Shown: positions 1-62,217 of the stretch, in pieces | How the letters are laid out: every line of letters starts with the position of its first letter | Position numbering within the stretch: position 1 is the first letter of the stretch | Source of the DNA: an uncultured Bacilli bacterium | Lineage (GTDB): Bacteria > Bacillota_I > Bacilli_A > RF39 > UBA660 | NCBI GenBank assembly: GCA_910586295.1 | Contig: CAJUGE010000090.1 | Coordinates: 1 to 62,217, forward strand | Direction of reading: 5' to 3' | Length of the DNA stretch: 62,217 nt | Program-made: the position numbers and the translations under genes | The notes under the pieces: model-generated | The model's database searches: none | What the model was told of the DNA's origin: nothing | The model's input: the letters and a program-made list of their open reading frames with translations, nothing else

Positions 1-112
1 GACTAGGGGAATTTAGGCCTGTGGAGGGTGAGAACCCGAAGAAGCAGGAAAAGAGAGTTGTGAAGCTCTCCAAAATGAGTGAATTATTACGTAGTTTTAA
101 TTTACTTTTGTT
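1..112 (+). mobile_element. Right end (RE) of an IS200/IS605-family tnpB element that lies mostly upstream of the window; probable omega-RNA scaffold region
   Basis: nt 1-55 and 80-112 align with 19224-19310 (gactagg..gcct..gagg..aggaaaagag / tgaattattacgtagttt..ttttgtt). Copy 1 has an extra 24-nt hairpin block at 56-79. The window's right edge carries the matching left end plus a tnpB start. Confidence 0.45.
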
Positions 113-143
113 CTATAAGAAAGTCATACTTAAATTTTTTTAA
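3..143 (+). CDS. Possible 3' end of a tnpB CDS (5'-partial); the true stop is uncertain
   Basis: Frame 3 is open from the window edge to a TAA at 141-143, which is unusual for AT-rich DNA. It reads LGEFRPVEGENPKKQEK..., reminiscent of the CGE-x-VRP...KQE tail common in TnpB/OrfB proteins. The ORF runs past the apparent repeat boundary at 112, so the end is doubtful. Confidence 0.25.
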   Translation, partial: LGEFRPVEGENPKKQEKRVVKLSKMSELLRSFNLLLFYKKVILKFF

Positions 144-160
144 GTGATGCGAAAAAACGT

Positions 161-189
161 TTGACACACTAACAAACGTATGTTATCAT
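161..189 (+). promoter_or_regulatory. Sigma-A-type promoter upstream of the acetyltransferase gene
   Basis: TTGACA (161-166), 17-nt spacer, TATCAT (184-189). Confidence 0.5.
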
Positions 190-209
190 TAATGTGGGAG
201 TGAGATAAA

Positions 210-956
210 ATGAATGAATATGTAAATTTAACATTAGAAAATATTGATGAGGAACATATATGTTGCGCTATTGGGGATAAAAAACACCAAGTAGGTGTAG
301 AATGTAAGAAGAATTGGATTAAAAGCAAAATGAATGAGGGGCATGTTTTTAGAAAATTGAATGTTAGAGGGAAAGTTTTTATAGAATACGAGCCAATAGA
401 AACTGCTTGGGTGCCTATAATAGGAAAGAATTATGAATATATTTATTGTTTATGGGTAGCAGGAAGTTATAAAGGAAAAGGTATTGCTAAAGAATTACTT
501 GAATATGCAATAAATGATTCTAAGGAAAAGGGCAAGAGTGGAATATGTACGTTAACTTCTAAAAAGAAAAAACCTTTTATAGGGGAAAAACAGTTCTATC
601 TTCATTATAGATTTAAGGTTGTAGATGAAATAGGAGATTATGAATTATTAGCACTTCAATTTGATGATAATAAAACACCTAAATTTAATGATAATGCTAG
701 AAATATGAAAATAGATAGTGAAGACTTTACAATTTATTATAGTAACGAGTGTCCTTATGTAGAGTATGAAGTAAAAGAGTTATCTGAATATGCAAAAGAA
801 AAAAATATTAAAATTAACTTTATAAAAATAGATACACTGGAAAAAGCCAAAAATGCTCCTTGTATATTTAATAACTGGGCTAATTTTTATAAGGGAGAGT
901 TTATATCAAATACCATACTAAATGCTAATTCATTTGAAAAAATGATTAATAAATAA
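210..956 (+). CDS. GNAT-family N-acetyltransferase with a YoaP-like C-terminal domain
   Basis: Acetyl-CoA-binding-type motif WVAGSYKGKGIAKELLEYA. The cysteine-containing C-terminal half (ECPYVEYEVKEL...APCIFNNWANFYKGEF) resembles YoaP-like domains. Confidence 0.7.
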   Translation: MNEYVNLTLENIDEEHICCAIGDKKHQVGVECKKNWIKSKMNEGHVFRKLNVRGKVFIEYEPIETAWVPIIGKNYEYIYCLWVAGSYKGKGIAKELLEYAINDSKEKGKSGICTLTSKKKKPFIGEKQFYLHYRFKVVDEIGDYELLALQFDDNKTPKFNDNARNMKIDSEDFTIYYSNECPYVEYEVKELSEYAKEKNIKINFIKIDTLEKAKNAPCIFNNWANFYKGEFISNTILNANSFEKMINK

Positions 957-957
957 G

Positions 958-1845
958 ATGGAATTTATAAAGACAAAAACAATACTTTCTAAAGTGAAAT
1001 ATGGTAATGAGTGGTATGGTATTGATTATAATATGAACTTATATAGAGGGTGTTCTCATGGATGTGTTTATTGTGACTCAAGAAGTAATTGTTATCATAT
1101 AGAAAATTTTGATATAGTTAGGGGAAAAGAAAATGCTCTTAATATTTTAGAACAAGAACTGTTTAAAAAAAGAGAAAAGGGCGTCATTGGGATTGGTTCT
1201 ATGTCTGATACTTATAATCCATTAGAAGAAGTTTATGAGATTACTAGAGGGGCTTTAAGAATTATATCTAAATATGGTTTTGGAGTTTCTATTGATACTA
1301 AGAGTGATTTAATTTTAAGGGATTTAGATTTATTAAAGAAAATAAATGAAAGGAATAATGTAATTGTTAAATTTACTATAACAACACCTAGTGATGAATT
1401 ATCAAAAATAATCGAACCTAATGTATGTGTGTCTTCTAAAAGGTTACAGGTGATTAAAGAATTAAGTGATAATGGAATATTTGTAGGTATTATAATGAAT
1501 CCAGTTTTACCATTTATAACAGATAGCGAGGAGGATATAAGAGAGTTAGTTAAGCTTGCGTATGAAAATGGTGCTAAGTTTATTCATACTTTTATGGGTA
1601 TGACTTTAAGAGAAAATCAAAGAGATTATTATTTTGAGAAATTAAATCAAAATTTTGTTGGAATAAAAGAAAAACACTTTAAATACTACGCGAATAAATA
1701 CAATTGTGTAGTGCCTAATTATAAAAAGTTATATAAGATATTTACTGATGAGTGTAATAAGTATGAAATCTTATATAATATGAATGATATAATTAATGTA
1801 TATAAAAAAGAAATTAAGGATAATGAACAAATATCTTTGTTTTGA
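958..1845 (+). CDS. Radical SAM protein, SplB/Rv2578c-like (DNA-photolyase-like COG1533 group)
   Basis: CxxxCxxC cluster motif (RGCSHGCVYCDSR) near the N-terminus. Size and layout are typical of SPL-family radical SAM proteins. The start lies 2 nt after the preceding stop. Confidence 0.7.
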   Translation: MEFIKTKTILSKVKYGNEWYGIDYNMNLYRGCSHGCVYCDSRSNCYHIENFDIVRGKENALNILEQELFKKREKGVIGIGSMSDTYNPLEEVYEITRGALRIISKYGFGVSIDTKSDLILRDLDLLKKINERNNVIVKFTITTPSDELSKIIEPNVCVSSKRLQVIKELSDNGIFVGIIMNPVLPFITDSEEDIRELVKLAYENGAKFIHTFMGMTLRENQRDYYFEKLNQNFVGIKEKHFKYYANKYNCVVPNYKKLYKIFTDECNKYEILYNMNDIINVYKKEIKDNEQISLF

Positions 1846-2133
1846 TAATTTATGAGTGTAAATAATGTATTAAGATTAACTTTCATAACAAAATTAAATA
1901 ATATTTCTTTAAATGGCAAAACGATTGTAAATGAAATTAGAACAAGAATATGAAATTAAAACCTTTTAAAATCATAGTAGTGCAGGAGATGTACTTACTC
2001 AAGTTTATGTTATTAAAAAAATGTCCTAGTTGCAAATGCACTTGAAAGTATGAATACACTATGATATTATAAATACGTTGATGGATAGCAAATAAGCATT
2101 TTATTAAAATATAACTATAGAAAGGTATTAATA

Positions 2134-2937
2134 ATGATATATTTAAAAAATAATACAAATGAAAGAACAGAAAATTGGAAAGATGAAGAAATCTATATAT
2201 TAACTGACTTTGATAGAACTCTTACACTAGGGAGCAGTTTAACATCTTGGAGCATATTATCAAAAAGTGATAAAGTTCCAAAAAATTATGTAGAAGAAAG
2301 AAACGCTTTTTATGAACATTATAGACCTATAGAAATAGATGAAACTTTAGACTATGATACAAAAAATAAACTTATGAAAGAATGGTGGACTAATCACATA
2401 AATCTTTTTGTTAAATACAAAATTAGTGAAGAAGTTATTAATACATCAGCAAGAGACTTAAGAGTAATGTCGTTTAGAAGTGGTGCAAAAGAATTTCTAA
2501 CCAATATGAAGAATAGAAAAATACCAGTTATAATAATATCAGCAGGAATTGGTAATTTTATCAAACAGTTTTTAATAGATAATGAAGTATTTTATGACAA
2601 TATATTTATAGTATCAAACTTTATAAAGTTTGAAAATGGCTATGCAGTTGGAGTAGAGGACAATATTACACATTCTTTAAATAAAAATGAGGTATCAATG
2701 CCAGAAAATGTAAAAGCGTATCTTGAAGGAAGAAATAATATAATTTTATTAGGAGATGGTCTTTCGGATATAAGAATGGCTAGTGAAGAAAAAAGACAAG
2801 AAGCATTAAAAATAGGATTTTTAGAAGAGAATGTTACAGAAAATATGGATATTTTTAGAGAAAGCTTTGATGTTGTTGCTACAGATAATACAGGTTTTAA
2901 TGAATTAAATGAACACTTAAAAGTGTTAAAAAGATAG
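2134..2937 (+). CDS. HAD-superfamily pyrimidine 5'-nucleotidase, UMPH-1/NT5C3-like
   Basis: DxDxT motif (LTDFDRTLT). Blocks IPVIIISAGIGNFIKQFL, IVSNFIKFENG and NNIILLGDGLSDIRMA parallel the human NT5C3 blocks IPVFIFSAGIGDVLEEVI, VVSNFMDFDETG and SNIILLGDSQGDLRMA (recalled from memory). Confidence 0.65.
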   Translation: MIYLKNNTNERTENWKDEEIYILTDFDRTLTLGSSLTSWSILSKSDKVPKNYVEERNAFYEHYRPIEIDETLDYDTKNKLMKEWWTNHINLFVKYKISEEVINTSARDLRVMSFRSGAKEFLTNMKNRKIPVIIISAGIGNFIKQFLIDNEVFYDNIFIVSNFIKFENGYAVGVEDNITHSLNKNEVSMPENVKAYLEGRNNIILLGDGLSDIRMASEEKRQEALKIGFLEENVTENMDIFRESFDVVATDNTGFNELNEHLKVLKR

Positions 2938-2991
2938 TTTTCCTTGTAAAATAAAGGAAATTGTCATATAATATATGAGAGGTATGGAAAA

Positions 2992-3204
2992 ATGGATATA
3001 GTATTAATGATAGTAAGTATCCTTTTAATAGCTATAGTACTTCTTCAAAGTAATAAGGCTAGTGATGCTGGTCAAATAATTACTGGAGGTAATAGCATGT
3101 TGATGGGACAGATGAAAGAAAGAGGAGCAGAAAAGTTTATAACTAGATTAACCTATATATTAGGAATATTGTTTCTAGCAATAACACTTTTCATGGGATT
3201 CTAA
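2992..3204 (+). CDS. secG: Preprotein translocase subunit SecG
   Basis: 70-aa two-TM protein. The signature LLQSNKASDAGQIITGG and the position directly upstream of rnr-smpB are typical of Firmicutes. Confidence 0.8.
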   Translation: MDIVLMIVSILLIAIVLLQSNKASDAGQIITGGNSMLMGQMKERGAEKFITRLTYILGILFLAITLFMGF

Positions 3205-3207
3205 TAG

Positions 3208-3234
3208 ACAAAGTGAAATACCTTTGTTTTTTTC
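3208..3234 (+). terminator. Rho-independent terminator after secG
   Basis: Stem acaaag/ctttgt followed by a T-run. Confidence 0.55.
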
Positions 3235-3281
3235 TTTCTAAAATGGTACAATATTATATATAAAGAATAAGGTGATAATAT

Positions 3282-5378
3282 ATGAAAGATAAAATAATAA
3301 AAGTATTAAAAAGTTATGGGGGAAGAAAAGTAAATCCTATAGAAATAGTAAGTAAAATTAAAAAGAATTATAGTTCTAGTGATATAAGAGAGGTTTATGA
3401 AATACTTGAAGGTCTTACAAATGATGGAGTGGTAATTGAATGTAAAAAGAATACATTTAAACTTGCGACAAATGAATACCAAAAAGTTAAAATTGAAGTG
3501 GTTGGAAGTGGAAATGCCTGGGCTTTAATACCTACAGGAGATATTTTTATAGACAAAAGAAATCTAAAAAATGCTCAAGATGGAGATATATGCTTAATTG
3601 AAACATTTAAACGTGGTGGTAGTCTAGAAGCAAGAGTAAAAAAGATAGTAGAAAGAAATCTGCCTCTAGGAGAGATCTGTATAGATAATGAAGTGACTTA
3701 TGTTCGTCCATTAAAGCTTTATCCGTTTGATTTAGTTTTGCAAGAAAATCCTAACATATCAGTAGTTGAAGGAGAAATTGTTAGATTAAAAAGTGTAAGA
3801 GAAGATAACAAATGTCTTTTTGTTAAAGTAATAGAAAAAATAGGACATAAAAATGCTCCAGACATTGATACGTTAAAGATAATGGCAGAACTAGAAGTGC
3901 CAACTGGATTTAGTGAAGAAACAAGACGCGAAGTAGAAAAACTGCCAAAAGAAGTATTGCCAGAAGACTATAAAGGACGTGAAGATTTAACAAAAGAAAT
4001 GATTTTCACAATAGATGGAAAGGACACAAAAGACATAGACGATGCCATAGGATTAAAAATTTTAGACAATGGAAATTACTTGTTAAATGTATCTATCGCA
4101 GATGTTTCAAGATATGTTAGTTTTGGTGATGCTATATTTTCTGATGCATATAACAAAGGAAATTCAACCTACATGGCGGACAGAGTAGAACCTATGCTTC
4201 CTGTAGAATTAAGTAATGGTATATGTTCACTTAATCCAAATGTTGAAAGATGTGCGGTATCTTGTGAAATGGAATATGATAAACTAGGTAACTTAGTAAA
4301 CAAAAGATTATTTCCAAGTATAATAAAATCAAGAAAGAAAATGAATTATGATGATGTAAACAAAGTATTTGAAGGAAACACGCCTAAAGACTATGAAGAA
4401 TTTGAAAGCACACTTCTTAAAATGTTAGAATTATCTAAAATACTAAAGAAAAGAAAACTAGAGCGTGGAGAAATAGAGTTTGAATCAAGTGAAATAAAAC
4501 TAATCGTGGATGAAAATGGAAAAGTAACTGATATAAAGAAAAGAAAACAAGGTATAGGAGAAAACTTAATAGAAGATTTTATGATAGCAAGTAATGAAGC
4601 ATCAATAGAAATAATAACTAGTATGTGTGACACAGGACTTTATAGAATACATGGTAAACCTAATCCTAAAAAAATAGAAGAATTTATAAAATTTGTAAGT
4701 ACTCTAGGATATCAATTAACAGGGAAATTTAATTACGACGATATTACAAATAGAGATATGCAACTTATTATGAAACAACTTTGTGACAAACCTGACTACG
4801 AAATTATAAGTACTAAAATGTTAAGAAGTATGCAAAAAGCAATATATAGTACAGACAACATAGGTCACTTTGGACTTGCAAGTCCTAAATACACTCACGA
4901 GACAAGCCCTATAAGAAGGTTTTGCGATTTACTTATACATTACTTAATAAAGATAGTAGTATTTGATATAAATGTAGGTGTTACTCTTGAACAATTATCA
5001 AGTGGATTAAATGAAGCGGCAGAACATATAAGCATGACTGAAAGAAGAAGTGATGAATGTGAATATGCAGTAAATGATATGAAAATAGCAGAATATATGG
5101 AAAATCACATAGGGGATGAATATGATGCGATAGTAGATGGCTTACTAAAAACAGGTTTCTTTGTAGAAACAGAAAAATATGTAAGTGGTTTTGTTAGCCT
5201 AGATACTATAAACGACTATTACACAATAAGCGATGACAATCTATATTACACTAATAGAAAAAAACAGGTTGCATTAAAACTCGGAGACAAAGTTCGCGTA
5301 AGATGTATTGCCGCCTCAAAAGAAACAAGACATGTTGATTTTATACTTATAGGAAGTGAAAAAGATGGAAATATTTAA
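3282..5378 (+). CDS. rnr: Ribonuclease R
   Basis: RNB catalytic motifs (TIDGKDTKDIDDAIG; HFGLASPKYTHETSPIRRFCDLLIH) and a C-terminal S1-like region. Located upstream of smpB. Confidence 0.9.
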   Translation: MKDKIIKVLKSYGGRKVNPIEIVSKIKKNYSSSDIREVYEILEGLTNDGVVIECKKNTFKLATNEYQKVKIEVVGSGNAWALIPTGDIFIDKRNLKNAQDGDICLIETFKRGGSLEARVKKIVERNLPLGEICIDNEVTYVRPLKLYPFDLVLQENPNISVVEGEIVRLKSVREDNKCLFVKVIEKIGHKNAPDIDTLKIMAELEVPTGFSEETRREVEKLPKEVLPEDYKGREDLTKEMIFTIDGKDTKDIDDAIGLKILDNGNYLLNVSIADVSRYVSFGDAIFSDAYNKGNSTYMADRVEPMLPVELSNGICSLNPNVERCAVSCEMEYDKLGNLVNKRLFPSIIKSRKKMNYDDVNKVFEGNTPKDYEEFESTLLKMLELSKILKKRKLERGEIEFESSEIKLIVDENGKVTDIKKRKQGIGENLIEDFMIASNEASIEIITSMCDTGLYRIHGKPNPKKIEEFIKFVSTLGYQLTGKFNYDDITNRDMQLIMKQLCDKPDYEIISTKMLRSMQKAIYSTDNIGHFGLASPKYTHETSPIRRFCDLLIHYLIKIVVFDINVGVTLEQLSSGLNEAAEHISMTERRSDECEYAVNDMKIAEYMENHIGDEYDAIVDGLLKTGFFVETEKYVSGFVSLDTINDYYTISDDNLYYTNRKKQVALKLGDKVRVRCIAASKETRHVDFILIGSEKDGNI

Positions 5379-5787
5379 TAGAAAAGCAAAATTTAACTAC
5401 TTCATAGAAAATGAAATTGAATGTGGTATTGAACTAAAAGGAACTGAAATAAAAAGTATAAGAAAAGGCTCAGTAAGTTTAGATGATGCTTATGCAAGAA
5501 TAAAAAAAGGCGAAGTAGTTCTAACTAATATGTATGTTGCTAAATATGAAGAAGGTAATAGATTCAATCATGATGAAAGACGTGAAAGAAAACTATTACT
5601 TCATAAAACCGAAATAAAAAAACTTGATAAGCAAATAGAACTTAATCATTACACTTTAATTCCTTTAAAACTTTACTTGAAAAAAGGAAAAGCAAAAATA
5701 CTTCTGGGAGTTTGTAAAGGTAAAAAACTTTATGATAAAAGAGAAACAATAAAAAAACGTGATTTAGAAAGAGAAGGAAGATATTAA
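5365..5787 (+). CDS. smpB: SsrA-binding protein SmpB
   Basis: NRKAKFNYFIE..GIELKGTEIKSIR..ERRERKLLLHK is the SmpB signature. ATG 5365 is preferred over GTG 5356 because the SD aggaag lies 8 nt upstream. Confidence 0.9.
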   Translation: MEIFNRKAKFNYFIENEIECGIELKGTEIKSIRKGSVSLDDAYARIKKGEVVLTNMYVAKYEEGNRFNHDERRERKLLLHKTEIKKLDKQIELNHYTLIPLKLYLKKGKAKILLGVCKGKKLYDKRETIKKRDLEREGRY

Positions 5788-5802
5788 ATAATTATTTACG
5801 AT

Positions 5803-5830
5803 AAAAATCCAGAATTTTTTCTGGTTTTTT
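5803..5830 (+). terminator. Rho-independent terminator after smpB
   Basis: aatccagaa / ttctggtt stem followed by TTTTTT. Confidence 0.65.
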
Positions 5831-6003
5831 AAATGGTATTAAGTTTTAAAAATTATTAAGCTATATAAATGATTTGGTGTATAAACTCTGTTGAAAAGAA
5901 TAACATAAATAATGAGAAACTTAAGAATATTGTGGACGAAGAATGCTACATATTTATTTTTGTTTTTAATATAAAATTAAATCATGAAATAGGTGATGAC
6001 TTT

Positions 6004-6336
6004 ATGAACAAAGAAGAGTTTAATAAATTATTGAGAGAAACTGATATCTATAGTCGCGAAGAGTATAATAAGATAGTATTACTATTAAAACATAACCTAT
6101 GTCAAAATATAAGAATTGCAAGAAAGTTATCAAAGAAATCACCAGAAGAAGCTTCCGCCTTATTGGGGCTTGAACCTCAATCTTTGAGAAGAATAGAAGC
6201 ATTAAATGATAGAGATGATATATCTTTAAGAGTATTGATGTTAGCTGTTATGGTCTATGATATGAATGCGGACTTTTATTTCAAAGATTGGAAAGAAAAT
6301 GAAAAATTATTAACAACAAATATAGAGAAACATTAG
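6004..6336 (+). CDS. Small XRE-like helix-turn-helix protein (putative)
   Basis: NIRIARKLSKKSPEEASALLGLEPQSLRRIEAL fits an HTH_XRE pattern. ATG 6004 has the SD aggtga. The longer ORF starting at 5869 has no SD. Confidence 0.45.
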   Translation: MNKEEFNKLLRETDIYSREEYNKIVLLLKHNLCQNIRIARKLSKKSPEEASALLGLEPQSLRRIEALNDRDDISLRVLMLAVMVYDMNADFYFKDWKENEKLLTTNIEKH

Positions 6337-6629
6337 GTTTTCTCTATATCTTCAATGACTTTAAACCAGTAACTAAAAAAGTTAATATTTACTTTATACA
6401 ATGCTTGAGAACAAGTGTTTTTAAAGATAGACAAATCCCAAAAGTATTTATCACGCTTTTCAATGATTCCTAAGTGATAAGTATTTTTTTGTGTTCTTAT
6501 TTCAATAAAACGTCTATCTATTAACACATTCCATTTTCTATTTTTATAATATTCAATAAAAGCATTTAAGTCATTGTGTTTGAAAAATAAGTTTAATTGT
6601 TCAAGTAAAATTCCAGAATTATATCTCAC
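6333..6629 (-). CDS. Hypothetical protein
   Basis: ORF with a GTG start at 6629 preceded by a strong SD (aaaggaggag). The tracked TTG start at 6668 lacks an SD. Its 3' end overlaps the convergent HTH gene by 4 nt. Confidence 0.4.
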   Translation of the reverse strand: MRYNSGILLEQLNLFFKHNDLNAFIEYYKNRKWNVLIDRRFIEIRTQKNTYHLGIIEKRDKYFWDLSIFKNTCSQALYKVNINFFSYWFKVIEDIEKT

Positions 6630-6946
6630 AAAAGTATCTCCTCCTTTCTTTATAATATAAAGTACCAATTACATATTGTTACTTTATGTAATTATATCAT
6701 ATAAAATTAAAGGAAAAAGGAACAGTAAAAACCACTATATCAAGTGGTTATATAAAATAATTATAATTGTAATTTAGGTTTATAATCTTCTTTATATATA
6801 AAAAGTTAATATTGAATTAGTTTAACTTTATGAGAATTTATAGTTTAAATGGAATATAGATGAGCAAACTTATTAGAAAATAATCAAAAATAATTAACAA
6901 AGTGGAAATCACATGATATAATAATTACAAGAAATGAGGGACTAAA

Positions 6947-8329
6947 ATGAAATTAGATATAAAAGAATTACATGAAAGATATCAAGAATTATTAAATAAA
7001 GAAGTAATAGTTGAAGGTTGGATTAAAAGTCATAGGCGTCAAAAGGACTTTGGGTTTATAGATTTTACTGACGGAACTTGTTTTAAAAGTATTCAAGTGG
7101 TATATACTAGTGAGCAAACTTCATTTGAAGATATATCAAAAATGGCTATAGGTTGCGCAATATGTGTAGAAGGAACTTTAATTGAATCAGAAGGTTCTGG
7201 ACAAGAATACGAAATTAAAGCTTCGAATATTACATTGTTAGGTGGAGTAGATGATGATTATCCGCTTCAATCAAAGGGTAGGCCCACTAGAGAATTTTTA
7301 AGAGAAGTAGGACATCTTCGTCCTAGAACAAATCTTTTTAATGCAGTATTTAGAGTTCGTAGTGTAGCTGCATTCGCAATACATAAATATTTCAATGAAA
7401 ATGGATTTGTTTATTTTCATGCTCCTATAATAACTGCAAGTGATTGTGAAGGTGCTGGAGAAATGTTTCAAGTAACAACTCTTGATTTGGATAAACTTAC
7501 AGGACAAAAGGAAGTACCATACGATAAAGATTTTTTTGGCAAAAAAGCAAGTCTTACGGTGTCTGGACAATTAGAAGCTGAGACATTTGCATTAGCTTAT
7601 AAAAAAACTTATACATTTGGTCCTACTTTTAGAGCGGAAAACTCAAATACTAAGACACATGCTAATGAATTTTGGATGATAGAGCCAGAAATGGCATTTA
7701 CTGATTTAAATGGTGATATGGATGTAATGGAATCTATGTTAAAATATGTAGTAAAATATGTTCTAGATACTTGTTCAGATGAGATGGAATTTTTTGATAA
7801 ATTTGTAGAAAATGGATTACTTGCTAAACTTCATAAACTAATTAATAGTAGTTTTACAAGAATAAAACATGAAGACGTGATAACAATTCTAAAAAACGCG
7901 GATGTGAAATGGGAATTCCCGCCTGAATATGGAGAAGATATAGCCAAAGAACATGAAAAATATATAACAGAACACTTTGATGGACCAGTTTTTATAACAG
8001 ATTGGCCTAAGGATATAAAAGCATTTTATATGAAACAAAACCCAGATGGAAAAACAGTTGCAGCAGTGGACTTAGAAGTGCCTGGTGCTGGAGAACTAAT
8101 GGGTGGTTCTCAAAGAGAAGAAGACTTTGATAAACTTACTAATAGAATGAAAGAACTAGGACTTCCGTTAGAAGAAATGAAATGGTATACTGACCTTAGA
8201 AGATTTGGAGGTTGTTATCACTCAGGATTTGGAATGGGGTTTGAAAGATTACTTATTTATATAACTGGTGTGGAAAATATAAGGGATGTAATACCATTCC
8301 CAAGAACGCCAGGAAATTGTGAATTTTAA
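6947..8329 (+). CDS. asnS: Asparagine--tRNA ligase
   Basis: Class IIb aaRS motifs (FRAENSNTKTHANEFWMIEPE; GGSQREE; GFGMGFERL). The 460-aa length and N-terminal OB fold are typical of AsnRS. Confidence 0.9.
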   Translation: MKLDIKELHERYQELLNKEVIVEGWIKSHRRQKDFGFIDFTDGTCFKSIQVVYTSEQTSFEDISKMAIGCAICVEGTLIESEGSGQEYEIKASNITLLGGVDDDYPLQSKGRPTREFLREVGHLRPRTNLFNAVFRVRSVAAFAIHKYFNENGFVYFHAPIITASDCEGAGEMFQVTTLDLDKLTGQKEVPYDKDFFGKKASLTVSGQLEAETFALAYKKTYTFGPTFRAENSNTKTHANEFWMIEPEMAFTDLNGDMDVMESMLKYVVKYVLDTCSDEMEFFDKFVENGLLAKLHKLINSSFTRIKHEDVITILKNADVKWEFPPEYGEDIAKEHEKYITEHFDGPVFITDWPKDIKAFYMKQNPDGKTVAAVDLEVPGAGELMGGSQREEDFDKLTNRMKELGLPLEEMKWYTDLRRFGGCYHSGFGMGFERLLIYITGVENIRDVIPFPRTPGNCEF

Positions 8330-8347
8330 TTAAAAGGAAGTGAAAGA

Positions 8348-8737
8348 ATGAACTTGAAAATTGAAAATGGAATTTTAGAAAATATTATTTATGTACAGAA
8401 AGGACGTATGTTTAGAATAAAATATAATAATAATATTTATAATGCTATCATAATATTTGACGAAGAAGAATCAGAACAACTAGCAAAGAAATTTGAAGAA
8501 GAAATAGTAGCAAGTGGGAATAAAACTATAAACTTAGTTAGTGATGAAAATAGACTACTTGTTTTAAAAAATGAGTATGGAACATTAATCTTTGCCAAAG
8601 GTTATATAGATGAGAAAATAAATGTAGCATATGACAATTTTGGCTATTTAATGGAACAATATGGGATTACTCCTACAGAATGTCTTAGTAATGTTACTAT
8701 GCAACTATCAAGTGGCAAATTAAAACTTAGTAAATAA
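8348..8737 (+). CDS. Hypothetical protein, small-paralog family member A
   Basis: 18 nt after asnS. The C-terminal half (LLVLKNEYGTLIFAKGYID..YDNFGYLMEQYGITPTE) is homologous to the next three ORFs. Confidence 0.55.
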   Translation: MNLKIENGILENIIYVQKGRMFRIKYNNNIYNAIIIFDEEESEQLAKKFEEEIVASGNKTINLVSDENRLLVLKNEYGTLIFAKGYIDEKINVAYDNFGYLMEQYGITPTECLSNVTMQLSSGKLKLSK

Positions 8738-8740
8738 ATT

Positions 8741-8768
8741 AATGAGCGAATATGCTCATTTTTGTTTT
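8741..8768 (+). terminator. Rho-independent terminator
   Basis: aatgagc / gctcatt stem followed by a T-run. Confidence 0.6.
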
Positions 8769-8922
8769 GCCAACTCACTAATATAGTGATAAAATTAAAA
8801 GTAGGGTGGTTAATGATGAAATAAAAGATATTAATATAGCTAAGATACGATAATGAAGATTTCAAAAATATTTAATGATTTTGCTAAAAAAGAATATAAT
8901 CAATTATGAAAGAGGTAAATTA

Positions 8923-9333
8923 ATGTCTGAAGATTTAGAAATAATTTTAAGGGAAAGTGTAATTTTAGATGTTGAGTCCATAAATGAGACTACTAAAAGA
9001 ATGGTTCTCTTAACAGAAGAAACTCAAAAAGAAGAAATACAATTAAAAGAAAATAGCGATATGACTCATTTTTTAGAATTGGCTTATAAAGGAAAAACTT
9101 TAGGAGAAATAATATATCAAATATATGATGATAAAAATTTATTGGGTTATGCAAGTAACAATGGAAAAGTAATTTTGCTAAAAAATACAGTTGATTATGG
9201 ATACATAGAAAGTGGGTTGACACTAAATCAAACATATTTACATGATAGATATAAAATACCAGAATTTGTATTCGTTATATTGGTACAACAAAAAATAAGA
9301 AATACTAATCGTGTATTAAAGAAAGGACTATAA
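8923..9333 (+). CDS. Hypothetical protein, small-paralog family member B
   Basis: IYDDKNLLGYASNNGKVILLKNTVDYGYIESGLTLNQTYLHDRYKI aligns with member D. ATG 8923 has the SD agaggt. Confidence 0.55.
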   Translation: MSEDLEIILRESVILDVESINETTKRMVLLTEETQKEEIQLKENSDMTHFLELAYKGKTLGEIIYQIYDDKNLLGYASNNGKVILLKNTVDYGYIESGLTLNQTYLHDRYKIPEFVFVILVQQKIRNTNRVLKKGL

Positions 9334-9334
9334 A

Positions 9335-9694
9335 ATGGAAAAATTAAATTTAACTATCTTAAATGGTACTTTACTAAGTAGAGAAGAACATAAAGATACT
9401 CTTGTATATAAAATAAATACAGAAGAAGGGGTAAAAGAATTTAACTCTTACTATTATGGGCATTCTGATATTTTCTTAACTGAACATAAAGATGAAAAAT
9501 TTTATTTAATAACAGATGGTTTTTCCCCATTAGCGCTTAGAAGTCTAGATGGAATAACAAAATTTATATTAAATCCAACAAAATTAATGGACAATGATGT
9601 ATACTTGTTTAACAAGTATCGAATTACAAGAGAAAAACTGATAAGTTTAATAAATGAAGAATTTAGAAGCAAAAAATTAGAAAGAAGAAAGTAA
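9335..9694 (+). CDS. Hypothetical protein, small-paralog family member C
   Basis: Starts 1 nt after member B. FYLITDGFSPLALRSLDGITKFILNP...VYLFNKYRITREKL has the same layout as A, B and D. Confidence 0.55.
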   Translation: MEKLNLTILNGTLLSREEHKDTLVYKINTEEGVKEFNSYYYGHSDIFLTEHKDEKFYLITDGFSPLALRSLDGITKFILNPTKLMDNDVYLFNKYRITREKLISLINEEFRSKKLERRK

Positions 9695-9748
9695 AACTTT
9701 AAAAGTTAGAATAAATATGTTAATATATTCCGCAGGGAAGTGATTAAC

Positions 9749-10147
9749 ATGGTTAAAAATATATCAAATATAGAAATAAATAAAAATGAAATGCTAGAAC
9801 CATCGATAAATGGAAATGGATTTGTAAGTATCGCATTAAGTGGAGAAGAAGAAATTTGGAAAGTGATTTTTTATAGAATCGGAAGTAGAGAAGATGAATT
9901 TATACGCAAAAATTATGAAGAAATTGAGAACAGTATAATTTTTACTATTGTAGATGATACATCTTTAATAGGTTATGCTACACAAACAGGTGAGTCATTG
10001 ATACTAAATTCATCTGTGAACTATGAAAAAAAAGGAATTTTAACTCCAAATCAAGCATATTTGAAAGATATGTATGGAATAAGTGAAGAAGAGTTAAAAG
10101 AACTTATAAAAGAGGCAGTCGAGAATGAACTAGTACTAAGGAAATAA
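9749..10147 (+). CDS. Hypothetical protein, small-paralog family member D
   Basis: IVDDTSLIGYATQTGESLILNSSVNYEKKGILTPNQAYLKDMYGISEEEL aligns with member B. ATG 9749 has the SD agggaag. Confidence 0.55.
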   Translation: MVKNISNIEINKNEMLEPSINGNGFVSIALSGEEEIWKVIFYRIGSREDEFIRKNYEEIENSIIFTIVDDTSLIGYATQTGESLILNSSVNYEKKGILTPNQAYLKDMYGISEEELKELIKEAVENELVLRK

Positions 10148-10162
10148 AATTGTCACAAATAA

Positions 10163-10363
10163 ATGAATCCTTGCATATGTTTAATAAGTAAAGAGGAACT
10201 TTTTAAAAACATTAACATTTTTAAAGTGATTTTAAGAATAGAATGTTTTGGAATTAGTACGCATGAATTTGTTTTTTTCGACAAAGAATTTGGGTTTCAA
10301 ATAGTTGAAACTAAATACTATGATAAATTAGAATTTATTAGGTTTAAAGTCATTAGAAGGTAA
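10163..10363 (+). CDS. Small ORF; possibly the front part of a frameshifted fifth family copy
   Basis: 66-codon ORF. Another frame then reads (G)KLFLNEINLTESDLEKDEFIKLLK* up to 10435, resembling the family's C-terminal motif. Confidence 0.25.
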   Translation: MNPCICLISKEELFKNINIFKVILRIECFGISTHEFVFFDKEFGFQIVETKYYDKLEFIRFKVIRR

Positions 10364-10482
10364 ATTATTCTTAAATGAAATTAACTTAACAGAAAGTGAT
10401 TTAGAAAAAGATGAATTTATAAAACTATTAAAATAAGATTAAGACTACCAAAAAATTAAGGTAGTTTTAAAAAAAATAAAAA

Positions 10483-10509
10483 TTAGCACTCATATCTTGA
10501 CAATGCTAA
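10483..10509. promoter_or_regulatory. CIRCE operator 1 (HrcA binding site), imperfect
   Basis: TTAGCACTC-N9-CAATGCTAA compared with the consensus TTAGCACTC-N9-GAGTGCTAA. It overlaps the -35 box. Confidence 0.75.
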
Positions 10510-10525
10510 TGCATAATATTATAAT
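10497..10525 (+). promoter_or_regulatory. Sigma-A promoter of the hrcA-grpE-dnaK-dnaJ operon
   Basis: TTGACA (10497-10502), 17-nt spacer, TATAAT (10520-10525). Confidence 0.75.
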
Positions 10526-10529
10526 GTAT

Positions 10530-10556
10530 ATAGCACTTGAGAAATTAGAGTGCTAA
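10530..10556. promoter_or_regulatory. CIRCE operator 2
   Basis: ATAGCACTT-N9-GAGTGCTAA, immediately downstream of the -10 box and abutting the hrcA SD. Confidence 0.8.
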
Positions 10557-10570
10557 GAGGAGGTATGTAT

Positions 10571-11569
10571 ATGCTAGGAGAAAGACAGAGATTAATTTTA
10601 AAAGCCATAATTGAAGAATACATTAAAACCGCAAGACCTGTAAGTTCAAAAAGTTTATGTAAAAAATTTAAAGTATCTAGTGCGACAATAAGAAACGACA
10701 TGCTAGACCTTGAAAATCTAGGATACTTGGAAAAGCAACATATCTCATCAGGAAGAATTCCTTCAGAAGCAGGATACCGTTATTATGTAGATGACTTAAT
10801 GGAACCAAAGAAGATAAGTGGAGAAGATATGTTAAAACTTCAAACTATATTTTCTAATAATAGCTTGGATTTAAACGGTGCGATTGAGAAAAGTCTTGAG
10901 ATAATTAGCGATATTACTAATTATACATCAGTAGTATTAGGTTCTGCTTCAAAAGATAACTTGTTGCAAAAAGTAGAAGTTATTCCGATTTCTAGTAATA
11001 CGTTGGTGGCAATAGTCATAACAGATAAAGGCCATGTAGAGAACAAACAAGTTACACTTCCTAATACAGTGGATATAAAAGAAGTACAGAAAACTAGTGA
11101 GCTTCTAAATAAAATGTTATTTGGGACTCCGCTAAACGATGTACCGTCTAGACTTGAATTTGAAATAAAGCCTATAATAGGTAATTATGTAAAGAATTAC
11201 GAGGTTTTATATGATGCGTTTTATAAAGCATTAAGTAATATTCAAGGTGAACAAGATGTACACTGGGGTGGGAAAACTAATATATTAAATCAACCAGAAT
11301 TTAGTACAGTCGATGATGTAAAAAATATCATAAGTAAATTTGAAAGCAAAGAAATAGTGAATAAAATTGAAGAGACTGATAATGAGGTTAAAGTATATAT
11401 TGGAACTGAAAGTGCCCTAGATGATAACGTTACTGTAATAAAAACAAAATATAACACTGGTTCAAATGAAGGAACATTAGCCATAATCGGACCTAAAAGA
11501 ATGGACTATGAAAGAGTTCTAACCATGTTAGAGTACATAAAAGGCGAGATAGAAAAGAAAGGTGATTAG
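10571..11569 (+). CDS. hrcA: Heat-inducible transcription repressor HrcA
   Basis: The N-terminal winged helix (ERQRLILKAIIEEYIKTARPVSSKSL) is typical of HrcA, and the gene sits in the classic operon position. ATG 10571 lies 8 nt after AGGAGG. Confidence 0.9.
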   Translation: MLGERQRLILKAIIEEYIKTARPVSSKSLCKKFKVSSATIRNDMLDLENLGYLEKQHISSGRIPSEAGYRYYVDDLMEPKKISGEDMLKLQTIFSNNSLDLNGAIEKSLEIISDITNYTSVVLGSASKDNLLQKVEVIPISSNTLVAIVITDKGHVENKQVTLPNTVDIKEVQKTSELLNKMLFGTPLNDVPSRLEFEIKPIIGNYVKNYEVLYDAFYKALSNIQGEQDVHWGGKTNILNQPEFSTVDDVKNIISKFESKEIVNKIEETDNEVKVYIGTESALDDNVTVIKTKYNTGSNEGTLAIIGPKRMDYERVLTMLEYIKGEIEKKGD

Positions 11570-11571
11570 AA

Positions 11572-13955
<2,384 letters not shown>

Positions 13956-13971
13956 CTAAAGTTTAAAATAT

Positions 13972-13998
13972 AGGGGCTTACTTGTCTTTTAAGCCCCT
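13972..13998 (+). terminator. Intercistronic hairpin between dnaK and dnaJ (possible partial terminator or processing site)
   Basis: aggggctta / taagcccct 9-bp stem, but no clean T-run follows. Confidence 0.4.
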
Positions 13999-14020
13999 TA
14001 ATATTTGTTAGGAGGAACTA

Positions 14021-15157
14021 ATGAACAAAAGAGATTACTACGAAGTATTAGGCATAGAAAAAGGTGCAAGTGAATCTGAAATAAAGAGTGCTTTTAGAAA
14101 ACTAGCAAAAAAGTATCATCCAGATGTATGTAAAGATGCTGATGGTGCAGAAAAATTTAAAGAAGCACAGGAAGCCTATGCAGTACTAAGTGATGCTAAT
14201 GAACGTGCTAAATATGATAAATATGGACATGCTGCATTTAATGGTGGAGGTGCTGGTTCTGCAGGCGGTTACGACTTTAGTGGATTTGACTTTTCAAGTA
14301 TATTTGATGAAGTATTTGGTGGCGGAGACTTTAGTGGCTTTGGCTTTGGCAATGGATTTGGCGGATTCGGAGGAAATAGAAGAGGTGGAAGTAAACGAGG
14401 AAATGACCTTGTCTATAATATGAAAATAGACTTTGAAGATGCCGCTTATGGTGCAAAAAAAGACGTTACAATAGATGTTATAGATAAATGTGAAGAGTGT
14501 AATGGTGAAGGCGGTTTCGATAAAACTACTTGTAGTGAGTGCGGAGGAAGTGGAACTGTAACAGAACAGGTAAGGTCTTTTATAGGAACTATTATGACAA
14601 AAACTACTTGTCACAAATGTGGTGGTTCTGGGCACACTTTCAAAACAACATGCTCATCTTGCCGTGGAAAAGGTAAAGTAAAACAAAGGAAAACTTTCAC
14701 AGTTGAAGTTCCAAAAGGAATAAACACTGGAGAACAAATAAGAATGACTGGAAAAGGTGAAGCGGGAGTAGGAAGTGCTTCTAATGGAGACTTATACATA
14801 GAATTTGAAGTGAAAAATCATAAATTATTTAAAAGAGAAAATGATGATTTATATTTAGATTTACCAGTCACATTAACAGATTTGGTTTTGGGTGGCACAA
14901 AAACAATAAACACCCTAGATGGTACTATAGAGTTAAAAATATCTGCTGGTTCTCAACCAAATGAAACTCTACGTGTTAGAGGAAAAGGAATGCCAAATGT
15001 GCATAATGGGCGTCCAGGAGACTTATATATAACGCTTAATTTAATACTTCCTACAAAATTAAATAGAACTCAAAAGGATTTGTTTAATGAATTATCTAAA
15101 ACAGAATTAGATGACAACGAAGCATTTAAACGTTTTGAAAAATTAAATAGAGATTAA
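14021..15157 (+). CDS. dnaJ: Molecular chaperone DnaJ
   Basis: J-domain with HPD (KKYHPDV), a G/F-rich linker, and four CxxCxGxG zinc-finger repeats. Confidence 0.95.
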
Positions 15158-15218
15158 ATAATTCTATTGATTTTTATGTAAATTATGATATTATTATAAC
15201 AGTAGGAGGAAAAATAAA

Positions 15219-15683
15219 ATGAAAAAGATTATTTATGCAGTTATGGTACTAGGTGTAGCATTCTTAATAAGTGGATGTGGAAACAAAAATATTGAAGGAA
15301 CACTTCCAGAGATAATGGAAAAATTATATGAAGGCATAAAAGAAGATGAAATGCCTATGATGACAGAAAATGTAGAATTAACAGATGAAATGCTACAAGG
15401 TTACTTTAATGAAGGCGCAAATGTAGACATTAAGTATAAAGAAGTATTAGCAAGTGAATCTATGGTGGGTTCTATGGCTCATACTGTAGTACTATTTAGA
15501 TTAGAAAGTGCAAGTGATGCTAAAGAAGTAGTAGAAGATATTAAGAAAAATGCTAATCCAAGAAAATGGATATGTGTAGAAGCAGAAAACACTTATGTAT
15601 TATCTAAAGGAGACTTAGTAGTACTAATAATGTCTAATGATTTAGCACCTAAAATCAAAGAAAACTTTGAAAATTTAAAATAA
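15219..15683 (+). CDS. Lipoprotein (possibly DUF4358-like)
   Basis: Signal peptide with lipobox LISGC. A small lipoprotein ahead of an MBOAT/DHHW pair is a recurrent arrangement in Clostridia-type genomes. Confidence 0.55.
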   Translation: MKKIIYAVMVLGVAFLISGCGNKNIEGTLPEIMEKLYEGIKEDEMPMMTENVELTDEMLQGYFNEGANVDIKYKEVLASESMVGSMAHTVVLFRLESASDAKEVVEDIKKNANPRKWICVEAENTYVLSKGDLVVLIMSNDLAPKIKENFENLK

Positions 15684-15701
15684 AAGGAGTGAAGAGATAA
15701 T

Positions 15702-17078
15702 ATGATATTTTCAAGCATAAGTTTTCTCTTCTTTTTTTTACCATTACTTTTATTAATTTACTACTTACTTCCTAAGAAAATTAGAAATTATGTTCTCTTA
15801 ATATTTAGTGTGATTTTCTATTTCTTTGGAGAAAAATGGTATGTAATATTATTAATTCTATCTTGCTTTATAAATTACATAATGGGTATTATAATTGAAA
15901 AAAAAGAGAGAAAAGCATATTTAGTATTAGGATTAATATTTAATCTTAGTTTGCTGATATATTTTAAATATACTAATTTTTTTATAGAAACATTTAATAA
16001 TATATTTAACATCAATATTAATACACTAAATATAATTTTACCACTAGGAATAAGTTTCTTTACATTTCAAAATATAAGTTATTTAATTGATGTATATAGA
16101 CACGATACTAAAAGTCAAAGAAACTTTTTAAAATATGCTACATATATAACACTATTTCCTCAGCTAGTCGCAGGGCCTATAGTAAGATACAAAGATGTAG
16201 AGAATGAACTAGAAACAAGAAAAGAAAGTATATCATTATTTAGTGAAGGAATAAAAAGATTTGTAATTGGGTTAGGTAAAAAAGTACTAATCGCAGATAC
16301 AATATATAATTTGTACTCTAGAATATTATTAAGTGAAATGTCAACTTTAACATATTGGTTAGTAGCAGTATTCTTTACATTACAAATATATTATGACTTC
16401 TCTGGCTATAGTGACATGGCAATTGGGCTAGGAAAAATGTTTGGATTTAACTTCAAAGAAAACTTTGCCCATCCACTAGTTAGTCCTAGTGTGACTATGT
16501 TTTGGAGACGTTGGCATATGTCGTTATCTAGTTTTTTTAGAGATTATATTTACATACCACTAGGAGGAAATCGGGTATCTAAGTTTAAGCATATAAGAAA
16601 TATATTTATTGTATGGTTTTTAACTGGTATGTGGCATGGAGCTTCTTGGAACTTTATTTTTTGGGGAATATACTTTTTTGTGTTTCTAATATTGGAAAAA
16701 TTTTTCTTATCAAAATATCTTAAAGGTGGATTATTAAGCTACATTTATACATTTATAATAGTAATTATAAGCTTTGTTATATTTAGTATAACTGACTTTA
16801 GTGAAATAATAATATTTTTAAAAGGAATGTTTGGAATAAATACAAATCTTATAAATGCACAAAGTGTTTACTATTTCAAAATAAGTTTAACTATACTAAT
16901 AATATCACTATTTGGAATGGGCACTTTAATACCTAACATCATAAATAAAATGAAGAAAGGAGGATTAAATAAAGTAATTGAATACTTAGAAGTGGCATTT
17001 ATAATTATAATACTAATCCTATCAGTCGCATGCATACTTTCAAGTACATTCACACCGTTTATTTACTTTAGATTTTGA
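15702..17078 (+). CDS. MBOAT-family membrane-bound O-acyltransferase (AlgI/DltB-like)
   Basis: Polytopic protein with MBOAT blocks (FWRRWHMSLSSFFRDYIYIPLGGNR; WFLTGMWHGASWNF, which carries the catalytic His). Confidence 0.85.
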   Translation: MIFSSISFLFFFLPLLLLIYYLLPKKIRNYVLLIFSVIFYFFGEKWYVILLILSCFINYIMGIIIEKKERKAYLVLGLIFNLSLLIYFKYTNFFIETFNNIFNININTLNIILPLGISFFTFQNISYLIDVYRHDTKSQRNFLKYATYITLFPQLVAGPIVRYKDVENELETRKESISLFSEGIKRFVIGLGKKVLIADTIYNLYSRILLSEMSTLTYWLVAVFFTLQIYYDFSGYSDMAIGLGKMFGFNFKENFAHPLVSPSVTMFWRRWHMSLSSFFRDYIYIPLGGNRVSKFKHIRNIFIVWFLTGMWHGASWNFIFWGIYFFVFLILEKFFLSKYLKGGLLSYIYTFIIVIISFVIFSITDFSEIIIFLKGMFGINTNLINAQSVYYFKISLTILIISLFGMGTLIPNIINKMKKGGLNKVIEYLEVAFIIIILILSVACILSSTFTPFIYFRF

Positions 17079-17079
17079 T

Positions 17080-18153
17080 ATGAAAGATAAAATATTGATA
17101 ATAGTATTTGTAATAATCTTATTTAGTTTTTCTTTAACTATAATACTTTCAGAATCTCAAGAAGTATCGAAATATGAAAGAAGAAAACTAACTACTTCTA
17201 ACGATTTGAAAGAGAACTTTACAGAAAATTTAGATGACTTCTTAAGCGACCAATTCCCACTTAGAGATACTTTAATTTCGCTGAGTTCTTTGTATGAAAG
17301 AGAAATACTAAACATAAAAGATAGTAAAAATGCTTATATATATAATAATGACTATATAATAGAAAAAACTTATCCATTAAATACAAGTAGTGTATCTAAC
17401 TATATAAAAAAAATAAATTATATAAATGATACATATTTAATAAATAACAAAGTATATCACTCAGTAATACCAGATAAGGCTTTCTTTCTAGATGGAGACT
17501 ACCTTAAATTAGACTATGACTACTTATTGGATACAGTAAAAAAGGGTGTACTAGCAGAGTACATAGATTTATCAAATTTCTTAAGGCTAGAAGACTACTA
17601 TAAAACAGATATTCATATAAAACAACCATCATATTTAAAAATAGTAAAAGAATTAAGTAGATTTTTAAACTTTAATTATGAAGATTATAAATATCAAATA
17701 CAGAGTTATAATACATTTTTAGGTTCTTCTTATTCTAAAGCTCCTATGTATAAAAATTATGATTCACTCGAATGGATGACAAGTGACTATATGAAGAATG
17801 TGAAAGTAAAACATTTGGAATTTAAAGATAGTAGTAGTATATATGAAGTAGATGAACTAGAAAGCATGGATTCTTATAATATATTCTTAAAAGGTCCTAG
17901 TTCTTTAATAGAGATAGAAAATTTTGAATCTCAAAATGATAAAGAGTTAGTAATCTTTAGGGATAGCTTTGCAAGTAGTTTAACTCCACTACTTATACCT
18001 TATTATAAAAAGATAATTTTAATAGATTTACGTTATATACGTATGGATTTAGTAAGCAATTATGTGAATTTTAAAGATAAAGATATTTTGTTTTTATACA
18101 GTACACTTATAATTAATAGTAGTGATTTGTTAAAGGTAAATAATTTTAAATAA
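17080..18153 (+). CDS. DHHW/AlgX-AlgJ-like extracytoplasmic protein, MBOAT partner
   Basis: N-terminal signal anchor, start overlapping the MBOAT stop (tgatATG). The size and the YKTDIHI motif sit at the position of the family's D-H-H-W motif. This is a weak assignment. Confidence 0.5.
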   Translation: MKDKILIIVFVIILFSFSLTIILSESQEVSKYERRKLTTSNDLKENFTENLDDFLSDQFPLRDTLISLSSLYEREILNIKDSKNAYIYNNDYIIEKTYPLNTSSVSNYIKKINYINDTYLINNKVYHSVIPDKAFFLDGDYLKLDYDYLLDTVKKGVLAEYIDLSNFLRLEDYYKTDIHIKQPSYLKIVKELSRFLNFNYEDYKYQIQSYNTFLGSSYSKAPMYKNYDSLEWMTSDYMKNVKVKHLEFKDSSSIYEVDELESMDSYNIFLKGPSSLIEIENFESQNDKELVIFRDSFASSLTPLLIPYYKKIILIDLRYIRMDLVSNYVNFKDKDILFLYSTLIINSSDLLKVNNFK

Positions 18154-18193
18154 CAAAAGATGACTTTTTATGGCAAAAATTTCAATATTGTAA

Positions 18194-18223
18194 TTGACAG
18201 TAACAACTGTAGTTTGGTATAAT
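18194..18223 (+). promoter_or_regulatory. Promoter of a candidate small RNA
   Basis: TTGACA (18194-18199), 18-nt spacer, extended -10 TGgTATAAT (18215-18223). Confidence 0.5.
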
Positions 18224-18229
18224 TTAATT

Positions 18230-18362
18230 GTTAGTAAAAATAACAAATTCCGACGTTAATTTTTACTATGATGAAAGTAAGAAGCAGATGTAAATCGTAT
18301 ATGAAGATTGATTAACCCTTACATTAAAATTAATCTTTGGCTTGTTTCTTACTTTCTTTTTT
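18230..18362 (+). ncRNA. Candidate structured small RNA or leader (class unknown)
   Basis: Hairpin agtaaaaat/atttttact. Long-range helix gaaagtaag+aagc (18273-18285) pairs with gctt..cttactttc (18340-18356), followed by TTTTTT. Crossing inner pairings atgtaa/ttacat and aagatt/aatctt. A second promoter-like site (TTGCGA..TGgTATTAT) lies downstream, before the CDS. Confidence 0.35.
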
Positions 18363-18434
18363 CTTTCAATAAAAGTTCTTCATAAGCTTGCGAACAATCT
18401 ATTTTTATGGTATTATGTTTGTGAGGTAATTGTA

Positions 18435-18968
18435 ATGGCAAATAGAGAAATAAGAAGAAAACAGAAAATTGATAATATAGTTAATGAAGTAGAAGAGATA
18501 AAATTAAGAGATTCAATAATTATAATTTTTGTAATTGGATTAGTAGTTATTATAGCTTATGGATTAACATTACTAGCAAGACATGTAGGACTATTTGATA
18601 TAAGGTATATAAAACCAGAAGTTAGTTCTGCAACAATAAATTATGAAAATATATTAGCTGGAACTATTTTTAGTAGAGAAGAAAACGAATATTATGTTAT
18701 GATAGGTAACTTTGAGAGTAATGAAAGTGTTTATTTGGGGAGTTTAGGACAGTTATATAAAAATAAAAGTGGTGATAAACTTCCAATTTATGCAGTGGAC
18801 TTAAGTGAAGGCTTAAATAAAATGATAATAAGTGATTCATCAAATTCAAGTGCGCAGACAGTATCGGATTTAAAAATAAATGGTCATACTTTAATAAAAG
18901 TCAGCGGTGGAAGAAATGTTAAATACATTGAAGGGGACGAAAACATAAAAATCGAGTTAGGTATATAA
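18435..18968 (+). CDS. Membrane-anchored hypothetical protein
   Basis: ATG 18435 with the SD gagg. Basic N-terminus, one TM (IIIIFVIGLVVIIAYGLTLLA), then a soluble domain of about 120 aa. Confidence 0.5.
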   Translation: MANREIRRKQKIDNIVNEVEEIKLRDSIIIIFVIGLVVIIAYGLTLLARHVGLFDIRYIKPEVSSATINYENILAGTIFSREENEYYVMIGNFESNESVYLGSLGQLYKNKSGDKLPIYAVDLSEGLNKMIISDSSNSSAQTVSDLKINGHTLIKVSGGRNVKYIEGDENIKIELGI

Positions 18969-19031
18969 AAATATGGTTCTCTGGATTCTGTTGTGAAGCA
19001 ATTTTCAAGGAACAATCCATAATTAAAGGAA

Positions 19032-19075
19032 AAAACAGGTATTTATAATATTCAAATTATTTTTACCTGTTTTTA
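19032..19075 (+). terminator. Rho-independent terminator
   Basis: aaaacaggta...tacctgtttt stem with an inner ataat/attat stem, followed by a T-run. Confidence 0.65.
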
Positions 19076-19310
19076 TATAATATGAAAGTTATGCTAAGAT
19101 AGACATGAGGCTCAGTTATAGAAAGAGACATAAATTTTAGTTTGAATTTAATATATGAAGGAATGAAGTTATTACTAGAAGTGTAAAAGGCGCTTTTAAA
19201 TATAGATAAAAAGATACCCTAGTGACTAGGAGAGTTTATGCCTTTAGAGGACGAGAGTTAGGTGAAGTAGGAAAAGAGTGAATTATTACGTAGTTTAATT
19301 TATTTTTGTT
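19070..19310 (+). mobile_element. Miniature, tnpB-less derivative of the IS200/IS605-type element (LE + RE/omega-RNA-like end, about 240 bp)
   Basis: 19070-19100 matches the LE-like sequence at 62059-62090 (tttttatataataNgaaagttatgctaaNat). 19224-19310 matches window nt 1-112. No ORF lies between them, and a remnant reading LGEFMPLEDES* parallels LGEFRPVEGEN at nt 3-35. Confidence 0.5.
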
Positions 19311-20043
19311 AATTTATATTGAAGTTGTTTAGATACTCTTTATAAGCTTTAATCTCAGTTGTTCTGTTGAACATTTTTAGCTTATACTTTTTATTTTTTT
19401 GTTTCATAATATTTTTAACAATATAATTAGTAAAATAAGGATTTCTTATATAAAATGGGCCTAGAAGATAAGTAGCATAGAAATTTTTATAAAGATAACC
19501 TTCTTTAGTTGCATTAGGAATTGAACCTGTACCATCAATTACTTTAAACAAAGGCTTATCTATACCATAAATAATACCAATTCGATTTTGAAAACCAATT
19601 ATCTTATCTTTAATTAATCTAGTCTTAAAAACTGAACTTCCTACAATCCTTATGCTTTCGTGAATTGTATAATAAGGAAAAATATCTAAAGCTTTGATAT
19701 TTTCTTTTTGTTCATTAATTATATAAGTGCCAAATAACTCTATAGAATTTCCAGTAATTAAAAAGTGTTTTCCTTTATTAATAGCTTTTTTTATGTCATC
19801 TTTATATTGTTTTATATCCTCTAAAACTAACATTTCACTATGCTCACTACCCATTCCTATATAAAATAAATCGTAAGAGTCAAAATCAATTTTATCGCCA
19901 ATAGTAAGAAAATGAATGTCACATTTAATATCTTGTCTTTCAATAAATCTCTTTAAAGCACGGACATTTCCATTCTCCCCATACAAATTCATTAAATCAT
20001 AATATAAATGTGCTATCTTAATTTTTGGCATTAATATCACCAT
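19309..20043 (-). CDS. gatD: Lipid II isoglutaminyl synthase, glutaminase subunit GatD (CobQ-type amidotransferase)
   Basis: Class-I glutamine-amidotransferase-like, about 240 aa, overlapping the end of murT. This is the characteristic murT-gatD pair. Confidence 0.75.
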   Translation of the reverse strand: MVILMPKIKIAHLYYDLMNLYGENGNVRALKRFIERQDIKCDIHFLTIGDKIDFDSYDLFYIGMGSEHSEMLVLEDIKQYKDDIKKAINKGKHFLITGNSIELFGTYIINEQKENIKALDIFPYYTIHESIRIVGSSVFKTRLIKDKIIGFQNRIGIIYGIDKPLFKVIDGTGSIPNATKEGYLYKNFYATYLLGPFYIRNPYFTNYIVKNIMKQKNKKYKLKMFNRTTEIKAYKEYLNNFNIN

Positions 20044-21364
20044 CTTTCTTTAAAAGTGCTTTAAGTTCTATTTCTTTATCAAAACAAACACAACTATAAA
20101 TATTACCTTTGGTTTTATTTCTTAAAATTGTAAGTAAATCATTTTCTAAGTTTTCAACTAGCAAAATTTTTGATTTATCTATTTTGGCATATTCCATTCT
20201 AGTAAGCATATCATATTTAAATCTACCAACTAATACTATCTTATCTATTGATTTGTGGGTTAAGTCTTCAAAGTCAATATCCCAAATCCAACTTATATCA
20301 TTTTCACTATATCTTCTACTAGAATTATCGAATCCAAGAATAACAGTCTTTCTTCCTGGTTCATTTACAATAAAATCTAAAGATTGCTTATAACTTAAAT
20401 TATTTTCATTTTTACTTGCTAACATTTGCCACATTCTATTATCAAAATTATAAATATTAAGTCTCTTAGGCTTAAAAGCATCATCATTAATAACGTTAAG
20501 AATAGAGTTACTACTTAATCCAAGCTCACTTGTAAGAGCGTAACTGGCGATGACAAAATATACTGAGTAAAGAAAATTAGAGGGAAGACTTACTTTTTCT
20601 TTATTTATAAAGATTGTGCCTTTAACAACATTAATGTTATGTGCAAGATAATCTGGGTTTTTACGGCCCCATTTGCATTTAGGACAACTATAGTCTCCTA
20701 TATGTCCATAATTATAATAACTGTATTTGAGTTTGCTATTACATTTAGGACAATAAGAACCATCCAAATTATTTAGATTAGACTTAGTAGAGTAGTTGTT
20801 TTTATCTATTCCATAAGTTGTAAGTTTGCCTTTATGATTAATCGAAAGTGCATTAACAAGAGGATCATCTACATTAATAATAAGGTGTGTATTATCTTTT
20901 ATAATATTACGTATAACTCTTTGAATAAATTCTGGATGAGCATTTCTAGGAGGCTGGTCTCTAGTAATATTTGTAATAACTAAGTGTGTCAAATCAAAAT
21001 ATTTCAAACTATTACCTGAATGTCTCTCATCTAATTCCATTAAAAGAATATCTCCTTTTAATTTACCGCTCCAAGTAGAGTTATTTAAAATTAAGCTAGC
21101 AATAGCAGAAGTAACGTTACTTCCATTTTTATTATAGATAACCTTATAACCGTTCTCATTTAATATTTTAGCTACTAATTCTGTAGTACTACCTTTACCA
21201 CTAGAACCTGTAATTCCTATAACATACTTAGGCATTTTTATTTTGCTTAATACTCTAGGAGATATTTTAAGAGCGACATACCCTCCAATAACACTTCCAT
21301 CGCGCCTAATAAGTTTTGCTAACTTAGTTGCAAGTTTACACATAAATATACTTAAATATTTCAT
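20018..21364 (-). CDS. murT: Lipid II isoglutaminyl synthase, Mur-ligase-like subunit MurT
   Basis: Mur ligase P-loop (GITGSSGKGSTT), a Cys4 ribbon (CPKC...CPKC) and a DUF1727-type C-terminus. Confidence 0.8.
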   Translation of the reverse strand: MKYLSIFMCKLATKLAKLIRRDGSVIGGYVALKISPRVLSKIKMPKYVIGITGSSGKGSTTELVAKILNENGYKVIYNKNGSNVTSAIASLILNNSTWSGKLKGDILLMELDERHSGNSLKYFDLTHLVITNITRDQPPRNAHPEFIQRVIRNIIKDNTHLIINVDDPLVNALSINHKGKLTTYGIDKNNYSTKSNLNNLDGSYCPKCNSKLKYSYYNYGHIGDYSCPKCKWGRKNPDYLAHNINVVKGTIFINKEKVSLPSNFLYSVYFVIASYALTSELGLSSNSILNVINDDAFKPKRLNIYNFDNRMWQMLASKNENNLSYKQSLDFIVNEPGRKTVILGFDNSSRRYSENDISWIWDIDFEDLTHKSIDKIVLVGRFKYDMLTRMEYAKIDKSKILLVENLENDLLTILRNKTKGNIYSCVCFDKEIELKALLKKDGDINAKN

Positions 21365-21647
21365 TATTCCTAATTATAACGATAGGTCAAACACTCTCTA
21401 ATAAAGATTTGCCTATCATACTCCTTTCATAAATCTTCCATTACTATTACTATTATACCATAATCTTTACTTAATAATAAAATAACTTTACGTTTCTATA
21501 TGGCAATCACATAAAAATAAAGTGTAAAATTATGATAAGTAATAAAAAAACTTTTTATTATGATATTGTATTTGTAGTGTAGATATAAATGTTATTGAAG
21601 TAGAAAACATCTTAATTAACTGTATTATAAACAGTTTGTTTAAGATG

Positions 21648-22013
21648 TTAATTTTGTTTTTTGAAATTTATTCCAAACATTCCTCCTAGTGTTGAAGAAA
21701 GAAGTAGTATCATAAAATAAATAAGGGATTTTAGTTCTGGTAAACATCTAAATAATAGTGCTAATATTAGTATAAGTAGAATATTTATAATTCCTATTAT
21801 TAATCCTGCTAGGTAACCTCTTTTGTTACTTTTTTTACCTAAATAGAATCCTGAGTACATAAACAACATAATTACAAATATAAAACTTATTAGTGATACT
21901 GTTTTATAAGAGAATAAATTAAAATGTGCGAATGTTGTGATTATAAATAAGTATATAATTAGAGATATCATAAATGTAGCTATACTTCTTAAAATATTTT
22001 TATAGTTTTTCAT
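21648..22013 (-). CDS. Small polytopic membrane protein (hypothetical)
   Basis: 121 aa with four hydrophobic segments. SD agggggaa upstream. Confidence 0.5.
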   Translation of the reverse strand: MKNYKNILRSIATFMISLIIYLFIITTFAHFNLFSYKTVSLISFIFVIMLFMYSGFYLGKKSNKRGYLAGLIIGIINILLILILALLFRCLPELKSLIYFMILLLSSTLGGMFGINFKKQN

Positions 22014-22086
22014 ATTTCCCCCTAGTTAATTATATTTAGTGATTAAAATTTTATGAATAAATACATAATAAAAGTAGGTGATGATA

Positions 22087-22737
22087 ATGGAACTATTGAC
22101 TGTAGTATGTAGAACTGCATTTTTCTATGTATTTATTTTAATCATATATAGAATCATGGGTAAAAGAGAGATAGGACAACTCAGTATTCAAGATTTAGTA
22201 GTTAGTATTTTGATTGCAGAAATGGTAGCTATAAGTATAGAGAATACTAAAGATTCTTTATGGATGACTATACTTCCTATAGTTATTTTAGTTATTTTAG
22301 AAATAGTAGCTGCTTTTGCTGCATTAAAGTTTAATAGATTTAGGAATGTTATAGAGGGTAAGCCAGTTTTAATTATAAATAAAGGAGTAATTAATTTTAA
22401 AGAAATGGTAAGACAAAGATATACATTAGATGATTTACTTTTAGAACTAAGAAGTAATAATATTAAAAATCTAACTGATGTAGAGTATGCAGTTTTAGAA
22501 AATAATGGTAAATTAAATGTTTTCAAATATAATTTTCTTAAGATAAAGAGTGAAAATCCCTTTCCTTTAGTTTTGGATGGTGTTGTTCAAAGAAGTACGT
22601 TAAAATATATTAATAAAAGTGAGGCATGGCTAAAAGATTTGCTTAGAAAAGAACAAGTAGAAATAACAGATATATTTTACGCATTCTATAAAAATAATCG
22701 AGCTTTTATAATAAAAAAAGATGATGTTAGAGCTTAG
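22087..22737 (+). CDS. DUF421/YetF-family membrane protein
   Basis: RTAFFYVFILIIYRIMGKREIGQLSIQDLVVSILIAE is a typical YetF N-terminus. The start is ambiguous (GTG 22078, ATG 22081 or ATG 22087). Confidence 0.65.
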   Translation: MELLTVVCRTAFFYVFILIIYRIMGKREIGQLSIQDLVVSILIAEMVAISIENTKDSLWMTILPIVILVILEIVAAFAALKFNRFRNVIEGKPVLIINKGVINFKEMVRQRYTLDDLLLELRSNNIKNLTDVEYAVLENNGKLNVFKYNFLKIKSENPFPLVLDGVVQRSTLKYINKSEAWLKDLLRKEQVEITDIFYAFYKNNRAFIIKKDDVRA

Positions 22738-24044
22738 TAAGTTGACAATGCTTTTTTTAAACATTTAGTTTCTAAGTATGTTGATGCGATGAGGCTTACG
22801 ATTATACTAATTATTAGTCCATGCATTCCAATGCGCAAGAATGAAGTTACCGTTAGTGTTGTAAGTTTTATGAATGATGTGAAAAGTGTTATATACATTG
22901 CTTCTTTACTTTTGTTAAGTGCTTGTAGAGCGTTAGATATAGGTGTATTTATAAAGAATAGTAGAAAAAATGGCGCAAGTATGCGGATGTAATTTACTCC
23001 TAGAGTAGTATTATATATTAGGTTTAGAAAAAACTCTGGAATTGCAAATATAAAACTACTAGAGAATGCGCCTATTAAAAGTGATAAGCCTACAATTTGC
23101 TTCAGTCTTTTTTTACACATATCTATATTTTTTGATTCATAGTGTTTTGATAATTCTGGAATAAGTGAAGTTGATATGCTTTGTGTAAAGAATTGTGGTA
23201 ATAGTAGTAATGCTAATGAATACCCGTTAATAATACCATATTCTTTTATTATAAAATCATTTGAATAACCAACATATGTTAAGACATTAGTAAGTACTAT
23301 TGGTTCTAAGAAGTGTGCTATGCTTCCTACTATTTTGCTACTTGTGGAAGGGACGCTTATGTTTAAAACGTCATAAGCATCTTTTTTATGTGGTCTTAAG
23401 TCTTTTTTTTCTAGAGTCATTCCTTTAGGAAGTCCCCAAAGCATTACAATTATACTTGATGTTTCGCTTATCATATTTACAAGTATTATTACGCTTATGG
23501 TTAAAACTAAAGAGCGCTCTAGGCATATTGGAATTAAAAATACTAAAATAGCAATTCTAAATATTTGTTCAACTATATTGGATAGTATATAAACTCCCAT
23601 TCTTTGTTTTCCCCAATAGTATCCTTTTATGATACTAGAAAGACCTATGAATGGAAGAGTAAATCCTATGGATAATAATGGGTAATAGAGTCTTGGTTCT
23701 TGTAAGAATATATTTGCAAGAGGGTGAGCAATTACGAATATTATAATTAATGTTATTAAGTTTAATAGTAAAGATACTGGTATTATACTAAATATAATTT
23801 TTTTGCTAGAACGATTTGGAGCTGCCACTAATTTTGATATGGCTACAGGAAAAGAGAATGTTGCAATCGTTATGAATAAACCAAATGTAGGTGTGATTAG
23901 TGAGTATAAACCTAACCCTTCTACACCTATTTGTCTTGTGATTATTATTTTTAATAGAAATCCTAAGAATTTAGATAGAAATCCTCCTGTTAAGAGTATT
24001 AGCGTTCCCATTACAAATTTGTTTTCTTTTATATTTTTTATCAT
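22734..24044 (-). CDS. MOP-superfamily flippase (polysaccharide biosynthesis / SpoVB-MurJ-like)
   Basis: 436 aa with about 12-14 TM segments. The N-terminal GTLILLTGGFLSKFLGFLLKIIITRQIG pattern is typical of the SpoVB/MurJ group. Confidence 0.7.
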   Translation of the reverse strand: MIKNIKENKFVMGTLILLTGGFLSKFLGFLLKIIITRQIGVEGLGLYSLITPTFGLFITIATFSFPVAISKLVAAPNRSSKKIIFSIIPVSLLLNLITLIIIFVIAHPLANIFLQEPRLYYPLLSIGFTLPFIGLSSIIKGYYWGKQRMGVYILSNIVEQIFRIAILVFLIPICLERSLVLTISVIILVNMISETSSIIVMLWGLPKGMTLEKKDLRPHKKDAYDVLNISVPSTSSKIVGSIAHFLEPIVLTNVLTYVGYSNDFIIKEYGIINGYSLALLLLPQFFTQSISTSLIPELSKHYESKNIDMCKKRLKQIVGLSLLIGAFSSSFIFAIPEFFLNLIYNTTLGVNYIRILAPFFLLFFINTPISNALQALNKSKEAMYITLFTSFIKLTTLTVTSFLRIGMHGLIISIIVSLIASTYLETKCLKKALSTY

Positions 24045-24128
24045 AATAAATATTATGCAGGAGTTTATATTTTATTGCTAAATAGTTAGATAAATAGTAT
24101 AATATATTAAGAAAAGGACGTGGTAAAA

Positions 24129-25382
24129 ATGATACAAAGACCTAAGGGAACTTTAGATGTTTATGGTACTGATGGTACTATTTATAATTATATTTATAAT
24201 TCTGCACAAGAGATTATGAGTGGCTATAATTTTGAATTTATAAAAATACCTACATTTGAAGAGACTAGTCTCTTTTATAGAGGTGTTGGAGAAGGAACTG
24301 ATATAGTAAATAAGGAGACATATGATTTTGTAGATAAAGGTGAAAGAAAGATGACTTTAAGACCAGAGTTTACTGCAGGCGTTATTAGAAGTTATATAGA
24401 GAATAAAATGTATGCAGATAATTCTGTAAAGAAGTTATGGTATTTTGGAAGTGCTTTTAGATATGAGAGACCTCAAAGTGGTAGATACCGTGAGTTTACT
24501 CAGTTTGGGGTGGAAGTACTTGGTGTTAGAAATGCGTTTATGGATGCTGAGGTAATAAGTCTTGCTTATAGGTTTTTAAGTGGACTTGGGATTACCAATA
24601 TGAAAGTTAAACTGAATACGCTAGGGGATAAAGAAAGTAGACAAAATTATAGAGATGTTTTATATGATTATTTAAAGAAAGATTATGATAGTTTATGTGA
24701 TACTTGTAAAGATAGGCTAGAAAGAAATCCTCTTAGAATACTTGATTGCAAGTATGATAATGAGAGAGATTATATTAAGAATGCTCCTAAGACTTTGGAT
24801 TATTTGAATGATGAGAGTAAGAAGTATTTTGATGAAGTTAAAGAAGCATTAGAATGTTTGGATATTCCATATATTGTGGATTCTTCTTTGGTTAGAGGGT
24901 TAGATTATTATTCTGATACAGTATTTGAGATTATTTGTGATTATGAAGAGTTAGGTAAGGCAAATACAATATGTGCAGGTGGAAGATATGATGGTTTGGT
25001 TGAACTTTTAGATGGTCCTAAGACACCTGGTATTGGGTTTGCTATGGGGTTAGAGAGAATTATTATTATGCTTAAGGAAATGGAAGCTTTTGTTCCTAGC
25101 GAGAGACTACATTCATTTGTAATGAATTTGGATGGTTCAAGCCTTGCTTATCAAATAGTTGATGATTTAAGAAGTAGTGGTTTTTCTTGTGAGATAGATT
25201 ATACAGGTAAGACTATGAAGGGACTTTGGAAGTTGGTTGATAAATATAATCCTACATATGTAATTATAATCGGAGAAGATGAAGTTAAGGGTGATTATGT
25301 TACTGTTAAAGATAATGATACTAAGGAAGAAGTAAAAGTTAAGATTAGTGAACTTTTAGATTATTTTAATATGAATTTATAA
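24129..25382 (+). CDS. hisS: Histidine--tRNA ligase
   Basis: Class IIa motifs (RPKGTLD; LRPEFTAGV; FRYERPQSGRYREFTQFG; GGRYDGL) and an anticodon-binding C-terminus. Confidence 0.9.
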   Translation: MIQRPKGTLDVYGTDGTIYNYIYNSAQEIMSGYNFEFIKIPTFEETSLFYRGVGEGTDIVNKETYDFVDKGERKMTLRPEFTAGVIRSYIENKMYADNSVKKLWYFGSAFRYERPQSGRYREFTQFGVEVLGVRNAFMDAEVISLAYRFLSGLGITNMKVKLNTLGDKESRQNYRDVLYDYLKKDYDSLCDTCKDRLERNPLRILDCKYDNERDYIKNAPKTLDYLNDESKKYFDEVKEALECLDIPYIVDSSLVRGLDYYSDTVFEIICDYEELGKANTICAGGRYDGLVELLDGPKTPGIGFAMGLERIIIMLKEMEAFVPSERLHSFVMNLDGSSLAYQIVDDLRSSGFSCEIDYTGKTMKGLWKLVDKYNPTYVIIIGEDEVKGDYVTVKDNDTKEEVKVKISELLDYFNMNL

Positions 25383-25400
25383 TTTTGAAGGGTGGTTTTG

Positions 25401-25949
25401 ATGAATTTAGATGAAGATATAAAATTTGCAGTATTATTTCGTTTGATTAATACTGATGTGGAAATTCCAGTGTTTTTTCCAGTTAAGCCTATGATAGGAA
25501 GATTAAGTGAAGACAATAATGTGTTTACAGATATTTTAACTGGAAAGAAAACTATAAGTGTTTCTGAAGTGGCAGGAGTAAATGAAGAAGAATGTTTTGG
25601 AGTTTTAACAGATGTAAAGGTTTTACTAGCCTCAACAAATGAAAGTACAATTGAATCTGCGATTAGAAAGTTATGGTCTAGTATAGATGGAAAAGCTTTT
25701 ATTTGTGGTTCGCTTAATGAAGACTTAAGTGAACCTATGATGTTTCCAATTGAAGATAGTGAATATAAAAGAATTTTTGGCTATAGTTTGAAAGAAGAGA
25801 CTGTAGATATAGAAACTTGTAATAAATTAATAGATGACTATTTGAGTGGGAATATTAGTGAGTATGAATATCGTTACTTTTTAGAAAATCTTGAATTTCC
25901 TAGCAAGAGTAAGTGTAAAATAATTAATATAAATTTTAATAAACAATGA
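25401..25949 (+). CDS. Hypothetical protein
   Basis: ORF of about 182 aa with the SD gaagggtgg. No family recognised. Confidence 0.45.
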   Translation: MNLDEDIKFAVLFRLINTDVEIPVFFPVKPMIGRLSEDNNVFTDILTGKKTISVSEVAGVNEEECFGVLTDVKVLLASTNESTIESAIRKLWSSIDGKAFICGSLNEDLSEPMMFPIEDSEYKRIFGYSLKEETVDIETCNKLIDDYLSGNISEYEYRYFLENLEFPSKSKCKIININFNKQ

Positions 25950-25973
25950 TTTATTTAAAGCGAGTGAGAATTT

Positions 25974-26756
25974 ATGGAAGAATATAAAGAGATTGAACGT
26001 AGTATTATTAAGAGATTTCGTAAAGAGATTTATAGACCTTTCGTAAAAGCAGTAAGTGACTTTAATTTAATAAGTGATGGGGATATGATTGCTGTTTGTA
26101 TAAGTGGTGGTAAGGATTCTTTTTTGCTTGCTAAATGTTTAGAGGAGTTAATGAGACATGGTAAGATTAATTTTTCTTTGAAATTTATACTTATGAATCC
26201 TGGGTATAGTGAGGAACATTTAGAAAAGATTAAAAATAATGCTAGTAAGTTAAATTTAGATATTCATTATTTTGAATTTAATGTTTTTGAACAGATAAGA
26301 GGTAGTGTTAGTCCTTGTTATTTGTGCGCAAGAAAGAGAAGAGGTGCTTTATATAGTGAAGCACAGAAACTTGGATGTAATAAAATAGCGCTTGGACATC
26401 ATTTTGATGATGTTATAGAGACAATTCTTATGAGTATGATTTATAATGGGGAGTTTAAGACTATGATGCCTATTTTAGATTCTTCTAATTTTGAAGGTAT
26501 GAAACTTATTAGACCTTTGTATTTTGTACATGAGAGTGATATCATGTCTTGGTGTAGGTATAATCATTTAGAGTTTATTGACTGTGCTTGTGAAGTTACT
26601 AAAAAGCATATAGGTAAGAGAGAAGAGATGAAGAAACTTATGGAAGTACTTAATACTTATTATGAAGGTGCGACTCTTAATATTATGAATGCCACATATA
26701 ATGTTAATTTGAATACTATTATTAGTCATTATAAATCTGATAGTGAAGATAATTAG
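25974..26756 (+). CDS. PP-loop ATPase, TtcA-like tRNA 2-thiolation protein
   Basis: PP-loop SGGKDS (CISGGKDSFLLA) plus the Cys motifs CYLCARKRRG and CAC, as in TtcA-family enzymes. Confidence 0.75.
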   Translation: MEEYKEIERSIIKRFRKEIYRPFVKAVSDFNLISDGDMIAVCISGGKDSFLLAKCLEELMRHGKINFSLKFILMNPGYSEEHLEKIKNNASKLNLDIHYFEFNVFEQIRGSVSPCYLCARKRRGALYSEAQKLGCNKIALGHHFDDVIETILMSMIYNGEFKTMMPILDSSNFEGMKLIRPLYFVHESDIMSWCRYNHLEFIDCACEVTKKHIGKREEMKKLMEVLNTYYEGATLNIMNATYNVNLNTIISHYKSDSEDN

Positions 26757-26818
26757 CTTTAGTGAAATTTTTATGAAAATACTAGACTTCTAGTGTTGTT
26801 GTTTGATATAATTGAATT

Positions 26819-26957
26819 ACCAAGATGAGGTGTTAAAATAAACCGACAAATAAGTAATTTGGAGACCTAATTAACAGTTGGTGTTGAATGCTATAGTATA
26901 CTATAGAATCCTAAAGATTGTTATGTGGACTACCACCTCGCAAAAGCGAGTTTTATT
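26819..26957 (+). promoter_or_regulatory. Candidate structured 5' leader or riboswitch-like element upstream of tcdA (class unknown)
   Basis: Extended -10 TGaTATAAT at 26804-12. Outer helix gaggtg (26827-32)/cacctc (26934-39). Internal perfect hairpin ctatag-tata-ctatag. Terminator ctcgc-aaaa-gcgag+TTTT (26937-54) shares nucleotides with the outer helix. Confidence 0.35.
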
Positions 26958-26993
26958 ATTACACTTTGTTTTGGTTTTTGTTTGGAGGAATTA

Positions 26994-27671
26994 ATGAACT
27001 TGGATAGATTTGAAAAACTTGTTGGTGAGAGTAATGTTTCTAGGATTAGAAGGTTAAATATTTTGATTGTAGGACTTGGTGGAGTAGGTGGATATGCTTT
27101 TGAAACTTTAGTAAGATGTGGAATAGAAAATTTTACTATAATTGATGGAGATAAGATTGATGAGACTAATCTTAATAGGCAGATTATTACTAATTTAAGT
27201 AATATTGGAGAGTTAAAAGTATCTGAAGCTAAAAAACGTGCTTTTTCAATTAATTCTAATATAGTTATTCAAGATATGTGTATGTTTTTAAATGATAGTA
27301 ATTTTTCTATGGTTGACTTTAGTAAGTTTGACTATGTAGTTGATGCTTGTGACGATGTTAATGCAAAACAACTTATAATAAATAAATGTTTAGAAAATAA
27401 TGTTAAGATTATATCTTCTATGGGGACTGCTAGAAAGATGGACGCTAGTAAGATTTACATAACTACTTTAGACAAGACTAGTTACGATCCTTTGGCTAGA
27501 AGTATGAGAAAGAAAATAGATAAAAGTCAGCAAAAGAATGTGATAGTTGTTAGTAGTAAAGAAGAACCTATTGACACGTTAGGACTTGGAAGTAGCAGTT
27601 TTGTTCCGGCTACTGCAGGGATTTTTATAACGAATTATATTATTAATGATTATTTGCAAATTGACAAATAG
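26994..27671 (+). CDS. tcdA: tRNA threonylcarbamoyladenosine dehydratase (ThiF/MoeB-family, TcdA/CsdL-like)
   Basis: Rossmann motif VGLGGVGGYAFETLVRCGI..IIDGDKIDETNLNRQ. The roughly 225-aa size fits TcdA. ATG 26994 has the SD ggagg. Confidence 0.75.
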   Translation: MNLDRFEKLVGESNVSRIRRLNILIVGLGGVGGYAFETLVRCGIENFTIIDGDKIDETNLNRQIITNLSNIGELKVSEAKKRAFSINSNIVIQDMCMFLNDSNFSMVDFSKFDYVVDACDDVNAKQLIINKCLENNVKIISSMGTARKMDASKIYITTLDKTSYDPLARSMRKKIDKSQQKNVIVVSSKEEPIDTLGLGSSSFVPATAGIFITNYIINDYLQIDK

Positions 27672-27713
27672 TTATTTTTATGGTACAATTATAGATAGTT
27701 AGGGGTGTTTGTA

Positions 27714-28058
27714 ATGGATGAAAAAAGTATACTAAAAGAAAGAGAACAAAAACTAGAAGTAATAAAAGAAAAGTTTAAGAAACAATTAGATGAGTACTTT
27801 AGGAGATTTGAACAGATATCTGAAAATACAGAGTTAGATGATTTTGAGAGGCTTTGCCAGTTAATTTCTATTTACTATAAAATAGACGAGCTTACAAATT
27901 TTTGCACTTTTCTGAATCAAAGATGTATTATATATTTATTATCACAATTAGAATCTACGAATTATCAAGGACTAAGCGAGGAAGAAAAATCGGAAATAGA
28001 AGAATATAGAAAACTATTAACAGATGATAGGGGAGATAATCATGGATTTGGAAAGTAA
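27714..28058 (+). CDS. Hypothetical coiled-coil protein
   Basis: ORF with the SD agggg. Helical and charged. Confidence 0.4.
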   Translation: MDEKSILKEREQKLEVIKEKFKKQLDEYFRRFEQISENTELDDFERLCQLISIYYKIDELTNFCTFLNQRCIIYLLSQLESTNYQGLSEEEKSEIEEYRKLLTDDRGDNHGFGK

Positions 28059-28320
28059 AAAAAGAATGGCTAGTGCTTATTTAAATAAGGCAATTAGTTT
28101 TTATGATGAGCTTAATAAGTTAAAAAAGAAAATTTTGAGTGAGGAAGCTAGTATTGAGGGTGATAGTTTGTCTAATCTTCAAAGAAAAGAAGAATTGTTA
28201 ATTAGAGCTGGTTCTATTAATGAAATTCAGAAAGTCTTAAATGAAAGTGTTCTAGTTACTTACGAGTTTGTGAGCACATTAGTTGATATAGAACTTGGAG
28301 ATATAAATAGAAAAATATGA
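28042..28320 (+). CDS. Hypothetical coiled-coil protein
   Basis: ATG 28042 preceded by ggggag. Overlaps the preceding ORF by 17 nt. Confidence 0.4.
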   Translation: MDLESKKRMASAYLNKAISFYDELNKLKKKILSEEASIEGDSLSNLQRKEELLIRAGSINEIQKVLNESVLVTYEFVSTLVDIELGDINRKI

Positions 28321-28450
28321 AATACAGTATAAATTTTGCATTTAAAGTTTATGAAAAGTTTTGTTACAAATGGAAGTAGAATATTTTAATAGCATTTGAA
28401 TTGTCTATAAGAATTAGTTAAGGAAAATGCTATTTTACATATATTATTGG

Positions 28451-28478
28451 GATACTAGATAATTTAATAGTATCTTTT
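28451..28478 (+). terminator. Rho-independent terminator
   Basis: gatacta / tagtatc stem followed by TTTT. Confidence 0.55.
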
Positions 28479-28586
28479 GTAAATTAGTATAAACAAAAAT
28501 ACCATTAACGAATTTATAAAAGATTCCATTAAGTTCGCCTTGTTGTTATCATTTATGATGTGCTATAATCGTAATGGTGAAGTAAA

Positions 28587-31500
28587 ATGGGCAATAAATT
28601 AGAAAGATATTTTGAATTACTTAAATTAGACGAAAATGAGAAAAGTCATTTTGCAGGTGCAACACTAAAAAACGTTGTTGTTGTCCTAGAAGAATCATGT
28701 TGGGAAATATATATAGAACTGCCTACTATGATTGATGTAGAAATATATAAAATAATATGTGAGAAAGTAAAAAATATAGATGTAGAATCATTAAAAAAAG
28801 TAGAATATTTCTTTAAGCATGATAGTTTAGATAAACTTAGTGATTATTTTTTCTATGTATTTAATAAATATCAAGAAGATAGTCCATTACTTCGTAGTAT
28901 TAAAGATGAGAACATTAAGGTAGAAGGTAGTACTATAACTATAGAAGTAGCAAATATAAAAGAACAAGAAAAAGTAGAAGAAAAGAAAGCCAAAATTTTA
29001 AGTTTTATGTCAAATATGGGTTATACAAATATACAGATGAATATTGAAATAAATGAAACTTTAAGTGAAGAAGCAAAAGAACTTATAAAGCCTAAAGAAG
29101 TTCCAGTAGAATTAATAGAAGTAAAAGAAAGCAGTGTTATCTTAGGTAATGAAATTAAAAACAAAAAAATAGATATAAAAAGTATAGTAGCAGAAATGGG
29201 AGATGTAACCCTAGAAGTATTTGTATTTGGAATAGATGTTAAAACAACTGCTTCTGGGCATACAATACTAACCTTTAAAATAAGTGATTATACTGACTCT
29301 ATATTAGCAAAAATATTCGTTAAAGATAAAGAAGAAGATAAACTAAAAACTCTTACTAAAAGAGTTACTGAAGGCTCTTGGTACAAAATGAAAGGCTTTG
29401 TAAAGTTTGACGATTATGTTAAAGATTATGTATTTAATATAAGAGACATAGAAAAATTTGATAGAACTGTTGAATCTAGAGTAGATGATGCAGAAGTGAA
29501 GAGAGTAGAACTTCATTGTCATACTAAAATGAGTCAAATGGATGGTTTGATTGATCCTAAAGGGCTACTTAAAAAAGTTGCTTCTCTAGGACACCGCGCT
29601 ATTGGTATAACAGATAAAAACGGAATACAATGTTTTCCTAAAGTATATAAAGCAATGGGAGATATAAAAGTCTTATTTGGAGTAGAACTTTATGTAGTAG
29701 ATGATGAGATACTTATAGTTAATAAAGAAAGTGACATTCCAATTAGAGGTACTGAGTATGTAGTATTCGATACAGAAACTACTGGATTTAATGCTACTGC
29801 TGGTGACCAAATGATAGAAATAGGTGCTGTAAAAATTAAAGATGGTGTAATTACAGACAGATTTGATGAATTAATAAATCCAGGAGTAAAATTAAGTTCA
29901 AAAATAACAGAATTAACTCATATAACTGATGAAATGCTTGCAGACAAAGACACAGAAGAAAATGTAACTAAAAGATTTAAGAGTTGGATTGGAACTTGTC
30001 CAATGGTCGCACATAATGCACGTTTTGATATATCTTTTATGCAGAACTCTTATAGAAAATATAATTTAGGAGAATTTGAAAATGTAGTAATAGATACTAT
30101 GGAACTATCAAAAGCAGTATCTCCAGATTCAACTAGACATTCTCTAAGTGCACTTACAAAGAAATATAAAGTAGAGTTTGTTGAAGATGCACACCACCGT
30201 GCTGACTATGATGCAGAGGGTACTGCTATTGTGTTTGATAAAATGATAAAAGATTTAAGTACATCTTATCAGACATTAACTGACCTTAGAAATATGATTG
30301 ATAAAGATCAAGCTTATAAAATTAATAGACCTTACCATGTAACAGTATATGCAAAGAATAATGTTGGTCTAAAGAATATGTTCAAAATAATAAGTCTTGC
30401 AACTACAAAATATTTAGTTAAATCTCCTATAACTCCAAAGAGTGTACTTGCAGAATTAAGAGAAGGACTTATTATAGGTTCAGGTTGTGTAAATGGGGAA
30501 ATATTTAAAAATGCAAAAACCAGAAGCGATGATGAACTTATGAGCTCAATGGATTTCTATGACTTTATAGAAGTAAATCCACCAAGTATAATGGACTATC
30601 TTGTAGAAAAAGGAGATTTTACAAACAAATCAGACGTATATTCTACTATAAATAAAATAGTTGCCTGTGCAGATAAAGTAAATAAAATGGTCGTTGCCAC
30701 TGGAGATGTTCACACATTAGATCCTGAAGATAACATCTACCGTGAAATACTTATAAATCAAAAACAACCAGGTGGTGGACTTCATCCACTATGTCACCCT
30801 AGTATTAGAACAATACCTAATGCTTATCTTATGACTACTAAAGAAATGCTTGCAGAGTTTGAATTTCTAGGCGAAGAAAAAGCATATGAAATAGTAGTAA
30901 CTAATTCTAATATTGTGGCAGATATGTTTGAAACAGTTGAAATAGTAAAACCAGGACTTAATCCACCTCGTATGGAAAACTCAGTACAAATAATAAAAGA
31001 TACAGTTTATGGTAATGCTACAAGAATTTATGGAGATGACCTGCCTGAAATAATTGCAACAAGATTAGATAAAGAATTATCAGGAATTATAAATGGTGGA
31101 TATGACGTTATTTACTTAATCGCACAACGTTTAGTAGAAGATTCTAATGCACATGGATACATCGTAGGTTCACGTGGAAGTGTTGGCTCAAGCTTAGTCG
31201 CAACGTTCTGTGGAATAACAGAGGTTAATCCTCTTCCTCCTCATTATGTTTGTCCAAGTTGTAAAAAAAGTATATTCACTGATGAAGAAGGTAAACCACT
31301 TAACTTGCAGTATGGTTCAGGATTTGATATGCCAGAAAGAAATTGTGAATGTGGAGCATTGATGAATAGACAAGGACAAGACATACCATTTGAAACTTTC
31401 TTAGGATTTAATGCAGATAAAACACCAGATATAGACCTTAACCTTGCGAGCGAATATCAGTCGTTTAGTCACGACTATACAAAGGTACTATTCGGAGAAC

Positions 31501-32876
31501 ACAATGTTTATCGTGCAGGTACAGTAGGTACAGTAGCAGAAAAAACAGCATATGGTTATGTTAAAGCCTATGCGGAGGCCAAAAATATAACTATGCGCAA
31601 GCCAGAAATAGAAAGGCTAGCCTCTAAACTTACAGGTGTAAAAAGAACAAGTGGACAGCATCCTGGAGGAATTATTGTTATACCAGACTATAAAGATGTA
31701 TATGATTTCACTCCATTCCAATTTCCAGCAGAAAACCCAGAAGCAGCATGGTACACAACACACTTTGAATTCCATGATATCGAAGAAAATGTACTTAAAC
31801 TTGATATATTAGGACACGATGATCCAACAGTATTAAAGTATCTTAGTGACGATGTGCAAATTAATATAAATGACATACCACTAGATGATCGTGGGGTACT
31901 AAGTCTATTTAATAGTCCAGAGGCACTAGGCGTCAATGAAGATCAAATTAACTGTAAAACTGGAACTTTAGGTGTGCCTGAATTCGGAACAAACTTTGTA
32001 ATAAAAATGCTAGAAGAAATAAGACCAACAAAATTTGCAGACTTAATCAAAATATCAGGACTATCACATGGAACTGACGTTTGGAATGGAAATGCAAGAG
32101 ACTTAATTGTAGATGGAATATGTGAATTTGATAAAGTTATTGGATGTCGTGATGACATAATGATATACTTAATAAAGTGTGGAATAGATAATGGTAAAGC
32201 ATTCAAAATGAGTGAATTTATTCGTAAAGGTAAAGTTGCTAAAGAACCAGATCAATGGTTAGAATTTAAACAAATAATGATGGAACACACAGTTCCAGAA
32301 TGGTATATAAAATCATGTGAAAAAATAAAATACATGTTTCCAAAAGCCCATGCAGCAGCATATGTTATTAACGGTTTTAGAGTTGCTTGGTTTAAATTAT
32401 ACCATCCTCTAAATTACTATAGAGTTTATTTAAGCATACGTGAATCAGACTTTGATATAGAATCTATGGTAAAAGGTAAAGAGGCAGTAAAAAATGCAAT
32501 AGCCAATTTACAAGCTAAAGGCTTTGACAAAAGTCCTAAAGAAGAATCAACACAGTCATCTCTTATGATGTGTAACGAAATGATAGAAAGAGGATTCACT
32601 TTTAGAAATATAAGTATAAAAGAAAGTGACGCTACATTCTTTAAAATCGCAGAAGATGGTAAGTCTCTAATCCCGCCATTTAGTGTATTAGATGGAATGG
32701 GTGAAATTGCCGCTAAAAAAATCGTTGAAGAAAGAAACTCTAGAGAATATGTAAGTATAGAAGATTTACAAATTAGAGGTAAAGTATCTGCCTCACTTAT
32801 AGATAGACTTAGAGGCCTAGGTGCACTAGACGAACTTCCAGAAAGTAGTCAACTAAGTTTAGACTTATTTGGATAA
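28587..32876 (+). CDS. polC: DNA polymerase III alpha subunit, PolC type
   Basis: 1429 aa. PHP domain (VELHCHTKMS) interrupted by a DEDD exonuclease (VVFDTETTG; HNARFDISF; HRADYDA), a Zn-finger CPSC...CEC and a polymerase core. Confidence 0.95.
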   Translation: MGNKLERYFELLKLDENEKSHFAGATLKNVVVVLEESCWEIYIELPTMIDVEIYKIICEKVKNIDVESLKKVEYFFKHDSLDKLSDYFFYVFNKYQEDSPLLRSIKDENIKVEGSTITIEVANIKEQEKVEEKKAKILSFMSNMGYTNIQMNIEINETLSEEAKELIKPKEVPVELIEVKESSVILGNEIKNKKIDIKSIVAEMGDVTLEVFVFGIDVKTTASGHTILTFKISDYTDSILAKIFVKDKEEDKLKTLTKRVTEGSWYKMKGFVKFDDYVKDYVFNIRDIEKFDRTVESRVDDAEVKRVELHCHTKMSQMDGLIDPKGLLKKVASLGHRAIGITDKNGIQCFPKVYKAMGDIKVLFGVELYVVDDEILIVNKESDIPIRGTEYVVFDTETTGFNATAGDQMIEIGAVKIKDGVITDRFDELINPGVKLSSKITELTHITDEMLADKDTEENVTKRFKSWIGTCPMVAHNARFDISFMQNSYRKYNLGEFENVVIDTMELSKAVSPDSTRHSLSALTKKYKVEFVEDAHHRADYDAEGTAIVFDKMIKDLSTSYQTLTDLRNMIDKDQAYKINRPYHVTVYAKNNVGLKNMFKIISLATTKYLVKSPITPKSVLAELREGLIIGSGCVNGEIFKNAKTRSDDELMSSMDFYDFIEVNPPSIMDYLVEKGDFTNKSDVYSTINKIVACADKVNKMVVATGDVHTLDPEDNIYREILINQKQPGGGLHPLCHPSIRTIPNAYLMTTKEMLAEFEFLGEEKAYEIVVTNSNIVADMFETVEIVKPGLNPPRMENSVQIIKDTVYGNATRIYGDDLPEIIATRLDKELSGIINGGYDVIYLIAQRLVEDSNAHGYIVGSRGSVGSSLVATFCGITEVNPLPPHYVCPSCKKSIFTDEEGKPLNLQYGSGFDMPERNCECGALMNRQGQDIPFETFLGFNADKTPDIDLNLASEYQSFSHDYTKVLFGEHNVYRAGTVGTVAEKTAYGYVKAYAEAKNITMRKPEIERLASKLTGVKRTSGQHPGGIIVIPDYKDVYDFTPFQFPAENPEAAWYTTHFEFHDIEENVLKLDILGHDDPTVLKYLSDDVQININDIPLDDRGVLSLFNSPEALGVNEDQINCKTGTLGVPEFGTNFVIKMLEEIRPTKFADLIKISGLSHGTDVWNGNARDLIVDGICEFDKVIGCRDDIMIYLIKCGIDNGKAFKMSEFIRKGKVAKEPDQWLEFKQIMMEHTVPEWYIKSCEKIKYMFPKAHAAAYVINGFRVAWFKLYHPLNYYRVYLSIRESDFDIESMVKGKEAVKNAIANLQAKGFDKSPKEESTQSSLMMCNEMIERGFTFRNISIKESDATFFKIAEDGKSLIPPFSVLDGMGEIAAKKIVEERNSREYVSIEDLQIRGKVSASLIDRLRGLGALDELPESSQLSLDLFG

Positions 32877-32888
32877 AGTAGGTGAGTA

Positions 32889-33353
32889 GTGAAAAAACAT
32901 ATTAAAAGAATTAACATAGTACTACTAATATTATATATAGCATTTCTATTATATCTGACATTATTTAAAAACTTTTTAGGAAGAGAAGAAGGTATATATG
33001 CTATGAACTTAGTACCATTCAGAAATATTTATGGAATAACTCTAGGATGGATAAAAGGTTCACTAACATTTAGGTTTTTTATAAGAAACATTTTTGGCAA
33101 CATCTTAGCCTTCGCACCATTCGCATACTTTTTTATCACTATATTTAATTTAAAAGATATAAAAAAATTTATATTTCTAACATCGGGAATAATTGTAATA
33201 ATAGAATCATCTCAATATTTAATGCAAATAGGTGTATATGATATTGATGACATAATTTTGAATTTAAATGGTTCTATAATAGCGTTTTTAATAATAAGTA
33301 AATCTAAATTAATAAGAAAACTCATTAATATTGGTAACTATTCAGACTTATAG
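32889..33353 (+). CDS. VanZ-like family membrane protein; the last 9 codons are supplied by the IS terminal repeat
   Basis: Four TM segments and an NL(V/I)PF-type motif (MNLVPFRNI), typical of VanZ-like proteins. Codons from 33327 onward lie inside the IS66 inverted repeat. Confidence 0.65.
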   Translation: MKKHIKRINIVLLILYIAFLLYLTLFKNFLGREEGIYAMNLVPFRNIYGITLGWIKGSLTFRFFIRNIFGNILAFAPFAYFFITIFNLKDIKKFIFLTSGIIVIIESSQYLMQIGVYDIDDIILNLNGSIIAFLIISKSKLIRKLINIGNYSDL

Positions 33354-35075
33354 ACACTAAAAAGTTAGAACAGGCTACTGTTCTCTTTTAGTTTATAAAT
33401 AAAACTTCATTATTAAATATTCTCCTAATACTTTCATATGGATTTATATTTCTTTTTATTGATGTCTTTATTATTGATAATGTATTAACAAAATATTCTG
33501 CTGACTTCATACTTCTAAAACCTCCTGATATTTTTGTCTTATTTTTAAATATCCTTAAATCAAGTTCACTTAAATTATCATCAAATGGCACATGAAAGTC
33601 TTCTATAAAGTATAAATGATTTTCCTTGTATTTCTTTAATCGATTGTATAATGATTTTGCCTTTTTCTTATAGTATGATGATTTTATTTGTTTATTTTCT
33701 TCTATAGCTAATTCTAATATTTCATCATATTCTTTTTTATATTCTTCTATTTTTTCATTATCAAACTTTTCTAATTTATACTCTATAGCAATTTTTCTTG
33801 TGTTATTCATTCTAAATATTAAATCATACATTAAAAGTGGCCATTTTATATCTGGTATATTTTCCATTAATTCCATTAAATATCTTCCTAAATGTATGTT
33901 ACATTCATAATTTTTTGTTCCGTAACTATATAATGTTGTATCGTGATCTCCCATTATTCCACCTAAAAACCTTGGAAGTATATTATCTTCTATTACTGGT
34001 TTATGTCCTTTATTTTTATGTGCTTTATATATTACCATATCTTCTGTACTATAGTTTCTTATAAATATATTCTTTCCATTAAACTTTGTTTCAGTTTCAT
34101 CTGTATAACCTTTTGTTCCATTTAAAAATTCTGTTTCTAACACTTCTAAAGTTCTCTCACTTTTCATTCCAAATTCATATAAAAAATTTACTAATGTTCC
34201 ATTTGATATATTTATTACATCATTCGTAATTACTTTAAAGAAGTCATTTAATCTATCATAGGCTATTACATTATAACAGTCTAAATGTATTGCAATACTT
34301 TTTATACTATTTCCATATGTAACATCTGTATAAAACTCTTTGGGTAGTTTGTTATTTGATTTTTTTGAATGTCTAAAAATATGCTTTTCTATAACTGGAG
34401 TTACTTGAAGTTCTATTCTATATTTAATTATATCTTCTTTTTGTTCATCCCCATTAATAGTATGATATACATTAACTACTTTTGCTTTATTTTCATCAAT
34501 TAATTTTTCTATATCTTTTTTACTTAAATTATTTCCTTTATGACCAAATTGTCCACCAATTTTTTGATTGCTTTTAACTCTATAATTATATTGGTTTGCT
34601 CCTGTTTTCTTTTTAGGTGTAGTATAATTAGTTGAAGATGGCTTACTAGAGTTATTACTATTTTTATTATTTTGATTTTTTAGTTTTTCATTTTCTTCAA
34701 TTAACTTTTTATTTTGTTCTTCTAATTTATTAATAGTTTGTTGTAATGATTTAACAGTTGTGTTAAGTTCATATATTGTTAAGTATTGATTTTTATTTTC
34801 TATTATCATCTTATCAAGTTTTTTATTTAAGTCTTCTAGTTGTTTATATAAACCTGTTTCATAGTTTCTCATTCCAGCCATTATTACACCTTCTTTATTG
34901 TTAGCATTTTCTCACATTTTTATAATAAATCAAGTGTTTTGTTTAAACTTTTTTTTAAATTTTATACTTTTTAATAGTTATTCACTTTTTGACCTTATTT
35001 ATTAACATTAAAAAAGTAAGATTTTTAATTTTTTTCTCACTTTCTTACTTTTAAGTCTGAATAGTTACTAATATT
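33327..35075 (-). mobile_element. IS66-family insertion sequence (single-ORF type), about 1.75 kb
   Basis: 24-nt terminal inverted repeats with 23/24 match: aatattggtaactattcagactta (33327-33350) and taagtctgaatagttactaatatt (35052-35075). They flank the transposase gene. No clear target-site duplication was seen. Confidence 0.7.
33388..34881 (-). CDS. IS66-family transposase
   Basis: N-terminal leucine-zipper/coiled coil, GGQFGHKG motif (compare IS66 GGQxGHxG), and the C-terminal block FDDNLSELDLRIFKNKTKISGGFRS (compare the IS66 TNNxAERxxR...K.SGGxRS pattern). Confidence 0.8.
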   Translation of the reverse strand: MAGMRNYETGLYKQLEDLNKKLDKMIIENKNQYLTIYELNTTVKSLQQTINKLEEQNKKLIEENEKLKNQNNKNSNNSSKPSSTNYTTPKKKTGANQYNYRVKSNQKIGGQFGHKGNNLSKKDIEKLIDENKAKVVNVYHTINGDEQKEDIIKYRIELQVTPVIEKHIFRHSKKSNNKLPKEFYTDVTYGNSIKSIAIHLDCYNVIAYDRLNDFFKVITNDVINISNGTLVNFLYEFGMKSERTLEVLETEFLNGTKGYTDETETKFNGKNIFIRNYSTEDMVIYKAHKNKGHKPVIEDNILPRFLGGIMGDHDTTLYSYGTKNYECNIHLGRYLMELMENIPDIKWPLLMYDLIFRMNNTRKIAIEYKLEKFDNEKIEEYKKEYDEILELAIEENKQIKSSYYKKKAKSLYNRLKKYKENHLYFIEDFHVPFDDNLSELDLRIFKNKTKISGGFRSMKSAEYFVNTLSIIKTSIKRNINPYESIRRIFNNEVLFIN

Positions 35076-35097
35076 GTAAAATAAGTTACGGAAATTA

Positions 35098-35126
35098 TTG
35101 ACATCTGTATTAAATTATGGTACAAT
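35098..35126 (+). promoter_or_regulatory. Sigma-A promoter (extended -10)
   Basis: TTGACA (35098-35103), 17-nt spacer, TGgTACAAT. Confidence 0.6.
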
Positions 35127-35150
35127 AATAAATCGTTAAAGGAGGATAGC

Positions 35151-35834
35151 ATGAAAGATAATTACTTTAAATTTAATTTATATGGTAACACATGGGGAGA
35201 ATTTGCACAAACAGGAGAGTATATATTTCAAAATTCTAATAAGAAAATTACAAAGAATAGTTGTTTACCATTCCTAGTATTTCATTTTGTTGTTGATTAT
35301 AATTTATCAGATTTAGAGTTGTTTTTTAAACTAGCAGGATTTATTTCTTTTACAGAAGAAGAACTTCCAAGAAATATAGTTGTGCCAGAAAATATTAACT
35401 TAGCAAATAAAAGAAATTTTCATAACGGATTACTTGGTGGTTTTAAAGATAAAGAAAGTGCTGAAAAATTTATTGAATCAGAATTAGGAAAAGGAACAAT
35501 ATCTAAATTTAAGGAAATAAAGAGAAAACAATTAGAGCTCACAGAAGAAAGTCAAAGACTACAAGATTATAAGGAAAAGGTGTATCAAGTTTTTAATCTT
35601 TGTGAAAAGTGTAATTTGGATGGCCCATTATGGATGAAAGCTTTTGAAATTTACCTAGAAGGAAAAGGTTTAGGAGTTACTGGTCAATTATTAGGACGCC
35701 ACTTATTACTTCAAGCTGAAGAATATACTTTATCAACTTGTCGAACTGATGAAGCAGAAGCTTTAATAAGAGAATTGTGCAAAACAATTAAGTCTGACTT
35801 AGGCTTAGAAGAACCAACAAAGAAAAAAGAATAG
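35151..35834 (+). CDS. Hypothetical protein
   Basis: 227-aa ORF with a strong SD (aaaggagga). No family recognised. Confidence 0.5.
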   Translation: MKDNYFKFNLYGNTWGEFAQTGEYIFQNSNKKITKNSCLPFLVFHFVVDYNLSDLELFFKLAGFISFTEEELPRNIVVPENINLANKRNFHNGLLGGFKDKESAEKFIESELGKGTISKFKEIKRKQLELTEESQRLQDYKEKVYQVFNLCEKCNLDGPLWMKAFEIYLEGKGLGVTGQLLGRHLLLQAEEYTLSTCRTDEAEALIRELCKTIKSDLGLEEPTKKKE

Positions 35835-35847
35835 ATTTTATAAGTAG

Positions 35848-35878
35848 ACTACTAATGAGAAATATTAGTAGTTTTTCT
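35848..35878 (+). terminator. Rho-independent terminator
   Basis: ctactaat / attagtag stem followed by TTTTT. Confidence 0.65.
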
Positions 35879-35952
35879 TTTATCCAAACAAATAAAAACT
35901 TTATAAAAATATTCACTTATGTTATACTTGATTCAAGGTAAAGGTGATTGTT

Positions 35953-38631
35953 ATGAAAAAACGTGCAATATTAATAGATGGAAACAACTTATTATTTAGA
36001 AGTTATTTTGCAACTGCATACAGTGGAAACTTAATGAAAAACTCTAAAGGTTTTCCAACCAATGCATTATTTGGATTTGTAAACATGATAAATAAAATAA
36101 TAACAGAAGAACAACCAGAATATGTTATGGTGGCATTTGATAAAGGAAAAAGTTTTAGACATAAAGAATATGCGGAGTATAAAGCAGGAAGAAGCGAAAC
36201 TCCAAACGACTTATTAGTACAGTTTCCACGTGCTTATGAAATACTTGATGCAATGGGGCTTCCAACAATAAGTATAGATAACTATGAAGCAGACGATATA
36301 ATCGGAACATTTGCTAGAATGGCTGATGAAGACGAATGTTATAATGCTACTATTGTGAGCAGCGATAAAGACTTACTCCAACTTATAAGCAAAGAAGTAG
36401 ACGTAAAACTCTTAAAACAAAAAGATTATATTATAATGAATGAAGAAACATTTAGAGAAACTTATGGTATTGAACCAATAAGAATAATAGATTTAAAATC
36501 TCTAATGGGTGATGCAAGTGATAATATTCCAGGAGTTAAAGGAATAGGTGAGAAAACCGCACTTACTTTGTTAAAAGAATATGGGACACTGGAAAGCATA
36601 TACGAGAATATTGAAACAATAAAAGGTAAGCTAAAAGAAAAACTAGAAACGGACAAAGATAATGCTTTTTATTCAAAATACTTAGCAACAATCTATAAAG
36701 AAGTGCCACTTAATATGACTTTTGAAAACATAAAAATAAGAGAAAAAGATGACAAAAAATTACTTAGTATTTATGAAGACTTAGAATTTTTCTCATTAAT
36801 AAAGAAAGAAAAACAGAAAGAAAATATTGGTGAAGACCAACTATCTTTATTTGATACAGAAACAAAGACTCAACAAGAAGATACAATTGATGTGCTCGAT
36901 ATAGAAGAAACTACAAATGTATTATATCCAGAAAACATAGATTATGATGTTATAGATGGAGAATTTGACTTAGATAGTGACTTTGCATTTTATTTAGAAA
37001 TGGATAAAGAAAACTATCATTTTGCTAACATTTTAGGTATGTCAATTTATGATGGAAATAAAATTTATTTTTTAACAAAAAGAGGGATTCTAGAAAATAA
37101 AGACATATTCACTCATGCTACTTCAACCTATGACTTGAAAAAAGCAATTGTAGTACTTAATAGTCTTGGAATAAAACTCCCTAATTGCACTTACGATACA
37201 ATGATTGCCTCTTACTTATTAAATGATAATGTGAAAGAAGATATAAGTTATATTGCTAAAACCAAAGGATACAGTGTAGAATTCTATGATATCTTAGTAA
37301 AAAAAGAACAAATAGTAGACGAGGACATATTTAGAAAAAATTTAAGTTTAAAAAGTAAATTTATTTATGAAACTAAAGAAACTTATATTAATGAATTAAA
37401 GAATGAAGAAATGTTAGAATTATTCAATAACATTGAAATGCCTTTAATAAATGTACTAGCAAAAATGGAAATAGAAGGAATAAGAGTAAATCCTAATATA
37501 ATAGATGAAATGAGAGAAGAACTAGAAGCAAAATTAGATGTAATTAAGAATGCAATTTACGATTTAACTGGTGAAGAATTTAATATATCAAGTCCAAAAC
37601 AATTAGGAGAAGTATTATTTGAAAAACTTGACCTTCCACACGGCAAGAAAAAAGGTAGAAACGGTTACAAAACAGATCATGATACATTAGTAAAACTAAT
37701 AGATAAACACCCAGTAATAGCGGTCATTTTAAAACACAGAAGTCTTAATAAACTACTAAATTCCTATATGAATAGCATTAATGATTTTATAAAAGAAGAC
37801 GGAAAAATACACCCAATATTTAAACAAGCAATTACTAGAACAGGAAGACTTTCTTGTACAGAACCAAACTTACAAAATATACCAATTAGAAGTGAAGAAG
37901 GCAAGCAAATTAGAAAAGCATTTCTTCCAGAAGAAGGTCATATAATAATGTCTAGTGACTATAGTCAAATAGAACTTCGTTTACTAGCGCATATCTCAAA
38001 ATGTGATTCACTTATAAATGCTTTCAATCATCATGAAGACTTACATACAAAAGTTGCAAGCGATATTTATGAAATACCAATTGAAGAAGTAACAAAGGAT
38101 GAAAGAAGAACAGCAAAAGCCGTAATATTTGGAATTGTATATGGAATAAGTGGTTTTGGACTAGGCGAAAACTTAGATATCAATGTTAGTGATGCCAAAA
38201 AATTCATTGATAAATATTTGAATATGTATCCTGGTGTAAAAAACTATATGGAAAAAATAGTTGAATCCGCTAAAGAAAAAGGATATGTTAGAACAATAAT
38301 GAATAGAAAAAGAGAAATAGAAGAACTTAAAAATCCAAATCACATGATTAAAAAGGCTGGAGAAAGAATGGCACTTAATACACCAATACAAGGCTCAAGT
38401 GCGGATATAATCAAAAAAGCAATGATAGAAGTAGACAAAGAAATAACTTCTAGAAATTTGAATAGTAAATTGATAATTCAAGTTCATGATGAATTAGTAT
38501 TGACTGTTCCAATAGAAGAAAAAGAAATTATGGAATCTCTTGTAAGAGAGGTAATGGAAAATACTTTCAATCTACTTGTGCCATTAAAAGTGGAAGTAGA
38601 TAGTGGAAATAATTGGTATGATGCTAAATAG
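35953..38631 (+). CDS. polA: DNA polymerase I
   Basis: 5'-nuclease domain (ILIDGNNLLFRSYFA; GDASDNIPGVKGIGEKTA). Pol A motifs A (SDYSQIELR), B (RRTAKAVIFGIVYG) and C (QVHDEL). Confidence 0.93.
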   Translation: MKKRAILIDGNNLLFRSYFATAYSGNLMKNSKGFPTNALFGFVNMINKIITEEQPEYVMVAFDKGKSFRHKEYAEYKAGRSETPNDLLVQFPRAYEILDAMGLPTISIDNYEADDIIGTFARMADEDECYNATIVSSDKDLLQLISKEVDVKLLKQKDYIIMNEETFRETYGIEPIRIIDLKSLMGDASDNIPGVKGIGEKTALTLLKEYGTLESIYENIETIKGKLKEKLETDKDNAFYSKYLATIYKEVPLNMTFENIKIREKDDKKLLSIYEDLEFFSLIKKEKQKENIGEDQLSLFDTETKTQQEDTIDVLDIEETTNVLYPENIDYDVIDGEFDLDSDFAFYLEMDKENYHFANILGMSIYDGNKIYFLTKRGILENKDIFTHATSTYDLKKAIVVLNSLGIKLPNCTYDTMIASYLLNDNVKEDISYIAKTKGYSVEFYDILVKKEQIVDEDIFRKNLSLKSKFIYETKETYINELKNEEMLELFNNIEMPLINVLAKMEIEGIRVNPNIIDEMREELEAKLDVIKNAIYDLTGEEFNISSPKQLGEVLFEKLDLPHGKKKGRNGYKTDHDTLVKLIDKHPVIAVILKHRSLNKLLNSYMNSINDFIKEDGKIHPIFKQAITRTGRLSCTEPNLQNIPIRSEEGKQIRKAFLPEEGHIIMSSDYSQIELRLLAHISKCDSLINAFNHHEDLHTKVASDIYEIPIEEVTKDERRTAKAVIFGIVYGISGFGLGENLDINVSDAKKFIDKYLNMYPGVKNYMEKIVESAKEKGYVRTIMNRKREIEELKNPNHMIKKAGERMALNTPIQGSSADIIKKAMIEVDKEITSRNLNSKLIIQVHDELVLTVPIEEKEIMESLVREVMENTFNLLVPLKVEVDSGNNWYDAK

Positions 38632-38642
38632 GAAAAGATTTA

Positions 38643-38670
38643 AAGTAAGACGAAACGCTTACTTTTTTCT
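38643..38670 (+). terminator. Rho-independent terminator after polA
   Basis: aagtaag / cttactt stem followed by TTTTT. Confidence 0.6.
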
Positions 38671-38730
38671 TTACAAAATAATTGCTTATGGTATAATATG
38701 ATACAAAATCAAATTATAAAAGGAGAAAAA

Positions 38731-41037
38731 ATGAAGAATTATAAAACGTTTTATGAGAAGTTTAATTGTTCTAAGTCATTAGTTGACTTAGCAATAAGGC
38801 TTTTATCAGAGAATTATATAAAAATAATATACTTAAAACATAGCGAAAGCCTAATTTCGGAAGAAAGTGTAGATTTAACACCATGTGATCTATCATGCTA
38901 TTACTTAGCATTATCAAAAACTAATGATATTGTAGAATTTCTAGAAGGAGAAAATGTAGATGAAGAAAAAGCAAAAATATTATTAAATGATGGAGAAAAA
39001 CTAGAAGAATTAAAAAAGTTATATAGGGAAAAACATAAAAAAGCAAGAGAATATAAAAGTTTCTTTTCAAACTTTAAAGAACCAGAATATCTAGTTAGAT
39101 TAGCAATTATGATGACACCTGATACTTATAAAGAGACGCTATATAAAAAATATGGACAAAATCTTACTGATACAACTAGCAAATTAGAATTAACTCTAAA
39201 TGACACTAAAAAGATAAGTACTAGATTTATAAATATAATCAAAACAATATTAGAATTTTTAAAATCTAAAAATTTAAGTGAACAAGAAGTGGAATTAATA
39301 TTATCAGATAAGGAAAAACTGAAAGCTTTAATAGAAGAATTTAAATATTCAAAAAAGAAAACAAGAAGAATATTTTCGTTATTTACAGAAAATGAATCAA
39401 TAATTAGACTTTCTTTAACATTTTTAACATATGAACAACAAGAATTTTTAAAATCCATAATAGGAATAGATTATAATGATTATATAACGTTAAAGAGTAA
39501 GAAAGAAGAAAAACAATTAAAAATAACTAAAAGTAGAATTGAAACTATATTAAAATACTTAAAATCATTTGAAATAACTGAGGAAATAGCAGAGAGTTTT
39601 CTAGAAGGAAAAAATTTAAGTGAATATATAAAGCTAAAAATTAATTTTCGTCCTAACATAAGTTTTTATAATTCTTTAGAATATCTAGAAATTGAAGAAA
39701 AATTTTTTTCTATAAATAAAATGCCTATGTTATATAGTGACTTAGCAAGAATTAATATAACACCTAATGATGTATCACTTTTGTTAGAAAATGAAGAAGC
39801 CTTAAAACTTGTAGAAAAAGAATGTGAAAAAATAATAAAGTCTAATTTACCGTTATCAGGACCTTCAAAAAGTTTTTATAGCAAGTTTAACGAAAATAAA
39901 ATATTAGTATTACTTGCTTCAAGATTACTAAAAGAGAAAGAAAAAAATATATTGTACAAAAAGTATGATAAAAACTTAAGCAGCCCACTTCCTAGAAGAT
40001 TAAGTAATAACGAAAAAGGCTATTTATATAATGTGATTATTCCTCATATGAAAAAGATATTAGAATTCTTAAACAATATTAATTTATCTTTAAAACAAGT
40101 GGCATATCTTTTGAGCCCTATTGGTAAAGAAGACTTAGAACTTTTAAAATCCAAATACTATAGTACAAAAAATAGAAAAGCTTCTAGAAAAGCTTCTAAT
40201 AATATATTAATTGGTTTATTAGATATAATTAAAAAAACAGAATATTTAGTAAGACTCGCGATTTTATTCTTACCTGAAGAGTATAGAAATGTAATATTTC
40301 AAAAATATGATAAAGATTTAAATAAAATACCTAACAATAAATTATCTGAGCAAGTTAAAAATAAGATTAGTTATGCCATTGTCTTAATGAAAAGTATAAT
40401 AGAATATCTAGAAAATAAAGATATAACAGAAGAAAACTATTTATATTTAATAAGTGAAGAAGGAAAAGAAGACTTAGAAAAATTAAAGAATGAATACTAC
40501 AAATTAAAAATTTCTAAATCATATATTATGGGAAATTGTAAGCGATACAAAAGTTTTTTCTCTTATTTTAATTGTCCTAAACACATTACAAAATTTGCAG
40601 TTTTATTCTTAGAAGAAAAATATAAGAATTTATTATACAAAAAGTATGATAAAGATTTGGAAAACATAAAACTTAAGGAAGATGTTTCTAATGTAGATAC
40701 TTCTACAATCTATAATTTAGTAATACCTAAAATACAAGAAATAATAGATTTTTTAGATAAGGAAAATATTAGTGATAAACATATTTGTTATTTATGTAGT
40801 GAAAAAGGAACAGAAGATTTGAGAACTTTAATAAAAATGTATAACACTAAGAGAAGAATTAAAAGGTATAAAAAAGTAATTTTTCCTTCTTCAAAAAATT
40901 ATTCGGATGAAGAAAAGATATTAATACTTTTACAAAAATATGAAGGAAACATAAATATAGGAATGCTTAGTGAAATACTTAATATTAATAAAACTGAGGT
41001 ATTTGATACTTTTGTAACATATAAATTAAAACAATGA
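38731..41037 (+). CDS. Repeat protein built from 6-7 tandem modules of about 105-115 aa, each resembling a sigma-70 region-4-type HTH; function unknown
   Basis: Recurring module: YKSFFSNFKEPEYLVRLAIMMTPDTYKETLYKKYGQNL ... ILEFLKSKNLSEQEVELILS..EKLKAL. Module starts fall near aa 15, 119, 224, (321), 391, 503 and 617 of the tracked ORF. ATG 38731 has the SD aaaggaga. Confidence 0.6.
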   Translation: MKNYKTFYEKFNCSKSLVDLAIRLLSENYIKIIYLKHSESLISEESVDLTPCDLSCYYLALSKTNDIVEFLEGENVDEEKAKILLNDGEKLEELKKLYREKHKKAREYKSFFSNFKEPEYLVRLAIMMTPDTYKETLYKKYGQNLTDTTSKLELTLNDTKKISTRFINIIKTILEFLKSKNLSEQEVELILSDKEKLKALIEEFKYSKKKTRRIFSLFTENESIIRLSLTFLTYEQQEFLKSIIGIDYNDYITLKSKKEEKQLKITKSRIETILKYLKSFEITEEIAESFLEGKNLSEYIKLKINFRPNISFYNSLEYLEIEEKFFSINKMPMLYSDLARINITPNDVSLLLENEEALKLVEKECEKIIKSNLPLSGPSKSFYSKFNENKILVLLASRLLKEKEKNILYKKYDKNLSSPLPRRLSNNEKGYLYNVIIPHMKKILEFLNNINLSLKQVAYLLSPIGKEDLELLKSKYYSTKNRKASRKASNNILIGLLDIIKKTEYLVRLAILFLPEEYRNVIFQKYDKDLNKIPNNKLSEQVKNKISYAIVLMKSIIEYLENKDITEENYLYLISEEGKEDLEKLKNEYYKLKISKSYIMGNCKRYKSFFSYFNCPKHITKFAVLFLEEKYKNLLYKKYDKDLENIKLKEDVSNVDTSTIYNLVIPKIQEIIDFLDKENISDKHICYLCSEKGTEDLRTLIKMYNTKRRIKRYKKVIFPSSKNYSDEEKILILLQKYEGNINIGMLSEILNINKTEVFDTFVTYKLKQ

Positions 41038-41040
41038 AAA

Positions 41041-41069
41041 AAACACGTAAAATTTAAACTTACGTGTTT
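41041..41069. terminator. Bidirectional terminator between convergent genes
   Basis: aaacacgtaa / ttacgtgttt 10-bp stem flanked by an A-run and a T-run. Confidence 0.65.
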
Positions 41070-42322
41070 TATATAACTCTAGGACTTCTCTCGAACTCTT
41101 TATGTAACTGCTTAGTAGTCCATAGTAAACTATATTTAGTGTAGCTTAAGATGAAATCAAATTCGCCTAAGTATTCATAAACTCTAGGATTCCATAACAT
41201 TTTAAAGTCATTTAAACCTTTATAAGGACTATCTTTACTAAAATCTCCTGCCATTCCATTTAAATCAAGAAAATTAAATCCTTCTTGCTTGTAATTAGTG
41301 ATAAGCATATAATGAAGAAAATGATTAGGTAAAAGTTTGTTATAAGATTTATTAAATCCACTAACATATATACTTGCAACACCATTATATTTGACAACCA
41401 AAGCACCAGCAATGATTTCTTTATAAATGCCATTTTGTATCTTTGAATTAATATCGCCAATTTCTTTATTTAAATCATTTAATGTTCTATCACTATCCAT
41501 TTTTTCTTTATAAATATCTTTATTAGACGTATCTTCTCTAAAAACTTTATTTATTCTTTCATTTATGCTAATCTCAGTAGCATACTCGTCTTGTAAATTT
41601 TCTAAATAATTATGATAATCAACTTCTACTAAAAATAAATCTATCATGTCACTTTCTTTAAAAACTTTATATAGTATCTTGTAAAAATCAGATGGTCTAT
41701 CATTCTTTCTCTTGATGAGTTCATATAAGTCATTTATATTATAAATATCTCCTTTAATGAGTTTTAAACCTCTAGAGTGTATTTTATCTAATTTCTTTTG
41801 TATTTTTTCATCTAAGTTAGAAAAACTAAAACTTTTCAAATTTAATATAGGATTATACTTAGTTAACATACTCTCAAAATAGACATTGTTCTTAAGTCTT
41901 TTATAGTCATTTTTCTCTAAATAATTATATAACTTACTAGCAGGTTCATTAATGTTTTTAGTATCTGTACTAGGAAAAACCTCGCTGTAAGTGATTAATG
42001 GATCTATTTTAATAAAAGCGTATCCTCTTCTTTTGAAAAATTTCTTAATTCCTTTAGAAAACTCAGTAAATAATTCCTCATTAAAATAATCGATTAGAAA
42101 ACCTCTAGGAGCATAACCATATTTTACATTAAGAGAAATAGATTTAGTAAGAACTAAAGAAGCACCAATCATATTCTCATCTATGAAAGCTCCTACATAG
42201 ACATCCATGTATCCATTCTTTGACATCACAGTACCATATTCTTTTGTTTGATAAAAACTACTTAAAACATGAGTCTTAGAGAAAGCGTTAAATTCATCTT
42301 TTGATATTTCTCTTATAACCAT
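41069..42322 (-). CDS. FemAB-family peptidoglycan interpeptide-bridge aminoacyltransferase (FemX/MurM-like)
   Basis: Two GNAT-like halves split by a coiled-coil insert. FYQTKEYG near the N-terminus and F(K/R)xxWNP near the C-terminus are typical FemAB features. ATG 42322 has the SD ggagggagag. Confidence 0.7.
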   Translation of the reverse strand: MVIREISKDEFNAFSKTHVLSSFYQTKEYGTVMSKNGYMDVYVGAFIDENMIGASLVLTKSISLNVKYGYAPRGFLIDYFNEELFTEFSKGIKKFFKRRGYAFIKIDPLITYSEVFPSTDTKNINEPASKLYNYLEKNDYKRLKNNVYFESMLTKYNPILNLKSFSFSNLDEKIQKKLDKIHSRGLKLIKGDIYNINDLYELIKRKNDRPSDFYKILYKVFKESDMIDLFLVEVDYHNYLENLQDEYATEISINERINKVFREDTSNKDIYKEKMDSDRTLNDLNKEIGDINSKIQNGIYKEIIAGALVVKYNGVASIYVSGFNKSYNKLLPNHFLHYMLITNYKQEGFNFLDLNGMAGDFSKDSPYKGLNDFKMLWNPRVYEYLGEFDFILSYTKYSLLWTTKQLHKEFERSPRVI

Positions 42323-42450
42323 AATTCTCTCCCTCCCTTGATAACGTCTAGTATTATAGCATATATTGTACAGTTTGTCTAAGAAAATATGCACTCTTGT
42401 TATTTATATTTAAAAATAGTATAATTGTATATTATGAGAGGTGAACAAAA

Positions 42451-43701
42451 TTGAGTAAAATTACTGATGTTTTAGCAAGAGAAATACTTGATTCAAGGGG
42501 AAATCCAACAGTAGAAGTAAGCGTATTTACTGAAAAAGGTAATGTTGGAACGTTTGGTGTTCCAAGTGGAGCTTCAACTGGAAAGAGAGAAGCTTTGGAA
42601 CTTAGAGATAATGATTCTAGATATTTTGGTAAAGGTGTTCTTACTGCAGTTAATAATGTTAATAATATAATAAAGAAAAGTATAATAGGTTTGGAAGTAC
42701 AAAATCAAAAAACTATAGATAATATAATAATTGAATTAGATGGTACACACAACAAAAGCAAATTAGGAGCGAATGCTATGCTAGGAGTAAGTGTAGCATG
42801 TCTAAAGGCGGCAGCAAAGGATGCAGGTGTTCCAATATATAGATATTTAAATAAAAGAGATGTTAAAATTCCGTTTTGTATGTTTAATATATTAAATGGT
42901 GGAAAACATGCTAGTAATAATGTAGATATTCAAGAATTTATGATAGTGCCAAAATTTGATACTTTTAAGGATTCTTTAAGAGCAGCTAGTGAAGTGTTTC
43001 ATAGTCTTAAAGGAATACTTCAAGATAAAGCACTTTCAACTTCACTAGGTGATGAAGGCGGATTTGCGCCAGACTTAAATAGTAATGAAGAAGCATTAAG
43101 TTTAATAGTGAAATCAATAGAGACTGCAGGATATATACCAGGAAAAAATATATTTATAGCATTAGATGTAGCTGCAAGTTCTTTTTACAATAAACAGAAT
43201 GATATGTATAGAATGGATAATACAAATATGTCTAGAGAAGATTTACTAGAATACTACATTAATATTGTAAAAAGATTTCCTATTATATCAATAGAAGATC
43301 CTTATGATGAAGATGACATTGAAGGATTTAGGATGATTACTGAAGCTTTAGGTAAAAAAATAAGCATAGTAGGGGATGACTTATTTGTTACTAATAAAGA
43401 AATCCTTGAAAAAGGAATCAAAGAAGGATTATGTAATGCTATAATAATAAAGCCTAATCAAGTTGGAACTTTCTATGAAACGCTTGAAACTATAGTATCT
43501 GCAAAACAAAATAAATATACAGCAGTAGTAAGTCATAGAAGTGGTGAGACAACAGATACATTTATTTCGGATTTAGCTGTAGCATTAAATATACCGTTCA
43601 TGAAAAGTGGGAGTGTATCTCGTGGTGAAAGAATAGCAAAATACAATAGACTACTAGAAATAGAAGAAGAACTTAGTGATGACTTAGAAGAAGATATGTA
43701 A
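42451..43701 (+). CDS. eno: Enolase
   Basis: ILDSRGNPTVEV, SLGDEGGFAP, IKPNQVGT and SHRSGETTD signatures. TTG start with the SD gaggtga. Confidence 0.93.
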   Translation: MSKITDVLAREILDSRGNPTVEVSVFTEKGNVGTFGVPSGASTGKREALELRDNDSRYFGKGVLTAVNNVNNIIKKSIIGLEVQNQKTIDNIIIELDGTHNKSKLGANAMLGVSVACLKAAAKDAGVPIYRYLNKRDVKIPFCMFNILNGGKHASNNVDIQEFMIVPKFDTFKDSLRAASEVFHSLKGILQDKALSTSLGDEGGFAPDLNSNEEALSLIVKSIETAGYIPGKNIFIALDVAASSFYNKQNDMYRMDNTNMSREDLLEYYINIVKRFPIISIEDPYDEDDIEGFRMITEALGKKISIVGDDLFVTNKEILEKGIKEGLCNAIIIKPNQVGTFYETLETIVSAKQNKYTAVVSHRSGETTDTFISDLAVALNIPFMKSGSVSRGERIAKYNRLLEIEEELSDDLEEDM

Positions 43702-43785
43702 GAGGTTGCCAAAAAGCAATCTTTTTGATTTAAGTAATTCTTAGTGATGAGACTTCTATATTAATAAATATTAGAACAAAAATAT

Positions 43786-43814
43786 TTGCATTTATTAATT
43801 ATTGGTTATATAAT
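43786..43814 (+). promoter_or_regulatory. Candidate promoter of the paralog array
   Basis: TTGCAT (43786-91), 17-nt spacer, TATAAT (43809-14). The SD gggggg lies ahead of ATG 43841. Confidence 0.45.
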
Positions 43815-43840
43815 AAAATTCCAAGTACAGGGGGGATAAT

Positions 43841-45502
43841 ATGTTAGAAGAAAGAGAACTGCAAACAAAAATTTTGATGGTAACAAAAACTTTAGAGTAT
43901 ATTGAAGAACTGGGATTTAATTTAGAAAAAGAGAAAAGTAAACTAGATAAGATATTAAATGGTACATTTAGTGAAAATGGTAAGATATATAAGTTCAGTA
44001 GTTTAAAAAAGACAATAGAGTTAGAAAAACTTTTAAAAGACTTAAAAAGGTTTGATGAATATTTTAAATTGCTAAATGAATTAGAGTTTATAAAAAGAGC
44101 GCTTACACAAGAAAAATTATCTGATAAATATATATTTAATATAATAGAATTTATAAAAAGACTAAGGACTTGTAGAGTTATCTTAGACGATACTCAAAAG
44201 GAAAAGTTGCATGAAATATATATAACTTTATACAATATTATTTTAGTAGAGATACTTAATAGTGAAGATTTTGACAGTAAAATATTAAGGCAAATGACAG
44301 AAGATAAGTTTGATGAGTATATGCTTAATGAAATTATTTTGGAAGAGATAAAAAGACTAGAAGATTATTCCTATTTAGAAATATCAAGTTATAATTTATT
44401 AAGAGATAATATATTATTCCTAAAATCTCAAGGAGTAAAGAATTTTGCTAGATTAGAAATTATGTCCAAACTTTTAGCGTGTATACATCCAGAAAAGGTC
44501 CGAGAAAGATTAAACGGTGATTTATCTGCATTATACGAGTCTATCAGTACTAACAATCAAAATATAAATATGAAGCTTACTTTACTAGATACGATATTAG
44601 AAAAATATAACTACATTAAGTCTAATATATCTAAGGAAAAGATGAACAAGACACTCTTATCGTTTTTACTTACATTTTCTATAAGTTTAGGTATAGGTGG
44701 TATGGGAGCAAAGGTAGCTAGTGACTTATCAAAACAAAAATTATATAAAACAGAAACTACAATATATAACAGCTTTACTGACTCAGTAACAACCACAGAA
44801 TCTTGGCAAACTGAACTTGAAAGAACATTCACTAGAAATAGGGTAGATTATTCTACACCGTATTGGAGCAAAACTAGAAAGAGTTATGTATTAAATATAG
44901 AAACATTTGACTTTACTGACCGTTATAGAGGAGAATCATATGAAGAATGTTTAAATAAATCATATATATCTAGTTTAAGTATAAATGATGAATATAAAGA
45001 AATATCTGAAGAAGAAGCACTAACTATTTTAGAAAATATTTCAACCGATTACTTGGTTTGGGCAAAAGAAATAGTTGACACAACACAAGACAAAAGTGAA
45101 TATATAGAAGAAATAAATAAAAATACACTTGTAACATTGTTAGCAGATTTATATGCGCTTTTGATTTTGGCTCTTTGGGTATTAGATAAAAAATATAAAG
45201 CAGGATTATATAGTAAAATTAAAGAGATGATAGAAGTAATAAAAACTTCTAAACTTACAAAGAAAGATTACAAATTTCTTTCTTTAGAATATGAAAAAGT
45301 ATTTAAAGAATATGAAGATTACATAAAAAATAATCAAGAATTAAATGAAATATACCAAAATACTAAAAGAGAAATGCTTAATACTCTGGGTGAAAGTTAT
45401 AAAGATGAGCAAGCTTTGGTGGATTTAATAGAAAAACTAGAAAGTAAACTTGATGAAATAAAACCAGAAGATATAAATTATACTAGAAAATTAGGAAGGT
45501 GA
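43841..45502 (+). CDS. Array paralog 1: two-TM hairpin membrane protein, unknown family
   Basis: Helical N-domain of about 270 aa. TM1 TLLSFLLTFSISLGIGGMGAKVA (about aa 271-293). Exposed domain of about 135 aa. TM2 LVTLLADLYALLILALWVL (about aa 430-448). Coiled-coil tail. Basic residues flank the cytoplasmic sides. Confidence 0.7.
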   Translation: MLEERELQTKILMVTKTLEYIEELGFNLEKEKSKLDKILNGTFSENGKIYKFSSLKKTIELEKLLKDLKRFDEYFKLLNELEFIKRALTQEKLSDKYIFNIIEFIKRLRTCRVILDDTQKEKLHEIYITLYNIILVEILNSEDFDSKILRQMTEDKFDEYMLNEIILEEIKRLEDYSYLEISSYNLLRDNILFLKSQGVKNFARLEIMSKLLACIHPEKVRERLNGDLSALYESISTNNQNINMKLTLLDTILEKYNYIKSNISKEKMNKTLLSFLLTFSISLGIGGMGAKVASDLSKQKLYKTETTIYNSFTDSVTTTESWQTELERTFTRNRVDYSTPYWSKTRKSYVLNIETFDFTDRYRGESYEECLNKSYISSLSINDEYKEISEEEALTILENISTDYLVWAKEIVDTTQDKSEYIEEINKNTLVTLLADLYALLILALWVLDKKYKAGLYSKIKEMIEVIKTSKLTKKDYKFLSLEYEKVFKEYEDYIKNNQELNEIYQNTKREMLNTLGESYKDEQALVDLIEKLESKLDEIKPEDINYTRKLGR

Positions 45503-45506
45503 ACTT

Positions 45507-47189
45507 ATGCAATTTGAAATGCCAATATTTAAAGGAATAAAAAGAAAGAAAAAAGAAGGATTTATTAGTGAATTATCAGACGAACTAGTAAACGTAGAAA
45601 TAATGATAAGTAATATAGAGAATAGTGAAATCTCTATAGATATAGAACAAGAGAAATTAGAATTAGATGAGCTAAGACAAGAAATTGATGCTAATTACAT
45701 TACTAGTGAAAAAGTAGGTACTTCTATAATAGGTGTTTATCAATCTATGACTGATAAATTAATGAATATAAAATCAAGAATAATAAAATATGAAAGTTTG
45801 ATATTATTAATGAATAAGGCTTATTACTTAGAAAATGCATGTAAAAGTGGAGAAGTTGCGAAAGATTTTAATTCATTTGTTTCACTATGTTTAGAGATAC
45901 TTACAGATTTGGATAAAATAAAAGTAAGTATTGTATCAAAATATAAAGATTCATACGAGAAAATATATAGAATAATTTATGAATTTATAAAAATAGAAAT
46001 ATCTCATACTTTAGAAAGTAAAGTTTTAGAAAGTTTAGTGAGTCAAAAAACAGCTGTTTATTATATTAATAATATAATGAGAGATGAAATAAACAATATA
46101 AAAGAGCGTACATTCAATAACCCTAAATTAATAAGTAGACTTGATATGCTTACAAATAAGAATACTTCTTCTAGCTTAGCAAGCGATATTGTTAGCAAAG
46201 ATGTCATATTTACGATAGTACTAATTACAAATGAAGAAGAAGTAATGAAATCATTAAACAGTAAAATGGATGGTATCAGAGTGCAATATAGTGAAAATTT
46301 AGAAGAGATTAATTCCTATTTATATTCTAATTCTGGTTCTGATGATCCTGTTGGTAAGATTGTACAAAGTAAAATAGATTTAGAACATCATAGGCAACAA
46401 TTAAAAGAAACAAATAAAGAATTAAAGAAAAAACTTATAGCACTTATTATTTCAACTACACTAGTAACAGCCATAGGTCTAAACTTGCCTTCTATAGGTA
46501 AACATTTTAATACTAAATATGTAACAACTACTGAAATTTATGAAACAGGAAAAGAGCCTATTTCATTATCTTCGTATGAAGAGAAAGCTAGTGATATAAA
46601 GAGAACATTAGATATTTATAGTGAAACGTATGAAGATTGGGGAAAAACTTATACAGACTATAAAAAATATGATGTTACAGATGTAATTATAGAAAGTGTG
46701 AGTGAAGAAGATTATCTATATATAGATGTTGATTCCTTTGGTTTAAAATCTTATGACTCAAGGCAAGAAAATGTTACAGAAGAATCAAAAGAAGTAAGAC
46801 AACTTACAGTAGTAAAACAAGACCATGTAAACGGGAGTATTTTAGATGAAGATGATTATAGAACTTTTCTTATAATTGCCTATTTAGTTCTTGCTTTTGA
46901 ATCAATATGGGAAACAATTGGCCCATTAAATAACTTTATAAAGTGTATAAAATTAATTAATGATGGTGATTCAAGAGCTACATTTGTAAATATATTTTAT
47001 GAAGAGTTAAGAAAACTAATTAAAGAGTGTGAAAAATATATAAAATCTAACAAAGATTTAGAAGCGGAATACTACAGTATTTATGATGAATTAAAGTACT
47101 TAACTACAGAAGAAATTGAAGATAAGTTAAAATCTTTAACTGTACAAAACAGTGAATATAAAAAAACTTTAAAGGCTTATAAGGAGTAG
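45507..47189 (+). CDS. Array paralog 2 (same family)
   Basis: 4-nt gap from paralog 1. KKKLIALIISTTLVTAIGL (TM1), KYVTTTEIYE, DYLYIDVDS, LTVVKQD, FLIIAYLVLAFESIWETIGPL (TM2). Confidence 0.7.
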   Translation: MQFEMPIFKGIKRKKKEGFISELSDELVNVEIMISNIENSEISIDIEQEKLELDELRQEIDANYITSEKVGTSIIGVYQSMTDKLMNIKSRIIKYESLILLMNKAYYLENACKSGEVAKDFNSFVSLCLEILTDLDKIKVSIVSKYKDSYEKIYRIIYEFIKIEISHTLESKVLESLVSQKTAVYYINNIMRDEINNIKERTFNNPKLISRLDMLTNKNTSSSLASDIVSKDVIFTIVLITNEEEVMKSLNSKMDGIRVQYSENLEEINSYLYSNSGSDDPVGKIVQSKIDLEHHRQQLKETNKELKKKLIALIISTTLVTAIGLNLPSIGKHFNTKYVTTTEIYETGKEPISLSSYEEKASDIKRTLDIYSETYEDWGKTYTDYKKYDVTDVIIESVSEEDYLYIDVDSFGLKSYDSRQENVTEESKEVRQLTVVKQDHVNGSILDEDDYRTFLIIAYLVLAFESIWETIGPLNNFIKCIKLINDGDSRATFVNIFYEELRKLIKECEKYIKSNKDLEAEYYSIYDELKYLTTEEIEDKLKSLTVQNSEYKKTLKAYKE

Positions 47190-47192
47190 AAT

Positions 47193-48689
47193 ATGTTTTT
47201 CAGAAAATTAACTGAATTTGGACAAAGAACGTCAAAGCTTAATGAAGTTAATAATTTACTAGACTATTTAAGTAGTCTAGGTTTTGACATGATAGAAAAA
47301 AGAAAAGAATTAAATAAGATATCTCCTTATAAACTAAACGAATTTATAGAGAGTTTAAACATAGAATATCTTGGAGTAATCGTTTCATCTAATTATTTAC
47401 ACAAAATGAATAATATCTCATCTGACTTTAGATTTGAATATAAGTTACAATATTTTGTAACTGTTTCAAAAGAATTTCTAGAAAAAATAGACTTAACAAA
47501 TTTAGAATTAAATGATAAATGTGAAGAATACATAAACAGTGCTATTAAACTTTTATATGTTGTTATAAAATCAGAAATATTCTATACTTTTAAAAGCGAA
47601 ATATTAGAACTAGTAAAAACAAATAATAAAATATCTAACATTATATCTTCGTTTATAGAAAAGGAAGTAGAAGAATTGTTTAGAAGTTCATTTGTTAGTA
47701 ATATGCTTGCATTAAAGAAACTGGAAGAACTAATTAACAATAAAGATTATCTTGACTTAGAAGTTCTTATTAACCTTTACATGTGTACTAATCCAGAAGA
47801 AATAAACCATGGTATGAAAGAAGATCTTAAAAGAAAAGAAACGGAGTTACTAACTAGGTTGGATAGTATTACAAGTGAATTAAGTAGAAGCATTATAATC
47901 AAAAATAATCAAGAAGAACTAGCGCATCTTGCATACAAAATAAGATGTCTTGTAAGAGAAAAGCAAGATAAAGTATCACATATAGTATTAAGTTCTTTAT
48001 TATTATTAGGTTCTTGTTATATTGTACCTAAGGCAGCTACACCTTTATCTACGGAGTACTTAATTAATGAGTCTATATATACAGTTGATGAAAATGGAAA
48101 TGAAGTATTGGTTAATGAACAATCTTACTATGATAAAATACTAAGGGGAGATAAAGTTACATTGAGAGTTTATGACAAAACAGAAAACCATATAGATTAT
48201 AGAGTTACAGAAGTATATGAAGATGTAAAGGTGTTAATAGAAGAAGAACTAAAGTCAAGAAATGTTATAGACTCTGGAGAGTATAAAGAAGTGGTATTTA
48301 AAGACATAGACACAGGTGATACTAGAATTGATGAATCATCTAAATTAAGTATATGTATACAAGGATATATTTTATCTTTATTATTTCCTGGTGGAGGCTT
48401 AATTTACAATATAGCAGAATACCTCAAATGCAAAGAAGGAATAAACTATCAAAAAAGAAGACAAGAAGATTCTATTAATTTGATTGAAAAAACAGTTGAT
48501 GAACTATTAGATAGACTTAGCGAGAACAAAGAAATAGAAAATAAATTTTATCAAATTCTAGATAGCTTGAATTTACCAATTGATAAAGAAAATTTTATAA
48601 GTGAAATCGAAGCGTTAATAGAAAGAAGAAAAAATATTGAAGCTAAATTAAATGAAGAAGTATATTTAGCAAAAGTATATAGAAAGTAG
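47193..48689 (+). CDS. Array paralog 3 (same family, shortest)
   Basis: 3-nt gap. LLDYLSSLGFDM N-motif. TM1 IVLSSLLLLGSCYIV. TM2 LSICIQGYILSLLFPGGGLIYNIA. Confidence 0.7.
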   Translation: MFFRKLTEFGQRTSKLNEVNNLLDYLSSLGFDMIEKRKELNKISPYKLNEFIESLNIEYLGVIVSSNYLHKMNNISSDFRFEYKLQYFVTVSKEFLEKIDLTNLELNDKCEEYINSAIKLLYVVIKSEIFYTFKSEILELVKTNNKISNIISSFIEKEVEELFRSSFVSNMLALKKLEELINNKDYLDLEVLINLYMCTNPEEINHGMKEDLKRKETELLTRLDSITSELSRSIIIKNNQEELAHLAYKIRCLVREKQDKVSHIVLSSLLLLGSCYIVPKAATPLSTEYLINESIYTVDENGNEVLVNEQSYYDKILRGDKVTLRVYDKTENHIDYRVTEVYEDVKVLIEEELKSRNVIDSGEYKEVVFKDIDTGDTRIDESSKLSICIQGYILSLLFPGGGLIYNIAEYLKCKEGINYQKRRQEDSINLIEKTVDELLDRLSENKEIENKFYQILDSLNLPIDKENFISEIEALIERRKNIEAKLNEEVYLAKVYRK

Positions 48690-48697
48690 TGATATAA

Positions 48698-50362
48698 ATG
48701 ACTAATGAAAGTCTAAATTTAGAAAGTAAAATACTAAAATTAGAAGGAATAATGGATGAGTTAGAAAGTATAGGTATTAATACTGCAGATAAGCGCGCTA
48801 CTCTTAATAGTACCATAAATAAGAAAGTAATTCTTGGAAATACTGCTTATGAAGAAATGTCTGAAGCTAATAAGTTACAGCTTTTAGAAAAAGTTACATC
48901 AGAGTTATTAGAATATAGTGATTTACTTAATATTTCTAGAATTATAAACTTTTTGACACTTGCTTCAGATGAATCTGCAGAAGAAAAAGTAGAAGAAACG
49001 ATGAAACTTATTAATTTATTAAGAGTTAATAGAGAAAAACTATCTACAAATCATAAATTATTAAGAAGAGTTTATAGTTCTATTTATGATGTCATAAAAA
49101 TGGAATATACTCTATATTTAAGAAGTGATATATTAGAAACTATTCTAGATAGTAAAGAAGATGTAGTAAATATAGAAGCTTTAGTAGAAAAAGATATAAT
49201 AGATTTAAAGAAGAATACATTTGTTGAAAGTAAAGAAGCTCTTGATTTACTATTAACAGAAGAAGCAAGAATCAAATTAAAAGAAATTAATCCGTCTTTA
49301 GTAACTGAAAAAATAATACTATTGCTTGTAATATGTACCAATAAAGAAAGAATGAGTGAGAACTTTAAAATGGAATTAGAATTCATTCTAAGAAGATTAT
49401 CGACTAACAGTAAAGCTATATCTAATAATACATTCTATGACCAAAAGTTTAGATTAACAAAGAGACTTTTAAATATTAAAAAAATTAGAGAAGACTATAA
49501 AAAGAAATTAATAGCTTTAGTTCTAAGTTTTAGCTTATTTACTGGAGTTTCTCTAACTTCTAACCTACTTATAAAAAGATTATGCACTAAAGAACTATTT
49601 AATACAACTAAAGAAACAATAGAATTAATAAACGGAGAATATTATAGAAATACTGATAACTATTATGGTACTAAAGTAAGTGAAGATGAAAAGATTGTTT
49701 TAAGATTGTATAATCAGTTATATACAAATACTAGAAACTTCACTGAATACGATTTAAAAAATGCTATTAAAGATACAGCAGAAAACTATTTGAATATTGA
49801 TTTAAATAGTGGTGGGGTTAGTGAAAAATTTGTTTTGAATGATGTTAAGAATTATGAAGATGATGAATTTTACTTAGAATTTTCTGAAGGCTATAGAGAA
49901 TTAACATTAATAGAACAAGACTTAAACGACGGTTATACAGACTACAATGAAAAGTTCCATTATATATCTCTTGCAATAATATATCTCGTATTACTTATAA
50001 GTGCATTTACGCCTATAGGACCCATTAAAAAGTTAAGAGAGATATTGGAGTTAAAGAAAGATTACAAAAGTAACATTAAAGACAGAGATAAAACTATAAA
50101 AATTATAGAAGAATATATTGATTCTTGCAAGCTTAAAGTAGAAGAAAATAAGTTACTAAAAGAAAAGATTAGAATAATGATTTCTAGTGGAATATTAGAA
50201 CTTGAAGAAGAAACACTTAAAGGAAATATAAAAAGATTATTAGATGAATTGGAACAAGGAACTGTAAAAAATTTAGATGAATTTCTAAGAGCAGTAGTGT
50301 CTAGAGAACATAGTTCACTAACAAATGAAGAAAATTATAAGAAGCTAAAAATAAAGGAGTAA
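48698..50362 (+). CDS. Array paralog 4 (same family)
   Basis: 8-nt gap. KKKLIALVLSFSLFTGVSL (TM1), NYLNIDLNSGG, LTLIEQD, ISLAIIYLVLLISAFTPIGPI (TM2). Confidence 0.7.
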   Translation: MTNESLNLESKILKLEGIMDELESIGINTADKRATLNSTINKKVILGNTAYEEMSEANKLQLLEKVTSELLEYSDLLNISRIINFLTLASDESAEEKVEETMKLINLLRVNREKLSTNHKLLRRVYSSIYDVIKMEYTLYLRSDILETILDSKEDVVNIEALVEKDIIDLKKNTFVESKEALDLLLTEEARIKLKEINPSLVTEKIILLLVICTNKERMSENFKMELEFILRRLSTNSKAISNNTFYDQKFRLTKRLLNIKKIREDYKKKLIALVLSFSLFTGVSLTSNLLIKRLCTKELFNTTKETIELINGEYYRNTDNYYGTKVSEDEKIVLRLYNQLYTNTRNFTEYDLKNAIKDTAENYLNIDLNSGGVSEKFVLNDVKNYEDDEFYLEFSEGYRELTLIEQDLNDGYTDYNEKFHYISLAIIYLVLLISAFTPIGPIKKLREILELKKDYKSNIKDRDKTIKIIEEYIDSCKLKVEENKLLKEKIRIMISSGILELEEETLKGNIKRLLDELEQGTVKNLDEFLRAVVSREHSSLTNEENYKKLKIKE

Positions 50363-50365
50363 GCT

Positions 50366-51961
50366 ATGCAGGAATATATGAATAGAGAAATGCAAGATGA
50401 AAGAGTAAATAAATTAATGGAATTTATGAGTATCTTAGAATCTACTGGAATTAATTTATCTGAACAAAGAGAATATTTAACTACTATATTAAACAGATGT
50501 AATGTTAATAGTAATACAAAAGAAGCATTAGAAATATTTGCTTATGAATTAGGAACTTTAACGGAAAATTTATCTTCTTATAAAAATTTAGTAAAGATTA
50601 TCAAAATGATAGAAGAACTAAAAGAACTGAATTACTCAGAAGAAAAAGAGGAACAGGTTCAAAGACTAATAGAACTATTAGAAGAATATAGAAGTAGTGT
50701 AGAAGTAGAATATCCTAAAAATATTATAGAGAGTGCTTTAAAATGTATATTAGATGAAATTAAAGAAGAAATAAAAAATCATTTAGATAGTAAGACATTT
50801 GATGTTGTTTCTAAAGATGAATTTTATACTAAATACTTTAATGAACTTATAAAAGAAGAAATAGAAGAACTAAAATCATTGTCATTCTTATGCTACCCTA
50901 AAATGTTGGAAACTTTGCAAGAGGAAATGAATAGATGTAAAAATCAATTATTTGATAAAAGACTAATAACTTCTCTAATCGCTTGCCAAGAAAAAGAAGA
51001 ATTAATGAATGCTACAAAACCTTATTGTCGTTCTAAAAGATATACACTAGATGCAAATAATTATAGGATAAAGTCATTAAGTGATAATGATAGTCTATAT
51101 GCTACGTTTGAATCTTTAAAAAAATATAAAGAATTAATATTTAAAGCTAAAAAACGAGTACCATCTTTATTATTAACTGGTATTTTACTTTCTGGTATTT
51201 CTTTAGGAGTACCACAATTTGCAAAAAAATTCAGTATAAAATCTTCATATAAAACAACTACAGAGAAATATAGTTTAGACTCAGATGTTCATAATGAAAG
51301 CCCCTTAGAAAGTTTTGAAGAGTTACTAAATGAGAATGGACTTCAAGTAACTATGACTGTACAAGGTGAATTAACAAAAATAAATCATAATCATTATCAT
51401 AGAACAGAAACAGTATATGATGTAACATCTAAGGGTGTAGAAGAACCTTATTATTATCTTTATTTAGATTTAGAAAATAATTCTGAAATAACTAAGATAT
51501 CTGAAACCACTTTAGAATGTACTGATGAAGAGTATACTGATGAAATAAGAAATCTTACAATTATTAAGCAAGATTTGGAAAATAAAGAAGACTATACTGA
51601 CGAAGAATTATATAAAGAACTTTGTAGTTTATCTTATATAACAATACTAGCATCTTCTTTAATTCCAGGTTTTCCAATATTTAATTTAATTAGTATAACG
51701 CTAGATTTAATAGAAGCACATCGAAACAAAGAGCATTTTAAAAAATATTTAAACTTACTTAGTGAAGAATTAGAAGAGTGTCATAAGAAAATCTTAGAAA
51801 ATGAAGAAATTAGAGATTATTATAACTTTTTATTAAATAGTGGTATAATGAATAAAAGAGATGATATAGTAGAAATGCTATTGAGCGAATTAGTTTATTA
51901 TCAGAAAAAGATGGAATCTAGAGAAAAAGAAGCATTAGAGTTAAAGAAAATAAAAATGTAA
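50366..51961 (+). CDS. Array paralog 5 (same family)
   Basis: 3-nt gap. TM1 SLLLTGILLSGISLGV, YKTTTEKY, YYLYLDLENNS, LTIIKQD, TM2 ITILASSLIPGFPIFNLISI. Confidence 0.7.
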   Translation: MQEYMNREMQDERVNKLMEFMSILESTGINLSEQREYLTTILNRCNVNSNTKEALEIFAYELGTLTENLSSYKNLVKIIKMIEELKELNYSEEKEEQVQRLIELLEEYRSSVEVEYPKNIIESALKCILDEIKEEIKNHLDSKTFDVVSKDEFYTKYFNELIKEEIEELKSLSFLCYPKMLETLQEEMNRCKNQLFDKRLITSLIACQEKEELMNATKPYCRSKRYTLDANNYRIKSLSDNDSLYATFESLKKYKELIFKAKKRVPSLLLTGILLSGISLGVPQFAKKFSIKSSYKTTTEKYSLDSDVHNESPLESFEELLNENGLQVTMTVQGELTKINHNHYHRTETVYDVTSKGVEEPYYYLYLDLENNSEITKISETTLECTDEEYTDEIRNLTIIKQDLENKEDYTDEELYKELCSLSYITILASSLIPGFPIFNLISITLDLIEAHRNKEHFKKYLNLLSEELEECHKKILENEEIRDYYNFLLNSGIMNKRDDIVEMLLSELVYYQKKMESREKEALELKKIKM

Positions 51962-51972
51962 GTGGAGGATTT

Positions 51973-53589
51973 ATGGAAGGACAAGTATTAAATAGCTTAG
52001 AAGCTTTAATAAAGGAAGAAACACCTTTAAGACTATATGAAGCTAAAAAGATGGAAATAGATAATTTATTAAAAGAAATAAAATATAATGGATATGATGT
52101 ATCAGACTTAGAGAATGAATATCATAGTATAGATATTTCAAATGATATAACTATAGATAGGATTTTGTGTAAGTTAAAGGTTATAAGAATGTATTCACAT
52201 AAAATAGTGGTACTAAAATATATTGCTACTTCTTTAGAAAGTGATACCTATGATTTAATAGATTTAAAACATAGATACTTTGAAGCGTTGTCTTATATGA
52301 GAAACAGTGAATTATTTATTACTCAAAGAGAAGAAAGTACAAGGCATTTACTATATGAAGTGGGGTATAAGCTAATAGAAAAGGAAATAATACACACAAG
52401 TAGAAGCGACATATTAAATGAAATATTAACTAATGATTATGATACTATGAATCTAAATCTTATAATTATAGATATTTTAGAAAAAATAAATGGAATAACT
52501 TATGCAAATCCAAAAAGTTTAAAATCACTTATTGATTTAATATCAAGAAAAAAGGAACAAGAAGACTTCAAGAGTTATGTTGACATAGACATAATAACAG
52601 GTATAATTATTGTTACCAATTCTCAAGAATTATTAATTAACCTTGAACCATCTACTAAAGATGCACTTAATAATCTCGAAAGAAATGTGAATAGTTTACA
52701 GTTTTATCAGGGCTTTTATAACACAGCGGGATTTGTAAAACGCGAAAATGAAAAACGTGTAAAATACATAAAGAAAATTAAAGTGAAAACTGTATCTGGA
52801 CTTCTTGCACTAGGCCTTTTATTTGGTTTATATAATTTTTGGCTGTCTAAAAGTATAGAAAAAGATTCAATGCTCTATAATGTTGAGACAACAGTATATG
52901 AAGATTCTTTAGAACCTGTGACTACATATGAAGTTGGTAGGCATGAAAAAGATACATTAGTTTTAGAAGTGTATAAAAATGAAGTGAATGATAAAGGACA
53001 AACTGTTAGATATAAATATACATATGATGAAAAGAAATTAAAGAATATTAATATAGATGAGCTTGATTATCAAACTATTGATTTAACAGGAATAAAAGAA
53101 AGTAAAAAGGAGGTTTATGAAGAAAACCCTACAGAAACAGAAGAAAAAGTAATATTTAGGATAATAACTGCAGATAAAGAAGAAGTTTTGAGTATAGATG
53201 AAGATTATAAACAAATGAGAATTATTTCTCTTTGGGCTACATGGATATTACTCTCTTTTATACCTAATGGATTTGGTAATTCCATAATTTGCATAATAAT
53301 AAACTTAATAAAATATTTAAAATCAAACAAACCTTTTAAAGCGCTAAAAGAACAAGTAGATAAAGAATTAGTAGAAATAACTACCGCAATATCAAAAAGT
53401 GAATCAGCCTTAGAAGAATATGACAGATTACTTAAATTATTTGAAATGTTAAGCGAGGTAGAAGAAGTAGACAATCAAGAATTATTAGATTACTATAAAA
53501 AAGAATTAAATAAATATAAAGAAGAATTATCTTATAACATCAAAGGAGTAGAAGGACATAAAAAGGAATTAAAGTTAGGTGGTGCTTAA
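51973..53589 (+). CDS. Array paralog 6 (same family)
   Basis: 11-nt gap. TM1 [39 protein letters not shown]2 region [28 protein letters not shown]. Confidence 0.7.
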
Positions 53590-53591
53590 GA

Positions 53592-54638
53592 ATGGAAGAA
53601 AAATATAATTTAGATTATTATGACTATGATTTACCAGAAGAACTAATTGCGCAGACACCATTAAAAAATAGAAGCAGTTCAAAATTATTAGTTTTAAATA
53701 AAAATACTGGTGAATTAAAAGATGATACATTTGAAAATATTACTTCTTATTTAAAGAGTGGAGATGTTCTTGTACTTAATGATACAAAAGTTATACCTGC
53801 AAGATTGATTGGTACAAAAGAAACTACAAATGCTACAATAGAGTTGTTACTTCTTAAGAATGTAGAGAACGACACTTGGGAATGTTTAGCAAAGCCGGCT
53901 AAAAGACTTCATGAAAATACTATTATTTCATTTGGTAATGGTGAATTGAAAGCTAAAGTTATAAAGAAAAAAGAAGAAGGATTAGTAGAAGTAGAACTTC
54001 TTTATGATGGAATACTATATGAAGTATTAGATAATCTTGGTTCTATGCCACTTCCACCTTATATTCATGAATGCTTAGAAGACAAAGATAGGTATCAGAC
54101 AGTATATGCAAAAAATCTTGGAAGTGCTGCCGCACCTACTGCTGGGCTTCATTTTACAGATGATTTGTTAAATAAACTAAAAGAAAATGGAATAACTATA
54201 ACTTATGTAACATTACATGTAGGATTAGGCACTTTTAGACCAGTAAATACTGATAATATACTTAACCATGATATGCATAGTGAGACTTATATGATGAGTG
54301 AATATACAGCAGACATTCTAAATAAAGCAAAAGAAGAAAACAGAAGAATAATCGCAGTAGGAACAACTAGCACAAGAACATTAGAAAGTATAATAACTAA
54401 ACATGGTAAATTCACTGAATGTATGGAAGACACTAACATATTTATATATCCAGGATATAAATTTAAAGCAGTATCTGCTCTTATTACTAATTTTCACTTA
54501 CCAAAAAGTACACTGGTCATGTTAGTAAGTGCGCTTTCTACTAGAGATTACATACTAAATGCATATAATCATGCAATAAAGAATAAATATAGATTTTTCT
54601 CATTTGGAGATGCTATGTTTATAACAGACGAATTATAG
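53592..54638 (+). CDS. queA: S-adenosylmethionine:tRNA ribosyltransferase-isomerase
   Basis: [37 protein letters not shown] and VGTTSTR are QueA signatures. Confidence 0.92.
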
Positions 54639-54647
54639 GAGAAAAAT

Positions 54648-56276
54648 ATGAATAAAGCAGAATTAGAGATAAAAAATATGTTAAGAGAATTAAAAAAGAT
54701 TGGAATAGATACACTAGAATATGAACAAGAATTAGAAAGTTTAATAAGTTTAAACACAAACTCTAATCATCTTTCTGAGCAAGCAATGCTAAAAACTGGC
54801 AAGACACTTAGAATTACAGAGTTAAATGCAAAAATAAGTGTATATTCATCTTATTTAGAACTTTATAAAATATTAGAATACTTAGAAAAAGGAGAACCTA
54901 CTTTAGAAGAAAGAATAGAATTGTGCATGCATATATTGCTTGTAATAGGAAGCAAAGATGAAAAAATAATGTCTTCTAATCAATTACTAAAACGTGCATA
55001 CACTTTAATCTTTGATACCATAAAACAAGAATTAAAAGAAACATTATATAGTAAAATATTTGATATAGTAGTGACTAGTGATTACGATAAATTATATTTG
55101 GGAGAAATAGTAAGAGAAGAAATAGAAAGGATAAAAGAAAGTACATTTGTAATTAATTTAGACTACTTAGATTCTCTTATTAAAGAAGAAATAAAATCTA
55201 ATATGTCTTCTCCTAGTAATTATGTAACACTTTCTTTAATAACTAAAATTGTGAAATGTGAGAGTGGTGACGAATTAAAAGAAACTATTGATAGAACACT
55301 ACAAGATACTTTCCCAAAGTTAATTGATAGAAATGCTATGCTTAATGAATCTTTAAATGGGGATGTTATTAAAAGGAAGTTTCTAGACACTATAAGTGAG
55401 CTTTTAGATGATATAGAAAATTATAAAATAGATATTATAGGAAGAATCATATCTGGAGTTTTAACTACATCTTTAATTTTTGGTGTTGGTATAGGTGGAA
55501 CAAGACAATTGAAAAAATGGTTGACAAAAGAATACTATGAAACAACAAAAGTGACAACAGTGATGGATGAAACTATACACGAACCTAGAGTTGATACATA
55601 CTATGACACACTAGTAGAAGAAAAAGATAGATTATTATTAGAAGTGGATGAGAAAGCTTTGCTTAAAGGTACACTAGACGAGCCATATAGAAGATTATAT
55701 AGTATCTATTATTTAAAAGATGTTATAAAGGAAACAGACCTTGAATATTTGACTATAGATTTAGAAAGTCCAGGAATTGTACTTAAAAGGAAATACTATA
55801 CAAGAGAAGAGGCAAATGAATACTCTGGAGAAATAAAAAAACTATATAGGATAACTCAAGGTGAAACCCCAGAATATAGTGAATATTCTAAAGGATGGCA
55901 TAGATTCTTATGTACAGTATTATATGTAGCATTATTTGCTTCTAGTTTTATACCATACTTTCCTATAAATGACATAATAAAAATACTAGATGATTTAAAA
56001 AAATCTGAAGAAAAAGAAGATCTTTATAATAGTCTTGGCTCAGAACTTAAAGACCTTTTAAATGAATGTATGAGAGTTATTAATAAAAGTGATGAATTAA
56101 TAAGTATTTATAATAAAGTACTTGAGAGTGGAGTACTAGAAAAAGATACAGATGATTTAACCCAAGACATTAATAACTTAATCTTCCAAATCAAAGCAAA
56201 AGAAGAGATGATTTACAAAAGCCAAACAGAGTTAAGTGAGTTGGAAGCACATTTTTTAAGATTGAATAAAGACTAA
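54648..56276 (+). CDS. Array paralog 7 (same family), downstream of queA
   Basis: 9-nt gap after queA. MLRELKKIGIDTLEYEQELES N-motif. TM1 IISGVLTTSLIFGVGIGG, YYETTKVTTV, LEYLTIDLESPG, TM2 LCTVLYVALFASSFIPYFPI. Confidence 0.7.
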   Translation: MNKAELEIKNMLRELKKIGIDTLEYEQELESLISLNTNSNHLSEQAMLKTGKTLRITELNAKISVYSSYLELYKILEYLEKGEPTLEERIELCMHILLVIGSKDEKIMSSNQLLKRAYTLIFDTIKQELKETLYSKIFDIVVTSDYDKLYLGEIVREEIERIKESTFVINLDYLDSLIKEEIKSNMSSPSNYVTLSLITKIVKCESGDELKETIDRTLQDTFPKLIDRNAMLNESLNGDVIKRKFLDTISELLDDIENYKIDIIGRIISGVLTTSLIFGVGIGGTRQLKKWLTKEYYETTKVTTVMDETIHEPRVDTYYDTLVEEKDRLLLEVDEKALLKGTLDEPYRRLYSIYYLKDVIKETDLEYLTIDLESPGIVLKRKYYTREEANEYSGEIKKLYRITQGETPEYSEYSKGWHRFLCTVLYVALFASSFIPYFPINDIIKILDDLKKSEEKEDLYNSLGSELKDLLNECMRVINKSDELISIYNKVLESGVLEKDTDDLTQDINNLIFQIKAKEEMIYKSQTELSELEAHFLRLNKD

Positions 56277-56309
56277 AAATATGTGTTATGATCCGACTTA
56301 TTGGAGAAA

Positions 56310-56429
56310 ATGTTAGTGAAATGTAGAAATAGAATAATATTAGCTTTAACTGGTACATTATTACTTTGTGGATGTGGTTCAGTAGTTGAAGGACAAGAAA
56401 AAAGAGAAAGAAACTATAAAAGTATTTGA
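56310..56429 (+). CDS. Possible 39-aa lipoprotein (not in the ORF track)
   Basis: SD ggag 4 nt before the ATG. MLVKCRNRIILALTGTLLLCGCGS has a signal peptide and a lipobox-like LLLCG. A hairpin and T-run follow. Confidence 0.3.
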   Translation: MLVKCRNRIILALTGTLLLCGCGSVVEGQEKRERNYKSI

Positions 56430-56489
56430 AAAAGGGAAACATATAAAAAAGCCTCGCCAATATTGACGGGGTTTTAACATGACTAAAAA

Positions 56490-56699
56490 TTATTCTTTAG
56501 CAGTTTTCTCAAAAGGCATTAATAGTAAACCTATATTTATAATACCAGCAAGGCCTACAAAAGTATAAACAACTTTAGTAAATAAAGTATCTACACCAAA
56601 AATAGCTTCAACTATATTAAAGTTAAATAAACCTACAAGTCCCCAGTTTAAAGCTCCTATAATAGTTAAACCTAGTGCTATCTTTTGTACTGTTTGCAT
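56490..56699 (-). CDS. DUF378-family small membrane protein
   Basis: IALGLTIIGALNWGLVGLFNFNIVEAIFG is the typical DUF378 signature. Confidence 0.7.
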   Translation of the reverse strand: MQTVQKIALGLTIIGALNWGLVGLFNFNIVEAIFGVDTLFTKVVYTFVGLAGIINIGLLLMPFEKTAKE

Positions 56700-56806
56700 A
56701 TATACCTCCTCCCAGTTATTATTAGTTTAATCTTTTTTGACCATTTTATTCATAAAGTAATTAAACTCTAATATAATTAAGTGTAAATAATTAAAGGAGG
56801 GTTATT

Positions 56807-57790
56807 TTGAAAAAGTTTTTAGTGGTACTCATTTCTTTACTACTATTGGTAGGATGTGGTAAAAAAGAAAGTAATATAGTAGAAAACTTTCAAAACACAG
56901 TTAATAAACTAAACAATTATCACTTAACAGGAGAAATGGAATTAGTAAACAATGAAGAAAAATATAACTATAAAGTCGATGTAGTATACAAAAAAGGAAA
57001 TTATTACAAAGTTTCATTAGTAAATAAAGAAAATGAGCATGAACAAATAATACTTAAGAATGAGGAAGGAGTATACATAGTTACACCAAGTCTAAATAAG
57101 AGTTTTAAATTCCAAAGTGAATGGCCAACCAATAGCAGTCAATCATATATACTAGAAACATTAGTAAATGATTTATTAGAAGATTCAGAAAGAAGTGTAA
57201 AAGAAGACAATGATACATATATAGTAACAAGTAAGGTAAACTATCCAAATAATAGTGAACTAACTAACCAAGTAATAACATTTAATGACAAATATTTACC
57301 TACAAAAGTAGTCGTAAATAATTCTAAAGGACTAGCACAAATAACAATGAACATAACAAATATAGATACTAAAAGTAAATTTGATAAAGAATACTTTGCA
57401 CTAAATAACAGTGTATGTAAAGACTGTAAGACTGAAACAACTGGAAAAGAACTAGAAGACATAGTATATCCAATGTACTTACCTAGTGGAACTACTTATA
57501 GTGGAGAAGAGACTATAAAAGAAGATGGAAGTGAGAGAGTAATTCTTACTTACACTGGTCTTAAACCATTTATACTAATTGAAGAAGCAAGTAATGCATC
57601 TAAAGAACATGAAACAACTGCTGTAAGTGGAGAAGTAGTACAATATGGTAACGTAGTAGGAGTACTAACTGAGACTTCCTTAAATTGGAGTACAGCAGGT
57701 AGAGAATACTACATAATTGGAGATAGTCTTTCAAAGGAAGAAATTCTTCAAATAGCAAGTAGTACTGCAACAGTAGCATTAACTAAATAA
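56807..57790 (+). CDS. Lipoprotein (LolA-fold/DUF4367-like, tentative)
   Basis: TTG start with the SD aaaggaggg. Lipobox LLLVGC. The protein looks beta-rich. Confidence 0.55.
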   Translation: MKKFLVVLISLLLLVGCGKKESNIVENFQNTVNKLNNYHLTGEMELVNNEEKYNYKVDVVYKKGNYYKVSLVNKENEHEQIILKNEEGVYIVTPSLNKSFKFQSEWPTNSSQSYILETLVNDLLEDSERSVKEDNDTYIVTSKVNYPNNSELTNQVITFNDKYLPTKVVVNNSKGLAQITMNITNIDTKSKFDKEYFALNNSVCKDCKTETTGKELEDIVYPMYLPSGTTYSGEETIKEDGSERVILTYTGLKPFILIEEASNASKEHETTAVSGEVVQYGNVVGVLTETSLNWSTAGREYYIIGDSLSKEEILQIASSTATVALTK

Positions 57791-57808
57791 GGGGTTAACC
57801 CTTTTTTC
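57789..57808 (+). terminator. Rho-independent terminator
   Basis: aaggg / ccctt stem followed by TTTTT. Confidence 0.5.
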
Positions 57809-58009
57809 TTTTGAATATTGATGTAAAAGAGAAAGTAATAATTATAATAAGACACTAACAAACATAGAATAAAGAAGATTAGTGAAGAAATAAGTTATGC
57901 TAGTGGTCAGATATATGGTTACTGTTACTAAAAATGGATTTGAATCGATTTTTTCTTGTAAAAGATATTATCCTGTGATAGAATTAAGATGTAAATCGTT
58001 ATTATTGGA

Positions 58010-58192
58010 CGAGGTAAATAATGAGTATTTTTTAGAGAGTTAGTGGTTGGTGTAAACTAATAATATAGTTATTTATTACTACCAATATAGAGAGATTAAT
58101 AATCTGCGTTAATAAGACGTTATACTTATAAAGAGCGAAACCAAGGACTGGTACTGTGCGCAATTAAGCACTCCTTATAAGGAGGTTTTTTT
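58010..58192 (+). promoter_or_regulatory. T-box riboswitch leader, threonine specifier (ACC)
   Basis: AGAGAG box (58034-39) and distal-loop GGUGUAA (58049-55). Candidate specifier ACC+A (58081-84), with ACU adjacent. T-box sequence aaaccaaGGAcUGGUAcuGUGCG (58138-60). Antiterminator aagga[cUGGUAcu]gtgc-loop-gcac-tcctt. Competing terminator ctcct-tata-aggag + T7 (58171-92). Confidence 0.7.
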
Positions 58193-58210
58193 GTTAAGAA
58201 GGAGGTAAAT

Positions 58211-58414
58211 ATGAATCCTAGAGACATAGATAAAGAAGTTAGCCGTTTGGTTATGGAAAAACATTTACTTACATTGAGTATGAATCGAACGACAAATGAA
58301 GAAGAAAAGAAAGAAATAAAGAAAAGATTAATTAGGCTTAATGCTGAAATTAGAAAAACAAAGTCTAAATATGACCAAATACAAGTAGGAGTAGAGGAGG
58401 AAGTGAAAAAATGA
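58211..58414 (+). CDS. Small charged coiled-coil protein (67 aa) between the T-box and thrS
   Basis: Strong SD aaggagg 7 nt upstream. The stop overlaps the next start (ATGA). Confidence 0.5.
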   Translation: MNPRDIDKEVSRLVMEKHLLTLSMNRTTNEEEKKEIKKRLIRLNAEIRKTKSKYDQIQVGVEEEVKK

Positions 58415-58575
58415 AAAAAAGTTTTAAATCAACTTATAGGAAATTATTATGTAATAATCCAGCTAAAGCAAGAAAGCATAAAATTTTACTTTTAACTGGT
58501 TATAGAAACTTTTTAGAAGAAATAAGATACTTAAAAAGGAATTCAAATAGACTAGTAAGGAAAGAAGGAAGATAA
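58411..58575 (+). CDS. Small basic protein (54 aa; not in the ORF track)
   Basis: Start overlaps the previous stop. SD ggagga upstream. Ends 1 nt before the thrS ATG. Reads MKKSFKSTYRKLLCNNPAKARKHKILLLTGYRNFLEEIRYLKRNSNRLVRKEGR. Confidence 0.4.
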   Translation: MKKSFKSTYRKLLCNNPAKARKHKILLLTGYRNFLEEIRYLKRNSNRLVRKEGR

Positions 58576-58576
58576 A

Positions 58577-60343
58577 ATGGTTAATTTTAAAGAAGATGAA
58601 AAATTAAATATACTAAACCACAGTTGTGCACATCTAATGGCACAGGCAATAAAACACTTATATCCTAATGCATTATTTTGGGTGGGACCAGTTATTGCAG
58701 AAGGATTTTACTATGATGTGGACTTAGGGGATGAAGTTATACACGAAAGTGATTTAGAGCGAATAGAAAAAGAAATGAAGAAACTAAGCAAAGATGGAAA
58801 ACGTATATATAGAGAAGAAATAAGCAAAAGTGATGCCTTAGAAAGATTCAAGAATGATCCTTATAAAATAGATTTAATAAGTAGGATGGACGAAGAAAAT
58901 ACTATAATATCATGCTACACTCAAGGAGACTTCACAGACCTTTGTAGAGGACCTCACGTTGAAAGTGTAAAAGAAATTAAACACTTTAAATTAATTAAAC
59001 ACTCTGGTGCATACTGGAAAGGCAATTCTGAAAACAAAATGCTACAAAGAATTTATGGAGTATGTTTCTATACAGAGGAAGAATTACTTCAACATTTAGA
59101 AATTTTACAAGAAGCCAAAGAAAGAGATCATAGAAAATTAGGTAAAGAACTAAATATCTTTATGACATCAGATTTAATTGGAAAAGGACTTCCAATATAT
59201 TTGCCTAATGGTTATATAATTTGGGAAGAATTAGAAAAATACATAAAAAATAAAGAAAAAAAATTGGGATATAAACATGTTTTGACTCCGCCTTTAGGGA
59301 ATGTTCAATTATATAAGACTTCTGGACATTGGGAACATTACAAAGAAAATATGTTTCCTAAAATGGAGGTTGAAGGAGAAGAGTTTGTATTAAGACCAAT
59401 GAATTGTCCACATCATATGATGGTATATGATAATCAAATACACTCTTATAAGGATTTACCGATACGTATAGGTGAAATAGCTAGAGACTGTAGATTCGAA
59501 GCAAGTGGCGCTTTAAAAGGGATAGAAAGAGTAAGAACATTTTGTCAGAATGATGCTCACTTATTTGTTACAAGAGAACAAATAGAAAGTGAATTTGCAA
59601 GTGTAGTTAATCTAATATTAGAGGTTTATAAAGAATTAGGTATAAAAGATTATCACTTTGAGTTAAGTTTAAGAGATCCAGAAGATAAAGTAAAATATTA
59701 TAAAGATGATGATATGTGGAATGATGCAGAAAATACACTAAGAAAAGTATTAAATGATATAAATATTCCATATTTAGAGAAAATAGGAGAAGCAGCATTC
59801 TATGGACCTAAATTAGATGTTCAAGTAAGACCAGCAGTAGGTAACGAATATACTTTGTCTACTTGTCAGTTAGATTTTTGTTTGCCTATGAAATTTGACT
59901 TACACTATATTGCACAAGATGGTTCAAAAAAGACACCAGTAGTTCTTCATCGTGCAGTGTTTGGCAGTTTAGATAGATTTATAGCATATTACTTAGAAGA
60001 AACAAAAGGTGCTTTTCCAATGTGGCTTTCTCCAGTACAACTTAATGTTATTCCTGTAAACAATGAATATCATTTAGAATATGCAAAAAGTATATTTGGT
60101 AATTTAAAAAATGGTGCCTTTAGAGTTGAATTAGATGATAGAGAAGAAAAACTAGGTTACAAAATGAGAGAAAGTGTTATGAAGAAAATTCCATATTCAA
60201 TTATAATTGGACAAAAAGAGGTGGATAATAAAACAATAAGTTATAGAAAATATGGTAGTGAAGATACTATAACAGTAAGTTATGATGAATTCGTATCAAT
60301 GATTCAAAAAGAAATAGAAGAAAAGAAATTATTGCATAAATAG
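58577..60343 (+). CDS. thrS: Threonine--tRNA ligase lacking the N-terminal TGS domain
   Basis: Starts directly at the editing-domain motif HSCAHLMAQAIKHLYP..GPVIAEGFYYD. Class II core present (RPMNCPHHM; FCQNDAHLF; QLDF; VLHRAVFGSLDRF). 588 aa. Confidence 0.92.
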   Translation: MVNFKEDEKLNILNHSCAHLMAQAIKHLYPNALFWVGPVIAEGFYYDVDLGDEVIHESDLERIEKEMKKLSKDGKRIYREEISKSDALERFKNDPYKIDLISRMDEENTIISCYTQGDFTDLCRGPHVESVKEIKHFKLIKHSGAYWKGNSENKMLQRIYGVCFYTEEELLQHLEILQEAKERDHRKLGKELNIFMTSDLIGKGLPIYLPNGYIIWEELEKYIKNKEKKLGYKHVLTPPLGNVQLYKTSGHWEHYKENMFPKMEVEGEEFVLRPMNCPHHMMVYDNQIHSYKDLPIRIGEIARDCRFEASGALKGIERVRTFCQNDAHLFVTREQIESEFASVVNLILEVYKELGIKDYHFELSLRDPEDKVKYYKDDDMWNDAENTLRKVLNDINIPYLEKIGEAAFYGPKLDVQVRPAVGNEYTLSTCQLDFCLPMKFDLHYIAQDGSKKTPVVLHRAVFGSLDRFIAYYLEETKGAFPMWLSPVQLNVIPVNNEYHLEYAKSIFGNLKNGAFRVELDDREEKLGYKMRESVMKKIPYSIIIGQKEVDNKTISYRKYGSEDTITVSYDEFVSMIQKEIEEKKLLHK

Positions 60344-60392
60344 TTTCTTTTTTGTGTATTTTTTAGCACGTGATTTTTTAAGTACAAAATCA

Positions 60393-60421
60393 TTGACAAT
60401 CAATACTTTTTATGGTACAAT
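60393..60421 (+). promoter_or_regulatory. Sigma-A promoter (extended -10)
   Basis: TTGACA (60393-98), 17-nt spacer, TGgTACAAT. Confidence 0.6.
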
Positions 60422-60450
60422 TATATCTGTTAATGGGGGTAAGGTAATTA

Positions 60451-60872
60451 TGAAAGGGAGATTTTTATTAGATTATCTAGATGAAAATGACTTTAAAAAA
60501 CTAGAAAGAAGTTTAAAAAAATATAATATGATGGCATATAAAAAGCTTATGTTTGACTATTATCCAAGTTTAAGAAGAGGAGAATTTTTAGGAGAGCTTG
60601 TTTCTATAAACAAGCATGAACAAACAGAAAACTATGAATTACAATTGCCAACAGATGATTTGTTTATAAAAGTATATGGGAAAGTTAAGCTTAGTTACAC
60701 TGTATATAAAAAGCAAAACGTTGTTATGCTTACAGGATTAGAACCAAGAAGCATATTAATGGATGGTCATAAATCTGAATTAACTGCATATAAAGGTATT
60801 ATGATAAGTAAACAAAATGCAGCGAAAGAAATGTTCAAAATAGATTTATTATCTAGACTTGAGGACAAATAA
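60451..60872 (+). CDS. Hypothetical protein
   Basis: ATG 60451 downstream of the promoter, with the SD gggggtaagg. The tracked GTG at 60354 lies upstream of the promoter. Confidence 0.45.
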
Positions 60873-60886
60873 GGAGTATATAAACT

Positions 60887-61426
60887 ATGAATTATCAGAA
60901 GAAAAAAGATCAACTTATCAAGTTAAGAAATGAAATTCTTAAAGAATATCAAGCTTTATACGACAAAACAATACAGTATGCTGAAACTGAAATGGCTGAT
61001 GAATCAGTGGTAGGAAGAGATATTTTTGGTAATAAAGTTACAAGTTTAATTGTTGCTTTGCTATATGTTAATAATCCAGATAATAAAGAAGTTATATCTA
61101 AACTCAGGGAAGACATTGTTCAAAATAAATTAGGAAGAAAAGAAGAAAATGTAAAAGAGTCAAAAATTAGAGACGAAATACTAAAGGATTATCAAGAACT
61201 ATTAATTAAGTCTTTGCGTTATGGTCATTATGCATCAGAATTATCAAATATGAAGCTAGTATTAAGCGAAATAGCAGATTTTCAAAGATTTATATCTGAT
61301 GAAGAAGATAGTATGAAAATCACCAGTTTAATAGCAAGTTTATTGTATGTTGAACATCCTAATGATTCTGAGGTAGTTGCAACTTTGAGAAGAGATATAG
61401 CTATCAATAAATATGGAAGAAAGTAA
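60887..61426 (+). CDS. Hypothetical protein with an internal tandem duplication
   Basis: The two halves share R(N/D)EILK(E/D)YQ ... (V/I)TSLI(V/A)(A/S)LLYV(N/E)(N/H)P(D/N) ... EV(I/V) ... LR(E/R)DI ... NK(L/Y)GRK. Confidence 0.5.
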   Translation: MNYQKKKDQLIKLRNEILKEYQALYDKTIQYAETEMADESVVGRDIFGNKVTSLIVALLYVNNPDNKEVISKLREDIVQNKLGRKEENVKESKIRDEILKDYQELLIKSLRYGHYASELSNMKLVLSEIADFQRFISDEEDSMKITSLIASLLYVEHPNDSEVVATLRRDIAINKYGRK

Positions 61427-61478
61427 GATGTTAAAATATTAAAAAATATAGTATAATATAGTAGGAGTGTGAAATATA

Positions 61479-61829
61479 ATGACAAAATTTTGTACAAATT
61501 GTGGAAATGAATTAGATGCTAATGCAGATGTATGTGTAAAATGTGGAGCCTTAGTAAAGAAAAAGAACAATAATAATAATGCAGTAGAAAGTGTTGATAA
61601 AAGTGCAAATACGGGATTAGGATTTGGACTTGGCTCTATACTAGCTTGGATTATACCTCTGATAGGATATCCTATTACAATATGTGGAATAGTGTATTCA
61701 TCAAAAGGTTTAAAATCAGAAACATCTAAAGGAAAAGCAATAGCAGGACTTATACTTTCAATAATATTCTTAATAGTTACAGTAATAAACTCAATATTAG
61801 GTGTATTAGTAAATTTAGGAGAACTTTAG
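61479..61829 (+). CDS. Zinc-ribbon plus DUF4190-like membrane protein
   Basis: N-terminal CxxC-N12-CxxC (FCTNCGNELDANADVCVKCG), an Asn-rich linker, and two TM segments with the typical GxxSxILGIL-type pattern. Confidence 0.6.
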   Translation: MTKFCTNCGNELDANADVCVKCGALVKKKNNNNNAVESVDKSANTGLGFGLGSILAWIIPLIGYPITICGIVYSSKGLKSETSKGKAIAGLILSIIFLIVTVINSILGVLVNLGEL

Positions 61830-61893
61830 TATAGTTCTTCTTTGAATTTAGAAAGTCTTATGATATAATTAAACAAGTTTGGAGGGAGAGTAT

Positions 61894-62022
61894 ATGAAAA
61901 CTTATAAAAGAAATTTGCCAGATGGCGTTAGAAAAATTTTTACTCTTGAAAGAGGAGTAAAAGTTAAAGTACTAAATAAAAAGTACTATGATAAAAAGAA
62001 AAAAGTAGCAAATGTAGCGTAA
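61894..62022 (+). CDS. Possible 42-aa basic protein (not in the ORF track)
   Basis: TGaTATAAT at 61861-69. Strong SD ggagggagag 4 nt before the ATG. A terminator follows. Confidence 0.35.
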   Translation: MKTYKRNLPDGVRKIFTLERGVKVKVLNKKYYDKKKKVANVA

Positions 62023-62033
62023 ATCTCTTAAAG

Positions 62034-62065
62034 AATAAGTAGAAGATAATTCTACTTATTTTTTA
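62034..62065 (+). terminator. Rho-independent terminator
   Basis: aataagtagaa / ttctacttatt 11-bp stem, gataa loop, T-run. Confidence 0.7.
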
Positions 62066-62168
62066 TATAATAAGAAAGTTATGCTAAAATTCAAAAAAAC
62101 AAAAAAATGTTTGACAATCATATATTTGCTATGTTACACTTGATTTATGGTAAAGGAGGCATGGTATT
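62059..62168 (+). mobile_element. Left end (LE) of an IS200/IS605-family tnpB element
   Basis: 62059-62090 matches 19070-19100. It is followed by TTGACA, the SD aaaggagg and the tnpB start. Confidence 0.5.
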
Positions 62169-62217
62169 ATGATGATTAATAAGGCTTATAAATTTAGGTT
62201 ATATCCAAGTGATATGC
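62169..62217 (+). CDS. tnpB: TnpB (IS605 OrfB-type RNA-guided endonuclease), 3'-partial at the window edge
   Basis: MMINKAYKFRLYPSDM matches the highly typical TnpB N-terminus (xxKAYKFRLYPxxxQ). Confidence 0.6.
   Translation, partial: MMINKAYKFRLYPSDM

Follow-up and report, generated by a model that had tools for sequence, protein, structure and literature searches.

Beside gatD in the genome of an uncultured low-GC Bacilli bacterium, which occurs in many mouse-gut metagenomes, lies a stretch of about 240 bp that resembles both ends of a TnpB element with almost nothing of tnpB between them. Is it a guide-RNA locus that works with a TnpB made elsewhere, a miniature that can still move, or what is left of one decaying copy? 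An earlier reading of the letters alone (the sequence-only reading) had proposed the first two. Here, "the window" is the whole stretch analysed (62,217 nt); it is an entire contig (C90) of a 1.9-Mb assembly with 108 contigs and 27.6% GC. We use "mini" as a working name for the tnpB-less remnant adjoining gatD (19070-19311, ~237-241 bp). C plus a number denotes a contig of the same assembly and G plus a number another genome, G004 and G008 being of the same genus.

A tnpB element family and its tnpB-less derivative

Both ends of the window break within copies of one repeated tnpB element. A full subfamily-A copy was reconstructed from C73 and C101 via a perfect 122-nt overlap, and its ORF encodes 385 aa with the domains OrfB_IS605 (PF01385), Cas12f1-like TNB (PF07282) and HTH_OrfB_IS605 (PF12323). 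The protein ends in ...KPIQV, with the stop at GTG-TAA. The family is tnpB-only, IS200/IS605-type (IS1341-like). In full copies the tnpB promoter reads TTGACA-N17/18-TGTTACACT; in the copy at the right edge of the window, TTGACA lies at 62111-62116, followed by the extended -10 TGTTACACT. At least three full copies of subfamily A lie at contig ends, and one subfamily-B copy is fully assembled (C95:12047-13311). A search of 200 family genomes gave matches in only three other genomes. In a scan of named genomes, the best TnpB identities were 61-62% (rabbit-gut Bacilli MAGs) and 37% (Bacillus cereus group), and the right ends of the rabbit-gut relatives gave no alignment. The features of the window referred to below are as follows.

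1-113, plus strand: 3' end of a full-length copy (RNA scaffold and RE, last 113 nt), 100% identical to C52:5556-5669 and cut by the contig end
19030-19074, no strand assigned: older bidirectional terminator AAAAAACAGGTA ... TACCTGTTTTT, whose T-tract at 19070-19074 (or to 19075) is the insertion target and presumptive TAM, TTTTT(A)
19075-19100, plus strand: LE remnant, the first ~26 nt of the element
19101-19186, plus strand: deletion junction and tnpB 3' remnant, with an in-frame 18-nt deletion inside
19101-19311, plus strand: homologue of the omega-RNA scaffold (tnpB 3' end to RE terminus), with 19 of 30 consensus pairs kept
19161-19168, plus strand: GAATGAAG, 5' strand of a tentative long-range helix with the RE terminus at 19304-19311
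19217-19231, plus strand: helix H1 (CCCTAG-TGA-CTAGGA), closing pair broken
19241-19271, plus strand: two-tier helix (outer CCTTT...GTAGG, inner GGAC...GTTA), one break per tier
19275-19276, plus strand: site of a 24-nt deletion that removed a GAGAG...CTCTC helix
19277-19304, plus strand: RE subterminal hairpin AGTGAATTA ... TAATTTATT, weakened by T at 19303 (C in the family)
19304-19311, plus strand: RE terminus TTTTGTTA (family consensus TTTTGTTC); 19309-19311 is also the gatD stop codon on the minus strand
19309-20043, minus strand: gatD (GATase_3), overlapping murT (20018-21364)
19312-19327, plus strand: would-be guide ATTTATATTGAAGTTG, the flank just 3' of the RE, antisense to the final gatD codons
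62060-62217, plus strand: LE, promoter and first 16 tnpB codons of another copy, with the ATG at 62169 and the contig end cutting it off

The two repeats that drew attention to mini are real. As the sequence-only reading had noticed, positions 19070-19100 repeat the sequence upstream of tnpB at the right edge (29/31 identical to 62060-62090; E 1.6e-6 in a whole-genome BLAST), and its match of 19224-19310 to window 1-112 extends to 19224-19311 against 1-113, with 74 matches and 12 mismatches. The LE segment also occurs at C51, C33 and further loci, and the LE alignment covers nine copies. The homology extends across all of 19101-19311, which corresponds to the last ~250 nt of full copies; the same search gave E 3e-47 against C101. 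Against the C73+C101 composite, 188 bases of mini match and 22 do not, with gaps of 18, 24, 1 and 1 nt.

This alignment changes the picture of what lies between the two ends. The ~120 nt that had been taken for mere spacer are the tnpB 3' end, its stop codon and the RNA scaffold. At 19112-19186 mini keeps 24 in-frame codons, SVIERDINFSLNLIYEGMKLLLEV, including the RuvC-III motif DRD(I)NA, followed by TAA at 19184-19186; the equivalent of the GTG-TAA at the TnpB stop is 19181-19186. The peptides LGEFRPVEGEN and LGEFMPLEDES, previously read as an intact and a decayed TnpB C-terminus, lie downstream of the true stop and are therefore translations of the non-coding scaffold, not protein. Mini contains no ORF of 40 aa or more. 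These comparisons support mini being a tnpB-less derivative of a TnpB (IS200/IS605-type, tnpB-only) element. An internal deletion of ~1.1 kb is present, which took the promoter and nearly all of tnpB, together with the ribosome-binding site that follows the LE in full copies. What remains is ~26 nt of LE plus the final ~210 nt (the 24 tnpB codons, stop codon, scaffold and RE).

Pieces of both ends survive, as originally claimed, but their being in working order is not supported. The LE is reduced to its first ~26 nt. The family RE ends in TTTTGTTC, with the terminal C in 10 of 12 members, and mini's last base differs (TTTTGTTA). Family members carry an RE hairpin in two sequence versions, 7-8 nt before TTTTGTTC (z -2.3 and -4.5); folded as single-stranded DNA, this hairpin reaches -2.2 kcal/mol in subfamily A and -4.5 kcal/mol in subfamily B, and only -0.2 kcal/mol in mini. 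DNA folding gave no significant LE hairpin in any family copy or in mini.

Insertion behind murT-gatD and variation among mouse-gut samples

In two genomes of the same genus (G004 and G008) the flanking genes are kept but lie merely 20-40 nt apart. Their empty sites read terminator hairpin, TTTT(T) and then directly AATTTATAT. The filled site in the window has the identical hairpin, then the element, then AATTTATATTGAAG, and comparison with both empty sites reveals no target-site duplication. The element boundary is certain to within 1-2 nt, giving a TAM of TTTTT or TTTTTA, and the LE flanks of all copies end in a T-tract. The empty sites in these sister species imply that, when the element arrived on the terminator's T-tract, this terminator and the gatD stop codon overlapped already. 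The comparison shows that the element inserted onto this T-tract, between an unknown gene and murT-gatD, without target duplication and later than the split from the sister species. Positions 19070-19074, first counted as part of the element, are the TTTTT of the terminator and belong to the target. The observation that the gatD stop codon abuts the repeat boundary is confirmed as an overlap, and it has a simple cause: the TAA pre-existed as T-tract plus A. The terminator flank has an MFE of -14.6 kcal/mol, within the top 0.7% of genomic TTTTTA sites.

Two further points of the sequence-only reading are supported: the surviving region corresponds to the omega-RNA, and the 3' end of gatD would serve as the guide. 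This guide has a single perfect match in the genome, which is its own site, and TTTTT(A) plus the guide is exactly the empty site of the sister species. A TldR-like regulatory use was considered and rejected, as there is no second perfect target and the lone site with one mismatch has no T-tract TAM. A second filled/empty comparison, at the C95 copy, did not narrow the LE boundary, since the flanks of this copy sit on separate contigs in the relatives.

A position behind a terminator is not peculiar to mini. All seven subfamily-A LEs examined directly abut intrinsic terminators of the form A-tract/hairpin/T-tract (window 62020-62065 and 19030-19075; C73:~1250-1290; C71:~18440-18490; C51:~27880-27925; C33:~7000-7050; C18:~46480-46535), and by folding energy each flank ranks among the top 0.5-4% of 3000 TTTTTA sites from the genome. 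The pattern points either to a target preference for terminators or to insertions surviving only there.

An LE-like stretch (ATAAGAAAGTCATACTTAAA) also follows straight after the left-edge RE, within window 114-210, and is itself followed by a tnpB-type promoter (CGAAAAAACGTTTGAC ... GTATGTTATCATTA). This promoter resembles those of the C95 tnpB copies, and the gene that it now precedes, which starts at 210, is not a tnpB. LE-like stretch and promoter are arranged likewise behind the C101 RE (C101:820-960). This may reflect tandem re-use of one TAM, or LE and promoter remnants that drive host genes.

All mouse-gut samples examined carry mini with identical indels: contigs of four DNA metagenomes and of several RNA-type runs span the site. 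The empty-site joint that excision would leave (TTTTT(A) joined to ATTTATAT) was not seen in these samples. There is, though, a second haplotype, differing at 19190, 19260, 19275, 19303 and sometimes 19252. Apart from 19252, these changes go toward the family consensus; C at 19260 restores a pair and C at 19303 restores the RE hairpin. At both positions the window haplotype has the derived state, which breaks pairing. Within 701 bp there are 4-7 SNPs, of which 3-5 fall inside the 241-bp mini. This raised density indicates relaxed constraint or, possibly, occasional gene conversion.

The predicted family omega-RNA and its state in mini

To model the RNA, we aligned 12 tnpB-3'/RE regions, of which this genome supplied nine, G001 two and G195 one. 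The RNAalifold consensus has 30 pairs in five helices, and 15 of the 30 pairs show compensatory changes. With the structure fixed, 95.3% of cells are paired (82.0 ± 1.3% in shuffles), and the observed number of covarying pairs and covariation score were matched by none of 500 shuffles. Pairing falls to 38-55% in a slid control, in which the 3' partners were moved by 1-3 columns. The covariation is carried by H1, the inner tier of H2, and a helix that is GAGAG/CTCTC in some copies and CCAAAC/GTTTGG in others; H1 (CCCTAG/CTAGGG vs GGGCGG/CCGTCC) is the best-covarying helix of the family. On the opposite strand, several of the conserved G-U pairs would turn into C-A, so the structure belongs to the tnpB-sense (plus) strand. 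In this model, the tnpB 3' end and RE of the family fold in the way an omega-RNA should. Between the tnpB interior and the RE terminus (GAATGAAG with 19304-19311), a long-range helix may also form; it shows no compensatory changes in the 12-member alignment.

In its position, the predicted family RNA is like the omega-RNA (reRNA) of IS200/IS605 elements such as ISDra2: structured, it would start within the tnpB 3' end, run to the RE and take its guide from the flank. Three helices are supported by covariation in the family, whereas mini has lost 11 of the 30 pairs. Comparison with curated RNA families came back empty. Rfam 15 gave no relevant match, either for the whole window at gathering score or for the local region at E up to 10, and the family RNA matches no Rfam family by sequence or covariance model. 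The sole Rfam match, a SodC thermometer on the terminator, was dismissed as chance.

How much of this structure does mini retain? Of its 11 lost pairs, seven went with one deleted helix, and each other helix has one break: G-A at the RE terminus (19311), C-A closing H1, and U-U and G-A (the latter at 19260) in the two tiers. The deleted helix lay in the 24-nt GAGAG/CTCTC block. The sequence-only reading had correctly seen this block in window 1-113 and its absence from mini, but took it to be peculiar to that copy; every full-length copy has it. Threaded onto mini, the consensus structure reaches -4.1 kcal/mol, against -12 to -28 kcal/mol for nine of ten other copies; the tnpB-less fragment on C6 is similarly poor (-1.6 kcal/mol). 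A covariance model was built from ten training copies, of which seven come from this genome, with mini left out. It gives the training copies 112-141 bits and mini 77.5 bits; the 5'-truncated copy at window 1-113 falls between them at 98, and three further fragments reach 48-66. A G001 copy attached to a full tnpB (L033) itself lacks the inner helix, so the loss of a helix alone is no proof that mini is inactive.

As for transcription, no plus-strand promoter is predicted at mini, and the terminator lies immediately upstream. The LE does hold a TATAAT hexamer (19076-19081), from which weak transcription could start. Sparse contigs of RNA-type runs (Logan) cover mini; they are unstranded, and may stem from the gatD 3' UTR or from DNA. 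One such contig, of 990 nt, links gatD with mini.

On the minus strand, the antisense of H1 followed by TATCTTTTTA (19231 to 19217) is terminator-like, and an equivalent site exists in all full copies. It could block transcription entering the element, and in mini could end the murT-gatD mRNA ~80 nt past the stop codon.

Origin of mini, alternatives and meaning

Taken together, mini is probably the remnant of a single tnpB-only IS200/IS605-type copy that lost its core in situ and has been drifting since. A full element would have inserted on the terminator T-tract beside gatD, and the ~1.1-kb core would then have been deleted in place, not ahead of a transposition. From then on the remnant would have drifted; it would no longer yield a competent guide RNA, and has probably ceased to be a substrate for transposition. 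Its present effect would be mainly passive: a murT-gatD 3' UTR about 240 nt longer, with antisense-element sequence before the old terminator.

The rest of the genome gives this history its context. Internal-deletion derivatives of the family occur at C33:7044-7736, C84:134-529, C84:20912-21238, C95:16159-16744 and C6:5136-5487, each with a different junction; C18 and C51 carry LE-only fragments and C32 an RE-only one. The junction between LE and 3' region in mini has no second occurrence in the genome. Such unique junctions point to a graveyard of copies decaying in situ, not to an amplified miniature family. A generic intergenic or REP-like repeat, the refutation that the sequence-only reading had itself envisaged, is ruled out, as all loci that match are tnpB copies or pieces of such copies.

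Two of these loci deserve mention in their own right. At C95:16159-16744, an internally deleted tnpB has its own promoter and an in-frame mini-ORF of 109 aa, in which the N-terminal 14 aa are fused to the zinc-ribbon/RuvC-III tail. Its omega scaffold is almost intact (29/30 pairs, 112 bits). As a nuclease-less guide-RNA locus, it is a stronger candidate than mini at 19070. On the minus strand at C32:9920-10051 there is an isolated RE/omega-like fragment (48 bits), without tnpB or LE; the start codon of a penicillin-binding-protein-like gene follows 35 nt beyond its end. Mobile-element content is unusually high for the clade, with 17 resolvase-domain matches (mostly large serine recombinases) and about 12 TnpB-element ends, and the assembly (1.9 Mb) is larger than genomes of the same genus (0.7-1.5 Mb, some incomplete).

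Some observations sit less easily with a drifting remnant. The surviving piece coincides closely with the omega-RNA region, and four other internal-deletion derivatives retain at least the last ~216-340 nt; the survival of this region in mini and four derivatives may be due to selection for the RNA and not to chance. Of the two haplotypes, the second has been preserved better, and across samples the element is fixed, no empty allele having been seen.

One alternative is a stand-alone omega-RNA locus, in which a plus-strand RNA from mini would be processed and loaded by the TnpB of full-length copies. The complex might cut the empty terminator/gatD junction upon excision and so keep mini in place, or might add a guide to the TnpB pool. 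The concept is established, since PATEs often encode omega-RNAs on which the TnpB of other elements acts in trans (Meers et al. 2023, PMC10055086), and the genome does hold intact tnpB copies of the same and of a sister subfamily. The retained segment covers the whole covarying scaffold up to the RE, the guide and TAM-like TTTTT(A) recreate the exact empty site, and at least one full-length relative also does without a helix. Even so, we consider a working locus of this kind unlikely. Its promoter is deleted with no other predicted and a terminator directly upstream, every surviving helix is broken in addition to the one lost, and the covariance-model score is far below those of intact copies. 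SNPs are denser than around it, with derived changes that break pairs; the RNA-type contigs over mini would fit such a transcript, but they may also be gatD 3' UTR or DNA. The PATE-like elements of Geobacillus stearothermophilus (PMC10055086) are a close parallel: they too lack a protein, keep the RE that encodes the omega-RNA and are proposed to rely on TnpB in trans. However, they have conserved ends, a cognate active TnpA and expressed omega-RNAs, whereas mini has a degraded scaffold, no promoter and no cognate TnpA found in its genome.

A broader version of this idea we think quite unlikely. It would have mini, especially the better-preserved haplotype in other mice, transcribed from the TATAAT of the LE or by read-through, guiding TnpB in trans and protecting its own position at the murT-gatD terminator; the family would home to the T-tracts of intrinsic terminators and leave behind guide-only loci that are selected.

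Perhaps the host has instead put the remnant to use as a cis element of murT-gatD, with antisense H1 and its T-run terminating or stabilising the mRNA within a minus-strand 3' UTR. The terminator-like match ~80 nt beyond the gatD stop codon is one where shuffles give 0.1, the remnant is fixed in the species, and the 990-nt contig joins gatD to mini. This appears improbable nonetheless: at 6 bp the hairpin is short, and one of its pairs has become a mismatch; the old strong terminator persists 150 nt further on, sister species manage with a terminator right behind the stop codon, and the raised SNP density argues against constraint.

Least probable of all is that mini is a mobilisable miniature, or PATE, excised and re-inserted as a 240-bp unit by a TnpA acting in trans on both ends. 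Such elements do arise this way: in Haloquadratum, core-deleted IS605-type elements become PATEs, and in one of them some of the C-terminal region of tnpB is left (Dyall-Smith et al. 2011, PMC3119063). Like mini, those PATEs are non-coding, have neither inverted terminal repeats nor a target duplication, and derive from a tnpB (IS1341-type) element by internal deletion. They form a multi-copy family in a haloarchaeon, however, while mini is a singleton with a unique junction in a low-GC gut Bacilli bacterium, and in mini no near-terminal palindrome was found at the left end, and the one at the right is degraded. The altered terminal base and weakened hairpin of the RE also count against mobility, as does the lack of a significant LE hairpin in family or mini, despite the parts of both ends that are kept. 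A search for Y1 TnpA, suggested at the outset, did find genes: two intact (C39 and C84) and one partial (C77), all IS200-like and none adjoining tnpB. The ends of these resident elements are GC-rich hairpins unrelated to those of the tnpB family, and no cognate TnpA sharing the family ends was found in the genome (assembly 92% complete). The original proposal that mini could be mobilised in trans gains little support: there is no second copy of the same structure in the genome, no strain-specific insertion in the metagenomes examined, and no empty-site allele in the four DNA metagenomes. An IS607-type element with a serine-recombinase TnpA was rejected as well, since none of the 17 resolvase-domain matches adjoins a tnpB copy.

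The best reading of mini is that of an ordinary TnpB insertion-sequence fossil whose guide-RNA-coding tail is visibly decaying. As both the core deletion and the omega-RNAs of PATEs are already published, it is a degraded example of a known element type, and on its own carries little weight. What is now defined, for an uncultured mouse-gut Bacilli lineage, is the family around it: its ends, its likely TAM of TTTTT(A) and a covariation-supported model of its omega-RNA. Intact, internally deleted and decayed copies side by side in one genome show the helices drifting first after tnpB is lost, and the seven subfamily-A LE flanks examined, all right behind intrinsic terminators, amount to a testable target preference.

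Follow-up and report, generated by a model that had tools for sequence, protein, structure and literature searches.

The gene at positions 38,731 to 41,037 of the window, the whole stretch of DNA analysed here (62,217 nucleotides, from an uncultured low-GC Bacilli bacterium), encodes a free-standing protein from an unnamed family found in uncultured low-GC Bacilli. This family is built from helical units of about 75 aa, which originated when sigma-70 region 4 was duplicated and remodelled. In the unit, helices one and two of region 4 are retained along with the "(R/K)YG-x-DL" junction, a conserved loop ("DLxNP" in most relatives) stands in for the first helix of the helix-turn-helix (HTH), and one long basic helix closes it; arrays of 1 to 20 such units themselves close with a single sigma-4-type HTH. 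In the subfamily to which the window protein belongs, two extra helices per unit give modules of 105-115 aa. Sigma region 4 is among the best-studied DNA- and polymerase-binding domains of bacteria, and to our knowledge it is present as a single copy per sigma factor. Full-text literature searches yielded no account of tandem region-4 repeats or of DUF6559.

Gene and module layout

The open reading frame is a real gene: it has a promoter, a Shine-Dalgarno sequence (SD), a terminator and a conserved seven-module architecture, with a dN/dS against the sister species of about 0.3, a rough figure because dS is near saturation. The original prediction had pointed to a promoter-like TGgTATAAT, a strong SD and a bidirectional terminator, and all three were confirmed (Table 1). 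The promoter scores 11/12 matches with the TG present, is the top site within 38400-41300 and is retained in strain L002, which becomes homologous to the window only from about 38664. Downstream of the stop codon, one hairpin was seen against 0.3 expected in shuffles, and it separates two convergent genes, the 768-aa ORF and a FemAB-like gene. An alternative, longer ORF of 779 aa opens at ATG 38698; since this codon lies directly 3' of the -10 box without an SD, the start at 38731 is preferred. The protein as a whole has a pI of 9.06 and carries neither a signal peptide nor a membrane segment (maximum Kyte-Doolittle average over 19 residues, 1.25). The genes around it are chromosomal housekeeping genes, no anti-sigma-like gene adjoins it, and a family-profile search found no sigma gene or further family member elsewhere in the window.

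Table 1. Features of the 768-aa gene and its flanks, in window coordinates
Feature	Coordinates	Strand	Remarks
Sigma-A-type promoter	38670..38697	+	-35 TTTACA 38670-38675, 16-nt spacer, extended -10 TGgTATAAT 38689-38697
Shine-Dalgarno AGGAG	38721..38725	+	5 nt 5' of ATG 38731; read from the sequence
Coding sequence	38731..41037	+	768 aa plus stop; exact protein in public collections (P0110)
Module 1	38731..39042	+	aa 1-104; family-profile domain E 6e-18
1-nt deletion site, codon 3	38739..38739	+	in conspecific strains L003-L006
Module 2	39043..39363	+	aa 105-211; family-profile E 1.6e-20
Module 3	39364..39645	+	aa 212-305; weaker, more divergent; family-profile E 1.8e-10
1-nt insertion site, A4 to A5, codon 274	39551..39555	+	in conspecific strains L003-L006
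Degenerate half-module 4	39646..39861	+	aa 306-377; only second, subfamily-specific half recognisable
Module 5	39862..40200	+	aa 378-490; family-profile E 5.7e-24
Module 6	40201..40536	+	aa 491-602; family-profile E 4.8e-18
Module 7	40537..40875	+	aa 603-715; family-profile E 1.3e-23; modelled
C-terminal tail	40876..41034	+	aa 716-768; three-helix sigma-region-4-type HTH, EEKILILLQKY / IGMLSEIL / KTEVFDTFVTYKLK
Intrinsic-terminator hairpin	41040..41070	.	12-bp stem; flanking A-run and T-run

Six modules of about 95-113 aa are clearly recognisable in the protein, along with a degenerate half-module and a tail of 53 aa, and its internal repeats far exceed chance. Whole-protein self-BLAST returned the identity match alone, and the search was repeated in chunks, masking the query region each time; in it, 110-aa chunks matched the rest of the same protein by BLASTP at E 1e-8 to 1e-21 with 30-45% identity, while the family profile recognised all six modules, with domain E values from 1.8e-10 to 5.7e-24. 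The tandem modular build that had been read from the ORF is thus borne out, as is the degenerate character of the fourth module, which the family profile reaches only at E ~1 (aa ~306-367, profile positions 35-99 only) and which is the least conserved part relative to the ortholog (34% identity). Modules 2, 5 and 7 are basic (pI 9.3-10.0), module 5 being the most basic with a net charge of +15; modules 1, 4 and 6, like the tail, are acidic or neutral. Tandem Repeats Finder detected no DNA repeat with the module period, which argues that the duplications are old.

Family relationships and structure of the unit

The family was revealed by an exhaustive HMMER profile search; a word-indexed search had given only the protein itself and two fragments. 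It counts 93 representative clusters at E<=1e-3 and 13 at E<=1e-30, and the window modules match the broad family at whole-database E values down to 1e-107, with 7e-22 still reached for P0017. The core unit recurs with a period of 70-85 aa in 1-20 copies per protein, follows the consensus ..TIYEYF..SKEEVD.AI..LS.EEK.LL..(R/K)YG.DL.NP....L...E...FY...IPKIKK.L, and ends in the conserved, basic "IPKIKK..L" helix. Taking the family as two or more tandem core units followed by a single C-terminal sigma-4-type HTH, the window protein belongs to it: it has six modules, a reciprocal search with these modules retrieves the family, and its subfamily tails align with the family tails by hhalign (95.9%, E 6e-9).

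The original prediction had called a polypeptide of six or more such modules without region 2 highly unusual. The window protein indeed has no region 2, but it is not a one-off, and an N-terminal sigma domain is present in 31 of 94 family proteins (about a third). Pfam places Sigma70 r1.2, r2, r3 and r4 on P0011 and r2 plus r4 on P0013, and the 16 metagenome loci mostly encode a sigma factor, one or two units and the tail. At locus L021 the gene order runs dnaG, a canonical rpoD and, further on, a sigma fusion followed by three free-standing two-unit paralogs. With many free-standing members starting exactly at a unit, an architecture without sigma is established in the family. Among the source names of members are "hypothetical protein", "RNA polymerase primary sigma factor" and "sigma-70 family RNA polymerase sigma factor", and their neighbourhoods otherwise consist of unrelated housekeeping genes. 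The unit patterns, run against 2.9 million viral contigs, found no viral relatives; with no PHROGs or PADLOC match and chromosomal housekeeping neighbours, a phage or defence-system protein was rejected.

Sequence comparison supports descent of the modules from sigma-70 region 4, though the link emerges only when profiles are chained. No model in Pfam, NCBIfam, the PDB sequences, PHROGs or PADLOC matches the window protein or its modules, and Rfam gave nothing relevant. The likeness to region 4 first seen by eye therefore stands through the profile chain and not as a direct match: the modules gave no significant hit to Sigma70_r4, LuxR/GerE or any other HTH family, Sigma70_r4 was absent even at E<=10, and the gathering score of PF04545 / PF08281 was not reached. 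At the direct level the original prediction thus did not pass the refutation check proposed with it. The LuxR-type likeness suggested alongside it does not hold, with no match to PF00196 (GerE) and no receiver or ligand partner domain; nor was Sigma70_r2 matched, module 1 starting at residue 3. Within the family, the repeats of P0017 and P0021 match Pfam Sigma70_r4 at 9e-14 and 4e-14, over profile positions 1-22 of 50 only, and their whole-protein scores of 51-52 bits against a cut-off of 24.1 arise only by summing repeats over those positions. Among single units, 10 of 14 match Sigma70_r4 weakly, making it the top recurrent family. After removal of 15 rows that overlapped genuine region-4 or tail segments, the cleaned unit profile aligned with genuine region 4 by hhalign at 91.5% probability (E 8e-7; reversed control, E 0.49).

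The tail, which had been described as HTH-like, is substantiated as a region-4-type HTH: family tails, to which those of the subfamily align, match genuine sigma region 4 at 98.6% (E 5e-16), and the tail profile matches genuine region 4.2 within the same proteins at 1e-12 to 1e-18. HMMER alone misses the window tail, while P0006 of the same subfamily scores 3e-4; the tail also matches Pfam HTH_11 weakly (E 0.027).

An AlphaFold model of module 7 plus tail (pLDDT 96.2, pTM 0.86) was built on an alignment that we assembled from family members as collinear rows. An earlier alignment (A3), in which MAFFT superimposed family tails on the module in a way that would have skewed the model towards sigma-4, was dropped and rebuilt as A4; a single-sequence model of the full protein (pLDDT 35) was unusable. 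The modelled module consists of a short helix, H1 and H2 (residues 15-22 and 27-37), a 14-residue loop (38-51), a 24-residue helix (52-75) and then two subfamily-specific helices. No helix forms at residues 38-51, so the first HTH helix is missing, and the modules, while sigma-4-derived, are accordingly not canonical HTHs; strictly speaking, the description of the protein as six or more HTH modules is incorrect. The tail is modelled as helices 124-134, 141-148 and 152-165. At pI 5.2, and lacking the basic residues that mark the recognition helix of sigma-4, the tail too may be unable to bind DNA. Foldseek searches of PDB and BFVD gave no significant structural neighbour (best PDB E 1.3); sigma factors and PhyR chains stand near the top of the list, none of them significant (E above 1).

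Helices one and two and the signature "L..L.eeek.ll..(R/K)YG" are thus common to the units and sigma-70 region 4, the window protein ends in a complete sigma-4-type HTH, and real sigma factors are numerous among its relatives. The window protein differs in having no regions 1.2, 2 or 3, and its modules, lacking the first HTH helix, stand six to seven in tandem.

Variation among strains

The protein is accessory, under weak purifying selection and inactivated by frameshifts in many conspecific strains. Among members of the species-level cluster at least four disruption sites were found, an allele with both frameshifts listed in Table 1 is common to four samples, and the sister species likewise carries split alleles. 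Because several conspecific strains carry frameshifted, split alleles, the gene is dispensable. No SD precedes the 438-aa piece of the split allele, and its efficient translation is therefore unlikely. Phase variation was considered and not adopted, the two indels sitting in TT and A4 runs and not in long tracts. The sister-species ortholog is 53% identical to the window protein, as against 90.6% for the adjacent FemAB, and it keeps the start codon, the seven-module layout and the tail.

These observations bear on the suggestion that the protein might organise the nucleoid. A nucleoid-associated protein would be conserved and retained in all strains, whereas frameshifted alleles occur here in at least four samples; given such alleles and a divergence much faster than that of the neighbouring FemAB, this role is unlikely.

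Proposed role and relation to known systems

We infer that the window protein most likely serves as an accessory factor with a link to RNA polymerase or sigma, and not as a nucleoid organiser. A working relationship with RNA polymerase or an alternative sigma factor is suggested because the array plus tail extends sigma factors and because the free-standing copies in L021 follow the fusion. The best explanation overall, which we favour tentatively, is that of a sigma-4-derived array protein that modulates, or competes with, sigma-4 contacts at RNA polymerase. At promoters, such a protein would work with an alternative sigma factor or with RNA polymerase; its modules would build an elongated protein-interaction scaffold, and its tail would contribute no more than a single sigma-4-like head for binding DNA or the flap. 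It would modulate or compete for sigma-4 contacts rather than act as six independent HTH DNA readers. Counting against this explanation, the window protein falls in no curated family and has no significant Foldseek neighbour, the window offers no sigma gene or further family member as a partner, the neighbourhoods of family members are otherwise unrelated, the tail is acidic, and its frequent frameshifts could mean a decaying gene and no regulation.

Alternatively, each module could be an independent, remodelled sigma-4-like DNA-binding domain, the whole forming a multivalent binder that reads or coats long AT-rich tracts, possibly as a nucleoid organiser. In its favour, the ancestor of the modules is a DNA-binding domain, each unit closes with a long helix that is both conserved and basic, modules 2, 5 and 7 and the protein overall are basic, and tandem helical DNA readers such as Myb repeats and TALEs are known elsewhere. 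We nevertheless consider it unlikely: the model contains no HTH in the module, no HTH family was matched, neither the tail nor any of modules 1, 4 and 6 is basic, and no fixed binding register is evident because copy number varies from 1 to 20 across the family. The nucleoid-organising variant further conflicts with the frameshifts in conspecific strains and a divergence five times that of the neighbouring FemAB. Myb/SANT repeats, TALEs and mTERF likewise string together small helical units that resemble or derive from an HTH, but there is no sequence or fold match to them, and the units of the window family, at 75-113 aa, differ in size.

Similarly improbable is a mimic or decoy whose modules imitate the sigma region 4 surface and titrate the beta-flap tip, an anti-sigma factor or an activator. 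Retention of the sigma-4 H1-H2 core with loss of the DNA-reading part would suit such a protein, as would the free-standing copies adjoining the sigma fusion in L021 and the sigma factors and PhyR in the top Foldseek rows, but those matches have E above 1, and no anti-sigma-like gene adjoins the ORF. The idea also overlaps the array protein favoured above, differing from it only in the direction of effect. Least probable of all is a decaying, functionless gene, once a sigma fusion, that has shed the sigma portion and is drifting, with the window allele among the last intact copies: the at least four independent disruption sites in one species-level cluster, the split alleles of the sister species, the fast divergence and the SD-less 438-aa piece would fit it, yet dN/dS lies near the rough value given above and not near 1, the 53%-identical ortholog keeps its start codon, seven-module layout and tail, the strong promoter and SD are kept, and the sigma-less form is well established among members that open exactly at a unit.

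Regulatory C-terminal extensions are known from ECF41, ECF42 and ECF56-type sigma factors, for example SigG1 with its SnoaL_2 extension (PMC7730460). The present array resembles these in forming the C-terminal extension of a complete sigma factor in about a third of the family, which makes a sigma-modulating role plausible. It differs in that the extension is a sigma-4-derived tandem array plus a second sigma-4-like HTH, with no SnoaL, tetratricopeptide or zinc-binding domain, and in that the window protein is the extension alone, without the sigma part. A sigma-derived domain put to use outside a functional sigma factor also recalls PhyR, an anti-anti-sigma factor whose sigma-like domain mimics an ECF sigma to capture NepR. 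That relationship is conceptual only, the window protein having no receiver domain, sigma-2-like part or NepR-like neighbour.

A broader proposal, possible but doubtful, is that the family represents an undescribed class of transcription-initiation regulators in uncultured low-GC Bacilli, in which HTH-less tandem sigma-4 modules, fused to alternative sigma factors or free, would serve as multivalent mimics or extenders of sigma-4-RNA polymerase contacts, the free form being switched on and off in populations by frameshifts. The family multiplies region 4 up to about 20 times, in copies that are HTH-less and in arrays that are attached to a sigma factor or separate. Definition of the family would improve annotation, because no Pfam or NCBIfam model covers it and its members are named as hypothetical or generic sigma proteins. 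The frameshift polymorphism within the species supplies natural knock-outs for tests of function. Small-genome Bacilli have few classical regulators, and if the arrays contact RNA polymerase, they would represent a new way of tuning promoter recognition in these bacteria.

Repeat architecture and family membership

The self-comparison of the 768-aa window protein in 110-aa chunks reveals matches to other parts of the protein at E-values of 1e-8 to 1e-21 with 30–45% identity, bearing out the original prediction of tandem modules of about 105–115 aa and of a degenerate fourth module. At the DNA level nothing repeats with the period of the modules, and the duplications are therefore taken to be ancient. 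An exhaustive profile search with the alignment of the window protein's own six modules against 1.84 billion representative proteins returned 93 clusters at E ≤ 1e-3, 13 of them at E ≤ 1e-30, and establishes the protein as a member of an undescribed family of sigma-4-derived repeats; no family member was found in 2.9 million viral contigs. Six clusters (P0002–P0007) form a close subfamily with a common long module of 95–120 aa, and the remaining ones carry tandem arrays of 1–20 copies of a 70–85-aa core unit (profile consensus KYKTIYEYFKESKEEVDEAISKLSEEEKELLYKKYGEDLDNPNKKKLSKEEKKKFYNKIIPKIKKILEKL). Given this shorter core unit, the second half of each window module, previously read as a second helical unit, is an insertion specific to the subfamily.

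A complete sigma-70-type factor precedes the array in 31 of 94 proteins, with Pfam recognizing Sigma70 regions 1.2, 2, 3 and 4 in the representative P0011 and regions 2 and 4 in P0013. Such members are named 'RNA polymerase primary sigma factor' or 'sigma-70 family RNA polymerase sigma factor' in their sources, and array-only members 'hypothetical protein [Bacilli bacterium]'. In many of the latter the first unit begins at residues 2–10, and so the sigma-less architecture is genuine. Sixteen metagenome loci mostly encode a sigma domain, one or two units and a tail; GC is 23–29% in the six measured, and 23–34% (mostly 25–29%) in 2-kb windows of the contig studied here. One locus (L021) holds a canonical dnaG-rpoD pair and, further along, a second sigma factor (regions 1.2–4) fused to a unit and tail, directly followed by three free-standing two-unit paralogs; in L014 two sigma fusions lie side by side, and in L010 a plain sigma factor lies two genes upstream of the fusion. 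Pilin-like proteins with an N-terminal methylation motif (Pfam N_methyl) adjoin the fusions in L021 (4976–6664) and L010 (10745–11140), two unrelated metagenome loci, which could point to a regulon for pili or competence or be a coincidence. The remaining neighbours are unrelated housekeeping genes. Separately, Pfam DUF6559 (cut-off 27) is exceeded by the repeats of the representatives P0017 (E 3e-12, 47 bits) and P0026 (30.8 bits) and narrowly missed by a metagenome ORF (L007, 3181–4404; 26.7 bits); this model, of which full-text literature searches gave no mention, may be a partial description of the core unit.

Features of the window-protein gene, its product and the modelled segment
Feature	Position	Strand	Remark
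polA	35944–38631	+	upstream
Promoter TTTACA-16 nt-TGgTATAAT	38670–38697	+	score 11/12, top match in region
Shine-Dalgarno AGGAG	5 nt before ATG	+	
Window-protein ORF	38731–41037	+	768 aa
Hairpin terminator	41040–41070		one, vs 0.3 by chance
FemAB-family gene	41069–42394	-	downstream, convergent; followed by enolase
queA	53592–54638		inside paralog array
Module 1	aa 1–104		
Module 2	aa 105–211		
Module 3	aa 212–305		
Module 4	aa 306–377		degenerate
Module 5	aa 378–490		
Module 6	aa 491–602		
Module 7	aa 603–715		
Tail	aa 716–768		
Short helix	model 7–10		module
Two helices	model 15–22, 27–37		module; sigma-4 H1 and H2 equivalents
Non-helical stretch	model 38–51		module; 14 residues, 'DLxNP' region of relatives
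Single long helix	model 52–75		module
Subfamily-specific helices	model 80–86, 92–115		module
Three tail helices	model 124–134, 141–148, 152–165		HTH

Sigma-4 ancestry and predicted fold

The modules had been proposed to match sigma-70 region 4 or LuxR-type HTHs, and direct tests failed to recover this: Pfam at E ≤ 10, applied to the whole protein and to every module, gave no Sigma70_r4, GerE or other HTH-family match except a weak one of the tail to HTH_11 (E 0.027). NCBIfam, PHROGs and PADLOC gave no match, nor did PDB sequences queried with the single protein and with the module profile, and a word-indexed search of 5.8 billion proteins returned the protein itself alone. Four independent lines nevertheless indicate that the first half of the core unit derives from sigma region 4. 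The repeats of P0017 and P0021 match Sigma70_r4 with 51–52 bits (E 9e-14 and 4e-14), each repeat covering only profile positions 1–22 of 50, and single units show weak matches to Sigma70_r4 (10 of 14) and Sigma70_r4_2 (8 of 14), with no other family recurring likewise. After removal of 15 rows overlapping genuine region-4 or tail segments, the unit profile (512 rows) aligned over 51 columns with the genuine region 4 found in the sigma domains of family members (hhalign 91.5%, E 8e-7), against E 0.49 for the reversed profile, and MAFFT, given both, spontaneously placed region-4-type tails onto the unit. On their own, the six window modules do not suffice for a direct match to region 4 (hhalign E 0.008, probability 5%), and the link of the window protein is therefore transitive.

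The last ~50 residues are conserved throughout the family. The tail profile picks up, in one and the same protein, both the tail and the genuine region 4.2 within the N-terminal sigma domain (1e-12 to 1e-18), and hhalign connects window-subfamily tails to family tails (95.9%, E 6e-9) and these to region 4 (98.6%, E 5e-16), which makes the predicted final HTH-like tail a second domain of sigma-4 type. In the window protein this domain has an acidic pI of 5.2 and no Arg/Gln-rich recognition helix like that of sigma factors, and it may therefore not bind DNA.

Module 7 plus tail (aa 603–768) was folded with AlphaFold from 84 rows of collinear family segments, giving a 166-residue model with mean pLDDT 96.2 and pTM 0.86. 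With no helix between H2 and the long helix, the first HTH helix is absent from the modelled module, which is thus not a canonical HTH; of the expected region-4-like HTH modules, the ancestry is borne out and the HTH is not. Foldseek searches of PDB and BFVD gave no significant neighbour (best E 1.3 and 0.47, respectively); SigH, SigW, SigK, sigma-28 and PhyR lay near the top, none of them significant. Taken by itself, the tail can be superposed on winged-HTH proteins across ~44 residues (e.g. 2ia0, probability 0.93, rmsd 3.4 Å).

Expression signals, strain variation and selection

The expression signals are good, and the predicted promoter, strong Shine-Dalgarno and terminator were all recovered; an upstream ATG at 38698 follows the -10 box without a gap and is therefore unlikely to be the start. 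Conspecific loci keep the order polC, vanZ, ORF, polA, gene, FemAB (-), enolase and paralog array. Four samples (L003–L006) share an allele 99.6% identical to the window, in which codon 3 has lost one nucleotide and codon 274 has gained one; the gene is thereby split into ORFs of 154 and 438 aa, the latter without a Shine-Dalgarno. The 90% cluster comprises 28 members, with full-length forms on ~11 contigs; the partial forms begin at aa 127, 331, 553 or 600, or stop at aa 558, several of them on 20–64-kb contigs, which indicates at least four disruption sites. A sister species (JAAVYQ01, 'Bacilli bacterium') carries a 770-aa ortholog with 53% identity and an identical seven-module layout, the adjacent FemAB being 90.6% identical, and split alleles (171 + 551 aa) occur there too. 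Rough Nei-Gojobori estimates, with dS near saturation, give dN 0.27–0.37 and dN/dS ~0.3, against 0.05 and ~0.03 for FemAB. Together with the disrupted alleles, this shows a real gene under weak constraint whose product is accessory, fast-evolving and dispensable in nature. A decaying gene is quite improbable, as both this dN/dS and the conserved architecture speak against it.

Several local differences were also observed. Directly upstream of the sister-species ortholog, where the window organism has polA, lies a shorter family member of P0006 type (JAAVYQ010000065.1, 25–426; three modules and tail, 385 aa when complete). In a near-identical strain (L002, 99.7% nucleotide identity over the gene), a histidine-phosphatase-family gene (-; 1–853, vs window 38500–38664) replaces polA, and homology sets in immediately upstream of the -35 box, placing a rearrangement breakpoint at the promoter. 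An IS66-family transposase gene (33388–34881, -; DDE_Tnp_IS66, 1e-16) adjoins a divergent 227-aa ORF (35151–35834) without a Pfam match; ~2.6 kb (33267–35847) lacks a counterpart in L003–L006, where vanZ and the ORF preceding polA are only ~820 nt apart, and looks like a strain-specific IS insertion. Beyond enolase, seven tandem paralogous ORFs of 498–560 aa (43841–53589 and 54648–56276; 22–28% pairwise identity, E down to 1e-34), kept in conspecific loci, include five with one predicted membrane segment between ~aa 310 and 450 (at 419–449 in four); the two searched against Pfam gave no match.

Proposed function

A multivalent DNA binder would accord with the basic modules and basic long helix, but the modelled modules lack an HTH, some modules are acidic and the gene is dispensable, which makes this reading unlikely. 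A pure sigma-4 decoy, which overlaps with a modulator of RNA polymerase or sigma, has an equally small chance, and a nucleoid organiser is unlikely. The sigma-4 ancestry of the domain is already known; a full-text literature search found no description of tandem HTH-less sigma-4-derived repeat proteins or of their fusion to sigma factors. Because about one family member in three has the array fused to a sigma factor, and because free-standing copies lie beside such a fusion, we infer, tentatively and at somewhat short of even chances, that the window protein would work together with RNA polymerase or with an alternative sigma factor, where it would provide a scaffold for sigma-4 contacts, modulate them or compete with them.

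Follow-up and report, generated by a model that had tools for sequence, protein, structure and literature searches.

A block of about 12 kb in the genome of an uncultured low-GC gut bacterium encodes seven co-oriented, diverged membrane-protein paralogs together with queA. This raises the question of whether such proteins are fixed parts of one complex or a set of separately acting members. A sequence-only reading of the locus, which could place the proteins in no recognisable family, had suggested that they are made together and form a hetero-oligomeric envelope complex rather than serving as alternative variants. We analysed the block within its contig of 62,217 nucleotides (the window) and in related lineages.

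Gene organisation of the array

The seven open reading frames, here called A–G, are present on the plus strand at exactly the coordinates given in the earlier reading (Table 1) and encode proteins of 498–560 aa. They had been described as lying only 2–11 nt apart. For A–F this is correct, with gaps of 3–11 nt (4, 3, 8, 3 and 11 nt in order), but F and G are separated by 1058 nt. This interval holds a complete queA, left unnamed in the earlier reading, at 2 nt from F and 9 nt from G, and the block therefore consists of eight tightly spaced genes, not seven.

Table 1. Positions and properties of the array genes and adjacent signals in the window.
Feature	Position	Strand	Properties
Terminator-like hairpin and T-run	43704..43727	+	GGTTGC-CAAAAA-GCAATC-TTTTT; read from sequence
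Promoter-like site	43785..43814	+	TTTGCA-18-TATAAT, consensus match; followed by SD GGGGGG at 43830-43835
Paralog A	43841..45502	+	553 aa; TM1 272-290, TM2 430-448; family HMM E 6e-90
Paralog B	45507..47189	+	560 aa; TM1 310-328, TM2 454-472; family HMM E 5e-95
Paralog C	47193..48689	+	498 aa; TM1 261-279, TM2 386-404; family HMM E 2e-56
Paralog D	48698..50362	+	554 aa; TM1 274-292, outer domain ~293-422, TM2 423-441; modelled member
Paralog E	50366..51961	+	531 aa; family HMM E 4e-89
Paralog F	51973..53589	+	538 aa; family HMM E 6e-68
queA (S-adenosylmethionine:tRNA ribosyltransferase-isomerase)	53592..54638	+	PF02547 Queuosine_synth, E 1.9e-135
Paralog G	54648..56276	+	542 aa; family HMM match; codon 24 at 54717
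Mini-ORF, 39 codons	56310..56429	+	directly 3′ of G; lipoprotein-like N-terminus (…LLLCGCG…); read from sequence
Hairpin with A-run and T-run flanks	56452..56475	.	minus-strand terminator in scan, 56468-56455

Shine–Dalgarno (SD)-like motifs precede most of the genes and lie inside the 3′ end of the preceding gene; at D the motif is weak or unclear. No convincing internal plus-strand terminator was returned by the scan of the array, and queA sits within it with no gap for a promoter. The single strand, the gaps of 2–11 nt, the SD-like motifs and the embedded queA support the earlier view that the array genes would be built for joint production. From the spacing, we infer that A–G and queA are co-transcribed.

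Transcription signals at the two ends are less clear-cut. A hairpin just past the enolase stop codon, which the consensus scan did not list and which was read directly, parts eno from the array. The promoter proposed at 43786–43814 does contain a TTTGCA-18-TATAAT site, but such matches occur at chance level (106 found, 105.9 expected) in DNA this AT-rich, which makes the promoter scan uninformative. Likewise, the hairpin and T-run reported past the last genes exist, 3′ of the mini-ORF, but with only four Ts on the plus strand the structure better fits the terminator of a convergent minus-strand gene. It is probably bidirectional and stronger for that gene, which encodes a DUF378 protein. Operon membership of the mini-ORF is uncertain.

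The surroundings are those of a core chromosome. Neighbouring genes encode PolC, PolA, FemAB, enolase, ThrRS, HrcA-DnaK-DnaJ and MurT/GatD, as well as lipoproteins. The GC content of the array (25–26%) equals that of its flanks, and the rest of the window ranges from 23 to 34%. Searches of phages and plasmids by tblastn and a scan of IMG/VR returned no mobile-element homologs. With core-gene flanks and unremarkable GC content, this speaks against a prophage, an integrative and conjugative element (ICE) or plasmid cargo as the origin of the block. In line with the earlier reading, no gene for an ATPase or secretion component was seen within 10 kb.

A membrane protein family without described relatives

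All-vs-all BLASTP of the seven proteins gave 21–28% identity across most of their length (best pair D–G, 1e-34; A and F the most divergent), confirming that they are homologous but strongly diverged. The collinear landmarks noticed in the earlier reading were reproduced by a seven-way MAFFT alignment. They comprise an N-terminal L..LG(I/F)D helix, the motif Y..IY..IK.E......S, a Y.TT..Y motif after TM1 (consensus K..L....Y.TT..Y), and YL.ID, LT..QD and EC...I..N.EL.

None of the paralogs had a match at or near any curated cut-off in Pfam-A 2025, NCBIfam r20, PHROGs v4 or PADLOC 2.0. In a Pfam scan of 85 family members, each family was matched by two of them at most, and the 25 most-matched families included no HAMP, MCPsignal, HisKA, HATPase or GGDEF-type output domain. 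In searches of PDB sequences with profiles of 7 and 140 sequences, the best E was 0.024, to designed helical bundles. When two confident models of D were compared with the PDB by Foldseek, the lowest E was 0.21 with the full-length protein and 0.71 with the outer domain; query-normalised TM-scores were at most 0.17 and 0.28, respectively, among the 50 matches listed. The claim that no recognisable family is present thus stood up to sequence, profile and structure searches alike.

Individual candidates were also rejected. An Mce-type protein lacks support from any PF02470 (MCE domain) match in the paralogs or the 85 members, and a CorA/ZntB channel lacks a GMN-type motif after TM1 and a CorA match in Pfam or Foldseek. 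For a Wzz/CapA polysaccharide co-polymerase there was no PF02706 match, and a Wzc chain appeared only at a Foldseek E of 3.7 (probability 0.01). An exhaustive HMMER search of 1.84 billion sequences recovered about 418 cluster representatives at E ≤ 1e-3, none of them named; among the best 150 of these 418, nearly all were 500–585 aa long and matched the profile almost end to end. A–G are a previously undescribed, lineage-restricted family of two-pass membrane proteins without a match to any curated family or solved structure.

Topology and predicted structure

Hydropathy analysis identified two transmembrane (TM) segments in all seven paralogs. The basic stretch said to precede TM1 is present in six of them, but G has only one or two K/R in the 15 residues before TM1. 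Basic residues also occur downstream of TM2, and both termini are predicted to be cytoplasmic in every paralog. Each protein is divided into a helical cytoplasmic domain of about 265 aa, a beta-rich outer domain of 106–147 aa between TM1 and TM2, and a coiled-coil tail. The hydropathy, the charge distribution and the AF2 model agree on this TM1–outer domain–TM2 topology, which is that of two-TM receptors. The outer loop is acidic (D+E 19–24%, against K+R 9–17%). Among the seven, C has the shortest outer domain.

The full-length AF2 model of D has a pLDDT of 91.3, and the isolated outer domain was modelled with a pLDDT of 93.8 and a pTM of 0.83. In the full-length model, helix 244–296 continues into TM1, strands 297–311 and 399–416 adjoin the TM helices, and helix 442–496 comes after TM2. 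Conservation across the family is highest at two cytoplasmic residues, E136 (99%) and S143 (96%), accompanied by Y126, Y130, I133 and K134 (80–89%). In the outer domain, Y301, Y308, Y351 and Y364 are conserved at 79–89% and R346 at 74%. Positions 273, 277, 283 and 287 of TM1 form a face that is 66–91% small residues; this face could serve intramolecular packing of TM1 against TM2 instead of oligomerisation. TM2 is plainly hydrophobic, and the family conservation analysis found no conserved polar or charged residue within either TM segment.

Conservation and turnover of the arrays

All inspected contigs with room for a neighbouring gene carried family members in tandem. Slots A–G, and two further slots H and I, keep their order and one-to-one orthology across lineages with 76–84% QueA identity, and each slot forms its own clade. 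In four lineages (the window, L001, L006 and L007), queA occupies the same place, flanked by the F and G orthologs. Array size, however, varies between 3 and at least 10 members: seven in the window, 10 in L006, three in L042 and at least nine in L041, whose type of array, in a second clade, is an independent expansion. L007 has lost B–E and retains F–I plus an A-like fragment, and in another lineage the C ortholog is split by a frameshift in two samples.

The proteins evolve fast. Orthologs share 43–55% identity where QueA shares 83–84%. Within the species, the divergence of A, B, E and F is mosaic: short tracts differ by 7–15%, compared with about 0.3% in the background, and dN/dS is 0.3–0.6, compared with 0.07–0.23 in flanking genes; overall, dN/dS remains below 1. 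Three conspecific contigs, which come from different samples, have a premature stop at codon 24 of G (E24*), and within its cluster the 496-aa form is the more frequent. The outer domain is not the most divergent part among either orthologs or paralogs; between orthologs it is 55% identical, compared with 48–49% for the cytoplasmic parts, which speaks against an exposed variable antigen. Nor did we see signs of phase variation, in agreement with the earlier reading: the array contains no DNA-level repeats or invertible segments beyond short imperfect AT-rich matches and one weak tandem repeat, it has no homopolymer of at least 8 nt, and no recombinase was found within 10 kb.

For the proposal of a hetero-oligomer rather than variants, these patterns cut both ways. 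The strict slot-by-slot orthology and the tight coupling would favour joint use of the paralogs. In contrast, the variable copy number, the independent expansions, the nonsense and frameshift alleles and the mosaic polymorphism argue against an obligate, fixed hetero-heptamer.

Candidate functions

A fixed envelope machine would hold one copy of each paralog in a defined ring or complex, with every subunit required. Its best precedent is the Mce system of mycobacteria, in which operons encode six paralogs, MceA–F, that form a hetero-hexamer, next to genes for a YrbE permease and an Mkl ATPase. Like A–G, these old paralogs are encoded in tandem on one strand with tight spacing, are membrane-anchored and have long helical regions. 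The tight spacing of the array makes stoichiometric co-expression plausible, slot order and orthology are conserved, and the conserved sites and TM1 small-residue face are retained in all paralogs; the outer-domain strands weakly match only barrel proteins in Foldseek, which would be compatible with sheet completion between subunits. Yet A–G have two TM helices, where Mce proteins have one, and no MCE domain, and no permease or ATPase gene of the Mce kind adjoins the array or related loci. Moreover, their set is not fixed, as shown by its range of sizes, the independent L041-type expansion, the slot losses and the null alleles of G and C. Conserved order alone does not imply a hetero-oligomer, since it is also kept in the staphylococcal ssl and lpl clusters, which likewise combine ancient paralogs and slot-wise orthology with high allelic diversity and occasional pseudogenes or copy-number change. 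The products of these clusters are secreted proteins or lipoproteins encoded in genomic islands, whereas A–G are two-pass membrane proteins that lie largely in the cytoplasm and belong to a housekeeping operon. Altogether, we consider a fixed machine quite improbable.

The same plasticity, with its independent expansions and single-member losses, fits a repertoire. In a battery of receptors or sensors, each paralog would act alone, as a homo-oligomer, on its own extracytoplasmic cue, sensed through its outer domain, and the operon would do no more than co-express the set, as in chemoreceptor or sensor paralogs. The cytoplasmic E/S site is conserved in every paralog, so that each looks individually competent, and the layout resembles that of methyl-accepting chemotaxis proteins, sensor kinases and, architecturally, P2X/ASIC: both termini are cytoplasmic, outer-domain strands or helices are joined directly with the TM helices, and TM2 leads into a long coiled coil in the cytoplasm. 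Unlike these receptors, which usually have a short N-terminus, A–G begin with a cytoplasmic domain of about 265 aa, and their outer-domain fold is unmatched in the PDB. They also lack HAMP, MCPsignal and kinase domains, no known signalling output domain appeared among the most-matched families of the 85 members, no response regulator or other partner is conserved near the array or related loci, and other parts diverge more than the outer domains do. Independent receptors are a doubtful explanation. Fast evolution relative to housekeeping genes and mosaic tracts with raised dN/dS would also fit a repertoire driven by conflict, that is, an arms race in which the proteins protect the membrane or act as decoys against bacteriocins, contact-dependent or type VII secretion system (T7SS) membrane toxins, or phage DNA injection. 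Null alleles and variable copy number are in line with this, and immunity loci are typically tandem arrays of diverged paralogs. However, the array holds a conserved core position with queA inside it rather than a variable island, gave no match in phage, IMG/VR and plasmid collections, and shows dN/dS below 1 without a focus of variation in the outer domain. No toxin, T7SS, LXG or defence gene was found among those of the window's larger ORFs that were scanned, and PADLOC gave no match. Proteins of 498–560 aa with a strongly conserved cytoplasmic site are unlike known immunity proteins, and a polymorphic-toxin immunity array was rejected for their size and the missing toxin linkage; a conflict-driven repertoire seems unlikely. 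Least probable, in our view, is a two-TM ion or solute channel of CorA, MscL or P2X type, with TM1 lining the pore, the stalk as cytoplasmic funnel and the acidic outer domain as vestibule. The continuous stalk–TM1 helix, the small-residue face of TM1 beside a plainly hydrophobic TM2, and the acidic loop are compatible with it. CorA/ZntB shares the large N-terminal cytoplasmic domain, the very long stalk helix running into TM1 and a second TM, and in eukaryotes, paralogs often make up hetero-oligomeric channels. But CorA has neither the outer domain of about 125 aa nor the C-terminal coiled coil of A–G, no channel family or fold (CorA, MscL or other) was matched, and A–G lack a GMN-type or selectivity motif and conserved polar TM residues. 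To our knowledge, seven to ten channel paralogs in one small genome would be unprecedented.

We tentatively favour, with low confidence and as a possibility short of even likelihood, that A–G are co-expressed subunits, each dispensable by itself, of a new oligomeric transducer or scaffold that spans the membrane. The host would be a walled, very low-GC member of the Bacilli, in whose core chromosome the unit enolase-terminator/promoter/A-B-C-D-E-F-queA-G would form one constitutively transcribed and probably translationally coupled operon. Each of these ancient two-pass paralogs would have an all-helical cytoplasmic domain of about 200 aa with the only near-invariant residues of the family (Y..Y..IK.E......S). 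In a helical hairpin, the second helix would continue unbroken into TM1 with its conserved small-residue face. The outer domain, which is acidic and rich in Tyr and beta structure, would be joined directly to TM1 and TM2 by its first and last long strands, and the long coiled coil would form the C-terminus. Lateral contacts through the TM1 face and the stalk helices may hold subunits together in homo- or mixed oligomers of flexible composition. The separate clades of the slots suggest that members are specialised, and G E24*, the split C ortholog, the loss of B–E in L007 and the range of array sizes point to dispensability. Such an assembly may relay wall-proximal events, namely a ligand or strain acting on the beta domain, to the cytoplasmic domain with its conserved residues, which would make it a receptor/transducer or an envelope scaffold, and not an enzyme, a transporter of known parts or a variable antigen. 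It is the architecture that suggests this role; neither an output domain nor a ligand or partner gene could be recognised.

A bolder form of the transducer or scaffold proposal, which we hold to be very unlikely, is a mixed ring of the co-expressed paralogs. Pairing of the long outer-domain strands from one subunit to another would give a barrel-like collar, the small-residue TM1 helices would be bundled beneath it, and the coiled coils would form a cytoplasmic funnel below. If true, this would be a Gram-positive envelope conduit or gate of a previously unknown kind, with new folds and assembled from 3–10 interchangeable paralogous subunits.

Seven diverged paralogs and queA form one tightly spaced block

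All-against-all BLASTP of the tandem two-TM membrane protein paralogs A–G gave collinear alignments at 21–28% identity. D and G are the closest pair (1e-34), followed by E and G (5e-28), with A and F diverging most. The landmarks described by eye in the sequence-only reading were recovered in a MAFFT alignment, confirming diverged, collinear homologs. All seven ORF coordinates proved exact. The observation holds, and its description needs one addition only: the gene between F and G, left unnamed, is a complete queA. The gaps from A to F measure 4, 3, 8, 3 and 11 nt in order; queA lies 2 nt from the end of F and 9 nt from the start of G. Most genes have an SD-like motif ahead of them, placed within the 3' end of the gene before; it is weak or unclear before D. 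Scanning the 62-kb window with the family HMM matched exactly these seven ORFs and no further member.

Coordinates of features in the window
Feature	Position	Strand	Details
IS66-family transposase	33388-34881	-	DDE_Tnp_IS66
ORF upstream of FemAB	38698-41037		779 aa
Promoter-like sequence	43785-43814		TTTGCA-18-TATAAT
Paralog A	43841-45502	+	553 aa
Paralog B	45507-47189	+	560 aa
Paralog C	47193-48689	+	498 aa
Paralog D	48698-50362	+	554 aa
Paralog E	50366-51961	+	531 aa
Paralog F	51973-53589	+	538 aa
queA	53592-54638	+	Pfam Queuosine_synth, E 1.9e-135
Paralog G	54648-56276	+	542 aa
Divergent tract in A	about 44900-45200
Divergent tract in B	about 46700-47300
Divergent tract in E	about 50300-52100
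Divergent tract in F	about 52100-53300
Codon 24 of G	54717		E24* (G70T) in conspecific contigs
Mini-ORF	56310-56429		39 codons
Hairpin	~56452-56475
DUF378 gene	56478-56700	-	small membrane protein
YdcC-like lipoprotein gene	56807-57790		327 aa
Two adjoining ORFs after thrS	60354-61426		172 and 179 aa

A hairpin and T-run directly after the eno stop codon set eno apart from the array. The one plausible promoter proposed earlier is present as a sequence, but such matches occur at chance frequency (106 sites found in the overall scan against 105.9 expected). The hairpin reported after the last genes is present downstream of G, 3' of the mini-ORF. With no more than four T on the plus strand, it is better read as a terminator for the convergent DUF378 gene than for the array. 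The mini-ORF, directly 3' of G, combines an SD-like motif with a lipoprotein-like N-terminus (MLVKCRNRIILALTGTLLLCGCG…) and has no gene call in conspecific contigs.

The array lacks DNA repeats, invertible segments, tandem repeats and homopolymer tracts, in agreement with the earlier statement that a phase-variation signature is absent. In four lineages (the window and the homologous loci L001, L006 and L007), queA occupies the same place between slots F and G. Because a housekeeping gene is locked in this slot, alternative or phase-variable expression is hard to reconcile with the arrangement. A single, constitutively used, tightly spaced block of A–G and queA is well supported, and we infer its co-transcription from the spacing.

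The paralogs match no family or fold in the libraries searched

Neither Pfam, NCBIfam, PHROGs nor PADLOC yielded anything at or near threshold for A–G, and when 85 members were scanned one by one against Pfam, no family was matched by more than two. Profile searches of PDB sequences returned designed helical bundles only (E ≥ 0.024). The best Foldseek E-values against the PDB were 0.21 for the whole chain of D and 0.71 for its outer domain; no listed match had a query-normalised TM-score above 0.28. No family member carried a name among the clusters looked up, and a literature search on the family found nothing relevant. The earlier view that these proteins belong to no recognisable family was thus upheld; that they form a genuinely undescribed family, novel by every library searched, is well supported, the term new fold being relative to the PDB only.

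Two candidate matches were dismissed. Foldseek hits among BFVD viral structures were long-helix matches only (TM-score ≤0.23, rmsd 18–44 Å at E <0.01) and were treated as noise, and a weak PHROG match of paralog B to a tape-measure protein (E 1.5e-4) was rejected as a coiled-coil artefact.

Predicted architecture and conserved sites

Every paralog has two hydrophobic segments. A K/R-rich stretch precedes TM1 in all but G, and basic residues follow TM2; from this charge distribution, both termini are predicted to be cytoplasmic. The predicted parts are a cytoplasmic N-terminal region of 260–309 aa, an acidic outer loop of 106–147 aa and a cytoplasmic tail of 82–113 aa.

Paralog D was modelled with AlphaFold2 from a 140-sequence family alignment (pLDDT 91.3, pTM 0.68). 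In this model, the N-domain (residues 1–195) consists of helices only and is followed by a helical hairpin (204–241 and 244–296), whose second helix runs unbroken into TM1. Long strands lead out of TM1 (297–311 and 314–325), and another (399–416) leads into TM2 (418–436). After TM2 come a kink, a 55-residue helix (442–496) and two further helices. Modelled separately, the outer domain reached a pLDDT of 93.8 and a pTM of 0.83.

Across the 140 members, E136 (99%) and S143 (96%) are conserved, as is the helix motif Y126..Y130..I133-K134.E136 (80–99%). For the outer domain, conservation is 79–89% at Y301, Y308, Y351 and Y364 and 74% at R346. TM1 has a conserved small-residue face, with 66–91% G/A/S/T at positions 273, 277, 283 and 287; TM2 is plainly hydrophobic.

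Distribution and evolution of the arrays

A word-indexed protein search that used the 7- and 140-sequence alignments as queries recovered D's own cluster and two orthologs and nothing more; it took an exhaustive HMMER search to bring the family to light. Of 1.84 billion cluster representatives, 418 qualified as members at E ≤ 1e-3, and 282 at E ≤ 1e-10. In the best 150 of the 418, almost all proteins are 500–585 aa long and cover the profile nearly from end to end. Host contigs have a GC content of 20–26%, and members stand in tandem on every inspected contig that extends far enough to include a neighbouring gene. In the relatives surveyed, copy number ranges from 3 (L042) to at least 10, with 10 in L006 and at least 9 in L041.

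Gene order at homologous loci on contigs from relatives
Locus	Gene order
L006	A–F, queA, G and three further members (10 in all)
L001	same order as L006; C ortholog split (342 + 179 aa), as in L002
L007	A-like 258-aa fragment, F, queA, G, H, I, LepA
L004	queA, one member, one degenerate member (352 aa), tgt
L033	P-type ATPase, RNase J, one member split into two ORFs, two intact members
L042	RNase J, three members, PGK, Spo0A
L041	at least 9 members, PGK, Spo0A

The L004 contig starts within queA, leaving the upstream side unseen, and has tgt shortly downstream. Together with queA in the F–G slot elsewhere, this suggests that the array grew inside an ancestral queA-tgt housekeeping locus. In a neighbour-joining tree, slots A, B, C, D, E, F, G and H/I each form their own clade across lineages, indicating that the duplications are older than these lineages and that their order has been conserved. 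Members from L041, L042 and L033 form a separate clade that underwent its own expansion; arrays of this second clade are placed between RNase J and pgk-spo0A.

GTDB representative genomes gave no match to D, and the host species seems absent from that set. Scanning them with QueA found 24 loci, and in none does queA adjoin a family member, not even in the closest, from a rabbit-gut Bacilli MAG (70% QueA identity). The family is thus restricted to a narrow, uncultured clade. Orthologs share 43–55% identity where QueA shares 83–84%. The outer domain (55%) is not the fastest-evolving part, the cytoplasmic regions being at 48–49%.

Within the species, the comparison covered the window and three contigs recovered from other samples, in which eno, queA, thrS and FemAB are 99.2–100% identical. 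Tracts of 300–900 nt in A, B, E and F are nevertheless 7–15% divergent and differ from strain to strain. In these four genes dN/dS is 0.3–0.6 with raised dS, against 0.07–0.23 in flanking genes. The tracts look like mosaic alleles imported by recombination. For G, an apparent dN/dS of 1.26 was discarded as an alignment artefact of the in-frame stop in other strains; direct comparison shows 9 nucleotide differences. That stop is a nonsense change at codon 24 in all three conspecific contigs, L035 (position 16020), L036 and L037. Gene callers give a 496-aa protein from Met47; this shorter form outnumbers the intact 542-aa protein across contigs and is commoner in its own cluster. The C ortholog appears as two overlapping ORFs in independent samples (L001:1092-2613 and L002:2-1406), either a frameshifted pseudogene or a programmed shift.

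Possible functions of the array

The sequence-only reading had proposed a hetero-oligomer rather than alternative variants. That orthology runs slot by slot and that the genes lie so close together favours a joint, non-redundant role, and phase variation is unsupported. A fixed hetero-oligomeric machine is distinctly unlikely: array size varies, slots have been lost, expansions arose independently, null alleles occur naturally and polymorphism is mosaic, all of which speaks against an obligate complex of set composition. The hetero-oligomer is therefore only one of several live readings. We tentatively prefer a model in which the paralogs would be made together as specialised subunits, each individually dispensable, and would assemble, via the small-residue face of TM1 and the stalk helices, into oligomers whose composition is flexible. 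A wall-facing, Tyr-rich beta domain, fused to both TM helices, would be coupled to the conserved cytoplasmic E/S site, and the assembly may act as a new transducer or scaffold.

The stalk–TM1 helix of the D model resembles that of CorA, and an outer domain fused to both TM helices is reminiscent of MCP and P2X/ASIC-type receptors; membership tests of A–G for CorA and the MCP/receptor families failed, two-TM receptor topology aside. A battery of independent receptors is possible though somewhat doubtful, and a two-TM channel is improbable. A conflict-driven or immunity-like repertoire is unlikely, if slightly less so than the fixed machine; no family members were found in INPHARED phages, IMG/VR or PLSDB plasmids.

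If mixed oligomers are formed, the array would provide a new example, in bacteria, of a machine made up of interchangeable paralogs; if the paralogs are independent receptors, it would be a new transmembrane signalling module without a known output domain. Under both readings the family merits a profile-HMM entry and is tractable for multimer prediction, heterologous expression and cryo-EM. The family is new and sizeable, has new folds, sits in an unusual operon context and is confined to uncultured organisms. About 12 kb of a probably small genome is given to a family of hundreds of clusters with two confidently predicted, PDB-unmatched folds. Set within a housekeeping operon, in gut Bacilli that have not been cultured, it marks out a substantial area of envelope biology still to be explored.

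Genomic setting

The window belongs to the core chromosome of a walled bacterium of very low GC content (about 26%) and carries hrcA-dnaK-dnaJ, MurT/GatD, a Dlt-type MBOAT, HisRS, PolC and PolA; long housekeeping ORFs are intact, so code 11 is in use. Near-identical housekeeping proteins bear 'Bacilli bacterium' MAG as their sole source name, and a DnaK search likewise gave such MAGs as the closest relatives with a name. FemAB and enolase lie upstream of the array, and two lipoproteins and ThrRS downstream. An origin in a prophage or ICE, which would have undercut the earlier description, was checked and found no support: no integrase or phage genes flank the array, and the phage, IMG/VR and plasmid collections named above contain no homologs of the paralogs. 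The sole mobile-element gene seen in the window is the IS66-family transposase between polC and polA, 9 kb upstream of the array.

The 779-aa ORF upstream of FemAB has no Pfam, PHROG or PADLOC match, and its position holds a 438-aa gene in the conspecific L035 and L036, indicating a strain-variable locus. The two adjoining ORFs after thrS, without a Pfam match, are followed by a 116-aa zinc-ribbon protein. The DUF378 and YdcC-like genes stand where L001, L006 and L007 have the extra paralogs H, I and J, which suggests deletion or replacement of that region in the window's species.

Follow-up and report, generated by a model that had tools for sequence, protein, structure and literature searches.

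Within the stretch of DNA analyzed here (62,217 nucleotides from an uncultured Bacilli bacterium, hereafter the window), seven copies of one type of protein take up some 11 kb in a genome that is probably small, raising the question of what these proteins are and what a cell would use such a set for. The original prediction described them as membrane hairpins with both termini in the cytoplasm and a conserved domain outside, and regarded a Pro/Gly motif in the second transmembrane segment (TM2) as a signaling or gating element.

An array of divergent paralogs with queA among them

The array spans positions 43841-56276, on the plus strand, and comprises seven divergent paralogs of one membrane-protein family, about 20% identical among themselves, with queA inserted among them. 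Six of the paralogs were assigned from the open reading frame list, hydropathy and flank charges, together with their scores against a family HMM: paralog 1 (43841..45502; 553 aa; 300.9 bits), paralog 2 (45507..47189; 560 aa; 313.1 bits), paralog 3 (47193..48689; 498 aa; 185.0 bits), paralog 5 (50366..51961; 531 aa; 296.0 bits), paralog 6 (51973..53589; 538 aa; 227.1 bits) and paralog 7 (54648..56276; 542 aa; 307.5 bits). The remaining member, paralog 4 (48698..50362; 554 aa), is the protein that was modeled with AlphaFold2 and that provides the residue numbering used below. The queA gene (53592..54638), encoding S-adenosylmethionine:tRNA ribosyltransferase-isomerase and identified through the Pfam Queuosine_synth match of the orthologous gene in loci L001, L087 and L090, lies 2 nt downstream of paralog 6 and 9 nt upstream of paralog 7, and its embedding in the array is preserved in the sister species. 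Intergenic gaps measure 2-11 nt, and this spacing makes a single transcript very probable. Every gene is preceded by a Shine-Dalgarno-like motif, and a promoter and terminator scan returned 95 promoter-like sites in the AT-rich DNA of the window, against 97.6 expected.

The sister-species locus L001 contains one-to-one orthologues of all seven paralogs, arranged in an unchanged order. These orthologues are 43-56% identical to the window proteins (55% for paralog 4, 43% for paralog 5, 51% for paralog 6 and 52% for paralog 7), compared to 84% for QueA from the same array, and divergence between strains is patchy. In all full-length comparisons pN is lower than pS, with dS saturated, and the coding sequences appear to be under purifying selection. 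Paralog 3 is split into proteins of 342 and 179 aa in both L001 and L002. The window has seven copies, the sister species at least 16 (6 upstream of queA in L001 and 10 downstream in L090), other loci carry 9, 4, and 2 or more, and distant genomes present no one-to-one orthology to the window paralogs.

The family amounts to 418 cluster representatives and forms tandem arrays at every locus examined, always in very low-GC genomes; it appears restricted to such genomes of uncultured gut Bacilli. The neighbors at the examined loci are housekeeping genes (eno, queA, thrS, parE, ileS, RNase J and pgk). This location of the arrays among core genes and the apparent purifying selection, both read from sequence, point to a constitutive cell-envelope function in this poorly known group. 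A scan of GTDB representative genomes with paralog 4 yielded no match, the family profile offered no conserved stretch on which such a scan could be based, and none of 80 thrS loci (0/80) obtained from a GTDB ThrRS scan harbored a family member within 10 kb of thrS. Word-indexed homologue searches recovered close orthologues only, all of them nameless, to which an 84-sequence profile added nothing, and the public cluster records sampled for the family are likewise all unnamed. The seven paralogs have no above-cut-off match in Pfam or NCBIfam, and a Pfam search with 84 members returned scattered coiled-coil noise and no recurrent match. Sequence profiles of the full-length protein and of its middle loop against the PDB gave E-values of 0.015 or higher, to designed helical bundles and unrelated proteins only.

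The combination of tandem, divergent and fast-evolving paralogs with a variable copy number is reminiscent of the orphan immunity-gene arrays found beside toxin loci, and the proteins could on these grounds be membrane-anchored immunity or defense proteins. We consider this explanation highly improbable. None of the seven paralogs is matched by PADLOC, tblastn against phages and plasmids detects no relatives, and PHROGs yields just two isolated weak matches, to different paralogs (E = 1.5e-4 and 2.5e-3). Moreover, toxin, secretion-system and mobile-element genes are absent from the vicinity of the arrays at the examined loci, where the neighbors are the housekeeping genes listed above, and immunity proteins do not typically reach about 550 aa or carry so large a conserved cytoplasmic domain.

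Predicted topology and domain composition

All seven paralogs present exactly two hydrophobic peaks at matching positions (Kyte-Doolittle, 19-residue window, >1.5), as had been anticipated, and the coordinates originally given for the two transmembrane segments of paralog 1 were right: TM1 at 44651-44710 (aa 271-290) and TM2 at 45122-45184 (aa 428-448), flanking an exposed domain at 44711-45121. The corresponding TM1, exposed domain and TM2 lie at 46434-46499, 46500-46862 and 46863-46928 in paralog 2; at 47973-48029, 48030-48344 (105 aa, the shortest) and 48345-48416 in paralog 3; at 49508-49573, 49574-49954 and 49955-50026 in paralog 4; at 51158-51223, 51224-51619 and 51620-51703 in paralog 5; at 52789-52848, 52849-53220 and 53221-53310 in paralog 6; and at 55446-55502, 55503-55904 and 55905-55970 in paralog 7. 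The two-peak layout extends to 124 of the 131 full-length family representatives, and to 105 of 139 representatives at a strict Kyte-Doolittle threshold of 1.5.

Four independent lines, drawn from sequence statistics and the structural model, support an N-in/C-in topology with the middle domain outside, in agreement with the positive-inside reading of the original prediction. The first is a charge bias: summed over the seven paralogs, the 15-residue flanks contain 38 Lys/Arg before TM1 and 31 after TM2, compared to 22 and 14 on the respective loop sides, for a net charge of +38 inside versus -13 outside. Paralog 7 is the exception, with nearly no bias, and the family-wide counts (1013 Lys/Arg inside versus 736 outside) show a weaker bias in the same direction. 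Secondly, the N-terminal domain (about 260-310 aa) is charged and helical, and lacks a hydrophobic N-terminal signal segment. The third line is cysteine content, which falls to 0.37% in the loop from 0.90% and 0.63% in the flanking domains; since Firmicutes are known to exclude cysteine from their exported proteins, this depletion fits an exported location. Lastly, the loop is acidic, its net charge lying between -5 and -18 in the seven paralogs and being negative in 99% of family members.

The middle domain, acidic and rich in Tyr and Thr, measures 105-137 aa across the seven paralogs, somewhat less than the 120-150 aa first estimated. Its proposed beta-rich character was borne out by the AlphaFold2 models of paralog 4, both full-length (pLDDT 90.8, pTM 0.69) and loop-only (pLDDT 92.2, pTM 0.83), and a Foldseek search of the PDB with the loop-only model revealed no fold relative (best E 0.69). 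With the full model, the best PDB match had an E-value of 0.47, TM-scores did not exceed 0.32 for either model, and a search of BFVD returned only long helical proteins with TM-scores of at most about 0.2. Within the libraries searched, the protein family and its folds are therefore new, a newness that concerns the family and its folds, not its mechanism, and the confident models yield two candidate new domains, one outside and one inside the membrane.

Per-column conservation placed all four of the short motifs singled out in the original prediction for the exposed domain on family-conserved columns. In paralog-4 numbering, the conserved columns of this domain are Y301 (85%), Y308 (81%), Y338 (70%), R346 (73%), Y351 (89%), D352 (68%), Y364 (82%), D368 (56%), E401 (59%) and D408 (53%). 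Between orthologues, the middle domain is 50-63% identical, compared to 39-55% for the N-terminal and 41-52% for the C-terminal domain; being the best-conserved large domain, it is, as the original prediction stated, not hypervariable.

This result bears on the possibility that the array is a variable repertoire of surface proteins (adhesins, antigens or phage-receptor decoys) whose exposed domain is diversified by host or phage pressure. The fast evolution of the orthologues relative to QueA, the patchy divergence among strains, the growth and shrinkage of the tandem arrays and the gut-associated host lineage would all be in keeping with such a repertoire. We nonetheless hold it to be quite unlikely, given that the exposed domain is conserved in the manner just described, that the predicted cytoplasmic part, which makes up about two thirds of every protein, carries the strongest conservation, and that the genes, without repeats or switching sequences, form one probable operon. 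In addition, the genome encodes FemAB, so that a peptidoglycan wall is probable, and this wall would cover a membrane-proximal domain of 125 aa.

The strongest conservation in the family corresponds to a Y-x3-Y-x2-IK-x-E-x6-S motif in the cytoplasmic N-terminal domain (49085-49126 in paralog 4). Its E136 and S143, found in 99% and 96% of members, are the only near-invariant residues, and Y126, Y130, I133 and K134 are each kept in 80-90%. In the model S143 lies at the start of a helix (144-149), and both near-invariant residues may be purely structural. The C-terminal region, which the original prediction called a coiled-coil tail, is modeled as a cytoplasmic hairpin (85-110 aa) of two helices (442-496 and 505-553), and hhalign detected neither a repeat inside the N-terminal domain nor any resemblance of that domain to the C-terminal one. 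Small residues abound in TM1 (12% Gly), with G283 and G287 present in 56-60% of members and a GxxxG motif in 55 of 124 representatives.

The Pro/Gly motif of TM2

The motif that was said to end TM2 aligns positionally in six of the seven paralogs: WETIGPLNN (46908-46934) in paralog 2, LLFPGGGLI (48378-48404) in paralog 3, SAFTPIGPI (50000-50026) in paralog 4, SLIPGFPIF (51656-51682) in paralog 5, SFIPNGFGN (53254-53280) in paralog 6 and SFIPYFPIN (55944-55970) in paralog 7. The claim of conservation thus stands for most of the array, but not for paralog 1, which lacks the motif, nor for the family at large. The main motif column is Pro in 24% of members, just 23 of 124 representatives have a Pro anywhere close to the TM2 end, and overall the motif is carried by about 19-24% of the family and absent from about 80% of representatives. 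TM2 is in fact the least conserved segment (mean top-residue frequency 0.27), and paralog 1 presents two very different TM2 alleles among strains otherwise at least 95% identical; a search of the window, L087, L088 and L001 for a donor of this dimorphic patch yielded none.

Furthermore, the motif had been described as membrane-embedded, whereas in the paralog 4 model the TM2 helix (418-436) ends at a break (437-441), beyond which another helix starts at P442, and the motif coincides with this predicted break, where TM2 reaches the cytoplasm and not mid-membrane. Judging from this model, the motif would serve this clade as a hinge or helix breaker that separates TM2 from the first C-terminal helix, and would not be the functional core of the family; its proposed role as a general signaling or gating element is not upheld by a clade-confined motif in the least conserved and, in paralog 1, dimorphic segment.

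The gating reading implied an oligomeric channel or gated pore with two transmembrane segments, similar to MscL or P2X, in which the TM2 Pro/Gly hinge acts as the gate. An N-in/C-in two-segment layout with a C-terminal helical bundle, the helix break modeled at the motif and the small-residue-rich TM1 would be compatible with a pore, and MscL shares both the hairpin topology and a C-terminal cytoplasmic helical region. There is, however, little likelihood of this explanation being correct, since the putative gate is missing from paralog 1 and most of the family, the dimorphism of TM2 in paralog 1 affects this same segment, column conservation reveals no polar or charged residue that is kept within the transmembrane segments, and Foldseek finds no fold match to any channel. 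MscL itself measures about 136 aa and its loop is short; the array proteins show no match to it in sequence or fold, and the proposed gating helix is not conserved.

The TM2 motif also led us to consider membership among the polysaccharide co-polymerases (PCP proteins: Wzz, Wzc and CpsC), oligomeric N-in/C-in proteins in which TM1 and TM2 flank one large extracytoplasmic domain, and in which a Gly-rich segment inside TM2 is accompanied by a Pro-rich one at its periplasmic side (PMC7809406). The array proteins resemble them in their predicted layout around one large outer domain and in bearing Pro/Gly-containing motifs associated with TM2, and Wzc chains are among the weak Foldseek matches to the paralog 4 model (E of 2.7 or higher). 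PCP membership was rejected on account of the outer domain, an elongated alpha-helical coiled coil in PCP proteins and a modeled beta domain here; of the position of the Pro-containing motif, periplasmic in the former and at the cytoplasmic TM2 end in the latter; of the lack of a Pfam Wzz match in the seven paralogs or 84 members; and of the neighborhood, with no polysaccharide synthesis genes (Wzx/Wzy-type) or BY-kinase near the examined loci. The two groups differ as well in their N-termini, a short tail in PCP proteins and a domain of about 260-310 aa in the array.

Proposed transmembrane coupling and alternative assemblies

In the paralog 4 model, TM1, part of a helix at 245-296, passes directly into a strand at 297-311, and a strand at 399-416 passes directly into the TM2 helix, in both cases without a linker. 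We infer that such joints would favor conformational coupling over a floppy anchor, and with the outer domain so joined to both helices, the proteins can be read as transmembrane couplers. The explanation we favor, albeit with low confidence, is therefore that the array encodes an expandable set of oligomerizing transmembrane couplers. TM1, with its conserved Gly positions, would act as a signal-anchor, and the outer beta domain would sit on the outer face of the membrane, under the cell wall. The couplers would link an outside event or partner to the bipartite helical cytoplasmic module, which might in turn bind a hypothetical shared partner through the face formed by the E136/S143 motif. The proteins would also oligomerize, as the TM1 Gly positions, the single indication of this, suggest, and the array as a whole would constitute an expandable repertoire.

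Chemoreceptors and sensor histidine kinases provide a parallel for such coupling, as they also have an extracytoplasmic domain rigidly continuous with two flanking transmembrane segments, a helical cytoplasmic part, and expansion into many paralogs. Unlike them, the array proteins lack HAMP, MCP-signaling, HisKA and HATPase domains in Pfam and NCBIfam searches, possess a large N-terminal cytoplasmic domain instead of the stub of the receptors, and have an outer domain that matches no known sensor fold. All copies, moreover, lie in one probable operon, and the apparent co-transcription of all members is unusual for sensors and constitutes a counterpoint to the coupler reading.

A different arrangement is suggested by mycobacterial mce operons, in which six tandem MCE paralogs build one heterohexamer. 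By analogy, the array proteins could form a fixed hetero-oligomeric machine spanning the envelope, with their outer beta domains joined laterally as a ring or barrel. Both systems consist of tandem and highly divergent membrane-anchored paralogs, very probably co-transcribed in the array as well, that combine a beta domain with long helices, and the tight packing of the array genes, the gene order and one-to-one orthology kept in the sister species, and the conserved TM1 Gly positions would suit such a machine, as would the long strands (15-18 residues) with which the outer domain begins and ends, and which adjoin the membrane in the AlphaFold2 models. MCE proteins, in contrast, have a single N-terminal transmembrane helix, the array proteins have no MCE (MlaD) Pfam match, and no YrbE-type permease or ATPase genes adjoin the array. 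The splitting of paralog 3 in two loci and the absence of one-to-one orthology in distant genomes likewise speak against a fixed machine, and a copy number that ranges from seven in the window to 16 or more in the sister species, with 9, 4, and 2 or more elsewhere, is unlike a fixed composition. This explanation thus seems unlikely to us. It is somewhat less doubtful, but still only tentatively entertained, that the tandem paralogs, in varying combinations, form an envelope structure or signaling lattice without counterpart in studied bacteria. Its unit would be a membrane-spanning module of a kind not seen before and peculiar to uncultured low-GC gut Bacilli, in which a new extracytoplasmic beta fold is rigidly connected, by way of the two transmembrane helices, to a new bipartite helical cytoplasmic domain.

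For the coupler reading and its alternatives alike, E136 and S143, the Gly positions of TM1 and the clade-specific hinge provide clear experimental handles. As for the outer domain, the transmembrane segments of two L090 members lie just 30-47 residues apart, approximately, a spacing so short that the domain may be dispensable, as far as these sequences indicate.

Membrane layout, exposed domain and TM2 motif

Each of the seven paralogs presents exactly two hydropathy peaks above 1.5 (19-residue), at about aa 260-310 and 385-455, with nothing comparable elsewhere, and the transmembrane coordinates originally assigned to paralog 1 (TM1, about 44651-44719; TM2, about 45122-45184) proved correct. 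The loop between the two segments measures 105-137 aa rather than the 120-150 aa first estimated.

Several sequence features support the predicted N-in/C-in topology with the loop outside. In the 15-residue flanks of the seven paralogs, K and R residues number 38 before TM1 and 31 after TM2, compared to 22 and 14 on the loop side, with a net charge of +38 inside and -13 outside; this bias is almost absent in paralog 7 (54648-56276). The loops themselves have net charges between -5 and -18. Among 124 family representatives the trend runs in the same direction but is weaker (1013 K/R inside versus 736 outside); the inside count is the higher one in 85 of them, and the loop is net acidic in 99%. 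Furthermore, cysteine makes up 0.37% of loop residues, compared to 0.90% in the N-terminal and 0.63% in the C-terminal domain, and since cysteine is known to be kept out of exported Firmicute proteins, this scarcity provides independent support for an outside loop. The N-terminal 260-310 residues are charged and helical, without a signal-like segment, so TM1 would serve as a signal-anchor and place the loop outside.

An AlphaFold2 model of paralog 4 (48698-50362), computed from a family alignment of 143 sequences (pLDDT 90.8, pTM 0.69), predicts helices from residues 3 to 241, a single long helix containing TM1 (245-296), strands from 297 to 416, the TM2 helix (418-436), a break (437-441) and two long helices (442-496 and 505-553). 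A loop-only model reached a pLDDT of 92.2 and a pTM of 0.83. In these models the exposed domain is beta-rich, as had been guessed from the sequence; its first strand (15 residues) is predicted to continue straight from TM1 and its last (18 residues) to run straight into TM2.

The four loop motifs highlighted in the original prediction correspond to family-conserved columns (Y301 85%, Y308 81%, Y338 70%, R346 73%, Y351 89% and Y364 82%; paralog 4 numbering). Of the large domains, the loop is the most conserved between the window and the sister-species locus L001 (50-63% identity; N-terminal domain 39-55%, C-terminal domain 41-52%), and paralog 4 shows uniformly little variation within the species, in agreement with the claim that the exposed domain is not hypervariable. 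Conservation of the outer domain argues against a surface-variation repertoire, which we regard as improbable. Elsewhere, the family conserves a stripe on a cytoplasmic helix (Y126, Y130, I133, K134, E136 (99%)), S143 (96%) at the start of the following helix, and a pair of TM1 Gly positions spaced four residues apart (60% and 56%).

The Pro/Gly signature of TM2, originally proposed as a signalling or gating element, aligned in six of the seven paralogs (P-x-[GF]-[PF]-I and variants; paralog 1 lacks it) and is kept by most L001 orthologues. Its position matches the break that the model predicts between TM2 and the first C-terminal helix, so the motif would lie at the cytoplasmic end of the hydrophobic segment; 7-10 more hydrophobic residues follow it in paralogs 5 and 6. 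The motif is nevertheless not family-wide: TM2 is the least conserved family segment (mean top-residue frequency 0.27), the main motif column holds Pro in 24% of sequences, and just 23 of 124 representatives carry a Pro near the TM2 end. Its role as the functional element is therefore unsupported at family level, and a gated two-TM channel is likewise a poor candidate given an unconserved TM2.

Among strains at least 95% identical elsewhere in paralog 1, TM2 occurs as two very different alleles (...NKNTLVTLLADLYALLILALWVL... in the window, ...DRNKLIKLLLGLYVFLGGVLYGL... in most strains), with 27 mismatches over the 100 nt at positions 45100-45199 and identical flanks; no donor copy for this patch was found in the window, L087 (a same-species strain locus), L088 or L001. 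A second strain-divergent patch, in the N-terminal region of paralog 6 (about 52130-52200), shows 29 differences from L087 over 115 aligned columns, with gaps of 6 and 9 nt among them.

Array organization, spread and evolution

The paralogs are encoded by seven plus-strand ORFs of 498-560 aa across 43841-56276, with queA (53592-54638, plus strand) embedded 2 nt after paralog 6 and 9 nt before paralog 7. Gaps in the array are 2-11 nt, every gene is preceded by a Shine-Dalgarno-like motif, and the array is very probably a single transcript beginning after the enolase gene (42451-43701). Identity to paralog 1 among the seven proteins is 18-21%, and the wider-family HMM scores all seven at 185-313 bits. 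Housekeeping genes for PolC, PolA, FemAB and enolase lie upstream; a GerS-like lipoprotein gene and thrS lie downstream, followed by ORFs that, judging from position, we take to be probably infC, rpmI and rplT. This housekeeping context argues against an immunity array, which we consider very improbable. Window GC is 27%. The encoded ThrRS shares 75-78% identity with its counterparts in uncultured gut 'Bacilli bacterium' MAGs from goat, rabbit and mouse, as well as in Candidatus Coprovivens excrementavium, placed by NCBI in Bacilli incertae sedis.

Gene order is the same in the sister species, where queA is likewise embedded and the window paralogs have one-to-one orthologues. Downstream of queA, comparison of L090 604-15293 and L001 8589-14273 with window positions 54648-56807 reveals ten members versus one (paralog 7), bringing copy number to at least 16 versus 7. 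Such variation argues against a fixed hetero-oligomeric machine, which we consider unlikely. In two of the extra copies (~371 and 410 aa) the hydrophobic segments are only 30-47 residues apart, indicating that the outer domain is truncated there. QueA is 84% identical between species, compared to 43-56% for the surrounding paralogs, which evolve about 3 to 4 times faster (dN 0.33-0.51 versus 0.12). In every full-length comparison pN is below pS, although dS is saturated; the family appears to evolve under purifying selection.

Searching 1.84 billion cluster representatives with the family HMM identified 418 proteins at E ≤ 1e-3, of which 282 also pass E ≤ 1e-10. Almost all of them are 480-585 aa long and match over their full length; the best 150 matches include no domain fusions, and no cluster member inspected in the public collection bears a name. 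Tandem arrays embedded among core genes were present in every family locus examined: nine copies interspersed among parE, ileS and genes for dUTPase and a peptidase S51 (L083/L089), at least two adjoining RNase J, pgk and spo0A (L084), and four adjoining RNase J (L085), at a GC of 24-27%.

Known families and a possible coupling role

The family has no matches in Pfam-A, NCBIfam, PADLOC or PDB sequence profiles, two isolated weak matches in PHROGs, and no relatives in phage and plasmid collections. Foldseek searches against the PDB gave best E-values of 0.47 (full model) and 0.69 (loop) with TM-scores ≤0.32, and the BFVD search yielded only matches of low TM-score, to long helical proteins of phages. 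In architecture, polysaccharide co-polymerases come closest: they combine two TM helices and a large outer domain with a Gly-rich TM2 and a nearby Pro-rich segment (PMC7809406). Membership in that group fails, however: their outer domain is an alpha-helical coiled coil rather than the beta-rich fold predicted here, their Pro-rich segment is on the periplasmic side rather than at the cytoplasmic TM2 end, they lack the large N-terminal domain, and no polysaccharide genes lie near the family loci examined. Chemoreceptors and sensor kinases, MCE operons and MscL-type channels share only single features with the family.

We tentatively favor a reading of these proteins as transmembrane couplers that oligomerise and carry, in this clade, a hinge after TM2, on the basis of the linker-free junctions, the conserved stripe, the TM1 Gly positions and the variable copy number. 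An outer domain joined without linkers to both membrane helices would favor mechanical or conformational coupling across the membrane; the cytoplasmic stripe is probably either a shared interaction site or part of a buried structural core; the TM1 Gly positions point to packing between helices in oligomers; and variable copy number fits an expandable repertoire better than a machine of fixed composition. The main interest lies in the family itself, which is apparently lineage-restricted, arrayed and fast-evolving, with two confidently modelled domains that have no detectable relatives.

Other features of the window and related loci

In two independently assembled loci (L001 1092-2613 and L002 2-1406), a pair of ORFs of 342 and 179 aa takes the place of an intact paralog 3 orthologue, which may reflect a frameshift or a pseudogene. 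Between paralog 7 and the GerS-like lipoprotein gene (56316-56700), two small ORFs were read by eye, a plus-strand possible lipoprotein (...LLLCGCGS...) and a hydrophobic minus-strand ORF, together with a terminator-like hairpin at 56455-56468. The default gathering-threshold scan reported no RNA families in the 62-kb window; a T-box leader upstream of thrS (57997-58179, plus strand) scores 50.9 bits (E = 5e-10), the Rfam gathering score being 93. A 779-aa ORF without Pfam match (38698-41037, plus strand) contains, by eye, about six repeats of roughly 115 aa (KSFFS-F-x-PEYLVRLAI...YK..LYKKY...), and its counterparts in L087 are genes of 154 and 438 aa. An IS66-family transposase gene (33388-34881, minus strand), between a VanZ-like gene and a 227-aa ORF, is absent from the called genes of L087 and is thus probably a recent insertion.
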